From: a virus | DNA length: 64,000 nucleotides | IMG/VR virus record: IMGVR_UViG_3300020185_004854 | Coordinates: 4,544 to 68,543 of that record | Direction: 5' to 3' (one strand) | Shown: in pieces, positions 1 through 64,000 of the stretch | Layout of the letters: every line of letters begins with the position of its first letter | Numbering within the stretch: the stretch's first letter is position 1 | Program-made: the position numbers and the translations under genes | Notes under the pieces: model-generated | What the model was told of the DNA's origin: nothing | Database searches by the model: none | The model's input: only the letters and a program-made list of their open reading frames with translations

Positions 1-6
1 TGATAT

Positions 7-195
7 TTATTTAGTTTCATTTTGCAATTCCTCTAATTTTTCATATAAATTATTTATCCCTCTTTCCAATTTCAATATGTATTGAATATTATGAGGTTCT
101 TTAGCTTCAATGTAATCCAATTCTATTTCTAGCTTACGAATTTCTTTTTTAAGTTTTACAATTTGATCTTCGTTGTGATTATCTTGTTGACTCAT
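7..195 (-). CDS. hypothetical coiled-coil protein
   Basis: 62 aa ORF in a tightly packed minus-strand run. Confidence 0.6.
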   Translation of the reverse strand: MSQQDNHNEDQIVKLKKEIRKLEIELDYIEAKEPHNIQYILKLERGINNLYEKLEELQNETK

Positions 196-409
196 CTAAT
201 TGACTCCAATCTACTTCCGAACTTTTTATCTTCCACGCAATATCTCCATTTGTAGGATCAGCATATTCGATATTGAAATCACAATCATCAAGAGTTTCGT
301 ATGGATCATACTCTCTCACTATTTGCTCTGCCTCGTCTCGATTTTCTGCTTCAACATAGAAGCAATTAATTATTTTTATTCCAACGCAATATTCTCTTTT
401 TTTACTCAT
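179..409 (-). CDS. small protein, DpnD/PcfM-like 'VEAExxxEA' family
   Basis: FYVEAENRDEAEQIV motif; paralogs at 1401-1592 and 2595-2822. Confidence 0.6.
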   Translation of the reverse strand: MSKKREYCVGIKIINCFYVEAENRDEAEQIVREYDPYETLDDCDFNIEYADPTNGDIAWKIKSSEVDWSQLDESTR

Positions 410-581
410 TTTCTTTTTTCTTGTGGTAATTCTTGTCTAATAATTCATCTAGTAAATGTATAATTCCCCAACCCATTTCTTCGTCAAGTAGTCCATGAAC
501 GCCTTCACCCTTATCATCATGCCACAAAATTGATAGCAAATGATCCCTTTGTTTTTCTAGTAATTTGTAATCAATGTTCAT
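402..581 (-). CDS. hypothetical protein, 59 aa (not in ORF track)
   Basis: MNIDYKLLEKQRDHLLSILW...KENE* fills the gap exactly and overlaps both neighbours. Confidence 0.65.
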   Translation of the reverse strand: MNIDYKLLEKQRDHLLSILWHDDKGEGVHGLLDEEMGWGIIHLLDELLDKNYHKKKENE

Positions 582-1060
582 TTTTTTGCTATATATTTAT
601 TTAGATAATCGCCCGAAGCTTCCATGTTTTTTAAGTGACCTTCAAAAACAGGGTCATCGTCTCCCATTAATTTTTGTCTATATTCTTCTGCCATATCAGA
701 ACCCCATTCATCAACTGATTCATCAGATAAATCACAAGCAATTTCTATATTAGTGAGATTGTGAATAGCTTCATCTGCATAAACGCTTCCGTCTTTATTA
801 AGACTTGGTTGTTTAAACCATTTGCGACACTTTTTATAAGATGCAATATGCCTATCAATAATTTCAATATCATCCTTAATACAAGCCAAGCGATGTTTGA
901 GTTGAAGATTTTCTAGCATTAATCTCTCTAAGTTATCCTTGTGAATTTTAGCTTCAACTTCTTTTAAATAAGTATAAGCACCTTCTCGTTGCTTTTCCGC
1001 AAGAGTGGCATTTACTGAATCTTCGTAAGTTGGGCAATCGTCTCCTATTGTTTCTTTCAT
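578..1060 (-). CDS. hypothetical protein
   Basis: 160 aa ORF directly behind a sigma70 promoter. Confidence 0.7.
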   Translation of the reverse strand: MKETIGDDCPTYEDSVNATLAEKQREGAYTYLKEVEAKIHKDNLERLMLENLQLKHRLACIKDDIEIIDRHIASYKKCRKWFKQPSLNKDGSVYADEAIHNLTNIEIACDLSDESVDEWGSDMAEEYRQKLMGDDDPVFEGHLKNMEASGDYLNKYIAKK

Positions 1061-1066
1061 TCTTTT

Positions 1067-1095
1067 ACTTTATATTGATTGTTTCGAGTTGTCAA
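1067..1095 (-). promoter_or_regulatory. sigma70 promoter TTGACA-17-TAAAGT, leaderless
   Basis: -35 at 1095-1090, -10 at 1072-1067, ATG at 1060. Confidence 0.75.
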
Positions 1096-1101
1096 ATGTT
1101 T

Positions 1102-1398
1102 TTATTCTAAATCTTTTAATATATCATCTAATCGCTCTAGTGTTATTACTTCACTTTTGTCCATATCTTTACAAAATTCAGAAAATTTAATTTTATTTAA
1201 ATCTAATATTTTATCTCCATCAATGATATGTTTATTTACATCGTGTATCATTAACTCTAAAGTGTCAAGCAAATCTGTTGGACTTTCTCCAATTATTTCG
1301 GGCTTTTCACTATGGGCGCATATTTCACCATCGTCATTGTACATGACTTCATAAAGACCATAAGTTTTTTTGTCTTTAATTATTCTATAATTCCACAT
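1102..1398 (-). CDS. conserved phage hypothetical protein
   Basis: WNYRIIK...YGLYEVMYNDDG motif, recalled from small phage proteins. Confidence 0.7.
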   Translation of the reverse strand: MWNYRIIKDKKTYGLYEVMYNDDGEICAHSEKPEIIGESPTDLLDTLELMIHDVNKHIIDGDKILDLNKIKFSEFCKDMDKSEVITLERLDDILKDLE

Positions 1399-1400
1399 AT

Positions 1401-1592
1401 TTACATTTCGTAAGTCTGTTCCAATTCAGCATTTTGATAATCTTCTGCGAGCATTTCACATTGATCTCCATATATCTCAATACCCCCATGCTCTACCAAT
1501 ATTTCGCGAGCTTCTTTTTCTGATTCAGCTTGGATTTCGTAGATATATGCAGTAGGCACAGAGAATACAAAATATTTATCCTTCTGCGCCAT
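1401..1592 (-). CDS. small protein, DpnD/PcfM-like family paralog
   Basis: YEIQAESEKEAREI. Confidence 0.6.
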   Translation of the reverse strand: MAQKDKYFVFSVPTAYIYEIQAESEKEAREILVEHGGIEIYGDQCEMLAEDYQNAELEQTYEM

Positions 1593-1887
1593 ATTTTTCT
1601 TTCACCTCTTCATGTTTAATATATTCCTTCATTACATTTTCTATCCATTGATTAAAACTCACCCCCTGTTCGTGAGCGTGTTGCATATATTTAAATAGTT
1701 CATCTTTATCAAAGTCAAGCTCAATCGTTTCATATTTTACTTTTTGAATAATAAATCCACCATCTTTCTCGATAAATTTAACATCATCACCTTCTTCCCA
1801 ACCTAATCTGTCAAGAAGATCATTAGGTAAGCGAAAGTACAATTCACCATCCACGCTTTCTTTAACTTCTAATTCTGAAACTTTCAT
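1576..1887 (-). CDS. AbrB/MazE-like DNA-binding domain fused to an RHH-like C-terminus
   Basis: GELYFRLPNDLLDRLGWEEGDDVKF (AbrB signature) plus AHEQGVSFNQWIENVM (RHH-like). Confidence 0.7.
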   Translation of the reverse strand: MKVSELEVKESVDGELYFRLPNDLLDRLGWEEGDDVKFIEKDGGFIIQKVKYETIELDFDKDELFKYMQHAHEQGVSFNQWIENVMKEYIKHEEVKEKYGAEG

Positions 1888-1912
1888 TTTTTCTTACTTT
1901 AATAATTGTACT

Positions 1913-2296
1913 CTAGTTTAATTTTTGGTTGTTGTCAATAATTTTTTGAACAGGTAAATTGGGGTCTTTATTGTACCTTCTTTGCTTCTTTAAGATTCTT
2001 GAATCTTTACGAATACTCCTATCGAGTTTACTAATTAATTCATCAATAGATTTATATACGCTATCTGATTCAGCATGAAAGACACTAACTAGACCTTTGA
2101 TTTTCATGTGACCTGTTACTGCGAATTCGTATTGATTCGTAGATGAGTTAAGATTTTTTTGTAATTCAAATCGAAGACTTGAGATGAGCCTTTGATGTTT
2201 TAATAACTTTTCGCATTTGTGTTGAATGACATTTTTTACATTATCACTAATTTTAAATCGAATACCCGATATAATAATATTATTTAGCGCTAACAT
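1913..2296 (-). CDS. hpf: ribosome hibernation promoting factor (HPF/RaiA, short form)
   Basis: IIISGIRFKISD..KCEKL..AESDSVYKSIDELISKLDRSIRK fits the S30AE/RaiA pattern. Confidence 0.8.
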   Translation of the reverse strand: MLALNNIIISGIRFKISDNVKNVIQHKCEKLLKHQRLISSLRFELQKNLNSSTNQYEFAVTGHMKIKGLVSVFHAESDSVYKSIDELISKLDRSIRKDSRILKKQRRYNKDPNLPVQKIIDNNQKLN

Positions 2297-2297
2297 A

Positions 2298-2585
2298 TTA
2301 TGTTAATTTCACTCCTTGTTCATTTATTTCACCCCTAATAAACGCGCCAAAATCATCATTGTTTAAATGTGATGTGTCGGGTGGAACAACACCAAACTCT
2401 CCATCCACTCCAAGTTCTTTGAGTCTATCGTTGAGTAGATTATTTAATTCGTAATTTAATTTATATAATTTATCTACAATTTTTTGAGCGGGTGCATATT
2501 CTGCTAACTCACTAATGCGAGTATTTAATCCACTCTCAACTTCAAATAAACTATTTAGCACTCTAATTTCTTCTGTTTTGTTCAT
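2298..2585 (-). CDS. hypothetical protein
   Basis: 95 aa ORF; TTGACA(2620-2615)-17-TAAGAT(2597-2592) promoter directly upstream. Confidence 0.65.
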   Translation of the reverse strand: MNKTEEIRVLNSLFEVESGLNTRISELAEYAPAQKIVDKLYKLNYELNNLLNDRLKELGVDGEFGVVPPDTSHLNNDDFGAFIRGEINEQGVKLT

Positions 2586-2594
2586 GTCTTTATC

Positions 2595-2822
2595 TTATAA
2601 GTCTTGGTTTAAATTGTCAAGCTCAGAATCTTCTTGTGGTAATTCTTCTACTTCTTCGATATAACTAAGATCGGAATTTTGTTTCCAAGCAGAGGGAATT
2701 TCCCAATCAGCTTCCATTTCTGAAAAAGCGATATCTTCTGCTTTCTCTGCTGATTCAGCAGTAACAAAATAAGTGCGACAAGTCGATCCTACTATTTCCA
2801 CTTCGTATTTTTTCTTATTCAT
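2595..2822 (-). CDS. small protein, DpnD/PcfM-like family paralog
   Basis: KKYEVEI...YFVTAESAEKAEDIA. Confidence 0.65.
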   Translation of the reverse strand: MNKKKYEVEIVGSTCRTYFVTAESAEKAEDIAFSEMEADWEIPSAWKQNSDLSYIEEVEELPQEDSELDNLNQDL

Positions 2823-2827
2823 TATTT

Positions 2828-3109
2828 TTACTCTCCATTATTTTTACTCTCCATTATTTTTTTAGCATCCATTAAAGCATGACAGAACTCTTCAATCTTG
2901 TCAACAGGAATCTGAAAAAACTTATTATGACTCATTCCGTGACTTGTTATTGCTTTGCAAGTAACATGAGTGTTGAAGTCCCATGCCTTTACTTCAAGCC
3001 CACTTAAACCACTACAATCTTTTGAGCTAGACCAAGAGGTTTGCTTTGTCATTTCTTCCTTAGTTCTACCTTTAGACCAAGCTATTTCTTTTGTTATTTC
3101 TTTATTCAT
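2828..3109 (-). CDS. hypothetical protein
   Basis: 93 aa ORF in operon. Confidence 0.6.
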   Translation of the reverse strand: MNKEITKEIAWSKGRTKEEMTKQTSWSSSKDCSGLSGLEVKAWDFNTHVTCKAITSHGMSHNKFFQIPVDKIEEFCHALMDAKKIMESKNNGE

Positions 3110-3269
3110 GGTTTACATCTTTCCATACTTTATCATCTTTGTCAAGGTTAGAACTTAAAATCATTACTTTTTTATAAACAGGGTAAAGAAATGCGAAATA
3201 ATCGCAGTAAAGAAAAAAACTAATTAAATGACCAAGATAATACAGAACTCGACTTGAAAATGTACTCAT
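3102..3269 (-). CDS. hypothetical protein, 55 aa (not in ORF track)
   Basis: MSTFSSRVLYYLGHLIS...VNHE* fills the gap with overlaps at both ends. Confidence 0.55.
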   Translation of the reverse strand: MSTFSSRVLYYLGHLISFFLYCDYFAFLYPVYKKVMILSSNLDKDDKVWKDVNHE

Positions 3270-3718
3270 TCGTTCCTATGCGCATTTTCATCTTTATTAT
3301 CAATAAAAATGTAATAAGCTCTTCGTTTCGGATGAGGTTCAATGTTTGCCCCTCCAAATTTTGTATAAGTTAGTCTTACGACTTTATTTGGATATTTTTC
3401 TTTCATATTTTTTTTCATCCACGCTATCCAAGATTCAAATTTATATAAAATATCAAAACCAATACCGAAACCATTTAATCCGTGATTTAAATTAGCTTTA
3501 TCTTGCATAATTTGAACCTTGTAATATGGATGTTTTGGATGTCGAAACCTAAAATACTTTCCACCCGACATATCTGATTTTGTATCCTTGGGAAACCTAA
3601 AGCCCAAATCTTCTAAATAGTACCTGCAATTTTCAGTAGGATATAATTGATACAACGAACCGCAAACCCCGAAGCAAGAACTGCTTAAAATAAAAAATAA
3701 TAATATTAATTTAGTCAT
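3266..3718 (-). CDS. putative exported protein
   Basis: signal-like N-terminus MTKLILLFFILSSSCFG. Confidence 0.55.
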   Translation of the reverse strand: MTKLILLFFILSSSCFGVCGSLYQLYPTENCRYYLEDLGFRFPKDTKSDMSGGKYFRFRHPKHPYYKVQIMQDKANLNHGLNGFGIGFDILYKFESWIAWMKKNMKEKYPNKVVRLTYTKFGGANIEPHPKRRAYYIFIDNKDENAHRNE

Positions 3719-3748
3719 TGTTTTTAAATTATATTTTTATGAAAATTA

Positions 3749-4084
3749 CTAATCTTCATACATAAATATTGGAGTATATTCCCCGACATAAGCCCCTCCA
3801 ATATTAAAATGAAAAAAATCTAAAGCTTCATCGTGTGTCATGTCACTTTCTCCAACTAAACCTTCTATAATCATATTAATGGAGTAGATGACTTTACCAT
3901 CAGTAGTATAACCCATGATGGCGTGATCGTGACCATCAGCAAATAACGCATTAGGATTATACTCGGCAATGCCTTCTTTTAATTGTTCAAGACGATCATG
4001 GCGATCTTTTTTAATTTTTTGTATAATATCCATTTTTTCTTCCTTGTTTTTGTTACAAACACAATTATTATCTTTGCAAGCCAC
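3749..4084 (-). CDS. conserved phage hypothetical protein
   Basis: ADGHDHAIMG...EALDFFHFNIGGAYVGEYTPIF motif; start uncertain. Confidence 0.7.
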   Translation of the reverse strand: MACKDNNCVCNKNKEEKMDIIQKIKKDRHDRLEQLKEGIAEYNPNALFADGHDHAIMGYTTDGKVIYSINMIIEGLVGESDMTHDEALDFFHFNIGGAYVGEYTPIFMYED

Positions 4085-4088
4085 AATG

Positions 4089-6587
4089 TCAAGAAAAATT
4101 TTCTAATAACCAATTTAAATAGCTTTTTAATTCATAGAAAAATCTGTCAGAATTATCTTGATCAAACCAAAAAGTGAGATTTTCAATTAAATCCCCTGTT
4201 TTGTTGGAGACTAACTCTAATTCTTCGATTGAAAAATTACCACTATTAATAATATCTTCAAGGATAAGTTTATTAGCGCTAACAAGAGCTTCGATTGCTT
4301 CTTCATTCATTTCCCGTTATACTCCGCATTGGACAAAACAACATCTTCAATTAATTTCATAGCTTCATTTTGCATGAAAGGTTTTAGTTTGTCAAGCAAT
4401 TTATTCGCAACCATTTCTTGCGCTGATTCAGATTGTAGATTTATTTGGCAAGTTCCTGTGTTGCCACAAGCAATCTCGCTTAATGTTTTTAATATTACTT
4501 TTTTTAATTCTTCTTGCATTTATTTTATTAGTTGATTATTAATACTATATTTGTTTCCACCCTATTTTCTTTCTGCACTCTACATTTGATTTGTACATCT
4601 CTTTCTGTCTCTTTAATTCAAGGTCATTATCTTGCATTCTTGCTATAGCTTTGTTTTCAGTCATTCTTCCATCAAGCACCTCTCTAACGCAAATTTGCAC
4701 TATACTTGCAGTAACTCTGTAGGGATAATTTCTGCAAATGAACTTATAAAACTTGCCACTTATTTTGCCATACTTTAATTTTTTGTGCAAAAATCTTCTG
4801 TAATTGCAATTTTTGGTATTATGTAGTGTTTTCATTTATTATTTCATTCATCGTTACCCTCAAAAAGATCAACCATTACATCTGTTGCAAATTCCTCTAC
4901 TGAATGCCCTTGAGGCATAAGAGACTGAATGTAAGTTATAACTTTTTTACCCACTTCGTCATGAACAGGAGAAAAAGCATAAGTGGTCATATCTTTGTTG
5001 CTACCATAGCCAAACTCAATAACAATGTGACAATCATCTAAAACATCTTTGTTCGTAATTGGACAAGTTTGATTTAATTGATCGTCATAAAACGGGTTTA
5101 ATTTTTTACTCATTTTTGCTCCCCCAAAATCCACAAACACATGGTTTATTGTCTTTTTGATTTGCTCCTTCTCGAAAGCCTTTTTCGTATGATTGGTTTG
5201 CGTTTTTACTTAATATTTTTTCAAACTTTTTAGCGAGATGTTCTTGAGCATCCGCCCAACCTTTATCAAAACCTTTCTGATAACTAATGTCTTCTATCAT
5301 CTGCTCTATCATAATATTATTTATCTATTTAAAGCGCGAATAATTGATTGTACCCCTTCGGATTTTTTTGTATGCAACTGCTCCCCATTAACAAAGGTTA
5401 TTTTCCACCATCTTTCGTTTGGTCGTAAAGGGTCAAACCTCTCTTTTACATAAACTACATTTTTCGGGTTTATATAATATCGCTCTTGATTAGCGTCTTC
5501 AATTTGAATCATAATATTATTTATTTTAAATGACCTTGTCTGTTTTCATCTCTTTCTTCTTGAGTGAACCATTTATATTCTGTATTAATTAATTCGTCTA
5601 CATTGCTTGGGTGATACCCCATGCTGACAAGTAAACCTTTAAACATATCCGCAACACTTTCTGCATCTATATCGTCATCATTTTCAACACTATAAGTTTT
5701 ATTATAATTAGTTATTGTTATTTTCATTATTTAATTCCAATTAAAATCCGCTGAGATGGCAAAAGCTAATCTATCTCGCCAAGGGTTTCCGTATTTATCT
5801 TTTTGACTAGGGTCAGTAATTCTCACAATAATGTTGTACCCCGAAACATCATCTAATTGCTCGCCATCAGTAGACCACTCTCCATCTATATCTAGAGTGC
5901 TACTATCTGTAACCCAACAATCTTCTTGGTAATCAAGGAAGCGAACAGGCACAGATAAATCTTCTGCAATTAAATCTCCCCTAATGGTTAAATGACTATT
6001 TTTTGCACTCATTTTGCGTATTCACATTGGTTTTTATGTTCCATTAATTGTTTAATTTTATCTTTAGCATTATACCAAAGTTCTTTAGAATCGTTTTGTA
6101 ATTTTTGCATACCATAATCATAGTATATCTCGCAGATCATGTCAATGTTTTTATCATTAGGTTTAACAATAAAATGATTCCATTTTTTTTCTCCATCAAT
6201 TGTTTCTTGCTCTATCCATTCAGCAGGAAAACCATCGGGGAAATACATTAGATTGTTATCTTCAGCAAATTTTCTAGCAAGAGAAACGAAACTCCCCTCT
6301 GTTTTATGGCATTCGTAATAGTTTGAATCTTTACCCCAAGATTCGTAAGTGCTAATGTAAAATTCAAAAGTATCTTTTATGGCAACATATTCTTGTCTCC
6401 ACTTTGGTTGCTCTTCATCTCCATGCTCTACAAGTTCAACACTATGCTCTTTGCCGTACCATTTCATATGAGACATAACCTTTTTGCTAGAATAAACTAA
6501 ACCTTTAAACTCTTCTAGGAGTTGTTTGTTAGACTTGGTAGTCTGTGTCGTTCTTTTGAAACTTGTTGTGTGCCCTTCTCCGCTCAT
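4089..6587 (-). other. run of nine small hypothetical CDS (4089-4310, 4307-4519, 4545-4835, 4844-5140, 5106-5312, 5321-5512, 5521-5727, 5731-6012, 6009-6587)
   Basis: contiguous co-oriented ORFs with short AT-only spacers; sigma70 promoter TTGACA(6655-6650)-17-TATAGT upstream. Confidence 0.65.
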
Positions 6588-6699
6588 AATTTTTAAAATA
6601 TAATGTATAACATAAAACTAAAAGTAACTATATTAATGAATATAGAATATGTCAATAGAAAAATGTCTTTTTTGCTCCAATCACCCATTCCACTTATTT

Positions 6700-7002
6700 T
6701 CACGAACCTAGATCAGATTCTTTTACAAAAACCCCATCAATCATTTTACCCTTACGATCTTTTATATCCTCATAAGCAACTTCAAGACATTCTTCAAGAG
6801 AAGTTCGATTTCTTTCACAAATGTTAATCATTACCACTAACATATCTCCAATATCATCGAGAATAGGTTTTTCTTTACATATAGAATCTGAAAGCTCTCC
6901 AAGTTCTTGTAGCAACTTTAAGGTCTGAGTTTTGTCATCTGACCCATTGATAAGATTGCGATCTTTGTGCCATTGTATTATTTTATTTATCATTTGTTTC
7001 AT
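6700..7002 (-). CDS. mazG: MazG-like NTP pyrophosphohydrolase
   Basis: KLLQELGELSDSI...DDIGDMLVV...IKDRKGKMIDGVFVKE. Confidence 0.85.
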   Translation of the reverse strand: MKQMINKIIQWHKDRNLINGSDDKTQTLKLLQELGELSDSICKEKPILDDIGDMLVVMINICERNRTSLEECLEVAYEDIKDRKGKMIDGVFVKESDLGS

Positions 7003-7148
7003 TTTAAAATTAGTAACTGCTTAATAATAAAAATGTTATAAAGAGAATAATGAATAACTCAAAGATAATATAATTATTATAAGAAATAAGATTAACAAGT
7101 CTTTTAAGCACATCAAGAAATTTGGATTGTTTTTTAATACAATTTATA

Positions 7149-7541
7149 TTAACTTCCAAATACAACTTTTCTACCTCCGTAATCTTTATTATAACTAAAT
7201 AAATATTGCTCTCTATCTGTGTCAATCTGATGATGAGGATTATCTTTAGTTGGTGGATCAACTGCATAGCAAGCAACATCCCAAGACCATGAGTTAGGAT
7301 GAGTGAATTCGTACTCCCCCGAACCATCTTGTTTAAGGACACACCAATCATCCCCACAATAGATATTGTAATCTACATAAGTGTCATCTTCTAATTTATA
7401 GCTATTCCAATAATCAAAATTATCCCCTTCAGTTTTAACTTCGGGATTAAATTCTACTTTTTTAATATGCTCTAATGCTAAATCAACTATCGCTAACGAA
7501 GCTCTCTTGGGAGCTTTCCACTCTTCAAGTGTTTTAATCAT
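7149..7541 (-). CDS. hypothetical protein
   Basis: 130 aa ORF coupled to the upstream gene. Confidence 0.6.
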   Translation of the reverse strand: MIKTLEEWKAPKRASLAIVDLALEHIKKVEFNPEVKTEGDNFDYWNSYKLEDDTYVDYNIYCGDDWCVLKQDGSGEYEFTHPNSWSWDVACYAVDPPTKDNPHHQIDTDREQYLFSYNKDYGGRKVVFGS

Positions 7542-7753
7542 GATATTTCTTTTTCTTTAATTAATTGCTCAAATATATCCCACATTTTTTGGTAGCGAGT
7601 ATCGTGTAGTTGTTTCATTCCGATCAACATATTTAATAGTTGGTCTTCTGTATGCTTGATTGGGGAATCTCCAATCGCATATATTATTGTTTCTATGTCT
7701 TCGCCTATTTGGTGAAGGTTGCTCATTGAGTCTTCTAATTCAAATCTATTCAT
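7538..7753 (-). CDS. conserved phage hypothetical protein
   Basis: NRFELE...LLNMLIGMKQL motif; promoter TTGACA(7789-7784) upstream. Confidence 0.65.
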   Translation of the reverse strand: MNRFELEDSMSNLHQIGEDIETIIYAIGDSPIKHTEDQLLNMLIGMKQLHDTRYQKMWDIFEQLIKEKEIS

Positions 7754-7793
7754 GGTATTTAACTATATGATTTTTTGATTACTTGTCAAGGAT

Positions 7794-9458
7794 TTAATTA
7801 CTTGCGCAGAAAGACTTATTGTTAACTTTTGTTGCGACTTCGTTATTGGGGAGTGTAATTTTAACCCTAAACAACCTTCCTCCGTCAAAAGCTCTTAAGA
7901 GTTCTTGGTGGGTAATATTTGCATAGTCTAGGATTTTTTTTGTTAAACTATGACCTGAGTCTTCTAAGGCTCTTTTTAGATTTTGTTCACTTTCGGGATT
8001 TTTGCTTTCAACTCTTGGGTCATGAAAACGAGTTAAGCGATTACCCCCGCCTTTTTCACCCTCTTCAAGAAGAATTTTCTGTATGTCGTTTCCCCTAGCT
8101 TGTACATCTTGATAACGCTCAAAAGAAAAAGTAGGAGTTGTTGAAATTCGTAGGGAATTAATATATTTATCTTGAAAATAACATCTAATATCTGAATCTG
8201 ACTCAATATTATTCGGGGCAATTGCATAATACAAATCAGTTTTAGTATTTTTTCTATGAGAGGTAGCGTTAAAATGAGTAGCTATCTGAATATCCCTTAT
8301 CAAGTCCCCAATAAACGGAAAATTTTCTATAGACACATCATTTAAATAAGCAGAATCTTTGTCAAAATTCGCTAAAAACTCAACAACACTTTGATCAACA
8401 TAAATATTACAAGGTATTGGGAAGGGGTTTTTAATGTCTCTATACCCCATAAACCTTCCAAGTAAAGACTGAGCGATTGCTGACATAACTTTTCTATCTT
8501 CAATACAAAAGGCTATTCTTTTTTTCACAGAAGGATTAATTTTAATTCCCATTGCTAGACCTTGACAGGCTACTATCACCACAGGTTTTGAATATGATCT
8601 ACGAATAGCGTGATCATAGGATTCTTTGATTTTACTACCTTCAATAGAGTTTACCGCATAAGCTTCTATTTTTCCTTGATAGACATTATTTATCTTGTCA
8701 ACTATTTGCTGACCATCATTAGCAGACTTAGAAACTCTTATTAAGCCTATTGGAGGGTCTTTCACGAATTCCTCTTTAAGAGTTCGATCTAAATCTTTAG
8801 AAATTAAGCGGTCTAGCTCCTCGCGTAACGATGGGTGGAGATTGCCATTTTGCAGTTTGTTTATCTCGTCCACAGGCTCTTTAAAAATTATGTTTTTATG
8901 ATCTAAAAATTGTTGCGCGCCATAATACCCCTCCCCAACCTCTAAATCTAAAGCGCTAACTCTACCAAAAGTTTCTTCGTTTAAGTTGCCATGATTATGG
9001 AGGTGCATAAGTTGCCAATTAGTCGCTCCTTGGAAAATATAAAATGGTCTTCCCCATTTTTGTTTCTTGTAAAATTTATTTATTAATATAATAGCTTTGT
9101 TGAATTTAGAATCGACTTTATGCCCGACATGAGCTTCATCAAAAACAAAAAATGGCGCGTAATCTGTAAATTCTCCGTTTTCCAAACGATTAACTAAATT
9201 AGATAATTTTTCGCATCCAACTTGTGGGTTTTTTTCTATAATCGCTCGTTCATTTTCATCATACAAGTGATTATCGCTGACAACAGGAATAAAAAGCCCC
9301 GATCCCTCGTGCGCCATATGCTCTTGTAGGCATGGAGCAACGTCCGTTTTACCACTCTGACATGGTGCATTGAGTATAAGCGTGTGATACCCATCGTGAT
9401 ATCTGTTTAAAATTTTATTTACATTATTTTTTGTATTTTGAAAATATCTACTCATCAT
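7794..9458 (-). CDS. SF2 DEAH helicase-like ATPase
   Basis: Walker A APCQSGKT, Walker B FDEAH, motif III GATN, motif VI-like QSLLGRFMGY. Confidence 0.75.
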   Translation of the reverse strand: MMSRYFQNTKNNVNKILNRYHDGYHTLILNAPCQSGKTDVAPCLQEHMAHEGSGLFIPVVSDNHLYDENERAIIEKNPQVGCEKLSNLVNRLENGEFTDYAPFFVFDEAHVGHKVDSKFNKAIILINKFYKKQKWGRPFYIFQGATNWQLMHLHNHGNLNEETFGRVSALDLEVGEGYYGAQQFLDHKNIIFKEPVDEINKLQNGNLHPSLREELDRLISKDLDRTLKEEFVKDPPIGLIRVSKSANDGQQIVDKINNVYQGKIEAYAVNSIEGSKIKESYDHAIRRSYSKPVVIVACQGLAMGIKINPSVKKRIAFCIEDRKVMSAIAQSLLGRFMGYRDIKNPFPIPCNIYVDQSVVEFLANFDKDSAYLNDVSIENFPFIGDLIRDIQIATHFNATSHRKNTKTDLYYAIAPNNIESDSDIRCYFQDKYINSLRISTTPTFSFERYQDVQARGNDIQKILLEEGEKGGGNRLTRFHDPRVESKNPESEQNLKRALEDSGHSLTKKILDYANITHQELLRAFDGGRLFRVKITLPNNEVATKVNNKSFCASN

Positions 9459-9942
9459 ATTTAACTATATAGGTTTTAAACGATCTGTCAACTAAAATTT
9501 CTTGAATCATTGAATTAATAATTGTTTGACTTCCACCTGCAAGACCGCAAGAGATGCCGTAGGGGATGCCTAAAATCTTATTCTCGTCATCATGCTTACT
9601 TTGCCATTCAATGTGATCTGCGACATTTTCTAGCGCAACATAGAATGCTTCATAGTTAACTGCTCGTTCGCCTCCAATTTTATCTTGCGTATACATATTA
9701 TATACCCCTTTAGTTTGAGTAGCATCAGCCCATGCAAAACTAAAGTTGCCTAAAATATTTTTACCTTTCATCATTGCATGGCAATCAGCACTATAAGCTT
9801 GAGGATAAGTATGTTTAATTTGATGAGCAATACCCGCCCCCATTACATTATGCGTGTTGCAAGAATGAGCGATAAAGTCAAACCCATGAAAGTGCATCTT
9901 GAGCAAATTGCCATCTATAATTTTCAAATTACTTTTTGACAT
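9448..9942 (-). CDS. macrodomain (Appr-1-p processing, T4 Tk.4-like) protein
   Basis: GNLL..AHSCN..MGAGIAHQIK..GISCGLAGG. Confidence 0.85.
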   Translation of the reverse strand: MSKSNLKIIDGNLLKMHFHGFDFIAHSCNTHNVMGAGIAHQIKHTYPQAYSADCHAMMKGKNILGNFSFAWADATQTKGVYNMYTQDKIGGERAVNYEAFYVALENVADHIEWQSKHDDENKILGIPYGISCGLAGGSQTIINSMIQEILVDRSFKTYIVKYDE

Positions 9943-10336
9943 TTTGTTTTTTATTTTTTAGATAATCAGAAGCAATACCCTGCTCTTGATGCTGAAGGGC
10001 TACTTTTGAAGGATGACTGCTAAAACCTCTTGATGGAGCGTACCTCGGCTTTAAGGAAGCTATGAGCTTTCTACCTGCGTTGCTATATGGATTTGGTATC
10101 ATACAATTTGGTTTTTTAGGGTGAATCATATACCCCTCTTTTATTAAATCAAACATTGGATGACCAATAGGTAAAACCCATTGACCATATTGATTTTTAA
10201 TAGCTCCAAAAGTATTTTGAGTAACTTTGCAGGGGTTGTAAACCTCCCCCTTCACAAAGCCAAATTTTTCGGATTGTCGCTGACCAAAACAAAAAATGCT
10301 AAAAGTAAGCAAAATTATGTTAAATATTTTTTTCAT
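9929..10336 (-). CDS. putative exported protein
   Basis: signal-like MKKIFNIILLTFSIFCFG; own sigma70 promoter at 10374-10346. Confidence 0.55.
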   Translation of the reverse strand: MKKIFNIILLTFSIFCFGQRQSEKFGFVKGEVYNPCKVTQNTFGAIKNQYGQWVLPIGHPMFDLIKEGYMIHPKKPNCMIPNPYSNAGRKLIASLKPRYAPSRGFSSHPSKVALQHQEQGIASDYLKNKKQNVKK

Positions 10337-10377
10337 AACAACTCCACACTACAGCTAAAAAAAAGAAGTGTCAAGCC

Positions 10378-10929
10378 TTAAATATCAAGTCTTGTTGGAA
10401 TAATCGTTTCCCCCTTGTCGTTTTTAACTAGCGCATTAACCAATTTACATTTAGCCGAATTAGCTATAAAAACTTTTGAATTACCTTTAGAATCTAAAAT
10501 TCTACTTAAATTATTTGGATTTATTTCAACACATTCTAATAAATCTTTTCCATTATACTTACCTGCATCGTAGGAATGAGGGTACAAACCTTCTTCTTTA
10601 TTTAAATAACAAATAATTCTTCCATATTTAATATTAGCATTCAATTTGTAACTAACAAAACACCCTATGCAAAAATCTTTTTTTTCAAGCAATTGATTCC
10701 TTGGGGTGTATGGTTTACATTTACTCCTTCTTATCTTAAAGCTTTTAATTTTACCAATCATTTTTTCAATTGGCTTTAAAGTTTTTGGATGAACTTGCAT
10801 ACATTCAAAAGTAGGATCAGATTTATTGTCGGATAATATAGTTAATATTTCACCAACTCTTTTTTGCAATTTAAAAGATTTTTCTTTCACGAAATCTCCT
10901 ATGGATAGTTCCCTGTTTGTTTTTTTCAT
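10378..10929 (-). CDS. hypothetical protein with an internal tandem duplicated domain
   Basis: IGDFV..ECMQVHP..KCK repeated as IGCFV..ECVEINP..KCK. Confidence 0.6.
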   Translation of the reverse strand: MKKTNRELSIGDFVKEKSFKLQKRVGEILTILSDNKSDPTFECMQVHPKTLKPIEKMIGKIKSFKIRRSKCKPYTPRNQLLEKKDFCIGCFVSYKLNANIKYGRIICYLNKEEGLYPHSYDAGKYNGKDLLECVEINPNNLSRILDSKGNSKVFIANSAKCKLVNALVKNDKGETIIPTRLDI

Positions 10930-11927
10930 GCGGTAATTGAATTCCCCCTCAAGAGACGAATAGCTTTATCTTTAGCTTTAACTTCACATTCCCATTTAGC
11001 CTCTTTATTTGGGTCGATAGCAATATGCGGTGGAATGTTACCAAGGGCAAAATAATCTGCGTGTGATCTTGGTTTATCGGGCTTACCCTCTGACCAATGG
11101 AAGACAGGAGCAAGAAAGTTATTATCCCCAACCCCTTGGTTTACCCATGTATACGCACAACGCTCTGCTTGGAATGAAACATTGTGATCTTCTGATGGGT
11201 TACAGAAATCGTGTAGGTTATCATAACAAACAGGAATATTTGCGCCAAATGTTTCAAACAAATGGTCGCTAAATTTAATGCAGTTATCTACATTGAAGAA
11301 ACCTTTGTCTTCATTTTCGATAGTCAAGCGTTTATAAACACCTTTCTCACACATAGAAAGATTACGAAAAAATCTAGTCGCAACTATCTCTAGTGTTTCA
11401 TCCATTTTTGGAGTATAATTAATATGTATGTTCATTGGCGCGGTATGGTCTTGTGGAAGACCTAACATATCAAGAACACTTGCTTGAAAATTTAGCTCAT
11501 TTATTGTACGAGCAACTTTATCTCTATCGGGAGATGCAAGAACATTAAATTGGTCGGGATGAGAACCCATGCTAACACCATGTTCTCTAGCAGTATCGCC
11601 TACTTTTTTTAATTCTTCTTGGATTTGCTTAATATCGGGCAACTCTTCAATATCAATACCCAAAGTTTCATCGGTAACGAGAGGAAAAAGAGCAGAACTA
11701 ACACGATAATGCCCGATATTTGACTTAGCACAATGACCAACAATAGATTCAGTAACAACAACATTATGCAAAATTCTATTAGATAACTCTTTAATTGTTT
11801 CATCTCTACCATCTTTTACACATAAATCATTGAATCGTTTACGAGTCATCGTGCGAAAAGAATATCTTTTTTTATCTTTTTCTTTAAGCTCTTCGCTAAT
11901 ACAAGTTAATCCTAAAATAGTTTTCAT
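10926..11927 (-). CDS. uvsE: UV damage endonuclease
   Basis: YRVSSALFP, HPDQFNVL, NIH, RLTIENED, YDNLH, HADY, EVKAKD motifs. Confidence 0.92.
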   Translation of the reverse strand: MKTILGLTCISEELKEKDKKRYSFRTMTRKRFNDLCVKDGRDETIKELSNRILHNVVVTESIVGHCAKSNIGHYRVSSALFPLVTDETLGIDIEELPDIKQIQEELKKVGDTAREHGVSMGSHPDQFNVLASPDRDKVARTINELNFQASVLDMLGLPQDHTAPMNIHINYTPKMDETLEIVATRFFRNLSMCEKGVYKRLTIENEDKGFFNVDNCIKFSDHLFETFGANIPVCYDNLHDFCNPSEDHNVSFQAERCAYTWVNQGVGDNNFLAPVFHWSEGKPDKPRSHADYFALGNIPPHIAIDPNKEAKWECEVKAKDKAIRLLRGNSITA

Positions 11928-11987
11928 AAGTAAAGTTTATAATTTATAACATATAATGTCAACATCTTTTTATACCACACTAATAAA

Positions 11988-12926
11988 TTAATCAAAAACC
12001 TTGCAAAGCTCTAAACCTTTTCCTGTTATCTTTCTCTTACCATCAATTTCAATGAGGTTCTGATTTAATAAATACAATTCGTGATCTCTTTGCAATGCGG
12101 TTTTACTCATACCGATTTTTGCCGCAAGTCCTGTTAGGGTTGCTGAACCACAATTATTTAAAGCTTGTAAAATTTGTTTTTCAGTATAAGTGATTCCATA
12201 TGGTAAGATGCCGACTTGGTCAGATAGATCAGCGAAATGTTGTAATCCAAAAACATAACAATCTCTCGCTCCACAATATAATTCTATCTCCTTAGCCCTC
12301 TTTACTGCGCTACGAGCATTACCTCTAATTGTACTAGCAATTTTTTCTTCAACTCTATTTATAAACTCAACTTCGGGCGCACACAATTTTAATATATCAG
12401 ATAAATGAGTAGGGCTATATGCCTCAAAGTCAACTATAGTCAATCTATCCTTGAGTGGTGGGAAAATTTTATCAGTCTCTGTAGTGGCAAAAAGAAAAGT
12501 TTGCTTTGTAAAATTAAATTCAAAAGTCATTTCGTTCCATTCAAAAGTCTTTCTCGTATTAGATTCGGCATTAAAAATAGTCAAAAATGCCATTGTTAAA
12601 TCTTGAGGTAAGGCATGGCATTCATCAAACAAGATGGTGATCTCATTATCAGCAATAAGAGGGAGAAAGATTTGTTCAAAAAATTGCTCATTGTTTTTAA
12701 TTGTAGAGCAATTAAGTTCTAGGAAGGATCTTTTGTCCCCATCTCGATTGTATAAATTTTTAGCAAACGCTTTAGCGAACTCTGTTTTACCCAAACCTTT
12801 AGCTCCAGACATTAGAAGGAAAGGGCATTGAGAAGTCTTGTTAAAAGCATCTAAATAAAAAGAAAGCTTTTTCTTTACTGCATCTTGTCCTACTAATCCT
12901 TTAAAATAATTATTTTTCATCATCAA
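11988..12926 (-). CDS. ruvB: RuvB-like Holliday junction AAA+ ATPase
   Basis: VGQ, GAKGLGKT, FDECH, ATTE, PLKDR, RGNAR and a C-terminal winged-helix region. Confidence 0.85.
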   Translation of the reverse strand: MMMKNNYFKGLVGQDAVKKKLSFYLDAFNKTSQCPFLLMSGAKGLGKTEFAKAFAKNLYNRDGDKRSFLELNCSTIKNNEQFFEQIFLPLIADNEITILFDECHALPQDLTMAFLTIFNAESNTRKTFEWNEMTFEFNFTKQTFLFATTETDKIFPPLKDRLTIVDFEAYSPTHLSDILKLCAPEVEFINRVEEKIASTIRGNARSAVKRAKEIELYCGARDCYVFGLQHFADLSDQVGILPYGITYTEKQILQALNNCGSATLTGLAAKIGMSKTALQRDHELYLLNQNLIEIDGKRKITGKGLELCKVFD

Positions 12927-13146
12927 ATTTGGTTAAAGTATATTCTATTTTCGAGTCAATATCTTCAACATTATCCTCTTTAGGGATTTTGTCAAGAGGA
13001 ATATCATCTTCCATTTCATTCCCCATCAATACCTGCAACCATTTTTTAGAAACAGGGATTTTCGTTTTACATCCAACCCAATCACTTAGGTCTTCGTAGC
13101 TAATTTCTGTATATGGGCTATGTCCTTTTGGTCTTCCTCTTTTCAT
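12910..13146 (-). CDS. small DNA-binding protein (AT-hook-like)
   Basis: N-terminal KRGRPKG. Confidence 0.5.
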   Translation of the reverse strand: MKRGRPKGHSPYTEISYEDLSDWVGCKTKIPVSKKWLQVLMGNEMEDDIPLDKIPKEDNVEDIDSKIEYTLTKFDDEK

Positions 13147-13226
13147 AATAAATTAATATTATAATAAGAAATTTAGAATGTCAATAGCGTTTTGTATTTT
13201 CTTTGATTTGGGTAAATTCTCTATTG

Positions 13227-13625
13227 TTAAGAGTTATTTATAATTTCCCATCGATTGTCGTAATTCAATCTAAAACTACCTTCATGTTGATCTCCCCAAG
13301 TACATTCGTTTGGAGCGAATAAACTCATGAAGTATTTTTTATTATCTTTTTGGTACAAGTGATATATGTTACCGATAACAGGTTTCATTTTCATTTCAGC
13401 ATTAAATATTACTTCGTTCCATTTAAAATCTTCAGCTAATTCTTCAAATTCTTTTTTTAATTTATTAAATCGCTCTTCATAGTGTTTATTTGCAGAGTGA
13501 ACCGCTCCAATCTTCCATCCACCGAGACTATGATCGGGCTTAATTACAGGTGCAGATAGATTACTTGCATAAGGTAGGGCATAAGCATTTGGTACATAAC
13601 TATCGGGTAATTCTTTTTTGCTCAT
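13227..13625 (-). CDS. DUF2452-like protein
   Basis: LPYASNLSAP..KPVIGNIYHLY..LFAPNE..W; start revised to ATG 13625. Confidence 0.7.
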   Translation of the reverse strand: MSKKELPDSYVPNAYALPYASNLSAPVIKPDHSLGGWKIGAVHSANKHYEERFNKLKKEFEELAEDFKWNEVIFNAEMKMKPVIGNIYHLYQKDNKKYFMSLFAPNECTWGDQHEGSFRLNYDNRWEIINNS

Positions 13626-13816
13626 TACCAATTTTTGATTATATTTGCCATTATAAAAAAACAAGTTGTTATATTTACAACGACTATAATCGTTCTCAAG
13701 ATCAAGCTAAAACTAGCCTCTCTAAGCGAAAGGATTGGAGTATTGGGTTCATCTTTATCAGTTTTGCCGACTCGATGATCTAAAGTTCTAGCCCAAATTA
13801 AATAAAGTTTTTTCAT
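13625..13816 (-). CDS. conserved phage small membrane protein
   Basis: IWARTL..K...LRT followed by a hydrophobic helix. Confidence 0.6.
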   Translation of the reverse strand: MKKLYLIWARTLDHRVGKTDKDEPNTPILSLREASFSLILRTIIVVVNITTCFFIMANIIKNW

Positions 13817-13824
13817 TATTGTAT

Positions 13825-13839
13825 GTGTATATATTACAC
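13825..13839. promoter_or_regulatory. palindromic GTGTA-N5-TACAC element between divergent genes
   Basis: GTGTATATATTACAC carries the GTGTA motif on both strands. Confidence 0.6.
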
Positions 13840-14034
13840 ATGAAAAAGGAAGTCCGCATTGAAATAACTGAAGAAATGTTTAAACAATGGAGCGAATGGG
13901 CAAAACAAAAAAACAGCTCGTTAAATGAGTATATAATAAATTCTGTAGAAGGTCAAGCTATAAAAGAAATGATTATTAATTATTTAAACGAGAGGGACGA
14001 GCAAGAACCTCAATGGGAATTTCGTAATTTTTAA
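13840..14034 (+). CDS. ribbon-helix-helix DNA-binding protein
   Basis: VRIEITEEMFKQWSEWAKQKNSSLNEYIINSV; start revised to ATG 13840. Confidence 0.65.
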   Translation: MKKEVRIEITEEMFKQWSEWAKQKNSSLNEYIINSVEGQAIKEMIINYLNERDEQEPQWEFRNF

Positions 14035-14044
14035 TTAATTAAAT

Positions 14045-14419
14045 CTATCTCAGCTCATCATATACTCTATAAGAGTCTGAATTTTTATGAAACGTACTCG
14101 CTTCAATCAATTTCACCGATCCATTGTGAGCAATAAGTTGGTGAGGTTGACCTTGCTTTATTTCATATTTATCGCCCTTATTTAAGATGATGCAGCTTGA
14201 TTGACCAATTTTAGTATCGATTAGCTCAAGAGCGAGTTGCCCCTCTAGTATATAAAATACCTCATGTTTTTCGAGATGAAAGTGCATAGATGTATGGCGC
14301 TCTTCTTTAATAAATAATTCTTTCCCGCAGTAATTTTCTTCTTCATTATTTGCGAACCATATTTCATGCCCCCATCTTTTTTCTACAAATTTAGTTTTTG
14401 CGCTCATTTTGTTTGTCAT
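14045..14419 (-). CDS. cupin (mannose-6-phosphate isomerase-like)
   Basis: KRWGHE..YCGK..SMHFH..KHEVFY..PH..EAST..DSYR. Confidence 0.8.
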   Translation of the reverse strand: MTNKMSAKTKFVEKRWGHEIWFANNEEENYCGKELFIKEERHTSMHFHLEKHEVFYILEGQLALELIDTKIGQSSCIILNKGDKYEIKQGQPHQLIAHNGSVKLIEASTFHKNSDSYRVYDELR

Positions 14420-14828
14420 TTTCTGCTTGTCGTATTCTTTTTCTCAATTCTGTGCTTGAAAAGTTATGCGAGCGCTTATTGTAGTAAATCTCTATACCTT
14501 TTGTTAAGCAAATATCTTTACCTGAAAATTCAGTATCTTTATAATCCGAGCCAATAATTCTAACATTAATGGGATAGGTCAATAAAATATCATGCAAATC
14601 TTTTTCAAGATTATATGGAATCACTTCATCAACATATTGCACCGAAGATAATTGAATATAACGCTCAACGACACTTTGTATAGGTTTATTTTTATTTGGT
14701 CGCTCAACTTGTGGATCAACATGAAGTCCACAAACTAAATAATCACAAACAGATTTTGCTTCAGCTAACATAGCAATATGCCCTGCATGAAGTAAATCAA
14801 ATGTACTAAATGTAATTCCCGTTTTCAT
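14391..14828 (-). CDS. tagD: glycerol-3-phosphate cytidylyltransferase-like
   Basis: TFSTFDLLHAGH ... FSSTELR. Confidence 0.85.
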   Translation of the reverse strand: MKTGITFSTFDLLHAGHIAMLAEAKSVCDYLVCGLHVDPQVERPNKNKPIQSVVERYIQLSSVQYVDEVIPYNLEKDLHDILLTYPINVRIIGSDYKDTEFSGKDICLTKGIEIYYNKRSHNFSSTELRKRIRQAENDKQNERKN

Positions 14829-14903
14829 TTTGAATTTCTCGCATTATTTGTTTTTTTAAAAAATCGAATTTAAACTTTATTTAAAATAAATTAATTATTT
14901 AAT

Positions 14904-15329
14904 TCACATATTAACGCTCCACTCTTCAGAGTGACTCGTCCAATCTTTATATTTTTCATCTCCTCCACGAATATACCAATCAGAATCAATAGTTAATTTT
15001 GAAGAAATTCCTCCACGAGGATTAAAAATCATTGTTAGTCTTAATCTATCGGGTTCATAAACATCATCAAGATGATCAAAAAATATATTAATTAGCCTTT
15101 CGTAGGATACAACAATATCTCTCAAATTATAGACATATTCTTTTAAACTTTTTAACTCAATAATTTTATTTTTAGGGTAAAAACTAATATAAGCATTTGC
15201 AAAATCGGGTTGATTTTTGACCCCAAGGAAAGTAAATTCGGGGATTTTTACTTTTATTTCATAAGAATTAGCGCTTGGGTTGGGCAAAGATTTTAGAAGC
15301 TTTTGATTTATTTGGTCATATTTTTTCAT
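14904..15329 (-). CDS. QueF-like T-fold protein lacking the catalytic Cys
   Basis: PEFT..QPDFA, ELKSLKEY and PRGGI motifs of short QueF; no Cys anywhere in the protein. Confidence 0.8.
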   Translation of the reverse strand: MKKYDQINQKLLKSLPNPSANSYEIKVKIPEFTFLGVKNQPDFANAYISFYPKNKIIELKSLKEYVYNLRDIVVSYERLINIFFDHLDDVYEPDRLRLTMIFNPRGGISSKLTIDSDWYIRGGDEKYKDWTSHSEEWSVNM

Positions 15330-15360
15330 GAATATATATTACATATAGAAGTTTAGATTT

Positions 15361-15819
15361 CTAGTGATTTGTTCGATCTTGAACTATTTTATTATAATAA
15401 TCTTTATCCCAAAAACTGTAATAGTTTGTATTATGTAATCGTTTAGAATACTCATTCAATTCAGATAATCTTTGAATCATCAAAATCGCATACTCTTTAT
15501 TGTTTGTCTCTATTCCATTTATTTTGTTTATTTGATCGGGGTGATCCCATATTAACCACAGGTCATTTATTTTTGCAAACTGCTGGTGATCGTTGCAAAA
15601 TTCTTCTAGCCATTTTTTATCAAATTGTTTTGAGTCACCATAAATTAAATACAACATTGGATGATTTTTATTTTGTATGCAATCAAATGCATCTGCCATA
15701 AAATTAGTGGATTCAATTATTTTTATTTTATCTAAAAAAGTTTTAGCGAAGGGGCAAATTGAGTGATCTCCAAGCTCTTTTCTTTTTAATGAAATATAAT
15801 CAATATAATCTTTTATCAC
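15361..15819 (-). CDS. CPF-motif protein (DUF1415/YqcI-YcgG-like)
   Basis: ICPFAK, DHP, LMIQR motifs. Confidence 0.55.
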   Translation of the reverse strand: MIKDYIDYISLKRKELGDHSICPFAKTFLDKIKIIESTNFMADAFDCIQNKNHPMLYLIYGDSKQFDKKWLEEFCNDHQQFAKINDLWLIWDHPDQINKINGIETNNKEYAILMIQRLSELNEYSKRLHNTNYYSFWDKDYYNKIVQDRTNH

Positions 15820-15828
15820 AATTTAAAA

Positions 15829-16704
15829 TTAAATATGATTATTAAAATCATCATGAATAATTTTTTGCCAATTTGAAAAATATGCTAAATTGGCGGGTCT
15901 ATCTTTAACTTCATTATATAAGTTTTCAATAAGATTTTTATTTTGAAGATCTTCTATGCGATCAAGCATAATAATTGGTAATTGGGAGTATAGTTTTTTA
16001 TAAATAGCATATTCCTTATTATTTGGCAAAATATCGCTCGAACCTTGCCAAGATTTTTGATCTGCAAAAATTGTAAGAGGAACTCTGTTTAAGTATAAAA
16101 CTTCCCATAATCGATGAGTATCAAGACCATTACCCGCAGGGCATAAAGTAATTTTATGATCTAGAATTGATTGATGAAAATCAGGAGTAGATTTTCTCTC
16201 ACCAGAGGTTATAAAATCAACATTTTGCGCAAAATCATGAACAGCTTGCCTGTGAATAGGGTTTGTTCTAATGGTGAAATTAGAATAAATTAAATTTTCA
16301 GCTCGATTAATATTTTTATCTTCGTCAGTATGTGTAATTAATAGATCTTGCAATTCTTTTGATCTATCATAGTAAACTCCGTGATCAAATCCTCTACGAC
16401 AAATTACACTGCTTTCTAAACCCATTGGAACTGGGACAAAGCGATTATCATTACATAATACATTTTGCCCATAAAGCCGAACTAAATTTTTAGGAGCTTG
16501 ACGAACATGATTTTCTGTGATTGGGTAATCAGAATTACCCGTCAGTAAAATTATTTTTTTGTTCAAATTTTTTAGTCGATCAAACTCTTGAAGAAGGGGG
16601 TCAGTTTTGCAAAAAATGATGCTGGCGTTAGCAGAATCCCGAACAATATAAGAAAATTTATTAGTTTCTATGTAGTCTCCAGCTCTTTCAATATATTCTT
16701 TCAT
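15829..16704 (-). CDS. exostosin/GT47-like glycosyltransferase
   Basis: LCPAGNGLDTHRLWEVLYL..P. Confidence 0.75.
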   Translation of the reverse strand: MKEYIERAGDYIETNKFSYIVRDSANASIIFCKTDPLLQEFDRLKNLNKKIILLTGNSDYPITENHVRQAPKNLVRLYGQNVLCNDNRFVPVPMGLESSVICRRGFDHGVYYDRSKELQDLLITHTDEDKNINRAENLIYSNFTIRTNPIHRQAVHDFAQNVDFITSGERKSTPDFHQSILDHKITLCPAGNGLDTHRLWEVLYLNRVPLTIFADQKSWQGSSDILPNNKEYAIYKKLYSQLPIIMLDRIEDLQNKNLIENLYNEVKDRPANLAYFSNWQKIIHDDFNNHI

Positions 16705-16724
16705 TTATTATGATTAAAATAATT

Positions 16725-17447
16725 TCACTTTAAAAATAAAGTTATTGGATTTGTTTTGTCAATATTTAAATCTTCACTTAAAATTTTAAAACCATATTCT
16801 TTAATAAGATTGTTAAAATTTTGTATTCCTACCCAATACCAACGACCTGTAATATGTTCACCATCTTTATCTAATAGAGCCAACTTAATTAAGTCTTCAT
16901 CAGAATTTATGCCTTCTGCCTTATTTGGTAAATAACCTTTTATAAACCACTTGTTTTCTGGCTCATTATTTAAATATTTTTCGGCATCTGCATACATTAT
17001 ATTTAAAATGCAAGATGTTTTACATTTTTTTGTTAATGTAGATATGTATTCTTTTTGACCTGAATAAGAAATATGACAAAAGACATCATAGGAAAAAACA
17101 TAATCTATTGAATTATCGGGGATGTTATTTAATGAAAAATCGTCTACCTGAATATATTCAATCTTATCTTTTTTATCTTCTCCAACATAGCCCCAGAAAT
17201 TGTTGTGTTCAGCAGACAATACGTCAACGCAATATATTTTATCAAATATATTTTGATCGTATATGAATTTACTCCATTGCCCCCGCCCACAACCTATCTC
17301 TAAGCATGTTTTTCCCACTAAACCATTTGATAGGTAGTCTTCCAGTCCTTTTTGATTTCTTTTTGGGGTGTACCCTGTTTTGAAACCCCCCTTCCAAATT
17401 TGTTTAAAGCTATTAATTTCGTTTGATAATTTATTGCTATTATTCAT
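16725..17447 (-). CDS. class I SAM-dependent methyltransferase
   Basis: LEIGCGRGQW, CVD, IDYVFSYDVFCH. Confidence 0.85.
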   Translation of the reverse strand: MNNSNKLSNEINSFKQIWKGGFKTGYTPKRNQKGLEDYLSNGLVGKTCLEIGCGRGQWSKFIYDQNIFDKIYCVDVLSAEHNNFWGYVGEDKKDKIEYIQVDDFSLNNIPDNSIDYVFSYDVFCHISYSGQKEYISTLTKKCKTSCILNIMYADAEKYLNNEPENKWFIKGYLPNKAEGINSDEDLIKLALLDKDGEHITGRWYWVGIQNFNNLIKEYGFKILSEDLNIDKTNPITLFLK

Positions 17448-17485
17448 ATAATATATTATAAAAATTTACATTTAGAAATCAATAT

Positions 17486-18286
17486 TTATTTAAAATAATT
17501 TTTGTCGTCATATCGTTTTATTTTATCTAAATCACTTGTTTTAGTAATTTTAGAATCTCTTTCGCATAAAAATTTGTAGTGTTCAATATCATCAGACCAA
17601 TCTTGCCCAGTCCAGAATTCAAACCCTTTGTAGTCAGATTTATAAATACAACAATTTTCGTAACCCATTCCCATATACATATAATCTTTATTGTTTTTTA
17701 TACAATAATCTATCTCAGCGAGATTTGCATATTTGCCTAAATATAATTTTGGTTCTGAATAATCCCAAGCGAATTGAGTGGAGAATACGCTATTACTACC
17801 GACATCCCTCATGTAAGTAAAAGCTATTGGAGTATGCCAGCCGCCTTTTTCAGAAGAAGTAGAGTGGTAAACCAAAAAGAATTTACGCTCTTTCTCTAAT
17901 TTAATTAAAGGAGCTAAACTCCAAGGTTTAAAATTTTTATATTCTATATATTTATCAAATATATTAGTTAACACGTCTAAATTTACCTCTTGAGCTTTAT
18001 AAGCCTTTATTTCAATATTATTGCATTTTTTTCTAGTCTTTTTTGCGCTTTTACTATCTTCAAACTTTTTTAAATTTATCCTGGTTTGTCTAGCTTGATA
18101 CCAATGGTTTTTGTCGCCATTATTTGGGATGAAGTAGTCGTCAGGTAACCAGCCTTCTTGTAAAGCTAAATCCTCTTCTTCTAATGGTACTTCAGCCATG
18201 CAGTCAAAAAACATATAATCATATTGAGTAATCGCCCCAGAATAATGTCGAAAATAAATTTGGATATCAGTATTTGGTTTCATCAC
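17486..18286 (-). CDS. aminoacyl-tRNA-protein transferase (ATE/Bpt family)
   Basis: LQEGW..RTRI(N); C-terminal WDY..KLYLGKYA.LAEI....KDYMYMG..Y....YK..Y.GFE matches the ATE_C pattern. Confidence 0.75.
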   Translation of the reverse strand: MMKPNTDIQIYFRHYSGAITQYDYMFFDCMAEVPLEEEDLALQEGWLPDDYFIPNNGDKNHWYQARQTRINLKKFEDSKSAKKTRKKCNNIEIKAYKAQEVNLDVLTNIFDKYIEYKNFKPWSLAPLIKLEKERKFFLVYHSTSSEKGGWHTPIAFTYMRDVGSNSVFSTQFAWDYSEPKLYLGKYANLAEIDYCIKNNKDYMYMGMGYENCCIYKSDYKGFEFWTGQDWSDDIEHYKFLCERDSKITKTSDLDKIKRYDDKNYFK

Positions 18287-18656
18287 CTATAATCCAACCT
18301 TCTGTAGCTGATAAAGATCTATCTAGATATTTACACCCAAGGCTAATAGGCTCAAACTTCTTAAACTCTTCCAAAACTAGAAAATGGTCAAAAGGCTTGC
18401 AACTATAAATATCCAATTGAACTAAATTCGGGTCTGTTTTCTCCCAAGAATGCAAAGCAATATGACTAGTAGTTATTAAACAAAACGAGCTAATTCCTTC
18501 ATTACCTTTTTTATCACACCTCACTGATCTAGGTGCATATAAAATTTTCATATCAATCAAATCGACTAAATCTCTTATCCAATCACTTGTAAAGGTAGGG
18601 TTGCGAAAAGGAGTTGATTTAAATGTCGAATTAACTAAAAGGTGCTTATGATCCAT
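18267..18656 (-). CDS. speD: pyruvoyl-dependent AdoMet decarboxylase-family proenzyme
   Basis: HLL..GIS..LITTSHIALHSW..LDIYSC; self-cleavage site T-SH (usually E-SH). Confidence 0.85.
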   Translation of the reverse strand: MDHKHLLVNSTFKSTPFRNPTFTSDWIRDLVDLIDMKILYAPRSVRCDKKGNEGISSFCLITTSHIALHSWEKTDPNLVQLDIYSCKPFDHFLVLEEFKKFEPISLGCKYLDRSLSATEGWIIGDETKY

Positions 18657-18669
18657 AATAATGGATACA

Positions 18670-19122
18670 CTAAAACAATCTCCAATATTTAATTTCTTTT
18701 TTAAAATCTGAGATTTTTACCATAGAAATAATATCTTTCCTACCCGATCTTTGGTATAATCTATAGAGAGCTAAACGAGAAGAGGTGACAAAATTAACAT
18801 TCGTAATTTTTTTTCTCAACCAATTAAGCAAGCTATCCCTTTCCACTATTAAAAAATAATCTTTTTGCTCAAATGCTATGAAGTCAGCTTTACCCTTTAG
18901 CCACCCAAGGTTACCTCGAACATTCTGAATTTCAAGCCAAGCTATATCGTGATTATAATTGCCATCAGAACGAGAAACTTTTTTAAGCCCTTTGACATCT
19001 ACCAGAGATTTGTTCACTTTAAAATCCCAATGTTCATAAATATCTTGATTTTTTGTAGCTTTAGATATTTGAAATTTTTTTCCCAAGCACATGTTTTTAA
19101 ACCTTAATTCGCTAGCATTCAT
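18670..19122 (-). CDS. PD-(D/E)XK-like nuclease
   Basis: HWDF...VDVKG...WLE..NVRG..GWL.G.ADFIAFE. Confidence 0.65.
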   Translation of the reverse strand: MNASELRFKNMCLGKKFQISKATKNQDIYEHWDFKVNKSLVDVKGLKKVSRSDGNYNHDIAWLEIQNVRGNLGWLKGKADFIAFEQKDYFLIVERDSLLNWLRKKITNVNFVTSSRLALYRLYQRSGRKDIISMVKISDFKKEIKYWRLF

Positions 19123-19124
19123 TT

Positions 19125-19502
19125 CTACATTAATAACGTTTGAATATTATTCTTATCAATCTCTAATTGCGAAATCAAGTCTAAAGTTAAGCCTTTTAAA
19201 GTTGATAGAGAGTCGGAATCAAAATCGAGTAAATGCCCATTCTCACCCGAGACGTTTTCGCTCAATGAAGCTTTCTGGATTTCATCTAAAGAATGTATTT
19301 GTTTGTAATACAAATTATAAAGAGAGTTGATAGACTCGCTAAGGTTTTGATGTAAGTTTTTTTTCTCAGAAACGCTTAAATGCAATTCGTTATTTAAATA
19401 AGAATCCAGAACAAAATGATAAGTTTGATAGGAAGGTTCAAAATTTAAGACTTCTTTAGAGTAAAAACTAAAAGAATCCCAAGCTAGTTCAAGCCTACTC
19501 AC
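19125..19502 (-). CDS. hypothetical protein
   Basis: start revised to GTG 19502 so that it does not overlap the tRNA. Confidence 0.55.
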   Translation of the reverse strand: MSRLELAWDSFSFYSKEVLNFEPSYQTYHFVLDSYLNNELHLSVSEKKNLHQNLSESINSLYNLYYKQIHSLDEIQKASLSENVSGENGHLLDFDSDSLSTLKGLTLDLISQLEIDKNNIQTLLM

Positions 19503-19517
19503 GATTAAAGATGCGAG

Positions 19518-19593
19518 TGGAGCCACCTGTCGGGGTCGAACCGACGACATCCTCATTACAAGTGAGGCGCTCTACCAACTGAGCTAAGGTGGC
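19518..19593 (-). tRNA. tRNA-Thr(UGU) with encoded CCA
   Basis: GCCACCT acceptor, D arm AGCTCAGTTGGTAGAGC, anticodon arm CCTCA-CTTGTAA-TGAGG, GGTTCGAC T loop; 76 nt. Confidence 0.97.
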
Positions 19594-19601
19594 TAGATTA
19601 A

Positions 19602-19775
19602 TTATAAAAATTTCCACAAAATATTAAGCTCTTTTAAGCCGCAATACTTAGCGAAGTAAGCGCAAAATTTAGCAAAATCTTTACTACTCCAGTCTTCTTT
19701 ATTTATAGCTTCGCTAGCAGAAGCGTAATTACCATTGAGCCATAAGTCTGTTATTTTTATATAGGTGTTTTTCAT
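19602..19775 (-). CDS. hypothetical protein
   Basis: ATG 19775 behind TTGACT-17-TATTGT. Confidence 0.55.
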   Translation of the reverse strand: MKNTYIKITDLWLNGNYASASEAINKEDWSSKDFAKFCAYFAKYCGLKELNILWKFL

Positions 19776-19819
19776 ATAACAATACAATATAAAACATAAC
19801 GCAAGAAGTCAAGGGAAAA

Positions 19820-20077
19820 TTACTCAGGATTCCAATTTAAGGCTTTTTTAATTTCTGATTTCGGAAGCCCACCAGATGTTCTCGCGTAAGTTTTACCCGA
19901 TCTTTCAAAAACTAAAGTTGGCACGGACATTATTTCATACTCAGAAGCTAAAGATCGGTTGTCATCAATATCAATAATATCAATGTTTTCACCTTCACTT
20001 TTTAACTCTTCGATAGTAGGTTTAAAAGACCTGCAAGGTCCGCACCAAGCAGCGGTAAAGTACTTTAAGTTGTTCAC
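19820..20077 (-). CDS. trxA: thioredoxin
   Basis: FTAAWCGPC, SVPTL. Confidence 0.92.
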   Translation of the reverse strand: MNNLKYFTAAWCGPCRSFKPTIEELKSEGENIDIIDIDDNRSLASEYEIMSVPTLVFERSGKTYARTSGGLPKSEIKKALNWNPE

Positions 20078-20412
20078 GAATTAGTTTTAGAGCTTTTAAG
20101 CTCTTCAATTGCAGCATTAATTTCCTGATCGATTTCTTGAGCCACCTCTTGGTGTTTTTTATTTAAATCATTTCTCTTATCAAGGACATGCTTGGATTCT
20201 TCAATAGATAAGCCATGACTAATCATGTTGGTAGCAATTTGATTGTATTTATGAATAGCTCCATTTTTAATACATTGCGTGCATCCAGGCTTACTGATTT
20301 CAATACCCCAAGCTTCTCGGAGTATTTCAAAATCCGCTTTAAATTGACTTTCAATCAAGTCTTCATCTAAGTTCGTGAAATTTTTAAGTATATTTTGTTG
20401 TTCTTCATTCAT
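20074..20412 (-). CDS. hypothetical protein with CxxC, coupled to thioredoxin
   Basis: PGCTQC; overlaps the trx start. Confidence 0.6.
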   Translation of the reverse strand: MNEEQQNILKNFTNLDEDLIESQFKADFEILREAWGIEISKPGCTQCIKNGAIHKYNQIATNMISHGLSIEESKHVLDKRNDLNKKHQEVAQEIDQEINAAIEELKSSKTNS

Positions 20413-20460
20413 AATTTTAAATTGTATATAGCTATATAATATATATAAAGCTTTAATTTT

Positions 20461-21039
20461 CTATTTTTTTTTACTTTTCCAGCGTAAAATTTTTTCGCAC
20501 AAATCATAAAGCTCTTCACAACTCAATTGCCCTTTAGCAGAATTTGCTTCCTTAAGGCATATTTGAAGATTATCTAAATTATTCGAGCCTCCTTTAGCAG
20601 TGGGTATTACATGATCAAGATTATAAGTTTCAGGTTGGTTTAAGTTAATAGGCGTTCCTGTTAGATAGCATATAGGGTTTTCTCCTATCTTATCTATAAC
20701 ATCTTGACAAGAATAATTAACAGAAACATTGTTAACAATGGAGTGGCTTTTCGAACTTGAAGAAATCTTTTTTTTGAAATTACCAACTTTATTCTTTAAT
20801 AAAATATGGTAATTAGAGCTAGAACATCTAGATTTAAACCCCGAAACTTTTCTGCAAATTTTTTTACGCCTCCTCGTTAATTCTTGAACTCTTTTTTTCT
20901 CCTTACCGCCATCGCAATGATAAGCTATAGTAGACTTCGAGCATCCTAAAATTTTTGAAATTTCATTGTAACTTTTGCCTTCACCCCTCAACTTAAGAAT
21001 GGAGTCTTTTCTAGGAACATTGTTTAGTTTTCTATCCAC
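20461..21039 (-). CDS. HTH-HNH endonuclease
   Basis: GKSYNEISKILGCSKSTI (HTH); LDHVIP..GGSNNLDNL..N..KG (HNH). Confidence 0.85.
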   Translation of the reverse strand: MDRKLNNVPRKDSILKLRGEGKSYNEISKILGCSKSTIAYHCDGGKEKKRVQELTRRRKKICRKVSGFKSRCSSSNYHILLKNKVGNFKKKISSSSKSHSIVNNVSVNYSCQDVIDKIGENPICYLTGTPINLNQPETYNLDHVIPTAKGGSNNLDNLQICLKEANSAKGQLSCEELYDLCEKILRWKSKKK

Positions 21040-21568
21040 TCGAAGCTAAATGTAAATTTTTTTTAAAACGATTAATAACTCTATTTCTATATTGATAATA
21101 ACTACATTTTTTAATATTCATTAAAGACATAATGGAAAGCCTATCTTCGCCATTTTCAAAAAGAAGGTAAAACTCCAACTCTCTAGGTGTTAAGAATTTA
21201 GATTTTATCCGTGATATAATATTTTTTTTAACAAAACTATCTTCTTTGCTTTGCAGAATAGATTTAGGGCAAAGTTTACCGTCACAACCTAAGTCTCCAA
21301 CAAAATCAGCATTATCTTCTCTGTTGCGTTTTTTCTGGCTAAGGAACTTTTTAATTTGAAAATGGCAAATTGTAAACGCCCAACTATAAAAACTCTTCTT
21401 AGGATTATAATTTATTTTATTTTGAATTAAGATTAAGAGAGTGTTTTGCAAAACATCTTTCGCGTCTTCATTGTTGTAAATTCTGGGCGAGATGAACTTA
21501 AACAAAAAAGGCTTGATAAGTTCTATTTTTTTAGAGTAATTTAACTCTTTATTAATTATATCTTTCAT
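21032..21568 (-). CDS. ECF-type sigma-70 family factor
   Basis: DAKDVLQNTLL, FYSWAFTI (region 2); LTPRELE and HTH (region 4). Confidence 0.8.
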   Translation of the reverse strand: MKDIINKELNYSKKIELIKPFLFKFISPRIYNNEDAKDVLQNTLLILIQNKINYNPKKSFYSWAFTICHFQIKKFLSQKKRNREDNADFVGDLGCDGKLCPKSILQSKEDSFVKKNIISRIKSKFLTPRELEFYLLFENGEDRLSIMSLMNIKKCSYYQYRNRVINRFKKNLHLASSG

Positions 21569-22985
21569 TTGAGATCATTAACCTCTATTTGTAGAGAATT
21601 ATTTTTATTTTTAATTATTGATAAATTTATATTTGTATAGTTTTCCGTAAATAAATGAAAATAAACAATTTCAAGAAGCTCTGAAAGATTTGCGTCTTCA
21701 ATACTTTCATCGGTTAAATCTTCTTGATAGATTTTAAACAAAATGTCTTCAAGTTTTTTGAGAGAATATTCATTATCTTTATCGTTCTTATAATCTTTGT
21801 TAAATGCTATCATGGTAAAACTAATCTATCGACATCATTTTCTAAATCTAAATTATTCCAATACCTGTGATCGTTTTGGCAGTAGCAAATATCCTGAAAT
21901 AGTACTAACTTAGCAGGAGTTTTATCATCGGGGAATAAACGAATCAAGAACCCTACAGCATCTCCTTCTGGAACTCTCCCAGAGCCATCAATAAACTCAA
22001 AACACTCGTCATAATCATGTTCAGAATAAATTATTTGAGTGGAATTAATTTTCATTCTCTAGACTTTTGATTAATGATTTGCCATATTGCCCCTTGGGTT
22101 TGTTTTGCTCGTTAGTAGAATCTAGTAACATTTTATAAAAAACTCGCCTCTTCAAATTAAGAGTTTCAAAGTCTGTATTATGAGCGACTGCAATTTCCAA
22201 ATCTAAAATTTTATTAGATTGATTTGAATAATTCAAAACTAGAAAAATAACCGCAGCTACCCAAAAGAATCTTTCTTTATTAAGCATTATGAATAACCTC
22301 ACTTTCATCAATCCATCTAGGCGGTATGCCAGCGAGAATTCTATACACATCTTTTTTCTCTACAGAAATAGTCTGACTTCTATAGTTATGTTTTTTCATC
22401 ATTGAGCAATGATACTCAAAAGCGTCTTTAGCGCTTTCCGCTGTGTAGTAATGATAACTATCATTTGCGGAATGACCAGCTCCAGCATTGTATTTAATTC
22501 TAAATTCAAAAAGTTTAGGACTAGAATACTTCTTTAAACTCATGGTAAATATCCTCAAATAAAACTAGATCTATACTATAGCTATCAAAGAGCGTCTCTT
22601 CCTTTTCCACTTCATAACCTACCGCAACGCCTTCCTCTACAGGTAGGTCATTTTTGACCCAAAAAAATTCTTCATCTGTCCCCGCATATATTAATTGTGA
22701 GCTTTTGTTTATATTTACATGTTTCATGTTAAGTATATTAATTAATTATTAAAACATTTCTAATTGATCTTCATATCGTGCCGCATGCTCACCTTGTCTA
22801 TCGGGGTTTTTTTTGTTTCTCAACCAATTTCTTTGAGCCATGCGAACAACAAAGCGCATAAACGCAAAAGCATAAACTTTATTTAATTCGATAGAACCCC
22901 CACCTTCACCATCTATTATTAGAAACTTTTTGGTTTCTTCGTCATATTCAAACTCTACGTTTTTTAGTTTTTTATTTATTTTCAT
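21565..22985 (-). other. six small hypothetical CDS (21565-21813, 21810-22055, 22045-~22287, 22280-~22543, 22521-22727, 22749-22985)
   Basis: contiguous co-oriented ORFs. Confidence 0.6.
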
Positions 22986-23116
22986 TGTTCACAAAAAACA
23001 TTATTGTTAATCTCTTTACCGCTTTGGCATGGCGCATTGCATATAATGGTATTGTATCCATCATTTCTCCTGTTTAGGATTTTACTTACATTCTTCTTAG
23101 TGTTTGGGTAATGCAT
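22982..23116 (-). pseudogene. 44 aa N-terminal fragment homologous to the helicase at 7794-9458
   Basis: MHYPNTKKNVSKILNRRNDGYNTIICNAPCQSGKEINNNVFCEQ*; 23 of 30 aligned residues identical. Confidence 0.8.
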
Positions 23117-23122
23117 GATGTA

Positions 23123-23151
23123 ATCATAGCATTATATAAAACAAGAGTCAA
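23123..23151 (-). promoter_or_regulatory. sigma70 promoter TTGACT-17-TATGAT, leaderless
   Basis: -10 ends 7 nt before ATG 23116. Confidence 0.75.
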
Positions 23152-23170
23152 GGAAATTATTAATTAAATT

Positions 23171-24304
23171 TTATATAAAGATAGTTTCAGAATTTATATT
23201 ATTTAGAATGTCTGCTTTTATTTCTTCATCATAAAAACCTGCTTTTAATATGACCATTGGTTTTTTATAATTATTTAAAACCTTGGGTGATTCAACATAG
23301 AGTGATGTGCCGTAGAGTCTTTTATTTTGCTTGGCAGTATCGTTATCTAAAATATTAATTATGTTTTTTTCCCTAACTCCGAACGCAAGGAGGTATTGGG
23401 TGAAAATGTGTGCTCCAAAAATGAAAACACCATCTTTATAATCCTTAATTTTACTGTTTATTTGATAAACAATATCTTTGTGATATTGTATGTAATCGAA
23501 AAAAAGTTTTTTGTTATTTTGATAGAATCCTTCGTAATATTGTTTTGATTCGAGAAAATCAACTTTTTTGCAAGCGTAAAATATACTGTGATCGTCTCTA
23601 AAATAGACTTTTTCTAAGATTTCAAAATTAAATTTATTTAATATTATATCGACATATTCTTCAGATAAGTACACTGTATGTTCAAAATTTAGTGCATTAG
23701 TAAAGCGATTTTTTAACATTTTCCTTAGATTAGGAATACTAAATAAGAGAGTTTTTTGTTGTCCAATGAAATTTGAAAGGTGCTCAACAAATTTACTAGG
23801 GTAATAAATGTGTTCGAAGACATGCGAGTGTACTATTGTATCATAGTGATCTTCAAATTTAAAACTATCATCAAAAAAAGTCTTTAGAAACTTTGCTTTG
23901 ACGCCAGGTAGTGGAGTTGGATTAGGTTCTATTATTGTCCAATCAACTTCTTGAAAATCATGATATACTTTTGAGAGAATTCCATGAGCACCACCGATTT
24001 CCAGGATGCTACTTGGATTATATTTATGAATGAATGACGCAAAGTTTCTATGATGTTCGTCCCATAGACCCCCGATACATCCTGAACCATGAGATTCAGG
24101 ATACAAAACCTCAAGTGGTAATAATTCTGACAATTGAATAATCCCACTTTCTTTTGATATTTCCCATGACATATCAAATTTTTTATCGGTTGTTTCATCC
24201 TGTAATGTACAACCCATGTACACAGGGAAATTCTTGAAAGTGTAAAGGTGTTCTAAGTTTTTTGAACCTGTCATTTCGCAATGTTTTCTCTTAATTATTT
24301 TCAT
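23171..24304 (-). CDS. NDP-sugar C-methyltransferase-like SAM methyltransferase
   Basis: LEIGGAHG, HVFEH, FEH, FGA..ILDND..KQNKRLYGT architecture. Confidence 0.75.
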   Translation of the reverse strand: MKIIKRKHCEMTGSKNLEHLYTFKNFPVYMGCTLQDETTDKKFDMSWEISKESGIIQLSELLPLEVLYPESHGSGCIGGLWDEHHRNFASFIHKYNPSSILEIGGAHGILSKVYHDFQEVDWTIIEPNPTPLPGVKAKFLKTFFDDSFKFEDHYDTIVHSHVFEHIYYPSKFVEHLSNFIGQQKTLLFSIPNLRKMLKNRFTNALNFEHTVYLSEEYVDIILNKFNFEILEKVYFRDDHSIFYACKKVDFLESKQYYEGFYQNNKKLFFDYIQYHKDIVYQINSKIKDYKDGVFIFGAHIFTQYLLAFGVREKNIINILDNDTAKQNKRLYGTSLYVESPKVLNNYKKPMVILKAGFYDEEIKADILNNINSETIFI

Positions 24305-24326
24305 TTAAAAGTAAAATTATTAGTTT

Positions 24327-26267
24327 TTATTGTTCGAGTTGTATTAAATTATAATAATGAATACAATTTTCATTATCATGTAAGGGTATTAAACTGAATA
24401 AAAAGCTATTTGTAATGACTTTTAAGTGATTAAAATCTTCTTCAGAAAACCAAGATAAGAAGATTTCTTTAAACTCATTAAGCATTGCGTTTTTGTAATC
24501 AGCATTAACAGATTTATTTAATAAAATTTCATCATAACCCAATAAAGATTGATAAATTTTTGCCCAATCATATAGATAGTCACCATATATTGTAAGGGTA
24601 TCCCCTAGTTTTCCTCGCATATCAATAAATTTTATTTTATGATTTTCATTGATTAAAATATTTGAAAAAACTGGATCTCCGTGAATACAACTAATTCTCC
24701 CCAAATTTTTAGATTCGTAGAAGTCTAATTGTTTACATATCGCATCATAAACTTGAGCGGAATTATTAAACCTAGTATAATCATAACTTTCATATCTTTC
24801 TTTTAATTTTGTTTTATAATTTTGATATATATTTATTGTGGAATTATTAGGAGTAATTTTTTGTAATCTCATAATGGATTCCATTACAGCTCTTAAGTTG
24901 TTTGGTTTGAGTAATTCGGATACATATAAATTTGAGACGGTTAATCCCCCCGTTTTTTCTATAGAATACCAAGTTTTATTAATGTCATAATCAATAAAAA
25001 GAGGGAACATGTCTTTAACTTGAGGGGGGATATTCGAGTAAAAATAAATTTCACCAGATAAATCAGTAGATTTTTTAGTGTAAATTTCAAGAGAAGATTT
25101 TTCTAAAACATTAAAGTCCCTAGGTTTTATAGAATCTTGATAGAAGCCAGTTTTCTTTTCTAGATTAGAGAAAGCTGAAATAGCGTTATCATCGATATAG
25201 AAATCTGCATGAGGTTTACCGAAATATATTTCATCGTAAGGTATGTCGAATTTATCTAAGGTCTCAAATGTCACTTTCCCGATGTCAGCGTTCACCGCAC
25301 CTAAATTACTTTTATGAGTTTTCATTCTGCGAGCAGTATGAATAATAATTTTGTGACCAAAACTTTTTAAATATTTTAAGAAGTTAATGTTTTTTTGTAT
25401 AGGTAGAACGGTAGAATAATCATTTGGAACTTGTGGGTAAGATACTAATGTATTATCAAGGTCAAAGCAAAATTTTAAAACTTTCATATTGACAGTTCCA
25501 TCTATAGACGAAACTTTCGGGTAATTGTTGCAAAACTGTCTCAATAGGAGAGGAGTACCTAAAGGATGATAATTGTTTTTGCCAACTAAGCTTGCTGTAA
25601 AAGGTATTTCATCATCAACCATTAGTTTTATGCAAACAGATGTATAAAATTCATTATTAGATTTTAAATTGTTGTCTAATGCGATTTGCGTATAACTCAA
25701 AAGCTGTTGATAGGAAGCAAACCCATAAGCTCCGCAACAAGCAAAATCAGAAATTCTATTTTTTTCTTGCAAATCTAATACACGATAGTTTTTATCTTTT
25801 AATATATAAGAGTGTGCGCAGCTAGAACTTAAATCTTGAAAATAGAAAATTTTATTTTTATGATTCCATTTTTTGATGATATTTTCTGTGTAAAAATTGT
25901 CCGAATCGAGGCAAATAATAGGAAGATCGTAATCAAGAGGCAAACTTTTTAAAGTAAGATTTATAGTTTCAGCAGCTCCTCTTGTAGGCTCGCTTAAACA
26001 TTTAAAGGAAAAATTGATTTCAGGGAATTCTTTTCTAAAGGTGTCTTCAAGCCTGTATTTTTCATGCATTTTGTGATACGTAATACAGACCAAGGTTTCT
26101 TTATTAATTTTTAAATTATTAATTAAATGAACAAGAATAGACTCCCCGAAGACTTTTATTAACGCTTTTGGCTCTTCGTAATTATTTAATTGAAAGCGAT
26201 TACCAATGCCACCAATAGGAATTAGGATAATTTGCTCAAAGGGAAATTCATTTTTAGGTAAACTCAT
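24327..26267 (-). CDS. fusion of nucleotidyltransferase, capsule-biosynthesis HAD phosphatase and APH/choline-kinase-like domain
   Basis: PIGGIGNRF..PK; FDLDNTL..TARRM..FGKPHADFYIDD; HGDPVFSN..FIDMRG. Confidence 0.85.
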   Translation of the reverse strand: MSLPKNEFPFEQIILIPIGGIGNRFQLNNYEEPKALIKVFGESILVHLINNLKINKETLVCITYHKMHEKYRLEDTFRKEFPEINFSFKCLSEPTRGAAETINLTLKSLPLDYDLPIICLDSDNFYTENIIKKWNHKNKIFYFQDLSSSCAHSYILKDKNYRVLDLQEKNRISDFACCGAYGFASYQQLLSYTQIALDNNLKSNNEFYTSVCIKLMVDDEIPFTASLVGKNNYHPLGTPLLLRQFCNNYPKVSSIDGTVNMKVLKFCFDLDNTLVSYPQVPNDYSTVLPIQKNINFLKYLKSFGHKIIIHTARRMKTHKSNLGAVNADIGKVTFETLDKFDIPYDEIYFGKPHADFYIDDNAISAFSNLEKKTGFYQDSIKPRDFNVLEKSSLEIYTKKSTDLSGEIYFYSNIPPQVKDMFPLFIDYDINKTWYSIEKTGGLTVSNLYVSELLKPNNLRAVMESIMRLQKITPNNSTINIYQNYKTKLKERYESYDYTRFNNSAQVYDAICKQLDFYESKNLGRISCIHGDPVFSNILINENHKIKFIDMRGKLGDTLTIYGDYLYDWAKIYQSLLGYDEILLNKSVNADYKNAMLNEFKEIFLSWFSEEDFNHLKVITNSFLFSLIPLHDNENCIHYYNLIQLEQ

Positions 26268-26275
26268 CGTAATTT

Positions 26276-27064
26276 TTAAGATTTAAAAAGTTCGTGTAAT
26301 AATTCTTGTCTAGCAATAGAAGTTAAAGTACCTTCACGATGTTTACTAACTGAAGTTCGCATTAACCAGCAATCTTTAAAACTTAAGTGACCAGTGCGAG
26401 AGTGCATGGAGAAAGGATGGTCTCCTTGCCTCCAGTTGGTTATATGTTCTCGATCTTGATTTAAGCCAGGACTAATTAGATCAGGGAATGCAAAAATAGG
26501 AGGGGCAAATTGAGTTTTGGGGATTTTATAATGCTCCATAAACCAGCCATACCAATTATCATCCATCGAATTAGAATGTGGAAAATTAGATGGATTTGAA
26601 ACAATTAATTCTACCATATCTCTACTTAAAGCAAACCCTAGACCGTGCGCATAATTCCTGGTGCCAAAACAACCTCCATAGATATTATTTTTTGGTAAAT
26701 TTGAAAAGATTGCATATAAATTGTCTAAGTGAAGATAAGGCGTTATATTTACCCGAAACAAGAAATCAAAGTCAAAATTATTTAATGCAAACTCGAACAT
26801 TTTAACGGTTTTTGTAGCGGTTTGATAAGCGCCAGTAGGTCCATCTGGACAATCTAAATAAAGCTCTCTTTCTTCTTCTAGAAATTTATCTTCACCAAGA
26901 CCTCCATAAAAGAAAAAATGATTAAAATTAGGGTGAGGTTTAGAAAGCCAAGTTTTTTTCACAGAAGCTTCGAGTAATTCACTATTGTTTCCAAAACTTG
27001 TGCCCACAGAAAGGGAGGGCTTCCAGGACATAATTGGCAATAAAATTTTTAAATTTTTATTCAC
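26276..27064 (-). CDS. GT31-like glycosyltransferase
   Basis: KKTW..KT..F..DFLFR..YGG..G.GFALSRD..DD. Confidence 0.65.
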   Translation of the reverse strand: MNKNLKILLPIMSWKPSLSVGTSFGNNSELLEASVKKTWLSKPHPNFNHFFFYGGLGEDKFLEEERELYLDCPDGPTGAYQTATKTVKMFEFALNNFDFDFLFRVNITPYLHLDNLYAIFSNLPKNNIYGGCFGTRNYAHGLGFALSRDMVELIVSNPSNFPHSNSMDDNWYGWFMEHYKIPKTQFAPPIFAFPDLISPGLNQDREHITNWRQGDHPFSMHSRTGHLSFKDCWLMRTSVSKHREGTLTSIARQELLHELFKS

Positions 27065-28400
27065 AAGTAACGGCTAGAGGAGTAGCTATATTAAGATCTA
27101 GATGACTGTATTTAGTATTTAGATTATCAACATCTTTCCAAGCTTTGCGAACATAAGGGTGAAAATTGTCTTCAATATTTATTGGCGTTGAGAATGGCTG
27201 AGAAAGAAGGGCGTCATCAATTAACTTTTCTAGGTTAGATGGAATGCTTTTAGTTAAATTTTCTTGCTCTGAATAACCTAAAACATCAATCATTTTGATA
27301 TATTTGCTTATAGAGGAAAATTTACAATCTTCTCTTAGTTGAAGAGTGTTGTTGCCATGAACGTGTTCATGCAAACAGATTTCAATGCCTCCATGGGGCA
27401 TGAAAAAATTGCGACACCTCGCTGTTCCAGAACCAGCTATTATCACGCGAGCTTGATTTATGAGGTTAAGCTGTTTCCCGAAATCATTAGTCATAGGAAT
27501 TCCATTCCTTATCCAAGATGTGCTGTTACTGCCAATTGGGAACAAATTTTCATCAATGTGCAAAGGCATTAAATAGTCATTATAATCTATGATTTCAAAA
27601 ATAAACTTATTTTTATATTTTTCATTAAGTTTGCTGAATAAATTTTCAATACCATGAAAAGGGCGTTTATTTTTAATATAAAGAATTTTATTTAAATCAA
27701 CAACAGATCGATTTCTATTTATATTATACCTCTTAAACATTCTTTCAATAAAAATATCAACAGGATCTTCAGCTCCAGCCTCTAAAAAACCTCTGCCCAT
27801 TCCAGCTTGATATTTTGGATATAAAACGTCGTTAGAACCTGCTATCGCACAGGACACATTAGCGTTAGCAGGAGCAATAACTGGGAAGAGATATTCAATC
27901 TTTACCGCTTCTCCGCTAAAGCATTGTTTAAATGTATGCCTGTTCCGAACAATTGAGCCACTAAATTGACTGATTATTTGGTGGTTGCGTCCCACGCCCC
28001 ACTTGGGATTTGATGCAGCAATACTTACGGGAATATAGTCGTCGAAACTTTTTTCCCTTAAAGAATGGAAAATATTATACCAAGAACCGTACATAGCATC
28101 CCAGAGATTGTGCAGGATAGCGTCGTGGAGATGTTGATTGACAACGGGGACATTTTTATTATTTAAAGTTAAATAAGGTAATTTCGCGGGATCAATATGT
28201 TTAGGCAAAGTATGATGGTCGAGTGGGAGAACTGGTAAAGCCCATTGGGATAATGCGGGGCCATCCATATCAAAATTATCAAGCTGGTCTTTAGATGCGT
28301 AAAATGAGCCATTATAATAAACTGCATCTTTAAGATATAACTTTTTATATTCAAAAGTTTGCAATTTGCCAATAGAATAATACTTTTTAGAGATATCCAT
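27057..28400 (-). CDS. GT61-like glycosyltransferase
   Basis: H..W, NKR..QLNLINQARVIIAGSGTA..FMP.G..I. Confidence 0.55.
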   Translation of the reverse strand: MDISKKYYSIGKLQTFEYKKLYLKDAVYYNGSFYASKDQLDNFDMDGPALSQWALPVLPLDHHTLPKHIDPAKLPYLTLNNKNVPVVNQHLHDAILHNLWDAMYGSWYNIFHSLREKSFDDYIPVSIAASNPKWGVGRNHQIISQFSGSIVRNRHTFKQCFSGEAVKIEYLFPVIAPANANVSCAIAGSNDVLYPKYQAGMGRGFLEAGAEDPVDIFIERMFKRYNINRNRSVVDLNKILYIKNKRPFHGIENLFSKLNEKYKNKFIFEIIDYNDYLMPLHIDENLFPIGSNSTSWIRNGIPMTNDFGKQLNLINQARVIIAGSGTARCRNFFMPHGGIEICLHEHVHGNNTLQLREDCKFSSISKYIKMIDVLGYSEQENLTKSIPSNLEKLIDDALLSQPFSTPINIEDNFHPYVRKAWKDVDNLNTKYSHLDLNIATPLAVTCE

Positions 28401-28403
28401 GTT

Positions 28404-28748
28404 TTAAGAAAAATTTACCCACATGAGAGTAACTTTGTTATTCTCATTAAAATTAAGTAAAATTTGCCCAGGAAACGAATGATTTCCAAGATCAATATCG
28501 AAATCAATTAAAGCGTCATCTTCCCAATGCTTAATTTCTTTACTTTTAAGAGTAAAATCTTCTGCAAAAAAAGATTCGAAAAATAATTTTAAATTTGTTT
28601 TTCCACCTAACTTGTGAAAGTTGTCTCTGTAAAGAGCATTTTCATCGAAAAGATCAATTAATAAATCTATAGATTTTAAGCGATAAGCCGCGAAAAAAAT
28701 AATACTTAAATCAGTAGCATTGAAACGGGGAATGTGAGGATTATTCAT
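28404..28748 (-). CDS. SnoaL/NTF2-like protein
   Basis: FFAAY..IDLLIDLFDENALY..G...FF...FNENNKV. Confidence 0.6.
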   Translation of the reverse strand: MNNPHIPRFNATDLSIIFFAAYRLKSIDLLIDLFDENALYRDNFHKLGGKTNLKLFFESFFAEDFTLKSKEIKHWEDDALIDFDIDLGNHSFPGQILLNFNENNKVTLMWVNFS

Positions 28749-28773
28749 TAATTATAAATACACACAAAAAAAA

Positions 28774-30096
28774 TTAAATTACTGTGCAATTGAGAAGATT
28801 TTTAGGCCAATCACTAATAGGAATTTTAGGAAAACTAGTTTCTGTCCGCCAAACTTCAGATAAAAACGGATAAGGTTTACCTTTTAGGGATCGAACTAGA
28901 TAAGCTTCGCCTTGATAGTTAATGCGTTCTAGGAAATGAGCAAAAGCACTATCAATATAGAAAACCTGTTTCGCTCCAAGCACAAGTTTTTTTAATAAAA
29001 ACATATTATTAAATATATTTTCTGACTGTTTTATGTAAATAAGTGGATGTTTGCATTCATGACCCTTTAAATTAACGGAAAGAAGATCAACGGGCTCTTT
29101 ATTTCTAGACCATTCAGCGCTACAAATTGAATAATCTCCAGAAATATTATATATTTTTTTAAGGTGGTCAGCTAGTATGTCTTGCCTTTCGTCGAATTCA
29201 GGTAAACGAAATTTAGTTAAGGATAAGCTGTAGCTAAGTTGCCAAAAATGATAAAAAGATGGCGCAAAATTATGATTAATCATAACCATAGAATTTTCTT
29301 GACCAGAAACCATTGGTCGAAAAGTAGAAAATTGTTTTACAAGATTAAGCATTCCAGTGCGCCAGTGCGGTGTTGAGACAGAGTGAAATTCAACTTTAGG
29401 ATTTTTTTGAAAAGCATAGTCAAGCTGTTCTTTATTATGAGCGTGGCAAGGAACTAAAACTTTGTTGAAATTTTCTGAAAGATGTTGGATTGCGCCAAAA
29501 CAAATAATCATATCTCCGAGACCTAAATGAGGAATAAATATAACACCTTCAGGGGGGGCAGTTATATCTCTAGTAAAATTTGGAATAAAATTTTTACGCA
29601 AAAGGCGATCCCAAAAAGCTGTGATTGAAGGTTTTACGCTCATTAACCAATCTGAGCTAGGTGTAATTTTCGTCAAAGTATTTAAATCAACAAAATCAAA
29701 ACAATCTAAGGAAGTTGAATGGATAGACAAGCCAGCTGAAGGATTTTTTGATAAAAAAACTTCTAAATTTAGAGGTCTCCATTCGGGTGCATGGTCTTGA
29801 CCTTTAGGAAACACTTCTTTTTCCGATCCAAAATGGTCGTAGAGAAATAATTTTTTATCACCTTTATTAATTTCAACCATATTTGGGGCACCTGTTTTAT
29901 TGTGCGCAATAGCTTCGGCCCAGGTGATTCCCAAATCGCCGATTAAAATTTCTCTTCGATCACATGTAGATTTTGGGAACCACAAAATATTTTCATGAAT
30001 ATATTCACTTAAAATAGAGTGATTTAATTCATAACCTTGAAACAAGTTTCCTCGAGCAGGCTTTACCCAAAATTTAACATCTTGTAAAATCTCCAT
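28774..30096 (-). CDS. putative GT-B glycosyltransferase
   Basis: HLGLGDMII ... IDSAFAH; start revised to ATG 30096. Confidence 0.6.
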   Translation of the reverse strand: MEILQDVKFWVKPARGNLFQGYELNHSILSEYIHENILWFPKSTCDRREILIGDLGITWAEAIAHNKTGAPNMVEINKGDKKLFLYDHFGSEKEVFPKGQDHAPEWRPLNLEVFLSKNPSAGLSIHSTSLDCFDFVDLNTLTKITPSSDWLMSVKPSITAFWDRLLRKNFIPNFTRDITAPPEGVIFIPHLGLGDMIICFGAIQHLSENFNKVLVPCHAHNKEQLDYAFQKNPKVEFHSVSTPHWRTGMLNLVKQFSTFRPMVSGQENSMVMINHNFAPSFYHFWQLSYSLSLTKFRLPEFDERQDILADHLKKIYNISGDYSICSAEWSRNKEPVDLLSVNLKGHECKHPLIYIKQSENIFNNMFLLKKLVLGAKQVFYIDSAFAHFLERINYQGEAYLVRSLKGKPYPFLSEVWRTETSFPKIPISDWPKNLLNCTVI

Positions 30097-30097
30097 T

Positions 30098-30292
30098 TTA
30101 ATGAACGGGAGAATATTCGAGTTTTTGGTTTTCCGTATCACTACGCCAATTAAAAACTTCATTAGCATCAGAAGATTCGTTATCCACGACAACGACTTGA
30201 TAATTTAGATCAAGTAATTGTTCAACTACATGCGAGCCAATGAAGCCCGCTCCGCCTGTAACTAGGCATTTTTTAATTTTATTTTTTTTCAT
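30098..30292 (-). pseudogene. truncated NAD-dependent epimerase/dehydratase (N-terminus only)
   Basis: [20 protein letters not shown], then stop at 64 aa; no continuation in the other frames. Confidence 0.75.
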
Positions 30293-30334
30293 ATTTATAG
30301 TCCACTGAAAGATTGATTGTTGAATATTTTTTTT

Positions 30335-31537
30335 TTAAAAATTGATTTTTGAAGAAATTTCATTTCCGATACTAAAGCAAGAAGTGGCGGCTGGCGAAGG
30401 CGCATTGCAGACGTTTACCATAGAACCTTCAGTTTCAATAACAAAATCATCAATTAAATTACCAGAAGAGTCGATTGCTTGAGCTCTTATTCCAGAGGGG
30501 GATGCATCTATATCATTAGACTCAATTGATGGAACAAGTTTTTGGAGAGCTTTCGTAAAAGCTTGCTTGTTAAAAGATCTATACATTTCTCCTAAACCCA
30601 TTTTCCAGTGCTGAGAAGCCATCTTTATGAAGCCTGGATAGAATATAGAATCTAAGGTTTCAATTAAATTAAAATCAAATTTTGAGTAAGATTCTTTACC
30701 GAAAGAAAAAACCGCGTTAGGGCCACACTCTACAGATCCATCCACCCTCCTTGTAAAATGAACACCTAAAAAAGGGAATTTTGGATCAGGGACTGGGTAA
30801 ATTAAATTTTTACATAAATATTCTGATTCTTTTTTTAATTTAAAATATTCACCTTTAAACGGTATAATTTTTAAAGAAGGCTTGAGCCCTGAAAGTTTTG
30901 CGACTTTATCAGAATATAAGCCAGCGCAATTTATAACTTTTTTAGCGACGATTGATTTGCCGCATTTTGACTCGATTAAAATATCATTACCATTTAATTG
31001 CGAAAGTTTTTTAGCTTTAAAATTAAAAATAAAATCATCTTTTTCACAATTTTTAATTAAAGATGTTAATTTTTTACATACAGATGTATAATCGATGATA
31101 CCACACTCCTTCACATGAATAGCTTCAATACCAGCAGCATTTGGCTCTAATTCTAACAATCTCTGTTTTGAAATTAATTCACAATTAACTTTATTGGATA
31201 AACCCCGCGAGTAAAGCTCTTTAAGCTTAGGCACTTCTGATTCACTTGTAGCTACTATAACCTTCCCGCATAGTTCAAAATCAATACCTTGATCATTGCA
31301 AAACCGCTCAAGAATTTTTTTACCAGACCTACAATTTAAAGCTTTCTTGGAACCTGGCTTGTAATAAATGCCAGAATGAATAACTCCAGAATTCCTGCCA
31401 GTTTGATGCAGGCAAAAGGAGTGTTCTTTTTCAACTACAGCTATCGTTTTTGTTGGAAATTTTTGTCGCAAAGAATAGGCTGTCGAGAGACCAACGATTC
31501 CCGCACCTATAACGCATATGTCAAATTCAGTTTTCAT
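30335..31537 (-). CDS. lhgO: L-2-hydroxyglutarate oxidase
   Basis: IGAGIVG, HQTGRNSGVIHSGIYY.PGS.KA, YPVPDP.FPFLGVH, NAPSPAAT. Confidence 0.93.
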   Translation of the reverse strand: MKTEFDICVIGAGIVGLSTAYSLRQKFPTKTIAVVEKEHSFCLHQTGRNSGVIHSGIYYKPGSKKALNCRSGKKILERFCNDQGIDFELCGKVIVATSESEVPKLKELYSRGLSNKVNCELISKQRLLELEPNAAGIEAIHVKECGIIDYTSVCKKLTSLIKNCEKDDFIFNFKAKKLSQLNGNDILIESKCGKSIVAKKVINCAGLYSDKVAKLSGLKPSLKIIPFKGEYFKLKKESEYLCKNLIYPVPDPKFPFLGVHFTRRVDGSVECGPNAVFSFGKESYSKFDFNLIETLDSIFYPGFIKMASQHWKMGLGEMYRSFNKQAFTKALQKLVPSIESNDIDASPSGIRAQAIDSSGNLIDDFVIETEGSMVNVCNAPSPAATSCFSIGNEISSKINF

Positions 31538-31572
31538 ATTTTACAAACGATGTTATTATAATAATATATTAT

Positions 31573-31782
31573 TTATTCTAAGAGATCTTCGTCAGATTCA
31601 AACTCTATATTACCCTCATTAGATAATTCTATAATTTTTTCTTGTAAGGCTCCTATCATAGTAATAGTATTGATATCATACTCATCAATGTATCTATAAA
31701 TTAAATTCTCAAGATCCATGCGGAACGAATCAGTTTGCTCATCATAATCTTTTGGTCCTGAAAAATAAAATTCGTCTTCCAT
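31573..31782 (-). CDS. acidic hypothetical protein
   Basis: 69 aa ORF with GTGTA motif upstream. Confidence 0.6.
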   Translation of the reverse strand: MEDEFYFSGPKDYDEQTDSFRMDLENLIYRYIDEYDINTITMIGALQEKIIELSNEGNIEFESDEDLLE

Positions 31783-31804
31783 AATGATATTATTACACTT
31801 TAAA

Positions 31805-32644
31805 TCAAGATTGTTTTAATAAAAAATCTTTAACACTCATAAAATTTAAATCAAAATATTTTTTAAGTTTTGAAGTGTCAGATTTTGTATAGGACTGATA
31901 TTGATCTTTAAGGTTTTCTGGCATGGGGATATAGTTTATATCTGCGTTATATTTTTTTGAAATTAAATCCCCTACTTCTTGAAAAGAAATAGGCGCGCCA
32001 GTTCCAACGTTAAAGATTCCAGAAACATTTTGACTTAGCATTGATAAGTGTACGAGGCAGATATCTTTCACGCACACGAAATCTCGGAAATAATTATCAC
32101 TATTTTTAAAAAGTTTAATAATTTTAGAGGACTTAGCTTGTTGAGTAAACTTTGTCACGGGGGAAGCTTGATCACCTTTTAATTCTTCATTGTTCCCGTA
32201 AACATTGAAATAGCGAAACCCTTGAATTAAAACTTTTGAATTACTTTGGGTTTTAGCAACATGTCTATCAAAAAGATATTTACTCCAAGCATAAGCGTTT
32301 AATGGGTAAATTGGTCCATTTTCTGAAAAATTCCCCGTATTACCATAGACACTGGCGGAACTCGCATATTGAAAATTGCAATTTTGAGATTCGCATAAAG
32401 ACATTAGTTTCACGCTGTAATCTAAATTATATTTTAATATTTTATTAACATCTTTTTCCGTAGTACTACTAATAGCACCTAGATGAATAACCCAATCATA
32501 TTTTGAGCAATCTGGATACTTGGGAATTTGAGAGAGATCTTGATCAAAGCCGTCAACTTTAATACCTGAAGAGTGATGTTTTTTTAAAAAAGATATTAAA
32601 TTAGAACCAATAAAACCCTTAGACCCTGTAATTAAAACATTCAT
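31805..32644 (-). CDS. hldD: ADP-L-glycero-D-manno-heptose 6-epimerase-like SDR
   Basis: TGSKGFIG, GAISSTTE, YASSASVYG, YAWSK, FRYFNVYG, RDFVCV. Confidence 0.85.
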   Translation of the reverse strand: MNVLITGSKGFIGSNLISFLKKHHSSGIKVDGFDQDLSQIPKYPDCSKYDWVIHLGAISSTTEKDVNKILKYNLDYSVKLMSLCESQNCNFQYASSASVYGNTGNFSENGPIYPLNAYAWSKYLFDRHVAKTQSNSKVLIQGFRYFNVYGNNEELKGDQASPVTKFTQQAKSSKIIKLFKNSDNYFRDFVCVKDICLVHLSMLSQNVSGIFNVGTGAPISFQEVGDLISKKYNADINYIPMPENLKDQYQSYTKSDTSKLKKYFDLNFMSVKDFLLKQS

Positions 32645-32676
32645 ATTAATATAATAAAATAAAGTTATTACAAATC

Positions 32677-32703
32677 AAAAAAAAGGGGGCTTTCGCCCCC
32701 TTT
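32677..32703 (-). terminator. intrinsic terminator (possibly bidirectional)
   Basis: GGGGGC-GAAA-GCCCCC followed by a T-run on the minus strand. Confidence 0.9.
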
Positions 32704-32729
32704 AATTAATTTACAAGATGAGATTAGTA

Positions 32730-32993
32730 TTACTTACCATTATCGCACTTGCTTTGAGAGCACTCGCTATTTTTAGCTAATAAAGCTACGACAAGAACGA
32801 GGGTAAGAAACGAAGTGAATCCAGTTTCTGGACCAACAAAGCCTCCTACTAAAGCTTGAAGGTTTCCGATAACATCTACAGGAGCAGATAGACCGAATAC
32901 CGCTTGAACAATCACGAGGAGTCCAAGGACGCTGAGTAATGTTGCCGCAATTCCTTTAATGGCGCAGCTAATTGTGTCTAATGTATTTTTCAT
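32730..32993 (-). CDS. small two-helix membrane protein
   Basis: two hydrophobic segments; co-oriented with the porin gene. Confidence 0.7.
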   Translation of the reverse strand: MKNTLDTISCAIKGIAATLLSVLGLLVIVQAVFGLSAPVDVIGNLQALVGGFVGPETGFTSFLTLVLVVALLAKNSECSQSKCDNGK

Positions 32994-33013
32994 GTTTTTA
33001 TTTTAGGGTTAAA

Positions 33014-33664
33014 TTAAAAGCTAAAAGCTAAAGTTGTACCAAATACAAATTCGCGCTCAATGTCATCCGCATCAATAAGGTCAACCGACAGCCCGATATC
33101 TACACCAGCGCCAACTTGACGGACAAGCTCTGACCCAACACTGTAATAGGTACGACTATCAGATTCAGTCACATCAGTATTTCCGATTAAGCCGCGCAAA
33201 CCTAAGTTAGCGAAAGAAAAATCAAGAGAATGAGACAGAGAGCCTTCAAGAGTATATAGGTCATCACTCGTATCTTTATAGGCAGAAACGCTAGGGTTAC
33301 CTAAGACTCCAACTGATAAGCTGACTTGAACCTCAGATAAAGCTTCACCAGCAACATCTTCGAAATGATTGAACCCGCCATAGATAGAAAGTAAACCTTC
33401 AGCTACACTAGTCCCAAGACCAGCAGCAAAACGATAACTATCTACACCTTCGTCGATAGATTGATTGGTGCAAGCGTGAAGCTTGGCATCTAGCCCAAGA
33501 AGAGCAGTTTCCAGATCAACTGCAGATTGAACAGATTCAAGAGCTTTTTGGTCACCTCTATAGAAAAAATCGGAAGCATATCCAATCTTAGCTGAGTTCC
33601 CCGCTAGCGCGGCGTTAGTTAAGAGCCCGAAGGCTATCAGTAATGATTTTATATTTATTTTCAT
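33014..33664 (-). CDS. outer-membrane beta-barrel (TorF/Gcw_chp-like putative porin)
   Basis: signal peptide ending ALA, GYASDFFYRG motif, amphipathic strands, C-terminal Phe. Confidence 0.75.
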   Translation of the reverse strand: MKINIKSLLIAFGLLTNAALAGNSAKIGYASDFFYRGDQKALESVQSAVDLETALLGLDAKLHACTNQSIDEGVDSYRFAAGLGTSVAEGLLSIYGGFNHFEDVAGEALSEVQVSLSVGVLGNPSVSAYKDTSDDLYTLEGSLSHSLDFSFANLGLRGLIGNTDVTESDSRTYYSVGSELVRQVGAGVDIGLSVDLIDADDIEREFVFGTTLAFSF

Positions 33665-33691
33665 ATATATTTTATTTGTTAAATGTTTAAA

Positions 33692-34282
33692 TTATTTTAT
33701 TCTTATTTCTTTCCATGAAACTTTATTGTTTTTGATTTGATCTCTAATTCTTCTTTGGTTTTGATTTAATTGACTGTTTCCGCTTTTAATTTCTATAATA
33801 GTCACTTCTTCTTCTCCGAATGAAATGTAATCTATAGGCTTCCCTAGGAAAGTGCATTGTTCTGGATTGAATTCAAATTGATCTAAGAAAGGAGCTAGGG
33901 TTTCAGCTATAGTTCCTAATCTAACTTCGCTACTCTTTTTTTGAGATAAAACTTTTTTTCTTCCTTCGGTTTCTTCTAGAAGTTTAAATTCTAGATCACT
34001 AATGTCTGATAATAATTTTTTTTCTTTAAGATTTAATTCTTTTTTTCTTTCTTCTAAAAAAATTTGCTCTCTATCGAAAGAGGACTGTAAATTTTCTATA
34101 GTTTTATTTAATAATAACTCTCTTGAATTAAATTCTTTTTTTTGATTGGTTAATTGATCTTCTAGGAAACTTTTTTGATCCTCAAAAGATTTTGCGTTAA
34201 ATGATTTTTGTTTTAATAGGTAAGTTGTATATAACAGACATATAATACACGCTAAAAGCGAAATTTCTAGTAAGAATGACAA
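33692..34282 (-). CDS. membrane-anchored Holliday junction resolvase-like endonuclease (Endonuc_Holl type)
   Basis: TM helix, coiled coil, G.IAE.LAPF..FLG.PIDYI.F..EIKSG. Confidence 0.8.
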   Translation of the reverse strand: MSFLLEISLLACIICLLYTTYLLKQKSFNAKSFEDQKSFLEDQLTNQKKEFNSRELLLNKTIENLQSSFDREQIFLEERKKELNLKEKKLLSDISDLEFKLLEETEGRKKVLSQKKSSEVRLGTIAETLAPFLDQFEFNPEQCTFLGKPIDYISFGEEEVTIIEIKSGNSQLNQNQRRIRDQIKNNKVSWKEIRIK

Positions 34283-34284
34283 AA

Positions 34285-34956
34285 TTATTTAGAATCTCTA
34301 ATATGTATTTTGCTAACGTCATCCCAAACTGTTACTGGTTGCCAAGAAGCTAAAGCATCGCCTATGAATAGTTGGACTCCTGAAGATACAATATCTGAGA
34401 TTAAAGATCTTGTTGATTCGCTGCTTTCATCTCTTTTAAAATGAGCGTGAAACTCAACATATAAAGAATTTATTTTCTTAATTTCACCCGTGGATATAAG
34501 TCGTCTTAAAACGCGATACTCAGAACCTTCCACATCCAATTTACATATAATTAAATCATTATCATTAAACCTAGATATGAAATTACTAAAATCAAAAGCT
34601 TGAACTTTAATTTGGGTTAAATATCCACCATGCTGCATTTCACCAGCAACAGATGAACCCCAACCATCTCTGTCCGACTTACCATCTGAAGGTGAGCCGC
34701 TTCGAGATATTTTAAAATGTTCTTGGTTGAAATTTAAAAAAGTATCTTCGTCCCAAACAGCTTTTTCATGAAAATTAACTAGAATATTTTCGAGAAGTTT
34801 CGAATTTTTAACACGGTTAAATGTGCCGCAAGCTGAGTTTGGCTCAAACATATAAACTTCAAAATCTTTTGAAACAATACCATCGTTCACAAATTGTGAA
34901 ATTCCTTCTAGTTGATGCGCCCCACAATCGATGAAAATTTTTCTATAATTGTTCAT
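34285..34956 (-). CDS. FkbM-family methyltransferase
   Basis: FIDCGAH, FEPN, KLDVEGSEY, VEFH. Confidence 0.88.
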   Translation of the reverse strand: MNNYRKIFIDCGAHQLEGISQFVNDGIVSKDFEVYMFEPNSACGTFNRVKNSKLLENILVNFHEKAVWDEDTFLNFNQEHFKISRSGSPSDGKSDRDGWGSSVAGEMQHGGYLTQIKVQAFDFSNFISRFNDNDLIICKLDVEGSEYRVLRRLISTGEIKKINSLYVEFHAHFKRDESSESTRSLISDIVSSGVQLFIGDALASWQPVTVWDDVSKIHIRDSK

Positions 34957-35186
34957 TTTTTTGTAATGGATACAATTCTGTCATGACGAAAAGATCGAAC
35001 TGCTTTCCTTCCGTAACAGTAAGCCTTAAAGCCTATATTATTTCGCTTTGAGTTTTTATTGCCGAAGGAATTGTATAGATTTATCGAACCAACTTTATAA
35101 GTTTTAACCTCTTTACTCCCATTGCGGTAAATAATATAATACTTGGGGCGAAAAAAATCTAAAATTTTATTTTTAAAATTATTCAC
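34953..35186 (-). CDS. stand-alone WYL-like domain
   Basis: AYC..RKAVRSFRHDRI. Confidence 0.65.
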   Translation of the reverse strand: MNNFKNKILDFFRPKYYIIYRNGSKEVKTYKVGSINLYNSFGNKNSKRNNIGFKAYCYGRKAVRSFRHDRIVSITKK

Positions 35187-36295
35187 AATCTAAATTGATA
35201 TTATTTTTCTCGCAGTAAGCTACTGAGTAGCCAGCTTTAAAATTAAAACGAGCAATAAAGAATGCTAACCCGAAGATTGCGTAAGGCTCAACGCATTGGA
35301 ACCCCATTTTATAAAAACTCAAAAAAGAAATTAAAATAAAAGGCATGAATTTATTTAAGGCGAAATTTAAAACAATCATAATTTAATAAGAGGTTATATA
35401 GTTTTTTGTCAGGTCAGGATTGAGAAGTCCTTTTCCAGAAGGGCTAAGAAAATCAGAACTAGCAGTTACATTTGGGAATTCATCTAATAAAGGATTTAGG
35501 TAATCGCTGAAAACAAAATTTAAATTTTCTTTAACAGATAGTAAAACTTCATAAGAAAAAACAGAGTGCTGTTTATGAAAACCGCAATTAAAACTAGGAG
35601 AAACTAGAAATTTTGAATCGAGGAGTTTTAAATGAACATTATGCAATGTTTTTTTTGAAGTTGATGAGAACACAAGGTTGTATTGAGTGATGAAGTCTTT
35701 CATTATTTTTTCCAAGAAGGTTTGTACGAATTAGGAAAAATGTCTTCAAAGTTTTTAGCGAAATCGCTAGTAACTTTTCTGGGACAATCTCCTTTTCCAT
35801 GAGAGGTTGATTTGTTGAAAATAGAATCTGTATTGCAAGATCCGCCCTGCTTACGCTGATGTTTTTTAAAATTGTCAATAGCTGAGTTGACTTTACTTTG
35901 CTCTGTCATGATTACAATATATTAAAATTAGTACAAAAAGTCAAGACTTATCTACCGTAAATAGAATTTAATATTGATTTTGATTTTTCTCTTAAAGATT
36001 TTCGAGCCAAATCTGCTTCAAGTTTTTCCTCATCTTCTTTAATTTGCTGCTCGCTAACCAATTGAATTTTTTCTTCATGCTCTTGCTCCACTTCGTCTAC
36101 ACCCTCAGCTATAACTAGAAAGGTTATTTTATGATCGTCATCGGATGCGATAAGCTCTTTTGAGTAGTTTACCAAATCAACAAATTGAGACTCTTCCATT
36201 GATTGGTAAGACTTCCACGTGGGAATCTTATCCATTAATGAATTACTAGTAATTAAGGCGAAATCTATTTGTTTTTTACTCATTGTTTTTTCCAA
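35179..36295 (-). other. four small hypothetical CDS (35179-35379, 35383-~35703, 35703-35909, 35948-~36283)
   Basis: co-oriented ORFs; promoter TTGACT(35944-35939)-17-TATATT, with -10 ending 7 nt before ATG 35909. Confidence 0.6.
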
Positions 36296-36762
36296 TTAAT
36301 CACATCGGGCAGCTCAAGCAGTTCTAAAGAATTAACTTGAGTAATTTCATCAAAATTGTTTTCTCTTTGGAAAATTTTATATTTTGCTTCCCAGGGATTA
36401 GCAACAATAGACGCTGAGAAATTAATTTTAGAATGAACAAAATCAATTAAATTTTTACGAGGAACAAAAAGATAACGATCAACGAACTCAAAAACAATAA
36501 AATCTGAAGCCCCGTAAAGCCAACCAGGATCTCCTTTGAAATTTTTTATTTCAACCCAAACCCATTTGTTGTTTTTGCGCCCAGAGCTAGGTTTGAAACA
36601 TAAGGATCTTGAACTCGGAGAGGAGTCATTGGAATTTTTACCTAATAGAAAGATGTCGATAAAATTTAGATACTGATTTTTTGTTGGGCATTTTGTCTTG
36701 AAATTTTTTAACGCAGCCAATTCTTTAAAGTTTTCTAAAGACTTTTTGTAATAATTATTCAC
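36280..36762 (-). CDS. paralog of the nuclease-like protein at 18670-19122
   Basis: WVEIKNFKGDPGWLYGASDFIVFE. Confidence 0.65.
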   Translation of the reverse strand: MNNYYKKSLENFKELAALKNFKTKCPTKNQYLNFIDIFLLGKNSNDSSPSSRSLCFKPSSGRKNNKWVWVEIKNFKGDPGWLYGASDFIVFEFVDRYLFVPRKNLIDFVHSKINFSASIVANPWEAKYKIFQRENNFDEITQVNSLELLELPDVINWKKQ

Positions 36763-36944
36763 TACAGATAAGTAGAAGGCTTTGAGGTTCTAACTAGGGT
36801 GAATTTATTTATAGAGTTTTTATCCCAAACAGAAAGAGATGATTGCATTTTTTTAATAACTGACGACGCAATAGACTTATCTAGGTAAACATTCGGCTCT
36901 GCCCTCCTGCCGTTCCTCAAAATCAGATAATAAGAATTACTCAC
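36762..36944 (-). CDS. hypothetical protein
   Basis: 60 aa ORF in operon. Confidence 0.55.
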   Translation of the reverse strand: MSNSYYLILRNGRRAEPNVYLDKSIASSVIKKMQSSLSVWDKNSINKFTLVRTSKPSTYL

Positions 36945-36950
36945 AAAAAC

Positions 36951-37328
36951 TTAAAAAGGAGTTTCGTCTTCAGCAATATCACCACTTGAGGCATCAGCTT
37001 CTTTAACTTTTGCTTTTTCAGGTTTTGAAACTTTAGTTTCAGAACTAGAATTACCACTGTTATTCAAAGATAACCCATCAGATACAGAAGGAGAAAAATA
37101 AATTATCACATCAGGGGCGTTGGGATTTTCACTTTTTCTTTTATTGGAGAAACCAACGATATTAACAAATCCATCTTCATCAGCGATTTTAGATATATTA
37201 ATTCTGCCAGAAAAGTAATTTTGAGTTTTGCCCGATTTTTTCCATAGAGCTCCAAGTTCGCGCTCTTTCCATTCGTTGTTTGACTCTTGACCTTTGTTTG
37301 ATTCTTGATTTGTATTTGATTCTTCCAT
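36951..37328 (-). CDS. DUF736-like putative single-stranded DNA-binding protein
   Basis: ELGALWKK..YFSG..N..K...APD; acidic tail ending DETPF like SSB. Confidence 0.7.
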   Translation of the reverse strand: MEESNTNQESNKGQESNNEWKERELGALWKKSGKTQNYFSGRINISKIADEDGFVNIVGFSNKRKSENPNAPDVIIYFSPSVSDGLSLNNSGNSSSETKVSKPEKAKVKEADASSGDIAEDETPF

Positions 37329-37383
37329 GGTTTTTTTTGTTTTAATTTGTTAATTAATTAGTGATATAATAAAGGATAAAAAA

Positions 37384-37548
37384 CTATTTTCCATTAAACT
37401 TTTCTTTTAATTCGAGAATAATTTTAATTTTATCTTCTTTACTTAAAGAGGCATATGATTTTTTAAATCTGCGCAAAAGTCTTTTTTGCTCAGGGTGACC
37501 TTCGTACCCCATGATATTTTTAATTTCTTTTAATTTTGATTTATTCAT
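37384..37548 (-). CDS. basic hypothetical protein, 54 aa (not in ORF track)
   Basis: MNKSKLKEIKNIMGY...KFNGK*; start overlaps the guaC stop. Confidence 0.6.
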   Translation of the reverse strand: MNKSKLKEIKNIMGYEGHPEQKRLLRRFKKSYASLSKEDKIKIILELKEKFNGK

Positions 37549-38516
37549 GTTTTAATATATTCTGTATTATAAAGTGAGGTTAATGCATTTCCACCAGAAT
37601 AACTAATTGAGCTCTGTAAATCCTGAGTGACTTCACGTAACTTTTCTTCGATAGTCATATTATTACAAGGGATATTGGTGAGCTTTCCCTCTATGTTGTT
37701 TTTGTGTCCCTTACTCTCTGCACTGGCAGAGCCAAAATAAGCTTTATAAAAAGTATTATGAACACTACTGTGGACAGCAGGGCTGTCAACGCACGCGGCA
37801 AAGAGCCCCCCTGCCATAACCATTTTCGACCCAGCAACAATAGCTTTTGCAATATCTCCGTTGTGCTTTACACCTCCGTCAGCAATGATTGGGATTTCTT
37901 CCCCGTTTCCATTAAATTCTCCAGAGTATAACCCAGAACAGTTCTGAACACAAGTGAACATAGGAACTGTGAATCCTGTTTTACTTTTTGTTGTGCATGG
38001 AGACCCTTGACCTATTCCAACTTTCACTATGTCAGCACCCCAAGAAGCTAAAGCTTTGACAGCTTCAGGAGTCGCTACGTTGCCAGCGATAATTTTTGTG
38101 TTAGGTAAGTTTTCTTTTATAAATGCTATCATTCTTTTCATTTTTATTGAATGACCATGCGCTATATCTATCGTTAGGAAATCTAATCTTAATTTATTAG
38201 TTCTTAATTTATTTATAATTGTTTTGTCTTTATCTTGAACCCCCACGCTAAAAGATATTGTTTTCCAATTTTGAAGGTTAGCTTGTTCTATTTGTGCATA
38301 TATGTCATTGTTGAACCTATGCATGATATAAAAGTAATCATTTTCACTCATCCAGCTTGATAAGTCTAGGTTTATAACCGATTTCATGTTAGCGGGAATG
38401 ATTGGTAGTAAAAACTTTTTACCAAATAAATCTAAAGAAGGGTCGCAATCCAATCTACTATTAACTTCGCTATACGTAGGCATTAAAGCCACGTCAGAAT
38501 ATTTTAAATATTTCAT
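37545..38516 (-). CDS. guaC: GMP reductase
   Basis: PANM, TIDIAHGH, IAGNV, KVGIGQGSPCTT, IIADGG, YFGSAS, LQSSISY.GG. Confidence 0.92.
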   Translation of the reverse strand: MKYLKYSDVALMPTYSEVNSRLDCDPSLDLFGKKFLLPIIPANMKSVINLDLSSWMSENDYFYIMHRFNNDIYAQIEQANLQNWKTISFSVGVQDKDKTIINKLRTNKLRLDFLTIDIAHGHSIKMKRMIAFIKENLPNTKIIAGNVATPEAVKALASWGADIVKVGIGQGSPCTTKSKTGFTVPMFTCVQNCSGLYSGEFNGNGEEIPIIADGGVKHNGDIAKAIVAGSKMVMAGGLFAACVDSPAVHSSVHNTFYKAYFGSASAESKGHKNNIEGKLTNIPCNNMTIEEKLREVTQDLQSSISYSGGNALTSLYNTEYIKT

Positions 38517-38791
38517 AAATAATTTTTTATATCAGAGCATAAGTTTGATACCAACTCTCCACTGACCCTAACTTTATATTTATTTCTAATAACGTGGTAA
38601 AAATTATTATTTTGAACGAGAATCAGTATGTCACATTTGTTATACATACTTTCACCATGCTTTTCTATAAAAAGAGTTTCTAAAGAGTTTATGATATAAT
38701 CTTGAGTCTGATCGAAACCGAATTGAAAATTATAATTATCAGTTTTATCTATAAGGATCATGACATATAGTACGAGTAAAAGCCGTAACAA
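38513..38791 (-). CDS. hypothetical protein
   Basis: ORF coupled to guaC; start uncertain. Confidence 0.5.
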   Translation of the reverse strand: MLRLLLVLYVMILIDKTDNYNFQFGFDQTQDYIINSLETLFIEKHGESMYNKCDILILVQNNNFYHVIRNKYKVRVSGELVSNLCSDIKNYL

Positions 38792-38825
38792 AAAGTTAAA
38801 TAAATAAACAACTCTAAAATTTCCA

Positions 38826-39365
38826 TTATCTGTATTCCTTTCTTAATAATCTCCAGCGATCTGAATCAATTGATTTACTACCATTATCTATAGCATACAA
38901 CATATCCACGATTTCGTCAAGACTATTATAAATATATTTATGAGGCAACATTCCAAGCATCCATAATGGAGCTTTAGGCTTACCCCCTTCCATACTTATG
39001 AAAATAGGCTTCTTCATGCGAACAGCAGTAACAATTTCTTCAGCGCTACCCCAACTAGCCACATCAGGGACTAAATGAGCGATAATAAAATCGCTACGAT
39101 CAACCAGATTAAGATCGTAAGATCTGACTGTTTTCATTTTATTAGCAACTCTATCATACTGTTTAGTCTTCATCCAAGTTTCCATATCTTGGCGAGAAGC
39201 TTCGTCTTCAGAAACATCTTTAATGAAAGGTTTTTTATAAGGATCAAAACAAGTTATAGATAGAGCGTTTAATTTTTCAGAAATTTCTTCACGCCAATCT
39301 CTGCCGCTAAGATACTGCATATGACCAACTAGGTAAGTTTTTGTTTTATATAATATATTATTCAT
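38826..39365 (-). CDS. nucleoside 2-deoxyribosyltransferase-like protein
   Basis: YLVGHM..WRE..FDP..DL..VDRSDFIIA..GSAEE. Confidence 0.75.
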   Translation of the reverse strand: MNNILYKTKTYLVGHMQYLSGRDWREEISEKLNALSITCFDPYKKPFIKDVSEDEASRQDMETWMKTKQYDRVANKMKTVRSYDLNLVDRSDFIIAHLVPDVASWGSAEEIVTAVRMKKPIFISMEGGKPKAPLWMLGMLPHKYIYNSLDEIVDMLYAIDNGSKSIDSDRWRLLRKEYR

Positions 39366-39378
39366 AATGTATAGTCCA

Positions 39379-40437
39379 CTATTGATTAGGTCGCTGAATA
39401 TTTTTTTTTACAGAATCGAGTTTTCGCTGCTTAACAAATTCTCCCCTGACTCTTTGAGCTGAATTAAGGGTGATGCCTACTGCTTTTGCAACTTCTCGAG
39501 AACACTTACCCGATTTGAAAAGTTTGAGCATCTTAACTCTCTGACTCTTTGTGAAAGGGCGATTTTTACTAACTGTGCTAAGGGTTAGCTTTAAACTTCT
39601 GATAGCACCTTGCATTTTATAACTACTATATTTAGAATTAAATAATATTTTATTAATTTCCGCCCCTGAATATTTCTTTGGATTATTCAATATAAAATTT
39701 TTAATCTTAGCCTTGTCTCTGCTCGTTATGACTGGATCCTCAATACCTTTGTCAAAAAAATTATCCATACATTGATACCCTTGAGTAATAGATTTGTGAC
39801 TCCCACCTTGCACAACTTCATTAAAATTAAAAAAGTTTTTCAATTTATCTTGAATACCTAGAAACATAGCTGACACAGCTTGATGGGTCACTTTAAGTTT
39901 TTTAGAAATCTCATATTGGTTCACCCCCTTTTGAGCGTAAGATAAAATAACGCACTCTTTTTCCGTTAAAAGATAACAATATTTAGTTAGTATATGAAAA
40001 AACTGTTTTGAATTAGCTTGTAAAAATAAGTTGTCATTGTCAAGCTCTTCATTCTCCACACCGCGAGTTTCAATTGCAGCTTCAAATGTAGTTTTAGTTC
40101 CATCTTCAGTCTCGACGAAACCATCTAACCTGCGACGGTTGTAAGATTTATTTTGAACTCTGTAATGACTCCAAACTACTTCATTTTTCACATAATGATA
40201 TGCGATTTTTTTAAACTGCTCTCTTGTGAAATCTGAATCTTGAGAGAAAGTACTTAAGATTTTTTCTTTACCTTTTAGTAAGTGTAAATTGCACTCACTG
40301 TAAATTTCATCATCAGATAGTAAGTGAAAGTGTTTTTTAAATTTACCAGCAATTCTTTTGATGTCATCTTGAAATTCGACCAAAAAATCATCGAAGAGAT
40401 TGCAAAGTTTTAAACTGACTTGTTTACTGTTTTCCAT
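39379..40437 (-). CDS. divergent sigma-70-like factor with an extra C-terminal HTH
   Basis: region-2-like DEIYSE..F..IAYHYVKN; region 4 LTEKE..GVNQYEISKKLKVTHQAVS; further HTH GKCSREVAKAVG. Confidence 0.6.
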   Translation of the reverse strand: MENSKQVSLKLCNLFDDFLVEFQDDIKRIAGKFKKHFHLLSDDEIYSECNLHLLKGKEKILSTFSQDSDFTREQFKKIAYHYVKNEVVWSHYRVQNKSYNRRRLDGFVETEDGTKTTFEAAIETRGVENEELDNDNLFLQANSKQFFHILTKYCYLLTEKECVILSYAQKGVNQYEISKKLKVTHQAVSAMFLGIQDKLKNFFNFNEVVQGGSHKSITQGYQCMDNFFDKGIEDPVITSRDKAKIKNFILNNPKKYSGAEINKILFNSKYSSYKMQGAIRSLKLTLSTVSKNRPFTKSQRVKMLKLFKSGKCSREVAKAVGITLNSAQRVRGEFVKQRKLDSVKKNIQRPNQ

Positions 40438-41483
40438 GTTGATTTGCTATTGTTATTATAAGAACTGGGGTATTCTTTAGACCAGTCAACTAAAAATTTA
40501 GTGCGATCTATCCACGCTTTAAACGTGCCATACTTCACGTTTAAACTTTTCGCCGCTAAAGTTCTAATATTATTATTTTCAATAAGGGCTTTTTTAATTT
40601 TAGGTATTAAAGATTCGCGATAAGCGTTTTTCTGTTTAGATTTTGCCGCTTTTAAGTTTCTGATCCTCTTCTCTTCAGCCTGTTCGCTTTTATCAAAAAA
40701 TATTGAACTTTTTTGCGCTCTTCTAGCCATAACTTTTTTTTGCGTGATTGAGCGTTGCTCCCTAGAAACTCTAGGAGGTACAGGTTTTTCCATGGGGTAT
40801 TCACTATTCCACCAATCTCTGGTTTCGCATCTAGCCATTAACTTATACAAGGATGATCTACCAATATTGAGATATTCAGAGGCTTTTTTGCGGCTATTAT
40901 TATTCAAGACCAACGCGTTGATTATTTCGTTTTTGGTTTTTCGCATTTCTTGTTTGTCCCATTTTACCCATTCACCACCAGTCCAAGCCAAACCTTTTCT
41001 TTCATGAAGTTTTTTATAAATGCCTTTTCGGTTTTTGTGAGACCAGTTTTCGCAACCTTTTTTAAAACCTATATTTTTGCAATCTTTAGCCTTTGCTTTG
41101 TTAAATCTATTAGTAAAACCTTTTTTCCGAAGAAGTTCCTTTTTAAAAAGGAAATTATTGATATTTGGAAAGGAAGAGTTTCGAATGTTTTCCCAATCAG
41201 AAATGGATAAAACTCTATTAGTCTTTGTGTTTTTATATTTTTTATGAAGCATATACCCTAGCACAGCTTTAACTTTAACAGACTGATCGTTTTCAAGAGA
41301 CTTCCCTACAAGAATGGATTTTGCTAGAGCGTAAGATTTAGCTTTAACGAAAGTGACAAAATCTTTTTCTGAATTATCACTGTACTTTTCCGTATAATAC
41401 ATTAACCAATACTGAGTGAAGGAAAATATCTTTTTTCGAAATGATTTTTGACAATTAGCAACTTTTCTTCCGCGTTTTTTCAT
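40410..41483 (-). CDS. basic protein with two Fis-type HTH motifs
   Basis: ALVLNNNSRKKASEYLNIGRSSLYK and ALIENNNIRTLAAKSLNV; start revised to ATG 41483 behind TTGACA-17-TAGACT. Confidence 0.7.
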   Translation of the reverse strand: MKKRGRKVANCQKSFRKKIFSFTQYWLMYYTEKYSDNSEKDFVTFVKAKSYALAKSILVGKSLENDQSVKVKAVLGYMLHKKYKNTKTNRVLSISDWENIRNSSFPNINNFLFKKELLRKKGFTNRFNKAKAKDCKNIGFKKGCENWSHKNRKGIYKKLHERKGLAWTGGEWVKWDKQEMRKTKNEIINALVLNNNSRKKASEYLNIGRSSLYKLMARCETRDWWNSEYPMEKPVPPRVSREQRSITQKKVMARRAQKSSIFFDKSEQAEEKRIRNLKAAKSKQKNAYRESLIPKIKKALIENNNIRTLAAKSLNVKYGTFKAWIDRTKFLVDWSKEYPSSYNNNSKSTWKTVNKSV

Positions 41484-41524
41484 AATAGATCTGTAGTCTA
41501 TCACAAGGTTGTAAAAATGTCAAG

Positions 41525-41686
41525 CTATTTCCACCTACAGTAATTAGGATTCTCAGCTCTCTTGCGACGCATATAATCTCTTTTTTGAAGCTTTCTCCTG
41601 TCAGTATCAGCCTCGTCATATTTTTTTTGAGCTTTTTTTTGAGCTTCAGATGTATTTATTTTTGTTTTTTTGATTTTCTTGTTCAT
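41525..41686 (-). CDS. basic hypothetical protein, 53 aa (not in ORF track)
   Basis: MNKKIKKTK..AQKKYDE..RDYMRRKR..WK*. Confidence 0.6.
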   Translation of the reverse strand: MNKKIKKTKINTSEAQKKAQKKYDEADTDRRKLQKRDYMRRKRAENPNYCRWK

Positions 41687-41716
41687 ATCTATTATAATAA
41701 GTGTAAAAAAGATTTA

Positions 41717-42544
41717 ATGCAACTTAAAAGAAAAATATTAATAATGGGCTTGCCTGGATCAGGTAAGACTACTTTAGCTGAGAAATTAGTACCAAGACTT
41801 TCAGCGTCTTGGTTTAACGCAGACGCTGTTCGTCAAGATATTTATTCCGAATTAGGATTTACTCCTGAAGAGAGAATGGAGCACGCTAAAAGAATGGGAA
41901 AGTTATGCGATTGGGCCAGCATAAGTGGGAATTATTCCGTGGCGGATTTTGTGTGCCCAACAGAAGAAGCAAGAAAAGCTTTTAACCCTGACTATATTAT
42001 TTGGGTGAATAGAATTGAGGAGGGTAGGTACGAAGACACTAATAAATTATTCCAAAAACCAACTGAAGATGAAAGGTGGGACGCTCATGATATTATATTA
42101 GAAGATGGCACCCCTGATGAATGGTGCGACACCGTAATTCAAAATATAAATGCTACTGAAAAATGGAATAATCAAGCCCCCACAGCTTTATTGATTGGTA
42201 GGTATCAACCATTTCACGTCGGACATAAAACTTTAGTCGCGGAATCAATTAAAAGAACTGGTCAATGCTGTATAGCACTAAGAGATGTAGGTGGAATTGA
42301 TGAAAAAAACCCTTATGATTTTGAGAAAGTGAAAGCCGAAATTAAAACTGCATGCGTGGAATTTGGGAATAAAATAAAAATTATTGAACTTCCAAATATT
42401 ACAGATATTTTTTATGGCAGAGGAGTCGGGTACAATATCGAGCAGTTGGAATTGAGTAAAGAGTTGCAATCAGTTTCAGCAACAAAGATTAGAGCTGGAA
42501 TAATAGGACAAGATGGGAAGCCAACAGGTAAAAGACCCGAATAA
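41717..42544 (+). CDS. APS-kinase-like domain fused to an HxGH nucleotidyltransferase
   Basis: MGLPGSGKTT, NADAVR, LGF..EER..ADFVCP (CysC-like); GRYQPFHVGH..SATKIR; start revised to ATG 41717. Confidence 0.8.
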   Translation: MQLKRKILIMGLPGSGKTTLAEKLVPRLSASWFNADAVRQDIYSELGFTPEERMEHAKRMGKLCDWASISGNYSVADFVCPTEEARKAFNPDYIIWVNRIEEGRYEDTNKLFQKPTEDERWDAHDIILEDGTPDEWCDTVIQNINATEKWNNQAPTALLIGRYQPFHVGHKTLVAESIKRTGQCCIALRDVGGIDEKNPYDFEKVKAEIKTACVEFGNKIKIIELPNITDIFYGRGVGYNIEQLELSKELQSVSATKIRAGIIGQDGKPTGKRPE

Positions 42545-42546
42545 AT

Positions 42547-42927
42547 ATGGAAAAGAAAAGTACAATTTTTTGTGATATAGATGGGACGATTTTTAAATAC
42601 CGAGAGTTTGAAAATTATAAGAAAGAAAAGTGCCAAGTCCTCCCAGGAGTATTAAATAAATTAAATAAATGGAGAGAAGATGGTCACATGATAATACTCA
42701 CCACGGCAAGACCTGAAAACTTAAGAGAAGATACGTTGGAAGAATTAAGCATAAGCAATGTCCCATACGACAGATTAATAATGGGAATCGAGAGAGGTGT
42801 TAGGGTTTTAATTAACGATAAAGATCCGAAATTAAAACAACCAAAAGCTATAGCGATAAACCTTAAAAGAGACGAGGGTATGATTTTCGATAAAATAGAA
42901 ATAGATTTGAAAGCTAATTCTCTTTGA
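42547..42927 (+). CDS. HAD-family phosphatase
   Basis: FCDIDGTI, LTTAR, LINDK. Confidence 0.85.
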   Translation: MEKKSTIFCDIDGTIFKYREFENYKKEKCQVLPGVLNKLNKWREDGHMIILTTARPENLREDTLEELSISNVPYDRLIMGIERGVRVLINDKDPKLKQPKAIAINLKRDEGMIFDKIEIDLKANSL

Positions 42928-43439
42928 TGATTTTAGATAAACAAATTAAAAATTTCCCAGAGTATTTTTACGGCGTTATCGAAATATCGAAGGGTTCTAG
43001 CAACAAATACGAATACAATAAAGATTTCAATATGATTGAATTTGATAGAAAACTATCGAGTTCAATGACGTACCCAGGAAATTACGGATTCGCGCCTAAG
43101 ACTTTAGCTGAGGATGGAGACCCTGTAGATTTAATAATGCTAAGCACTGACCCCATTATTCAATCAGGAGCACTGGTGAAATTAAAACCCTTAGCCTTAC
43201 TTGATATGATAGATTGCGGATCTATTGATAACAAAATCATTGCGACAGTACTAACGGAGGAGAATATAAATGATATTGATGACGTTTGCCCAATGTTCTT
43301 GAGGAAAACTGAAGACTTTTTTGCAAACTACAAAAATTTAGATAATGAAGAAGTGAGCTTAGGAAACTGGGGAAACGCGGACGCCGCAAAAGAATATTTA
43401 AAAAGCCGATATGAAATTGGTGGACGTGGCGGGAGTTGA
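42924..43439 (+). CDS. ppa: family I inorganic pyrophosphatase
   Basis: EI..GS.NKYE, YPGNYGF.P.TL.EDGDPVD, D.K, FF.NYK. Confidence 0.92.
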   Translation: MMILDKQIKNFPEYFYGVIEISKGSSNKYEYNKDFNMIEFDRKLSSSMTYPGNYGFAPKTLAEDGDPVDLIMLSTDPIIQSGALVKLKPLALLDMIDCGSIDNKIIATVLTEENINDIDDVCPMFLRKTEDFFANYKNLDNEEVSLGNWGNADAAKEYLKSRYEIGGRGGS

Positions 43440-43856
43440 ACCCGCGTCTTTAAACCTTCAAAATACACACCTACAAGTTTAGTTAGTTTTTTTTAAAGTT
43501 ATGATACTAACATCCAACTACTTGTTTTAATTATTCACTCAAATTTGAGGCCCCCGAATACTCAGTGGTGCAGTTTTTAAAACTAGTAAAATTTTATCTG
43601 TTTTTGCAGATGTCGTCCTCGTATTCTAAATATCTGCGTCAATAAAAACGAGGGGGTAGCTTTAAGCTACCATCTCAAGCTCTTCAGCTTGCTCGAATTG
43701 CACGAGGGAATCGTACTCTTCAGTAGCAGCTTCAAGAAGCTCTTTAATGCTATAATAACCTTCGCCATATACAGCTTTGTGTCTTGATATCGGAGCCAGA
43801 CACACCTCCGACTTGCAGTATATAGATCCAACTTAAATCAAATCCAGTACACGCCC
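43418..43856 (-). ncRNA. ssrA: tmRNA, 439 nt
   Basis: 5' GGGCGTG pairs with 3' CACGTCC-ACCA including G3-U70; T arm GCGGGTTCAACTCCCGC; pk1-like element; tag ORF 43766-43662 with stop in hairpin GGTAGC-TTAAA-GCTACC. Confidence 0.93.
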
Positions 43857-43863
43857 ATAAAAA

Positions 43864-43910
43864 TTTTAAAGAACTAATGCTCGCATAGAGCATGCTGATT
43901 AATTTTACAC
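43864..43910 (-). promoter_or_regulatory. tmRNA leader: GTGTA motif, hairpin, boxA-like element
   Basis: GTGTAAAAT (from 43910), ATGCTC-N5-GAGCAT, AGTTCTTTAAAA. Confidence 0.5.
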
Positions 43911-43993
43911 ATGAAAATAAAATTTGTGTATAATAATATTATATGATTCATCACGTTTCAATTATTCAAATAATAAGTTTATTAGCTATCGTG

Positions 43994-46465
43994 TTAGTTT
44001 TGAGTTGTTTGTGATTTAGAATAAGTGAATTTTTTATTCACATAATCAAATTTAACAGTATCATTATTAACGATGTCTTTTGATAATATACTCTCGCAGA
44101 GTATAGATTCAATATGCTGATTAAATAATCTTTCAATCGGTCTCGCCCCAAGATTTAAATCTTTTAATTTTGAAACTAAAAAGTCTAAAACATTTGAAGA
44201 TATACTTATGAGAATTTTCTTAGCTTTCAATCTTTTGTTTAAAGTTTGCATATAGATTGATATTATTTTTGTATAGTGATCGTCTGAGAAATTAGAAAAT
44301 ATTACAATATCACTTATCCGATTAACAAATTCAGGGGAAAAATGTTTACAGGCTAAATTATTAATTTTTTCATTTATGATATCTTGATTAACTCCATTAG
44401 AGAGAAACCCAACAGATTGAGATGGTTTGTCTAGAATATCGCTGCCAAGATTACCAGTTAAAATAATTAAGCAATTTTTGAAATCAGCAGACCTACCATA
44501 ATTATCACTAAGCTTACCCTCATCAAGAATCAAAAGCAAGGATTTCAAAACATCTGGGTGAGCTTTTTCAATTTCATCAAAAAGAATAACACTGTAAGGT
44601 TTTTTTCTGACTTGATCCACTAAATTACTACCATCTTCATAGCCAACATATCCTGGGGATGACCCTGTAATTTTAGAAGAACTTGAACTTTCGGAAAACT
44701 CACCCATATCAATTCTAATAATTTTATCTTCACCCCCGTAAATAAATTTAGACACTTGTTTAGCCATGAAGGTTTTTCCAGTTCCAGTTCGACCAAGTAA
44801 CAAAAAGACTCCAGCAGGTTTTTGAGGATTGTTTAATCCGCAAGCTGAACGATGTATGGATTGGCAAATTTTTTGTATAGCGGCATCCTGTCCGATAATC
44901 TCTTTCTTAAGGTTACTTTCTAACTTTAAGTACTTATCGTCCGAGGAGGATGATATAATTGACAGAGGGATTTTAACTTTTTGAGAAATGACTTCTTCAA
45001 TATTTTCTTTTGAAATGTATATCTTTTTTTTTGAAATCGTTTTCTGCCAATCATCTAAAATCGTTTGATACTTTTCAAAAAGATCATCAACGCACTCAGC
45101 TAATACTTTTCTCCTCTCCTTGTCAGTGGTAGACTCCTCCTGATCTATTAAAGATTCTAAAGAAGACTCTAAGTTTAATATTTCTTCTGGTCTGTGAAAG
45201 TTTTTCACTCGAGCTTTCGAAGCAGCTTCATCTATGATATCAATAGCTTTATCTGGCAAAAAGCGATCATTAATATATCGAGAACTAAGTTCTACCGCAG
45301 CCTCTAAAGCGTTTTTTCTGAATATAACTTGGTGAAAAGCTTCGTATTCTGGAGCTAAACTCTTTAAGATATTAAGACAATCTTTCTTAGAAGGCTCTGA
45401 AACTAAAACTGATTGAAATCTTCTTGATAAAGCAGAGTCTTTTTCAATTGAATTTTTGAATTCTTTTAAAGTGGTAGCTCCTATACATTTTAAATCCCCT
45501 CGAGCGAGTAACGGTTTTAATATATTAGCGGCATCCATTCCGCCTTCAGCATTTCCAGCACCCATTAAAGTATGAACTTCATCAATGAATAAAATGTTTT
45601 TTTCCGAGGATTCAGCTTGTTGTAAAATATCTTTTAAACGCTCTTCGAATTGACCCCTGTATTTAGTTCCAGCAAGAATACTATTAAAATTTAAACTAAA
45701 AACTTCGCAGTTAAGTAATATTTCGGGAACTTGCTTGGATACTATTCTTTGAGATAACCCTTCTATTAAAGCTGTCTTTCCAACGCCAGCTTCACCTAAG
45801 ATTATTGGGTTGTTTTTTACCCTGCGACATAAAATTTCTATAACCTGGTTAATTTCATCTTCCCTACTGACGACTTCATCAAACTTACCCTGAGAAGCAA
45901 GTGTTGTATAATTGATTGAAAACTGCTCTAAGGGGTTTGGGTCATGATCTTTTTGAACCTTTGCTTTTAAATTATTTTCCTTAACGCTGTTAAGGAATTT
46001 CTTGAGATCTTTACGTTTTTCTTCCACGTCGCCCTCTAGTGTAGTTTGAACAGCTTGAAAGATTACATCAGGATCCAAGTCAAAATTTAAGAATAAATTT
46101 TGAACATTAGGATTGGATTGTAAAGAAAGAAATACATGCTCAACCCCTACGTAATCATGACCATAGGATATTGCTAATTTCGAAGAATCTCTTAATAATA
46201 TTTTAAAGCTTCGAGAATAATTAATATCAATTCTTTCATTTTTAGATATAGTAGGAGGCGAAAAATTTAACACAGCTTTTTTTAATTCTTTTAAGGATAG
46301 GGCAGCCTCTCCTCCCATAGAAAAAAACAGAGTATCTTGCACTTTAAAAATTCCATAAATTAAATGTATGGGATCTACGGATTTAACTCTAGATTGCACG
46401 CATAAATTTTTAGCTATTTTAATAGCTTGTTGAACCCTGGGGGTAAAATTTGGCAACATATCCAT
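43994..46465 (-). CDS. clpC: ClpC-type AAA+ unfoldase
   Basis: Clp-N repeats, GEAGVGKT/FIDEVH, short middle coiled coil, GRTGTGKT/FDEIEKAH, GYVGY pore loop, VGF ClpP-docking loop. Confidence 0.92.
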   Translation of the reverse strand: MDMLPNFTPRVQQAIKIAKNLCVQSRVKSVDPIHLIYGIFKVQDTLFFSMGGEAALSLKELKKAVLNFSPPTISKNERIDINYSRSFKILLRDSSKLAISYGHDYVGVEHVFLSLQSNPNVQNLFLNFDLDPDVIFQAVQTTLEGDVEEKRKDLKKFLNSVKENNLKAKVQKDHDPNPLEQFSINYTTLASQGKFDEVVSREDEINQVIEILCRRVKNNPIILGEAGVGKTALIEGLSQRIVSKQVPEILLNCEVFSLNFNSILAGTKYRGQFEERLKDILQQAESSEKNILFIDEVHTLMGAGNAEGGMDAANILKPLLARGDLKCIGATTLKEFKNSIEKDSALSRRFQSVLVSEPSKKDCLNILKSLAPEYEAFHQVIFRKNALEAAVELSSRYINDRFLPDKAIDIIDEAASKARVKNFHRPEEILNLESSLESLIDQEESTTDKERRKVLAECVDDLFEKYQTILDDWQKTISKKKIYISKENIEEVISQKVKIPLSIISSSSDDKYLKLESNLKKEIIGQDAAIQKICQSIHRSACGLNNPQKPAGVFLLLGRTGTGKTFMAKQVSKFIYGGEDKIIRIDMGEFSESSSSSKITGSSPGYVGYEDGSNLVDQVRKKPYSVILFDEIEKAHPDVLKSLLLILDEGKLSDNYGRSADFKNCLIILTGNLGSDILDKPSQSVGFLSNGVNQDIINEKINNLACKHFSPEFVNRISDIVIFSNFSDDHYTKIISIYMQTLNKRLKAKKILISISSNVLDFLVSKLKDLNLGARPIERLFNQHIESILCESILSKDIVNNDTVKFDYVNKKFTYSKSQTTQN

Positions 46466-49005
46466 TACTTGACGTCTCCTAGCTTCATATAAATTTTTTC
46501 TTTTAAAGGTAAAATGTTGTCGGCAAAAATAATATCAGAATATTTAGAGCCAACTACCCCTATAATGTCGTCTTTTTCGGGGGTTTTTTTCCCAGATTCT
46601 AGGTAGTCACTGTATTTATTGCCTCTAGCGTTATCCATAAACATTACTGGGTATTTACCGTATTCATCATTTAAGATAATCTTAATATATTTATTACCAT
46701 TACGACTAACCCCTTTATAAGAATCCGAAACAACTCCAATGAATTTACCTCGGCAAGACGCGTTATCATAAAAATCATTTGAATTATATATTGTTTCAGA
46801 ATCGTTAAAGACGGATTTTAAGTCAATGCTATAACTATAACCCAAGAGTTTGGTTTCAAAGAACCAATTGGCGAATTTTTCATACTGTTTGTTTTGTAGG
46901 TAAATTGATTTGTAGTTTTCATATTTTGATTTAAAGGTGTTAAACCTAGATTCTTTCATAAGAGGTTTTCCATCTTGAGCTATCAAGCCTTCTTTGGCAG
47001 CAGCTATAATATCTAGCAACATATAGTTATATTTAGGGCCTAAGCCAATCATTAGCTTTTTTTCTCTATCAGTTAATAAATTAAAAGACTGAGCTTCTAA
47101 AACTAGTAGAGATCTACTACAAGAATAACTAGGCAGGCAACCAGCTTGAATTAAAGAAGATAATACGCCAATGTTTAACCCTGATTGTTTAGCTTGTATG
47201 AATGTTTTGAATTTATTAGGCTTATCAGTAGATCTAAAATCGCTTAAAGATTTTAAAGATTTTTCACTAACCCCCTTGATACTATTTAAACCATAACGAA
47301 GATCACTCCCTTCTTTGGCAAAATCCATCGAAGACCTTTCCAAGTCTGGAGGCAAAAGCTTAACTTTAAAAAAGGGCAGCTCTTTACTAATTTGGCTAAT
47401 TTCTTCCTGAGGAGAAGGTTCAAACTTAGTCATCCTTAACAAGCTTAGAAAGAACTCCTGAGTATAATTAAACTTTAAGAAAGTTGTCCACGCAGCTAAT
47501 GTAGAATACGCTATAGAGTGACTTTTATTGAAAGAGTAATTAGCGCTATCTTCAGCAACCTTCCATAATATTTGACCGACTTCTTCTGGAAGTTTTTGTT
47601 CAGAAATCTTGTTTTCAATTTTTTCTTTCCACAAGGACATTTGATCTACTTTTTTCTTACCAACGATTCTTCTCAACTGTTCAGCTTCGTCGAGTGAGAA
47701 CCCAATTCTTACAGCCATTTTCATTAATTGTTCTTGATACAAAGGTATACCTCCAGTATAACTCAATTCCTCTACGAAGAAATCATGAACAACGTTAAAA
47801 TTATTTGTTTTTACGTACTCAGAATAAAGTTCTGTAAATTCTAGAGCTCCTGGCCTGGCAATAGCTATAACAGCGCTTAACTGCTCTAAGTTCTTAGGCT
47901 TAACTGATTGACATACCCTAAAGTTTGTATCAGCTTCTATTTGAAATAATCCATGAGGTGATCTCAAGTTATCTTGAAGCGGCAAATAAACAGAGGGATC
48001 ATCTAAGTTTATAGATTTTACATCTAGATTAATATTTTTACAGACATCATAAATAACACTCAAAGTTCTCAAGCCCAGAATATCAAACTTAACCATTAAC
48101 TCTGAGACCCAATTCATGTCATAAGCAGTGACGATAGAACCGTCATTAGTTGACTGAAGAGGGCAAATTTCAGAAATTTTATAAAAAGATATAGCAATTC
48201 CAGACGGATGCACACCAGTATTTTTATACAAACCTTCAATTTTTCTTGCAATTTTATAACAAGCAGGATTCTCTTTCGACCAAGAAAGAAAATCTTCACT
48301 TTCTTTTGCAGAGCTCTCCAACGAGGATACTTTGCCGAATTTCTTGGGGATTAAATCGCTTACAACGTTAACTTCTTTCTCTGAAAGGTCGGAGACAATT
48401 TTACCACATTCTTTAATGCAAAGCTTACTACTTAAACTGTTTAAGGTTAAGATTTTAGAGGTCCTAGACGGGTTTTTTTTATCGATATAATTAATTACTT
48501 TTTGCCTATGCTCGTAAGCTATATCGTTATCCACATCAGCTAATAAACTTCCATCAAGATACGTTACTCCTTCTTGCTCGATTTTTTTAGCTCGACTTTC
48601 AGACACAAACCTTTCAAAGAATAGTTCGTATTTTACTGGGTCAACACTAGTCACTCCAATTAAAAATAATACTAAAGACCCAGCGGCAGATCCCCTACCT
48701 GGACCGACAGGTATATTATTTTCATGACAAAAATTAATAATATCCCAATTTAATAAAATATAATCAACGAAACCTAATTTATTGAGAGTTTTCAGTTCAG
48801 AGCGTAACCTTTCAGAGTAATTAATGCCAAAATTATTCTTATTTAAACTTTTTTCACATAACGATTTAAGGAAAGTGAAGTTGTCGACATCTTCATCTAA
48901 AGATAGAGATTTGTAATATTTTTTTTCTATTTTTATTTGAGGTAAGCGCACTCCTGGAGGGACGCAATTTTTATACTCAGTAAAATTACTTGTAAAGTTA
49001 TTCAT
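46465..49005 (-). CDS. dnaE: DNA polymerase III alpha catalytic part (most of the PHP domain absent)
   Basis: GPGRGSAAGSL, FERF, ADVDND, HPSG, KFDILGL, YQEQ, YSFNKSH; start revised to ATG 49005. Confidence 0.93.
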   Translation of the reverse strand: MNNFTSNFTEYKNCVPPGVRLPQIKIEKKYYKSLSLDEDVDNFTFLKSLCEKSLNKNNFGINYSERLRSELKTLNKLGFVDYILLNWDIINFCHENNIPVGPGRGSAAGSLVLFLIGVTSVDPVKYELFFERFVSESRAKKIEQEGVTYLDGSLLADVDNDIAYEHRQKVINYIDKKNPSRTSKILTLNSLSSKLCIKECGKIVSDLSEKEVNVVSDLIPKKFGKVSSLESSAKESEDFLSWSKENPACYKIARKIEGLYKNTGVHPSGIAISFYKISEICPLQSTNDGSIVTAYDMNWVSELMVKFDILGLRTLSVIYDVCKNINLDVKSINLDDPSVYLPLQDNLRSPHGLFQIEADTNFRVCQSVKPKNLEQLSAVIAIARPGALEFTELYSEYVKTNNFNVVHDFFVEELSYTGGIPLYQEQLMKMAVRIGFSLDEAEQLRRIVGKKKVDQMSLWKEKIENKISEQKLPEEVGQILWKVAEDSANYSFNKSHSIAYSTLAAWTTFLKFNYTQEFFLSLLRMTKFEPSPQEEISQISKELPFFKVKLLPPDLERSSMDFAKEGSDLRYGLNSIKGVSEKSLKSLSDFRSTDKPNKFKTFIQAKQSGLNIGVLSSLIQAGCLPSYSCSRSLLVLEAQSFNLLTDREKKLMIGLGPKYNYMLLDIIAAAKEGLIAQDGKPLMKESRFNTFKSKYENYKSIYLQNKQYEKFANWFFETKLLGYSYSIDLKSVFNDSETIYNSNDFYDNASCRGKFIGVVSDSYKGVSRNGNKYIKIILNDEYGKYPVMFMDNARGNKYSDYLESGKKTPEKDDIIGVVGSKYSDIIFADNILPLKEKIYMKLGDVK

Positions 49006-49643
49006 TATATGTTGGAGTCCCAAATCATTGATTGGAAAACTTTAAAATTTTGTTCGATATCATAAAGGGCGTCGTGGAGCTTGTTTTCATCAAAATCAAT
49101 TTTGTATTTTTGACACAAAGATTTTAAATTAGTTTTAATTCCTTTTTGTCTAATTTTTTGAAGCTTGAACTGCCAAAGAGTGAGGTCGGTGGAGTCATAT
49201 TCTATATTCATAGCGTTAGCTTTCGCTAAACAATTAGTGTCAATTAAACGGTTTAAGTATGAATAATCAGATTGCTTGCCACATAATAATCTGTGAGTGT
49301 TGTGAATAAAAATGTCAAAACCTATAATGTTATGTCCCACTATGTAATAATTATCATTATAAAAATAACTCTCAAAAAGGTTTAAAACCTCCAATGGATC
49401 TACGGCTCGTTTTTTATAGACAGACTCTTTGAATCCCGTAACTTTTTTTGCTCCATCTGATATTTTTAGATCATCCCAGCGTAAATAAAAATCATATTTT
49501 TTTTCAATACCCTTGCTTGAGCAGATTAAGAAAGCTAATTGCCAAGGCTTATTATCAGGCGAGGCTAAGTTTAAGCTGCAAGTTTCATAATCAAACACTA
49601 AGAACTTTTTATCTTTGTTAAATCTGATTAAATTTGAATTCAT
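49005..49643 (-). CDS. dnaQ: DEDDh 3'-5' exonuclease (Pol III epsilon-like)
   Basis: FDYET, GHNIIGFD, IDT, HDALYD. Confidence 0.88.
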   Translation of the reverse strand: MNSNLIRFNKDKKFLVFDYETCSLNLASPDNKPWQLAFLICSSKGIEKKYDFYLRWDDLKISDGAKKVTGFKESVYKKRAVDPLEVLNLFESYFYNDNYYIVGHNIIGFDIFIHNTHRLLCGKQSDYSYLNRLIDTNCLAKANAMNIEYDSTDLTLWQFKLQKIRQKGIKTNLKSLCQKYKIDFDENKLHDALYDIEQNFKVFQSMIWDSNI

Positions 49644-50389
49644 ACCGCAACCTCCTTCCAGCTTTCAAAGCAAAATTCTCGACTACCAAAACCTTCCAAG
49701 TTTGGCCGAGATAAAGAAGTGTTTCGAGAGAAACCTCTGTTACATATACACTTATAAGTTTGCAACGCATCTGAATCAGCGCGGTTTTTATAAAAAATAC
49801 TCTTAGCCGATTCTTTTTTGTAACCGTGCTCCTCGCAGAAATTATTAACTATGTTAGTGAGCATAAAATCAACAGGTAAGTTATTGTTTTCAAGAAAAAA
49901 GAGCGGATCGGTAAACGAAAAATCTGGGATGCAATTAGAAAAAGAAAAACTATTTTGATACAAAAAAGAATCGTAAAAAGGTATCGCGAGCATTAAATTT
50001 TTTTCATTCCAAAGTTTTTTTAAACATTCAAAATTACCTAATCCATCTAAGTCGCAATAAATTGAACTATAGATTAAATTTAAATCTTTACACCCATCAT
50101 CGTTCTTGGCAAAAATAATAATCTTATGAAGCGACTTAGGATCATCTTTGGACTCACAGCTAATTTTAAATCTTAACCCAAAAATTAAATGAATATTTTG
50201 ATCTAAACAATTTTTCCTAGCTTCCAAAAAACCTGTCGGGGCATCTTCAACTAAAACGAGTTTGTCGAGGCTATTATCTATTAAAATATCAAAAATAGAA
50301 TCAGCGCTAGCATCAGAAGAGGCGTTCGGCGGATTTAGAGTTAAGATACTTTTTCCTATGCTATAATGAGACTTGAATAAAGGTAACAT
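49640..50389 (-). CDS. stand-alone PHP domain of DNA polymerase III alpha
   Basis: KSHYSIGKS, IFG.R, IIIFAKN..G.KDL resemble the DnaE N-terminus; sigma70 promoter at 50429-50401. Confidence 0.8.
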   Translation of the reverse strand: MLPLFKSHYSIGKSILTLNPPNASSDASADSIFDILIDNSLDKLVLVEDAPTGFLEARKNCLDQNIHLIFGLRFKISCESKDDPKSLHKIIIFAKNDDGCKDLNLIYSSIYCDLDGLGNFECLKKLWNEKNLMLAIPFYDSFLYQNSFSFSNCIPDFSFTDPLFFLENNNLPVDFMLTNIVNNFCEEHGYKKESAKSIFYKNRADSDALQTYKCICNRGFSRNTSLSRPNLEGFGSREFCFESWKEVAV

Positions 50390-50432
50390 AAATTACAAAC
50401 ATTCTACTAGAAAAGAAAGTAAAAGTCAAGCG

Positions 50433-50741
50433 TTATTTTAATGATTTTAGGATGGATATTATCTGTTCGAAATTAGAATAAGAAATTTTATCTACATTTA
50501 TATTGGCTTTTTTAGGAGCAATTAGAAAACCGTTTTCAATTTCACCATCTTTTATTAAATAAGAAATAAAGTCATGGGCTCCATATTCTTTAAGCCATCT
50601 CCAGTACAAAGATCTTGTTCCTGGTCTGCATCTTAATAATATATCCTCAAAGACATAGGTCTTTGCATATAAAGTAACATCTCTAAATGGATAGATTTCG
50701 CTGGGAGGTTCACAAAGATTAGAGTCGATGATTAATTGCAT
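50433..50741 (-). CDS. hypothetical protein
   Basis: ATG 50741, 11 nt from a GTGTA motif. Confidence 0.6.
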   Translation of the reverse strand: MQLIIDSNLCEPPSEIYPFRDVTLYAKTYVFEDILLRCRPGTRSLYWRWLKEYGAHDFISYLIKDGEIENGFLIAPKKANINVDKISYSNFEQIISILKSLK

Positions 50742-50919
50742 CGATATATAATACACACGATGAATTAAATATTTATTTAATATTTAATGGAGACTAAGCT
50801 CGCGCAAGAAAATATAACACCGAAGGTATGTTTTTTGGTCACCCCAAATAGGTTTGTGTAGGGATTATTTTGCGAGATGTATTAGTATTGTATTTATCAT
50901 TTATATAATACACTAAAAA

Positions 50920-51984
50920 TCACAAATCAAGGTCATCTTTTTGGGCGTTAAATTTAGGACACCCTTCGTAATTTATTTTTTCTATGTATTGACCAAGAGA
51001 TTTGTCAGCTAAGAGCAGATGTTCCTCACCTTCTTTCGCGGACTTGATTGTGTTACCATCAACATCTTTTAAGGCAAAATAATCGAAAGCGAATTTGTAA
51101 TTGCAATGCCACATCGGAGTTCCGTCTTTCTTAAGTTGCCCAGGGGTTTTTGCAAATCCACATGAAAGAGGGCCAGAAAAACTTTTATCATCTGGAAATG
51201 GTTGGTCTGCAGCGAAATTTGAACAAGCAGTATCGTAGTTAAAATTATTTAAATAAGATTGTATTTCTGTTAAGTGATATTCAAAACCATCAAGTTCGCT
51301 TAAAGACATTGGACTCATTTTTAAAACACCTTCACCATCCAAGCCTAATAAGTCAGAATCTAAGTCGAATTTCAGAAACAGAAACTCTGTTTGTAATTCC
51401 TCGCAATTGGGGTATAGTTTTTTAACAGCTAAGCAATAGATTAGATTTTGTAGATTATTAGTTATTTCTTTTCCTACGTAAACTTTTTTACTAGTTTTAA
51501 AATCTCTAATAACCGCTTTCTTGCCCTTGTCATAAAGAAAAAGCTTATCAATAAAACCATATATATAATATTTTTTATCACCTTCTTCAAATTCAATGTC
51601 AAAAGTTTTTTCAGATACAGCTTCAAAAGGTTTACCTCGAGATTCGCCATAAAAGTCATAATTTAAACCGTTGACGATAAAGGAATCTATCATATCTAAG
51701 TCCTCGCTAGAATCAACGGGGGGGTCTTGAGCGCGAGCTTGTGTTTCAACAAGTTTAGAAACAGCTTTAGATCCTGAGATTGAATTTTTTTTAATTATAC
51801 TATCAAAATGTTTTTTGTGCCTTTTTTTACCTAGATACTCAAAGATATTATGACAAACACTACCCCGAGAAGCTCCCGTATTAGAGGAGTCTGGAAGTTT
51901 ATTTATGTATTTGCACCAGTAAACCCAAGAGCATTTTTCGACAGTGGATATTCTACTAGCGGACAGTCTAACGTTATCACTCAT
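50920..51984 (-). CDS. RecB/Cas4-like PD-(D/E)XK exonuclease
   Basis: LSASRI..C, GS..H, E, GFIDKL, RDFKTSK, Q..IY, C-terminal cysteines. Confidence 0.85.
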   Translation of the reverse strand: MSDNVRLSASRISTVEKCSWVYWCKYINKLPDSSNTGASRGSVCHNIFEYLGKKRHKKHFDSIIKKNSISGSKAVSKLVETQARAQDPPVDSSEDLDMIDSFIVNGLNYDFYGESRGKPFEAVSEKTFDIEFEEGDKKYYIYGFIDKLFLYDKGKKAVIRDFKTSKKVYVGKEITNNLQNLIYCLAVKKLYPNCEELQTEFLFLKFDLDSDLLGLDGEGVLKMSPMSLSELDGFEYHLTEIQSYLNNFNYDTACSNFAADQPFPDDKSFSGPLSCGFAKTPGQLKKDGTPMWHCNYKFAFDYFALKDVDGNTIKSAKEGEEHLLLADKSLGQYIEKINYEGCPKFNAQKDDLDL

Positions 51985-53041
51985 AATTTGGTAAATATTT
52001 AATGTTATTGAATAGGTTTTTAGAAATCTTATTTTCTGAGAATAAAATTTTTGAAGAAGTATAAATTTGATTGCATATTTTACTATTAGAATTGTAGTTT
52101 ATATTTTTTTTGACACTCCAGTTTTCAAAATCAGAATCAGTCATGTCTCCAAAATCATTTTTAGTAGGCAAACATATGTTTAATTTATCAGAACCAAAAA
52201 AATTTAAAAGTTTTAAAAAAGATTTAATAGCAGACTCCCTACCCACATTTCGAGACTTTTTATTGTCATTATTTAAGGAAATGCAAATGTTATCGGGGGA
52301 TAGCCCCATTATTATAGAGCATAAGTGTGGAGATATAGAAGTTCCAAAAGTAACCAAGCAATTATCATAGCCGTGTTCGTACAACGCAAGCATATCACCA
52401 ACGCTTTCAACTAAAATAAGTTCTTTAGATCTTTGGATGGAGTCTAATATAGGAAAAGAATTGGATTGAGCATCAAATGCATAAAGCGGATAAGCCCACG
52501 AGCTTTTCTTGCCCATATGCTTCCATTTAGGACGATTACTAGAGTTTAACATGTCTCTACCAGCAACTCCATGAATTTTTTGAAATTTATTAAAAACTGG
52601 AAAAACATATCTCTGATACATTGACCCAGCGGTACACATTCCTGAGTGAAAAAATTTTAAAGTTTCATTGCTAATCTTTTTTTTGTTATAAAATTGATAA
52701 TGAGGTAAGAGATTTTTGAATTCCTGGGAGTTAAAGACTGTTTCTGATTGTAAATTAACAGGCTGCTGTTCTGACTGAGGGGAAACATTGAGGAAACCTG
52801 GATCTGATAAGATTGATTTAGCGGAATCTTTGCCAACTGTTTTCTCCACCAAAACAGAAAAAGGCATGTAAGAATCTCCTGCAACATAATCCTTCCACAC
52901 CCCACTGCTTTTGAAGATTTGAACAGCTTGAGGGTTGTCCCCAGATCGATAGACGGCAGTAGATTGCCAGTAATCACCCCTATCGATTAAGGGATACTCT
53001 AAATTGCGCAAAACACTTTCTATTTTCTCAGAACTATCCAT
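51977..53041 (-). CDS. dnaG: DnaG-like primase
   Basis: RYVFPV..GVAGR..PKW; Toprim LVESVGD, FG; KNDFGD. Confidence 0.8.
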   Translation of the reverse strand: MDSSEKIESVLRNLEYPLIDRGDYWQSTAVYRSGDNPQAVQIFKSSGVWKDYVAGDSYMPFSVLVEKTVGKDSAKSILSDPGFLNVSPQSEQQPVNLQSETVFNSQEFKNLLPHYQFYNKKKISNETLKFFHSGMCTAGSMYQRYVFPVFNKFQKIHGVAGRDMLNSSNRPKWKHMGKKSSWAYPLYAFDAQSNSFPILDSIQRSKELILVESVGDMLALYEHGYDNCLVTFGTSISPHLCSIIMGLSPDNICISLNNDNKKSRNVGRESAIKSFLKLLNFFGSDKLNICLPTKNDFGDMTDSDFENWSVKKNINYNSNSKICNQIYTSSKILFSENKISKNLFNNIKYLPNYE

Positions 53042-54580
53042 TTAAATTGGTAGTTCGCCATCTAACGAATTTGGAGATCGATCTAATTCATTTATGTTTT
53101 GACCATGAGCTAAAACGTCAACAAGATCTCCACAGTCTTTAATTTTAAAGTTATTGAAATCAAAATTAATATAATTTCTTTTCATGGATCCATCAGGCAT
53201 TTCAACTAAGTTTTGTAACCTAGCCGTGTCAGAGCCATGATTTCTTGCTTTTTCAATTTTCATAAGGTGTCTACCACAAAAAATAGGATCTGATTGTAAT
53301 TCATCTATAGTTTTATTTCTTAAAATGAGCATGTGTGAGCAGAATTGCTTAATTCTGTGACTAAGAGAGATTACACTCTCGTCATCTACAACAGCATCGG
53401 AGTTTCTATTGCCTACAGTACCCACCCTATTAGCTTGAACACTAGTCATTAATGAGACCATAGGACGACCTTCAAACACTAAATCTCTTTGGATTAATTT
53501 TTTAAACTTATCTACCATTTCACCTACAATTTGATACTCTGTTTTAAATTTACCACCAGATTCAAAGCTTGATTTAATGTAGTCAAAGTTAATAACTAAC
53601 TGGTTACCCCTACCGACTTGCGAGTAGTAATACCTTTTAATATAACTTATAATTTCATCAGTGCATTTACCTCCTACATTATAATAATCATATATGATCT
53701 CTCCATTATTCATTTTCTCTAAAGCGGATTCAACGCGCGTTTTATAATTAGAATCGTCAGCCCAATTCCCACTCTCAATTAAATAAAGAGGAACCTGAGA
53801 GTAGGAAGCTAACATCCTGAAAGCGATTTCCTCTTCACTCATTTCTCCATTATCTAAATGTAAGACTGGTATTTTATGCTTTCCAGCTACACACATACAA
53901 TAATGAGTTGTGAATTGAGTTTTTCCCACCCCTGAGCCCGCGCAGACAATAGTTATATGCCCACCCTTGTTTAGGGATCCACAAAGCATGTTTAAGCTTC
54001 GATGTGGACCTTCTGGACCAGTATCCAGAAAAATTGATCTATCATTCGCTCTTTCATAAACTAAGTTTGGTAAAATTGAAAATAAATTTACAGCTTTCCC
54101 TGAGGAGTTTTCATATAATTCAATTTTTTCATTAAAAATTGAGTCGCACTTTTCAATAATTTCATCATAGGAAGATGTTGAGTCAAGTGTCGACATAGAC
54201 TTGGATATTTTCTCGCCAGTTAATTTTAATTCACGACGAACGCTTAATAATTTTATGACTTCAGCTGAATTTTTAAAAACATCTTCTGAGATGTTTGAAG
54301 ATAATAAATCAATAGACTCTAAATAATCTGGAGTTTTAATATTATCTTGGAAGGATATGTTTAAAGAGGATAAATGATGAGAGAGTAAGGATATGTCAAC
54401 GATTTTTTGCTCGTCTAGAAGAGCTTTAATTTTTAAAAAAATTGTTTTATGGACGACAGAATCTTTATTGTAAAAATCATCACCGCTTACAAAATGAGAA
54501 ATCTCCGAAACGAATAAATCACTGTAAGACAACATGCCAGCAAGGAAAATCCTTTCTTGTTCAAAATCAAATAGTTTCAT
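53042..54580 (-). CDS. dnaB: replicative helicase
   Basis: AGSGVGKT, NGEM, FDYIK, QANR, KARN; sigma70 promoter at 54618-54590. Confidence 0.88.
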   Translation of the reverse strand: MKLFDFEQERIFLAGMLSYSDLFVSEISHFVSGDDFYNKDSVVHKTIFLKIKALLDEQKIVDISLLSHHLSSLNISFQDNIKTPDYLESIDLLSSNISEDVFKNSAEVIKLLSVRRELKLTGEKISKSMSTLDSTSSYDEIIEKCDSIFNEKIELYENSSGKAVNLFSILPNLVYERANDRSIFLDTGPEGPHRSLNMLCGSLNKGGHITIVCAGSGVGKTQFTTHYCMCVAGKHKIPVLHLDNGEMSEEEIAFRMLASYSQVPLYLIESGNWADDSNYKTRVESALEKMNNGEIIYDYYNVGGKCTDEIISYIKRYYYSQVGRGNQLVINFDYIKSSFESGGKFKTEYQIVGEMVDKFKKLIQRDLVFEGRPMVSLMTSVQANRVGTVGNRNSDAVVDDESVISLSHRIKQFCSHMLILRNKTIDELQSDPIFCGRHLMKIEKARNHGSDTARLQNLVEMPDGSMKRNYINFDFNNFKIKDCGDLVDVLAHGQNINELDRSPNSLDGELPI

Positions 54581-54623
54581 GCAAGAAGAATCATAGCATA
54601 CTGAGAGTTATTTGTCAATAACT

Positions 54624-54878
54624 TTATTTACCTAAAAAATCTAAGGAATTTCCCTCGCTAATTTCTATTAAATAATTCTCGAGAGCTTTTTGAATCCCTA
54701 GTTCAACAATTTCATTGGCAGATTTTGAGTAGACAAAGGGCCTGCCGTCTTGACCTACGCAAGCCAATAAAAACCCCCTGTTAGAATCAAAGTTACCCGT
54801 TAAGTCGTAAAGCTCCCTAAGGAAACTCTCTGGAATAAAAAAATCTTGAAACTCTTCATTGTCGTTGTTTTTTGACAT
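54624..54878 (-). CDS. hypothetical protein
   Basis: 84 aa ORF with GTGTA motif upstream. Confidence 0.65.
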   Translation of the reverse strand: MSKNNDNEEFQDFFIPESFLRELYDLTGNFDSNRGFLLACVGQDGRPFVYSKSANEIVELGIQKALENYLIEISEGNSLDFLGK

Positions 54879-54891
54879 AATAGTATTTACA

Positions 54892-55302
54892 CTAAAGTTG
54901 AACGTTTAATTTATTAAATAATTCTATGGAGATTTCATCTTTAGGGAAAATCTCTAGCAGAGTTAAATTATTAATCTCGCAAAATTCTAACTTTTGATTA
55001 TCTCGATTCAATTGATTTAAGTAGTTGTTTTTATACCCTCCATGAAAAAAAGGCACATAACTAGTATGCTGAGCTCCTTGAACTTCAATTGCAATTTTTT
55101 TGTTTGCATTAAAAAAATCTAATGAAAGCTTAGTTCCAGGGATCGGGAACTCTTCAAAGACAACATGTCTTTCCCAGTAAGGCTCGAGAAAATTTTTAAC
55201 TCTTAACTGAAATTTACTTCTACTAGGAGCGTCCCAATTGATTAAATGTTTTTTAATATTAGAAACTCGCCTAGTTGAACCAGACAAAGTTTTAAATTTC
55301 AT
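54892..55302 (-). CDS. DUF559/Vsr-like endonuclease
   Basis: LSLDFF..IAIEVQGAQH..RD..K..FC. Confidence 0.8.
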   Translation of the reverse strand: MKFKTLSGSTRRVSNIKKHLINWDAPSRSKFQLRVKNFLEPYWERHVVFEEFPIPGTKLSLDFFNANKKIAIEVQGAQHTSYVPFFHGGYKNNYLNQLNRDNQKLEFCEINNLTLLEIFPKDEISIELFNKLNVQL

Positions 55303-55311
55303 TTGACAGTA

Positions 55312-57342
55312 TTAAGTCCAAGAATAGTTAATTCCACCGCCGTGACTTGCATCATAGTACACCAATGGCTTATCGACATAAGCGCAATTAGTGTGTTTAA
55401 TGACTCGCCTCCAATATTCATAATCATCAGCAGCTTTCATTGGCGTGAAGTCACCAACAGCATCAAACAAAGATTTATGAATTATAACACTACTACAGAT
55501 TGCGCAATTATGAACTTCAAAAAACTTTTCATCCCATATTGCAGGAAAATTATCTTTATGCAAGGAGAAGTCATACGGAGTATCTTTGTATTTATTTTTT
55601 AATATATCAAAAAACACTTCTTTATTATATAATTTATAAGAATTTTCTGGATCGTAAACTCCAGACCCTCGATACCCGTCAGTACAACTCATTTTGCAGC
55701 TCTCAGAATTCATTGTGGAGATTTGCTCGGATATCTTATTTGGTAACCAGATATCGTCATCATCACAAAAAGCGTAAAACTCTCCTTTCGCAGACTTCAT
55801 GCCAAAGTTTCTTTGAAAACCTCCTGGAACTGGAAACCCTACGACTTCTTTACTGCTAGGATCTAAGTGAATAATTTTAACACCAAGCTTCTCCCAGTCA
55901 AAAGAATAATATCTTTCATCTGTAGACTTATCATTTACAACTATAATTTCTAAATTATTATAAGTTTGAGATTTAATTGATCTAATCGTATTTAATAAAA
56001 AATCAAATCGATTGTAAGTTGCTACAATAGCAGAGACCAAAGGCATTTCATTAGATTTTGCAATTTCTTCTCCGCTTGAATAAGCATCGATTTTTCCTTT
56101 TAAGTGGTGGTGGAAATTTGAAAAATCAGTGTTTAAACAAGCCTTGGGTTTAAAGATATTTTGTTGATAAGTTAAACCTGATTGCACGAATGCAGGCTTA
56201 GCTCCCCAAGATCCACCTTCAACATTCTGACCATTCACTCCAAGGCCAATTAATTTATGAGTCTTAGAATATTTTAAATCGTAAATAGAAAAACAATCAT
56301 CATCATCATCAACTAATTCGATTGATACGTTTTCATAACCCCCAAACATATATCTCAAAATCAGTTGGTTAACGGTTTTAACTGGCAAAACTATAGATTT
56401 GTATTTGTTAATTAAAGCTTGCAAACAATCTCTTACTACAAAATGATCTCCAGGCCCTAAATGAGGAACTACGAAAGCGTGACTAGAGTCAATTAAGGAG
56501 GGGTTTGTTTTAGACAAATGAAAAGAAGAGGTGCGAGCTCCTACAAAATCTGCATATTTAGAAGGTTTATGACTAGGGAATGCAACTGAATTTTTAAATT
56601 TGCTAGACGCGGGATTATTGTGATGATCCAAGGTGCTATCTACGTATTTACTCAAAACAACTTTTGACAGAAAGCTTTGATCATCGCTGTAATTAAATTT
56701 ATAATTTTTATTTTTAGCCCAACTATCGATAGATTCAGACATATTAATACTAAGAGGAAGTTTTAAGCCACACATTCCGCCCATAATTGGAGACCAGTGA
56801 CCAGCATCATTATCATGCATACTATGCAGTGTGACGCCTGAAGATATCCAGTCGGAAACAGCAGCTTGCTCTCGAAAGTTAACTAAAGAATCTGTATCTC
56901 TAAAAATTACGTAAGAAACATTTTCATCGTCACTAGCAAAGTACCTCCAGTACATGGGGAAAATCTCAGATTCAAGAACGATCAGTTCGCATTTACCTTG
57001 AGATGCTAAAGTTTTTAACTCATCTAAGTTTGAAACTTCCGAGGAGCAGTAAAATCGACAGATCCAGTCAGGGTAAACTTCCCTTGCGACTTCAACGTTT
57101 TTTATTGCCCCGAGAGAATATACGCTTTTAGAACCGTAAACAGAAAAGCTAATTACTTTTTTATCGGATGAAGCTAATAATGACTTGTAAATAATTTTAT
57201 AAAAAGGATGAATCTCTTCCGAACTTGACTCTAGAACTTTCGCTGGTTGATCAGCTTCCTCTGTTAGTATATTTATAATTTCTTCTTTTGTTTTTTCTCC
57301 TGAATCACCTGTTAACATTTTTATGATATCGCTTTTATTCAT
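55312..57342 (-). CDS. multidomain glycosyltransferase (GT-A-like, partial GT-B and GT2 domains)
   Basis: ISFSVYG..WRY..FRDTDS..IMGGM..DQSFL; HLGPGD; VSAIVATYNR..VNDKS..RN.G..FCDDDD..DDYE. Confidence 0.8.
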   Translation of the reverse strand: MNKSDIIKMLTGDSGEKTKEEIINILTEEADQPAKVLESSSEEIHPFYKIIYKSLLASSDKKVISFSVYGSKSVYSLGAIKNVEVAREVYPDWICRFYCSSEVSNLDELKTLASQGKCELIVLESEIFPMYWRYFASDDENVSYVIFRDTDSLVNFREQAAVSDWISSGVTLHSMHDNDAGHWSPIMGGMCGLKLPLSINMSESIDSWAKNKNYKFNYSDDQSFLSKVVLSKYVDSTLDHHNNPASSKFKNSVAFPSHKPSKYADFVGARTSSFHLSKTNPSLIDSSHAFVVPHLGPGDHFVVRDCLQALINKYKSIVLPVKTVNQLILRYMFGGYENVSIELVDDDDDCFSIYDLKYSKTHKLIGLGVNGQNVEGGSWGAKPAFVQSGLTYQQNIFKPKACLNTDFSNFHHHLKGKIDAYSSGEEIAKSNEMPLVSAIVATYNRFDFLLNTIRSIKSQTYNNLEIIVVNDKSTDERYYSFDWEKLGVKIIHLDPSSKEVVGFPVPGGFQRNFGMKSAKGEFYAFCDDDDIWLPNKISEQISTMNSESCKMSCTDGYRGSGVYDPENSYKLYNKEVFFDILKNKYKDTPYDFSLHKDNFPAIWDEKFFEVHNCAICSSVIIHKSLFDAVGDFTPMKAADDYEYWRRVIKHTNCAYVDKPLVYYDASHGGGINYSWT

Positions 57343-57347
57343 TATGT

Positions 57348-58763
57348 TTATTTTTTAGGTTTAACTTCATCTGAAAACAATATATCGTCACAGCTATCTT
57401 TGCCAGTGATGCATAACCAGTGAGGGTGATTACCCTCTTCAAAGTTGAAGATTGTTTCTTCTCTAGTTTCTGCGTATAAAACTCTTTTATCAAGCCTTGG
57501 GGCGAAAATTTTCGGAGGAGTCTCCCTACCCTTCGCTAAAGTACAAGCCCAAAAACTAAAAGAAGAATTGGCTCTAAAAATAGTTCGAGCAAAATAAAGC
57601 CTTAAGAAGTCTGGGAGCCAGTCAAAAATAACTCCGTTTGTGTAGCTAGTCCCCTCTGGGTACCTCCAAGAACTTCTTTGATTATTATTTATTAAACCTT
57701 GAGTGATAGCATTTCCAACGCCCCACTTATTAGCCCAATCGTCAGAGGTCCATTGAATTTCTTTAGGGTCGAAACCATATTTAGAAAAACATTTTTCATA
57801 AGCCTCCTTACTAATTGTAGAATAACCGCCGTTAGATGAGTAGTTTACATCTGATATATCATCTCTGCGCAAATGAGCGATGTCATAAGTTCCTTGGATA
57901 TCCTCTAGCCTTTTATAAATATCTAAATTTTTAACTTCATCATTAAATTCATACCATTTTAAAACATCAGAAAGCTTCATATGTTTAAAAATTTTACTGT
58001 GGTAAGCTGAGACGCTATCTATGGCAACAGCTTGGTTGTACTTTTTGTAAGTTTCATTTGGGTTATCTGGACTGATGTATTTAATATCATAAGAACTTCG
58101 AGAGCTGAAATTCTCAACAGCAGCAATTCTACTATCAAATGTATCAAATTCAGCAGCTGTTTGATTAATGCGAGATCTTAATTCGTCATCTTCAATAATG
58201 CTGTAATCTAAGTTTTTGAATAAAAATTTACCCTCCCAGTCGGACGGTAAAAAGAGTTCGCCATTGAGCATGGTAGCTCTATTTTTTAGATATGCGTAGG
58301 TATGCATTCTATTCCCAAAGCGACCATTCCAGTGAATTAAGAAAACATCGTTACTCTTTTTCTTTGGTAGGTTGAGATTGCGATTAACTTTAGGCGGAGC
58401 CGATTTTCGATTAGTTCCTAATTGTAAGGATCTAGTTTTAACTTCTGAAATAAACTGATTAATTCGATCTTGACTATCAGTGATATCAAAAACTAAATCC
58501 ACAATGCGATTTAATGATTTAGAGGGGTCGAACTTTTCACTTTCTCCACTCGAATTAACTTCTGAAACTTGAGAGTTTTCTTCTAGTGTTTTTTCTTCAG
58601 TTTGTTCTTTGGGTGTTTTTTCACCAGATAAAAGCTCAATTAATTCTGAACGTTTTTGCTTAGAATTATTAGAGGGTTGGCTTTCTTTAGAATCACTGCT
58701 GCTAGTAAGCATTGCGATGAGATCGTTTTTGTTTGAATTAGTGAATTTCTTTTTCGTTTTCAT
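57348..58763 (-). CDS. GT11-like (fucosyltransferase-type) glycosyltransferase
   Basis: GRFGNRM, AHLRRDD, SDD, DF, ANSSFSFWA. Confidence 0.75.
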   Translation of the reverse strand: MKTKKKFTNSNKNDLIAMLTSSSDSKESQPSNNSKQKRSELIELLSGEKTPKEQTEEKTLEENSQVSEVNSSGESEKFDPSKSLNRIVDLVFDITDSQDRINQFISEVKTRSLQLGTNRKSAPPKVNRNLNLPKKKSNDVFLIHWNGRFGNRMHTYAYLKNRATMLNGELFLPSDWEGKFLFKNLDYSIIEDDELRSRINQTAAEFDTFDSRIAAVENFSSRSSYDIKYISPDNPNETYKKYNQAVAIDSVSAYHSKIFKHMKLSDVLKWYEFNDEVKNLDIYKRLEDIQGTYDIAHLRRDDISDVNYSSNGGYSTISKEAYEKCFSKYGFDPKEIQWTSDDWANKWGVGNAITQGLINNNQRSSWRYPEGTSYTNGVIFDWLPDFLRLYFARTIFRANSSFSFWACTLAKGRETPPKIFAPRLDKRVLYAETREETIFNFEEGNHPHWLCITGKDSCDDILFSDEVKPKK

Positions 58764-59854
58764 AGATTTAAAATTTCGTTTGTTAACATATTATAAATGT
58801 AATTCCTAGTTTTTAAATTAGCCTCTAAAAAATCTAAGAGTTTTTGTTCTCCTTGAACTTTTTCAGGAAAATCAAACCCCTCTTTCTTGAGGTTTGATAG
58901 TAATTCTTCGTCAGTAGATATCCAAGCTCCTTTTTGCTCTAAAAATCCCCAATTTTTTAACAAGTCAATGATTTCTTTTTCTATCCATATTGAGTTGCCA
59001 TCACTCCTTCCATAGCGTATGGGGTAACGCACTTGAGCTCCAGTTTTTTCATTCACACTTTTTCGAAAAACAACTTTGCAATAGTGACCAATTGGATCAC
59101 CTTTGTCTTCTAGTCTAGCCGCAGAAGGATTTGTGAACATTATGTCAGAATTATACCTTTCTTGAAATTCACATATGTAATTTGCGTAATGCTTAATAGC
59201 GTTCCCGCCAGCCTGTTTCACTTTTGGACCACCCCTTGCTGCATATGGATTAGTCGAAACTTCTACTCGAACCTGAGAAGTTAAAATAAGCATGTGCCCC
59301 ATTTTTGTTAATGGTAGTATGACTTTTTTTAAAAACACTGAGGTTATAAGAGCTCCACCAGCAACTTGCTCGCTATCTTCAAAAGCTTTGTTGTAGTCAT
59401 TTAAACGGCATAAAGCATCAACACTATCAATGATAAATAAATATTTTTTATTATCTGAATTATTTGATATAAGCTCTCTTAGTAATTCGAAAACTTTTTC
59501 ATAAACATTACAATCAAATTTAAAGAATTTATCAGAAGACTGGTCTATCCCGCACCTTTTTAATAATTCTGGACTTAACCTCCCCTCACTCTTAACATAA
59601 ATAACCATGCCGTCTTTTTTGAAATGCTCTTGAAAATTTTTTGCAACAGTTAGAGCGCAGCTTGTTTTACCCCCCTCATTAACGCCAGTAAATCGATGCG
59701 CTCCAGAGCAAAACCCGCCATTTAAAGCTAGATCGAGATTTAAACTCCCCGTTGGGATCTTATAATCCAAATCTTCGTAATCGTTATAGTGGTACTTTAC
59801 ATTATCTTTATCTTTTAAAAATTTTTCGATTTGATCTGGTGTTTTATTTTTCAT
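58760..59854 (-). CDS. recA: RecA/UvsX recombinase
   Basis: IPTGSLNLDLAL.GG, GVNEGGKT, IIDSVDAL, SQVR, GGNAIKHYA. Confidence 0.92.
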   Translation of the reverse strand: MKNKTPDQIEKFLKDKDNVKYHYNDYEDLDYKIPTGSLNLDLALNGGFCSGAHRFTGVNEGGKTSCALTVAKNFQEHFKKDGMVIYVKSEGRLSPELLKRCGIDQSSDKFFKFDCNVYEKVFELLRELISNNSDNKKYLFIIDSVDALCRLNDYNKAFEDSEQVAGGALITSVFLKKVILPLTKMGHMLILTSQVRVEVSTNPYAARGGPKVKQAGGNAIKHYANYICEFQERYNSDIMFTNPSAARLEDKGDPIGHYCKVVFRKSVNEKTGAQVRYPIRYGRSDGNSIWIEKEIIDLLKNWGFLEQKGAWISTDEELLSNLKKEGFDFPEKVQGEQKLLDFLEANLKTRNYIYNMLTNEILNL

Positions 59855-59855
59855 A

Positions 59856-60227
59856 TTATTTCTTAAAAAAAGTTCTTATAGTTTTTTTGTCAATTGGGTA
59901 CTTAGTAGGTTCAGTTATATCTTTGTTGAATTTATACGGTTTATATTTAGGGGGGGCATAGTGGAATCTTTTCCATTTCTTATAAAGTATTTTAAACCAT
60001 AAGCGGTTTTTTTTATCTAAAAACATCGCCAAAGATGGCACCCTTCCGTTTTTACAAGGAGCATCTTGAAGGCTTAATGTGGACCAAAAATTCTCATCAG
60101 GAAACTTTTTAAAAAGCTTTCTAAATAAAATAGTTTCTTTCTTCCAGAAGGAAATAGCAGACTTTGCTCGTCCGTCTTTCGGACAAGTGAGCACTCTTGA
60201 TAAAACATCTTTGTAATTAAAATTCAA
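59856..60227 (-). CDS. hypothetical protein
   Basis: start revised because the track start TTG 60272 is the -35 box of TTGACA-17-TATAAT. Confidence 0.55.
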   Translation of the reverse strand: MNFNYKDVLSRVLTCPKDGRAKSAISFWKKETILFRKLFKKFPDENFWSTLSLQDAPCKNGRVPSLAMFLDKKNRLWFKILYKKWKRFHYAPPKYKPYKFNKDITEPTKYPIDKKTIRTFFKK

Positions 60228-60243
60228 AATATATACAACCTCT

Positions 60244-60272
60244 ATTATATATATAATAAAAATAAATGTCAA
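60244..60272 (-). promoter_or_regulatory. consensus sigma70 promoter TTGACA-17-TATAAT
   Basis: perfect consensus upstream of the recA operon. Confidence 0.85.
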
Positions 60273-60319
60273 GATAATTAAATTATTATTTAATTATTTA
60301 CATTTAAATAGCGTGTTTT

Positions 60320-63300
60320 TTAACAGGATTTTAAGAAATATGCGTCTCCCTCAATCCTGCCACAGTAACCAGCGCTTACAATTTCTTTCCCCTCACAAAT
60401 ACCTACGAAGTCTTCAAAGGCATTTGTTACGTCTATCTCCGTAGTTGACTCCCCACTATAAGTGGAATTTTTACCGCAATCTGATTCTTGAAATAGATCA
60501 ATTAAATTGATAACCTCATCTAAGCAAGAACAAACACTAGAGTTAGTTTGACCACTGATTGTCGCGTGAGGTTCGCCTGCGAGCTCATCGTCTTCACATA
60601 TATTTGAAGTGTTATATATATCAAAAAGTCTAGTGGCACCATTAAAACTTTGACAAGCCATAGGGAGATTGCAATTTCTGCTTCCGCTGAAACTAGGTAA
60701 AGAGTTGAGGGCGGAAAGTGTTGTAGCTTGCGAAAAAGAGGTGAGATTCGATGAGTATGTGAAGGAAGCACTTGCTGTAATCTGGCAACCAACTTTTTCG
60801 AAACTAACAGGAATTTGCATATAATGAGCTGAACCGTCGTTAACTGCAAGCACTAATTCCCCTGGAAAACCAACACTAAGACCTCCAGTAGTCATGACGA
60901 TGGGGATTGGTTTGGGCCTCTTTGGAAATGTCAGTATTAAAGTATATTGTTCTATCGAATAACGTTTCTCACAAGGGTGAACGGTTCCCGAAATAGATAA
61001 CGTCGCAGCAGAAAAACTAACCGCATTTTGAACATTTAAGGTGATAGAGAAATCCATAGGAATTTCTAGGTCGGAATCAGTAGACTTACAGCAATCTCCA
61101 GCTCGTAAGCCTTTTTCTGTACAAAGCTTGACACCCACACTCGATAAATTGTCACATAATGTATCAAACTCACAAGTGCCTAGATCACTCGAGTCTGGTT
61201 CAAATTCTTCCGCCTGCCTATGCTCGAGCCATTGAACATTATTATTTAAATTACCAATATTACAACGCCCCCAGTTAGTATTAACTTGAGGGGGAAATCC
61301 TTGACAGTCATAAACTTGCTCTTGAACAATTGATAAACTTTCAATGCTAGTTGTACTGTCAGGATAGTCTATGCAGACGTTAGTTTGCTGCTTATGGAAA
61401 ACATTGGTGGGGTCACCTGCCTGTTCACATGCGGATTCTTGAAATGCAACAGAGCGTGAGCAACACTCATCACTCCCTGAAAATTTTACAGGTTCTTTTT
61501 TGATCAATTGAACTGTTGGTGAACCTGAACTACTCACTCCACCTTCATTGATTGAAACCGTGGCGAAACCTTCGCAACTACCCGTTTTCCCAATACAAGT
61601 TTCATTGGTGCAGTCCAAGCATGTAGGGGTCGGAGTAGAGAAGTCACATTTTTCATCACCACAATTTTTCACCTCTTCAAGATTATTAAAACTACCTCCA
61701 GCAATCGAATCGCCGTTTGAAGCGCAAAAAATGTGGTGATCAACTGATTCTGATTGATAGCAATTTCTATTGTAACTATAATAACCAGAAGAGGGCGGCT
61801 CAGAACCATCACAAACTTCCCAATAGGTATAACCACCGTCAGTGGGTAGAGATAAAGCTCCTTGCACGCATTTAATTCTTTGGTAACACTTGCAAGTTGG
61901 AGTCGGGGTTGGGGTTGGGGTTGGCTTGTTGCAATCCGCATCCCTACAACTCTCCACACTTCGAACTTCAGAATAATTCCGACTTGACCTTTTGCTAACA
62001 CCACATGGAATCTCCGACGAGCTTTTTACGCATATGAGATTTTGCCCAGAACCCACAGCAAAAATACCACTGGGGGGATCGCTCCAATTACAAACTGAAA
62101 CCGTTTGAATAGTGTCGTCGCATAAAGTTTCTTTGTAACACTTACAAGTTGGAGTCGGGGTTATAGTTGGAGTCGGCTTTATGCATGATTCTGCTTCACA
62201 GTCACTAACTGAATTGCAAGAATTCGTATCAAGACCAAGCTTTGATGTTGACGCGCACAAGGAATCATCAACAAGTTCGAGTTTAGTGCAAAGCGTTGAC
62301 TGTCCACTGCCGCATCTATTAAAACCATCTGAGATAGAGCTTGAGCCACAATGAAATCCATATTGAGGAGTTTCTTCATCGCAATCAATTCTACTATAAC
62401 ATTTGCAAGTTGGGGTTATAGTTGGAGTTGGAGTTGGGTCACACTGATCGCAAGTTTCTATAGCTTCACAATCTGAAGCGTCAAAGTCTTTAGCATTTCG
62501 ACATGCGAGGAAAAACGGTTGGAAGTTACCACATTTTTCGCCACACCTATAAAACCCTGGAGTAGCGATCTGACTAACCCCCCCTATGACATTAACTCTC
62601 GACCTTGATCCAGCTGGACAATCCGAGTAGATGTAACATCTTGTTGTGGGGGTTGGGGTTGGGGTTGGGGTTGGTTTTTGACATATTTCATCTTCACAAT
62701 CGTTAATAGTTTCCTGGCTGCAATTGGATAATTCAATATCTCCGAACCCATCGCATTTATTAATATCAACACTCTCAAATAAGAAACACTCTTCTTCTTG
62801 CCCATGACCGCAAAGTTTGTATACATTATTTAATTGCTGGTTTGAATTGTTATATCCATAAGTAACTTTTTGATTGATACAACTCGTTTTCGAGACACAA
62901 TCTAGGGTTTTAGTTGGGCTAGGAGTTGGAGTAGGATCAGGCGTAGGAGTCTTTGTTGGAGTAGGAGTCTTGGTCCCAGTCTGTGTTTTGGTTGGAGTAG
63001 ATGTGGACGTTGGTGTTACTGTACTGGTTGTTGTAGGCGTCGGAGTCTTGGTCCCAGTCTGTGTTTTAGTTGGAGTAGATGTGGACGTTGGTGTTACTGT
63101 ACTGGTTGTTGTAGGCGTCGGAGTCTTGGTCCCAGTCTCTGTTTTAGTCGGAGTAGATGTGGACGTTGGTGTTACTGTACTGGTTGTTGTAGGCGTCGGA
63201 GTCTTGGTCCCAGTCTCTGTTTTAGTCGGAGTAGATGTGGAGGTAAGCGTAGGTGTTGGCGTCGGAGGTACACAAGGAGAGCTATTGCAATTTGCTGATT

Positions 63301-64000
63301 CATAAGATGTTATATTTGAGCCAAAGTTACTATAGTCAGAGGGGCAAAATGCGATAATCGATAGAAATTCTGTAAAAGATAAACATTTATAAAAACCATT
63401 ACTAGTGTATGCAGCTTTTGTTCCACTAGCATCACTAGGAGCATTTTTGTATTTACCAAGACTGATCCCCTCGCAATCATTAACTTCTACACACTCTACA
63501 ATTACTTCAGTTTCAGAAGGTGTTGGTGTTGGTGTTGGTGTTGGTGTAGGCTCTATCTCAGGACACTCGAGGCAACTTGCTAAAAGTGAAACTTGTTTAG
63601 GCAAGCCAGAAGCAGCCCAAAAGGTAATTTCCCCACCAATACAATTTACTACCTCAGCAGTTGAACAATGATCAAAGTCACCAAAGGTTCCGAAAATATT
63701 ATAAGTATTATCGTAGAGGAAGTGTTGTACAACGCCAGTCTTACAGTTAAGTAACTTAACACAATTTTCTGTTCTCGTGGGTGTAGTTGTTGGTGTTATA
63801 GTGACTGTTGAAGTAAATGTGGAGGTAGGAGTTCGTGATAAAGTCGCTGTCTGTGTTGGAGTAGATGTGGACGTTGGTGTTACTGTACTGGTTGTTGTAA
63901 CCGTCGGAGTCTTGGTCCCAGTCTCTGTTTTAGTCGGAGTAGATGTGGACGTTGGTGTTACTGTACTGGTTGTTGTAGGCGTCGGAGTCTTGGTCCCAGT
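60320..64000 (-). CDS. very large Cys-rich, Thr/Pro mucin-like protein (5' end beyond the window)
   Basis: frame stays open from 60320 to the window edge; Cys-rich modules separated by PT linkers. Confidence 0.85.
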   Translation of the reverse strand, partial: TGTKTPTPTTTSTVTPTSTSTPTKTETGTKTPTVTTTSTVTPTSTSTPTQTATLSRTPTSTFTSTVTITPTTTPTRTENCVKLLNCKTGVVQHFLYDNTYNIFGTFGDFDHCSTAEVVNCIGGEITFWAASGLPKQVSLLASCLECPEIEPTPTPTPTPTPSETEVIVECVEVNDCEGISLGKYKNAPSDASGTKAAYTSNGFYKCLSFTEFLSIIAFCPSDYSNFGSNITSYESANCNSSPCVPPTPTPTLTSTSTPTKTETGTKTPTPTTTSTVTPTSTSTPTKTETGTKTPTPTTTSTVTPTSTSTPTKTQTGTKTPTPTTTSTVTPTSTSTPTKTQTGTKTPTPTKTPTPDPTPTPSPTKTLDCVSKTSCINQKVTYGYNNSNQQLNNVYKLCGHGQEEECFLFESVDINKCDGFGDIELSNCSQETINDCEDEICQKPTPTPTPTPTTRCYIYSDCPAGSRSRVNVIGGVSQIATPGFYRCGEKCGNFQPFFLACRNAKDFDASDCEAIETCDQCDPTPTPTITPTCKCYSRIDCDEETPQYGFHCGSSSISDGFNRCGSGQSTLCTKLELVDDSLCASTSKLGLDTNSCNSVSDCEAESCIKPTPTITPTPTCKCYKETLCDDTIQTVSVCNWSDPPSGIFAVGSGQNLICVKSSSEIPCGVSKRSSRNYSEVRSVESCRDADCNKPTPTPTPTPTCKCYQRIKCVQGALSLPTDGGYTYWEVCDGSEPPSSGYYSYNRNCYQSESVDHHIFCASNGDSIAGGSFNNLEEVKNCGDEKCDFSTPTPTCLDCTNETCIGKTGSCEGFATVSINEGGVSSSGSPTVQLIKKEPVKFSGSDECCSRSVAFQESACEQAGDPTNVFHKQQTNVCIDYPDSTTSIESLSIVQEQVYDCQGFPPQVNTNWGRCNIGNLNNNVQWLEHRQAEEFEPDSSDLGTCEFDTLCDNLSSVGVKLCTEKGLRAGDCCKSTDSDLEIPMDFSITLNVQNAVSFSAATLSISGTVHPCEKRYSIEQYTLILTFPKRPKPIPIVMTTGGLSVGFPGELVLAVNDGSAHYMQIPVSFEKVGCQITASASFTYSSNLTSFSQATTLSALNSLPSFSGSRNCNLPMACQSFNGATRLFDIYNTSNICEDDELAGEPHATISGQTNSSVCSCLDEVINLIDLFQESDCGKNSTYSGESTTEIDVTNAFEDFVGICEGKEIVSAGYCGRIEGDAYFLKSC
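62964..63241 (-). repeat. 78-bp coding tandem repeat (26 aa TSTSTPTKTETGTKTPTPTTTSTVTP)
   Basis: GGAGTCTTGGTCCCAGTC recurs at 62964, 63042, 63120 and 63198. Confidence 0.92.
63855..64000 (-). repeat. second block of the same 78-bp repeat
   Basis: unit recurs at 63906 and 63984 and runs off the window. Confidence 0.9.

Follow-up and report, generated by a model that had tools for sequence, protein, structure and literature searches.

The window analysed here, a stretch of 64,000 nucleotides (positions 4,544 to 68,543) of the IMG/VR virus record IMGVR_UViG_3300020185_004854, contains a full-length one-piece tmRNA gene (ssrA) with all structural hallmarks present, together with a gene for a ClpC-type unfoldase on the same strand (Table 1). 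The Rfam covariance model RF00023 matches the tmRNA over model positions 1-374 with 98 bits (E 4.9e-37; gathering score 47 bits), and a search of the whole record gave the same result. Read directly from the sequence, the acceptor stem pairs 5' GGGCGUG with CACGUCC, which yields the G3-U70 wobble of a tRNA-Ala-like molecule, and the 3' ACCA is encoded in the gene. The helix-5 hairpin, GGTAGCT-TAA-AGCTACC (43671-43655), holds the stop codon in its loop. An initial sequence-only reading had described a complete tmRNA with G3-U70 and CCA and with its stop in the expected hairpin loop, and this description is confirmed by ARAGORN, by the RF00023 match and by the stems themselves. A near-identical leader precedes 19 of the 19 tmRNA family members printed, acidic and basic alike. 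Further upstream, a consensus scan of the clpC-ssrA spacer marked two promoter-like elements, TTGAAA-17-TATTAT (43961-43933) and TACACA-17-TAAAAT (43930-43902), followed by a hairpin at 43893-43877. At the opposite end, the final 22 nt of a convergent inorganic pyrophosphatase gene overlap the 3' end of the tmRNA.

Table 1. Features of the ssrA-clpC locus in window coordinates
Feature	Position	Strand	Basis
Inorganic pyrophosphatase gene, convergent to ssrA	42924..43439	+	Pfam PF00719, E 3.5e-42
ssrA, one-piece tmRNA gene, CCA encoded	43418..43856	-	ARAGORN, Rfam RF00023, RNA contigs
Helix-5 hairpin, 7 bp, 3-nt loop = stop TAA (43664-43662)	43655..43671	-	Sequence
Tag reading frame, 34 sense codons, resume GGC 43766-43764: GEGYYSIKELLEAATEEYDSLVQFEQAEELEMVA	43665..43766	-	Rfam, family alignment, substitutions
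U-5/A-4 upstream of resume codon, equivalent to E. coli U85/A86	43770..43771	-	10/10 acidic-tag relatives
Pseudoknot 1 (PK1) region, limits approximate	43778..43810	-	Rfam structure line
Conserved leader GTTCTTTAAAATTTT(T)AT, abutting mature tmRNA 5' end	43857..43873	-	Family comparison
clpC-ssrA spacer with promoter-like elements and hairpin	43877..43961	-	Consensus scan only
ClpC-type double-ring AAA+ unfoldase, 823 aa; VGF loop 44405-44413	43994..46465	-	Pfam, PHROGs, PDB matches
Replication genes immediately upstream of clpC	46465..50389	-	Pfam and PHROGs
PolIII-alpha core	46465-49023	-	Pfam and PHROGs
RNase T-type exonuclease	49005-49643	-	Pfam and PHROGs
249-aa ORF (orf249)	49640-50389	-	Pfam and PHROGs

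The tmRNA was also found as RNA contigs of ~440 nt ending near the gene ends in four marine metatranscriptome runs from three studies, where it is covered from 43414/43425 to 43847/43866 with 2-3 differences; being assembled, such contigs cannot prove transcription or map ends. Adapter sequence abuts 43418 in run X17 and 43847 in run X15, and one contig reaches 43866, inside the leader. In the same assemblies, coverage of clpC is limited to pieces of 32-45 nt.

The ClpC protein matches the Pfam domains Clp_N, AAA, AAA_lid_9, AAA_2 and ClpB_D2-small as well as phrog_4871, and its best PDB matches are S. aureus and B. subtilis ClpC (E ~1e-175 to 1e-178). Its alignment to ClpC chains runs in one piece (91-821, or 4-815) and that to ClpB chains in two, indicating a short middle domain that is ClpC-like rather than ClpB-like. 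The N-terminal domain is recognized by PF02861 with 27.7 bits (cut-off 20.7) and one repeat only, the B. subtilis alignment starting at residue 4. The Walker and pore motifs GVGKT, DEVH, KYR, GTGKT, DEIEK and GYVG are present and invariant in 16 sequences. An [LIV]-G-[FL] loop in the D2 ring marks the partners of ClpP and is absent from ClpB; in the phage protein this loop is V685-G686-F687, as the sequence-only reading had noted for a ClpC upstream on the same strand, and [VLI]GF is kept in 17 of 17 phage homologues. The distance between clpC and the tmRNA gene is 138 nt. Among the 29 ORFs scanned with Pfam, none resembled a MecA-, McsB- or ClpS-like adaptor. The order orf249, exonuclease, PolIII-alpha is found upstream of clpC in eight of the nine relatives with enough flank, and clpC belongs to the core genes of the lineage's replication module. 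Its product presumably docks on host ClpP via the VGF loop.

The DNA comes from a lineage of uncultured marine phages whose genomes measure ~120-215 kb. Its phage origin, as first proposed, follows from the IMG/VR record and from the run of orf249, exonuclease, PolIII-alpha and ClpC genes common to other viral contigs. The lack of smpB and clpP noted earlier for the window extends to the whole 68.5-kb record, which has no Pfam match for SmpB or for ClpP (PF00574), and neither was found in five relatives, of which two have a completeness of 90% or more; a ClpP partner could therefore only be that of the host.

The resume codon of the tmRNA is GGC 43766. In the Rfam alignment the consensus resume codon falls on this GGC, 11 nt past PK1. 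All 10 acidic-tag relatives have U-5/A-4 in front of it, two nucleotides for which PMC2481249 describes a part in selecting the frame. Homologous tmRNAs with basic tags align at the same column, where ARAGORN itself starts at GGC. Variable sites in the first 14 tag codons lie most often at the third position (five, compared with three at the first and two at the second), and all 11 relatives keep frame 0 open, while frame +1 is open in only seven. The Rfam column, U-5/A-4, the basic-tag homologues and the third-position variation together favour GGC, the codon chosen in the earlier reading, over the start that ARAGORN sets at 43727, 13 codons downstream in the same frame.

Read directly from 43766 to 43662, the encoded peptide is the one first reported, a long acidic tag of 34 residues with nine Glu, one Asp and one Lys (net charge -9). 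It ends in E-M-V-A, with no LAA-type ending, and thus differs from a canonical ClpX-type ssrA degron of ~10-14 residues ending in L/V-A-A; ssrA tags of 11 (E. coli) and 14 (B. subtilis) residues are given in PMC8403727. AlphaFold2, which tends to draw helices in short peptides, predicts a helix for residues 7-33 (mean pLDDT 85.7), so that the tag is predicted to consist of a short linker and one long helix. The acidic 34-codon tag recurs in 10 other contigs, and the peptide is conserved across the 11; acidic tags come in three lengths of 34, 40 and 41 codons, set apart by in-frame indels. Over 27 codons, in which the stop hairpin and PK1 constrain some nucleotides, pS and pN are 0.42 and 0.12 between the window and L092, and 0.36 and 0.16 between the window and L155. 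Across the 27 aligned tag codons, variable sites are distributed 7/6/12 by codon position, and 17 of the 34 residues do not vary among 10 acidic-tag sequences from phages whose ClpCs, where compared, are only 38-54% identical to that of the window. One exact degenerate scan of 185,579 species genomes for the motif ELLEAAxEEY, which misses tags one residue off (phage L234, with ELIEAATEEY, itself breaks the motif), matched 37 stretches, of which a single one lies inside a tmRNA, on a 49-kb MAG contig with phage gene order. On the basis of that scan, the acidic tag looks private to phages, as had been suggested.

The window tmRNA belongs to a phage-specific tmRNA family. A scan by scaffold pattern returned 100 viral stretches, 80 of which were listed and, with the window, make 81 copies; among the matches listed, 9 of the 81 carry acidic tags of 34-41 aa, 64 carry basic or near-neutral tags of 20-38 aa mostly ending in LALAA, and the tag class is unresolved in eight. 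On RF00023 the sister phage genes score 110-146 bits, compared with the low 98 bits of the window. One and the same scaffold carries either the acidic tag or, in sister phages, a basic G[NK]K...LALAA tag, and in the family alignment tag and PK1 sequence vary together. When the scaffold tree is computed with the PK1-tag columns left out, five changes are required for the acidic class, at least two of them forced by strongly supported branches, and the window and L152 fall within a 99%-supported clade alongside five basic-tag genes. The ClpC tree requires at least 2-3 switches of tag class and places the window as sister to the basic-tag L002. These comparisons indicate that tag and PK1 form an exchangeable cassette that moves between scaffolds. 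In the comparison across related phages proposed in the sequence-only reading, the acidic tag recurs, and the nearest relative, whose ClpC is 80% identical, has a basic tag.

Compared with E. coli ssrA, the window gene shares the full-length model match, G3-U70, CCA, the arrangement of PK1, 11 nt and resume codon, U-5/A-4 and the helix-5 stop, but is phage-encoded without smpB and specifies a strongly acidic 34-codon tag ending in MVA instead of ANDENYALAA (PMC2481249). Precedents for parts of the system are known. Mycobacteriophage Bxz1 (cluster C) has a tmRNA whose ARAGORN tag of 25 residues is acidic (no K/R) and not LAA-ending; the likeness of the tags lies in length and charge, scaffold and host are different, and no ClpC homologue was found in Bxz1. 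We know of no tag-cassette exchange in the Bxz1 group. Bxz1 is counted as carrying a phage ssrA in PMC4131195. Bacillus phage G, as described in PMC12484599, combines a tmRNA and a Clp unfoldase in one genome, but it brings ClpX and ClpP and a 13-residue tag, whereas the marine lineage has a ClpC-type ATPase, no ClpP that was found, and tags of 20-41 residues. In Mycoplasma, too, the tag is much longer than usual and its reader is shifted away from ClpXP, the "unusually long" 27-residue tag of M. pneumoniae being degraded by Lon according to PMC8403727; this is, however, a cellular tmRNA of organisms without ClpXP, and the phage tags are longer still (34-41 residues). Melnitz-like phages and pelagimyophages are likewise marine phages with a complete ssrA, but their tmRNAs are described as permuted, two-piece and of alphaproteobacterial type, with a riboswitch, while the window gene is one-piece and of a separate family. 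The ClpC resembles those of B. subtilis and S. aureus (PDB 3J3S, 6EM8/6EM9) in its full-length single-stretch alignment, short middle domain, two AAA+ rings and KYR and GYVG pore loops, the phage VGF aligning to AGF of the S. aureus protein; it differs in its divergent N-domain and in the placement of its gene in a phage replication module.

We consider it probable that the window carries a working phage-encoded one-piece tmRNA with an exchangeable tag and PK1, for which ClpC is a possible, non-dedicated reader. Host SmpB would be needed, as the phage is without smpB; together with host AlaRS and EF-Tu, it would allow the phage tmRNA to be charged with alanine and delivered to ribosomes stalled in infection, which would be rescued while their unfinished chains are tagged. 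Purifying selection on the peptide suggests that some protein probably reads it, and the C-terminal [LM]-[AV]-A, which the two tag classes share, suggests a machine of the Clp or Lon type. The ClpC next door may be one reader of the tagged proteins, not a dedicated partner of the acidic tag. It is also conceivable, if unlikely, that the lineage runs its own tagging and unfolding pathway, in which the long helical tag body, acidic or basic, would be more than a degron: an address module, swapped by recombination within ssrA, that chooses the reader for products of ribosomes stalled in infection. Such a reader could be host ClpP with phage ClpC docked on it, another protease of the host or a so far unfound adaptor.

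For the purpose of phage tmRNAs, which PMC9004378 reports in 2.3% of isolate phage genomes, that source and PMC7162821 offer proposals only, namely maintenance of the translation machinery taken over from the host, selective tagging and host-state sensing. The present lineage provides a natural experiment, with one scaffold, two long tag cassettes of opposite charge and RNA detectable in the sea. That both cassettes are conserved as peptides and that the RNA is so detected suggests that what counts for the phage is the peptide as such, in addition to ribosome release. Two tags, one ClpC and peptides that can be searched for by mass spectrometry could serve as reagents on whether phages redirect trans-translation products.

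The sequence-only reading had gone further and proposed, as one of two possibilities next to a sparing of the products from host ClpXP, a dedicated tmRNA-ClpC pair, in which the acidic tag would be a private degron with the phage ClpC, docked on host ClpP, as its specific reader. This proposal fits the short gap in the window and in G001, G013 and G051 (160, 89 and 83 nt), the conserved docking loop and intact motifs of ClpC, the lack of a phage ClpP in the record and five relatives, and the finding of clpC in each of the 11 genomes with this tmRNA family and a completeness of 90% or more (overall, 20 of the 36 searched records have it). Co-occurrence, however, is expected for any two core genes of one lineage, and the synteny that had been put forward as a check is largely absent: only 4 of 17 genomes have tmRNA and clpC less than 200 nt apart, in three the distance is 1.3-2.8 kb, and in ten it is 5.7-33 kb, once with the genes on opposite strands. 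With clpC residing in the replication module and travelling with PolIII-alpha rather than with ssrA, and with the tmRNA adjoining it in so few genomes, no specific link between tag and ClpC is shown. Tag and ClpC do not co-vary either, as the tag class switches between phages with 80% identical ClpCs; G001 has such a protein (N-domain 71%), yet its tag is basic and LALAA-ending, and Bxz1 combines an acidic tag with no detected ClpC homologue. A dedicated pair is hence improbable.

An equally doubtful alternative is that the tag would protect: the phage tmRNA would outcompete that of the host, free ribosomes and cap the products with an acidic helix whose MVA ending host ClpXP may read poorly, so that proteolytic capacity and amino acids might be saved, or aggregation avoided. 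The M-V-A terminus, the net charge, the predicted helix and the similar acidic, non-LAA tag of Bxz1 are consistent with it, but in sister phages with the same scaffold the tags end in canonical LALAA (the basic class above), so there is no general avoidance of degrons in the lineage, and the MAA-ending acidic subtypes (L092, L155) are near the LAA type. It is very unlikely that the peptide is irrelevant, the RNA only recycling ribosomes or soaking up host SmpB and the long frame being drift; a molecule of phage DS6A with only the tRNA-like domain, which may titrate SmpB according to PMC4131195, offers a parallel, but pN below pS, in-frame indels, a frame open in all 11 contigs and half of the residues invariant despite strongly diverged ClpCs argue against it. 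Hardly credible is the possibility that the true tag is the 21-residue ATEEYDSLVQFEQAEELEMVA called by ARAGORN, which is too short: resume codons are most commonly GCN, and GCU 43727 likewise has an A at -4, but this codon lies ~50 nt past PK1 instead of the 11 nt of the Rfam consensus, the 13 codons before it are kept as peptide with synonymous changes, and ARAGORN is inconsistent here, its start points differing among homologous genes. It missed 3 of the 13 genes supplied to it as well as the tmRNA at locus L150, and with many tags mis-set or missed, ARAGORN-based catalogues of phage tags will be wrong for this tmRNA family.

The tmRNA that the sequence-only reading had described in the window was recovered by ARAGORN and by Rfam, with a score of 98 bits (E 4.9e-37; gathering score 47), and its description could then be extended. 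The sequence of its acceptor stem, GGGCGUG/CACGUCC, contains a G3-U70 wobble and is followed by an encoded ACCA, and a 7-bp hairpin (GGTAGCT-TAA-AGCTACC, 43671-43655) has the tag-frame stop codon as its loop. The short leader adjoining the mature RNA is almost invariant in the window and 18 related loci, in acidic and basic family members alike, which points to a short leader that is processed or to a signal specific to these phages. A TTGACA-17-TAnnnT sequence lies shortly 5' of this leader in many relatives. The tRNA-like 3' end of the tmRNA (T-arm and CCA) falls within the final codons of the pyrophosphatase gene on the opposite strand. ARAGORN detected two RNA genes in the window, this tmRNA and a tRNA-Thr(TGT), the latter overlapping the 3' portion of a predicted 143-aa ORF (19125-19556).

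Positions of the tmRNA, its leader and neighbouring features in the window
Feature	Position	Strand	Evidence or remark
tRNA-Thr(TGT)	19518-19593	-	ARAGORN; Rfam 70.6 bits
GMP reductase/IMPDH-family protein; nucleoside 2-deoxyribosyltransferase-like protein	37545-39365 and 41585-43439		nucleotide-metabolism cluster
APS-kinase-like/cytidylyltransferase fusion; HAD phosphatase; pyrophosphatase	37545-39365 and 41585-43439		nucleotide-metabolism cluster
Inorganic pyrophosphatase	42924-43439	+	converges on tmRNA, 22-nt overlap
tmRNA	43418-43856	-	ARAGORN; Rfam RF00023, whole model, same coordinates
Leader GTTCTTT[AG]AAA(A)TTTTAT, 17-18 nt	43857-43873	-	immediately 5' of mature tmRNA end
DnaE-type polymerase	46465-50389	-	apparently split
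RecA, DnaB-type helicase, PD-(D/E)XK nuclease	around tmRNA		
249-aa ORF, RNase T-type exonuclease, PolIII-alpha core	around tmRNA		
Kinase/cytidylyltransferase-like protein, HAD phosphatase, inorganic pyrophosphatase	around tmRNA	+	
GMP reductase, sugar-modifying enzymes	farther from tmRNA		

The start of the tag was read differently by the two programs. In the Rfam alignment, the consensus resume codon falls on GGC (43766-43764), 11 nt past pseudoknot PK1, as the sequence-only reading had it, whereas ARAGORN starts later in the same frame and returns ATEEYDSLVQFEQAEELEMVA, which was rejected as too short. Five lines of evidence favour the longer reading. Besides the Rfam alignment itself, the codon is preceded by U at -5 and A at -4, as in all 10 relatives, and the equivalent E. 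coli positions U85/A86 set the frame according to excerpts of an earlier study (PMC2481249); tmRNA homologs from phages with different tags line up at the GGC column, where ARAGORN itself starts in three of these loci (L082, L084 and L085); one relative has GCC (Ala) at this codon, a typical variant; and the 13 codons omitted by ARAGORN are conserved as peptide. The tag of the window thus reads GEGYYSIKELLEAATEEYDSLVQFEQAEELEMVA, containing 9 E, 1 D and 1 K, in agreement with the long acidic tag first proposed, and 35 residues would be added in all when the tmRNA-borne alanine is counted. From anatomy and conservation, the mechanism up to the tagging step appears well supported. AlphaFold2, run with a 10-sequence alignment, modelled tag residues 7-33 as a single helix (mean pLDDT 85.7), as it often does for short peptides. 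The hydrophobic moment of residues 7-24 is 0.49, a value attained by 1% of shuffled sequences; amphipathicity is not family-wide, since 12-17% of shuffles match the observed value in the 40- and 41-residue subtypes. Searches of the tag against Pfam and of the tag profile against PDB sequences gave only PqqD (E 0.039, 41-residue subtype) and MsyB (E 1.1), both dismissed as noise.

The acidic tag recurs in related phages. A degenerate pattern, ELLEAAxEEY, matched eight stretches in IMG/VR, all of them within tmRNAs, of which seven were ARAGORN calls and one, L150, came from inspection by eye; a further acidic copy, L234, was found with a pattern for the tmRNA scaffold. The acidic tags comprise length classes of 34 (ending in EMVA), 40 (PMAA) and 41 (EMAA) residues, which are separated by in-frame indels and share 17 invariant residues, and within the 34-residue class the cassettes are 88-91% identical as peptides. 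Over the 27 codons aligned without doubt, 7, 6 and 12 sites vary at codon positions 1, 2 and 3, respectively, and pS exceeds pN between the window and two related loci (0.42 versus 0.12 for L092; 0.36 versus 0.16 for L155). Frame 0 is open in all 11 sequences, compared with 7 of 11 for frame +1. A more distant tmRNA on another scaffold (L093), from a phage whose ClpC is 39% identical, also has a long acidic frame if it is read from the GCA indicated by the Rfam alignment.

The scaffold pattern matched 100 viral stretches, 80 of which were listed, and tags were read from these 80 loci and the window with a regular expression that begins at UA..U-G[GC]C and ends at the stop preceding PK2. This yielded 9 acidic tags of 34-41 aa, whose net charges lie between -9 and -11, and 64 that are basic or near-neutral and 20-38 aa long, with 8 readings unresolved. 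Almost every tag of the basic or near-neutral class starts with G[NK]K, and most end in LALAA. The family alignment describes a single scaffold family in which acceptor-stem type, PK3-region insertion and tag class crosscut each other. In a scaffold tree built without the PK1-tag columns, tag class changes five times, strongly supported branches forcing at least two of these changes, and the acidic window and L152 copies group with five basic-tag genes at 99% support. The simplest reading of these sequence comparisons is that PK1 and the tag may have moved jointly by recombination inside ssrA. Ten sister tmRNAs (L084, L086, L179, L189, L192, L202, L205, L213, L228 and L237) have highly basic 31-33-residue tags (net charge +10 to +12) with an internal R..[AL]GFK-like repeat, and four others (L187, L208, L229 and L243) have 38-residue tags starting with A and ending in AVAA or AAVA; both types are no less unusual than the acidic tag. 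ARAGORN made no call for 3 of 13 family tmRNAs submitted (L086, L089 and L090), missed L150 as well, and set a frame or start in L083, L087 and L088 that differs from that of the family alignment; automated tag lists for these phages are therefore unreliable.

The ClpC encoded beside the tmRNA is an 823-aa protein with a Clp_N domain, two AAA+ modules, AAA_lid_9 and D2-small, and it matches phrog_4871. Its best solved relatives are the S. aureus and B. subtilis ClpC proteins (E about 1e-175 to 1e-178), which align to it as a single stretch; the ClpB alignment is broken into two. Walker motifs and KYR and GYVG pore loops are present, together with the intact VGF loop noted earlier (V685-G686-F687), and all 17 homologs from relatives that carry a tmRNA have [VLI]GF. 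The absence of smpB and clpP from the window proved to extend to the whole record, which contains no ClpP or SmpB family match, and neither was found in five relatives, G027, G028 (93% complete), G015 (90%), G019 and G002, so that host ClpP and SmpB would be needed.

The sequence-only reading had proposed, as one of two alternatives, that the acidic tag is a private one read by the phage's own ClpC on host ClpP. ClpC does accompany the tmRNA family, being found in 20 of 36 family records searched and in all 11 of those at least 90% complete, and 12 of 45 ClpC-bearing viral records contain a tmRNA above the cut-off. However, the order exonuclease, PolIII-alpha and then clpC is kept in 8 of 9 relatives with enough flank, whereas the position of ssrA varies. 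The synteny check placed the two genes 83-160 nt apart in only 4 of 17 pairs (the window, G001, G013 and G051), 1.3-2.8 kb apart in three (G021, G028 and G002) and 5.7-33 kb apart in ten, with G046 having them on opposite strands; among acidic-tag pairs, adjacency is seen in just 2 of 8. Moreover, tag class changes three times on the ClpC tree, at least two changes being forced, and the window's sister G001 has the tag GNKSRIQAYSPQSEQLALAA although its ClpC is 80% identical overall (N-domain 71%, AAA cores 86-88%). A dedicated tag-ClpC pair is thus not supported; as one of the core genes of this lineage, ClpC may handle tagged proteins whichever class the tag belongs to. Predictions of a complex between ClpC residues 1-155 and the tag, made with two alignments, gave scores of 0.08 and 0.02 (mark: 0.32) and are evidence neither way. 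ARAGORN found a tmRNA in the +/-4-kb flanks of 4 of 80 ClpC loci, a count that understates synteny because Rfam found adjacent tmRNAs that it had missed (L002 and L016). One acidic-tag record, G048, is without PolIII-alpha and ClpC, which is uninformative since at 79% completeness the module probably lies in the missing part; equally uninformative is G018 (73% of a genome), with ClpC and PolIII-alpha and without a tmRNA.

The host of these phages was approached through several searches, none of which identified it. Among 50,697 phage records, no isolate had a PolIII-alpha above about 33% identity. A motif scan of one genome per species across 185,579 species gave 37 stretches, only one of them in a tmRNA: a 40-residue acidic tag (L138) on contig C17 (49,305 bases) of G051, a MAG labelled Proteobacteria bacterium. 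This contig shows the phage gene order of exonuclease, PolIII-alpha, ClpC (54% identical) and tmRNA, the MAG contains no other tmRNA above the cut-off, and C17 is most likely a phage contig binned into a bacterial MAG. With the tmRNA DNA as query against 401 genomes from the G051 phylum, the phage-like contig was the only full-length match, and 135 other genomes matched the last 27-79 nt only; E <= 1e-6 was reached in about 33 of 400 (counted from the table). For G453, which is labelled as a Bacteroidetes MAG, 401 genomes from its phylum gave no match at E <= 1e-9 and one at E <= 1e-6. These matches give a weak hint that the tRNA-like end may be proteobacterial in type. A diverged host tag would evade the motif scan, which was exact, and since sister phages have same-scaffold tags of opposite charge, at most one class could copy the tag of a shared host.

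The stretch or part of it is contained in 20 public runs from 17 studies, labelled marine, seawater, marine plankton, aquatic or plain metagenome, with one run unlabelled; six are metatranscriptomes, each with 9-12% of the sampled words. RNA contigs from four runs of three studies were compared over 43300-46500. They span 43414, 43418 or 43425 to 43847 or 43866 with 2-3 differences, one contig over the tmRNA being 450 nt long, and Illumina adapter abuts 43418 in run X17 and 43847 in run X15. A second contig in run X20 has an L153-type tag variant. The adjacent clpC is covered only by pieces of 32-45 nt at 90-95% likeness, which are probably from other organisms because their flanks are unlike. 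Assembled contigs are no proof of transcription or RNA ends, and an abundant stable RNA would give this pattern of a covered tmRNA beside an uncovered clpC.

Phage tmRNAs as such are established already: excerpts of published surveys place them in 2.3% of isolate phage genomes (PMC9004378) and in huge phages (PMC7162821), and a list is kept at the tmRNA Website (PMC4131195). The mycobacteriophage Bxz1 tmRNA (73.9 bits; ARAGORN tag ATDTDATVTDAEIEAFFAEEAAALV, 25 residues) resembles that of the window in its acidic, non-LAA type of tag; unlike the window's phage, Bxz1 is without a ClpC homolog. Phage G combines a tmRNA with ClpX and ClpP (PMC12484599), and a 27-residue Mycoplasma tag, read by Lon, is termed unusually long (PMC8403727). 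Our literature search turned up no publication that pairs a phage tmRNA with ClpC or describes acidic tags in phages, no phage tmRNA family with 34-41-residue tags (relevant tags may be listed in the supplementary tmRNA tables of PMC9004378 and PMC7162821), and neither two interchangeable tag classes nor a constant ClpC companion for phage tmRNA. The family makes the long-standing question of what phages gain from a tmRNA open to concrete tests.

The source record comprises 68,543 bases at a CheckV completeness of 51%, the window making up most of it, with a G+C of ~32% and nearly all ORFs on the minus strand. The nucleotide-metabolism cluster suggests nucleotide salvage or DNA modification. 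The RNase T-type exonuclease gene lies between the two apparent parts of the DnaE-type polymerase. Profile positions 70-147 of phrog_405, in its N-terminal part, are matched weakly by the 249-aa ORF and positions 330-1053 by the 852-aa ORF, and the three-gene order of 249-aa ORF, exonuclease and 852-aa polymerase ORF is found again in relatives. Over the last 4 kb (60001-64000), G+C climbs to 0.39-0.43 from about 0.32, and this segment contains an ORF of at least 1094 aa that is still open where the window ends and shows only weak similarity to a PHROG of unknown function.
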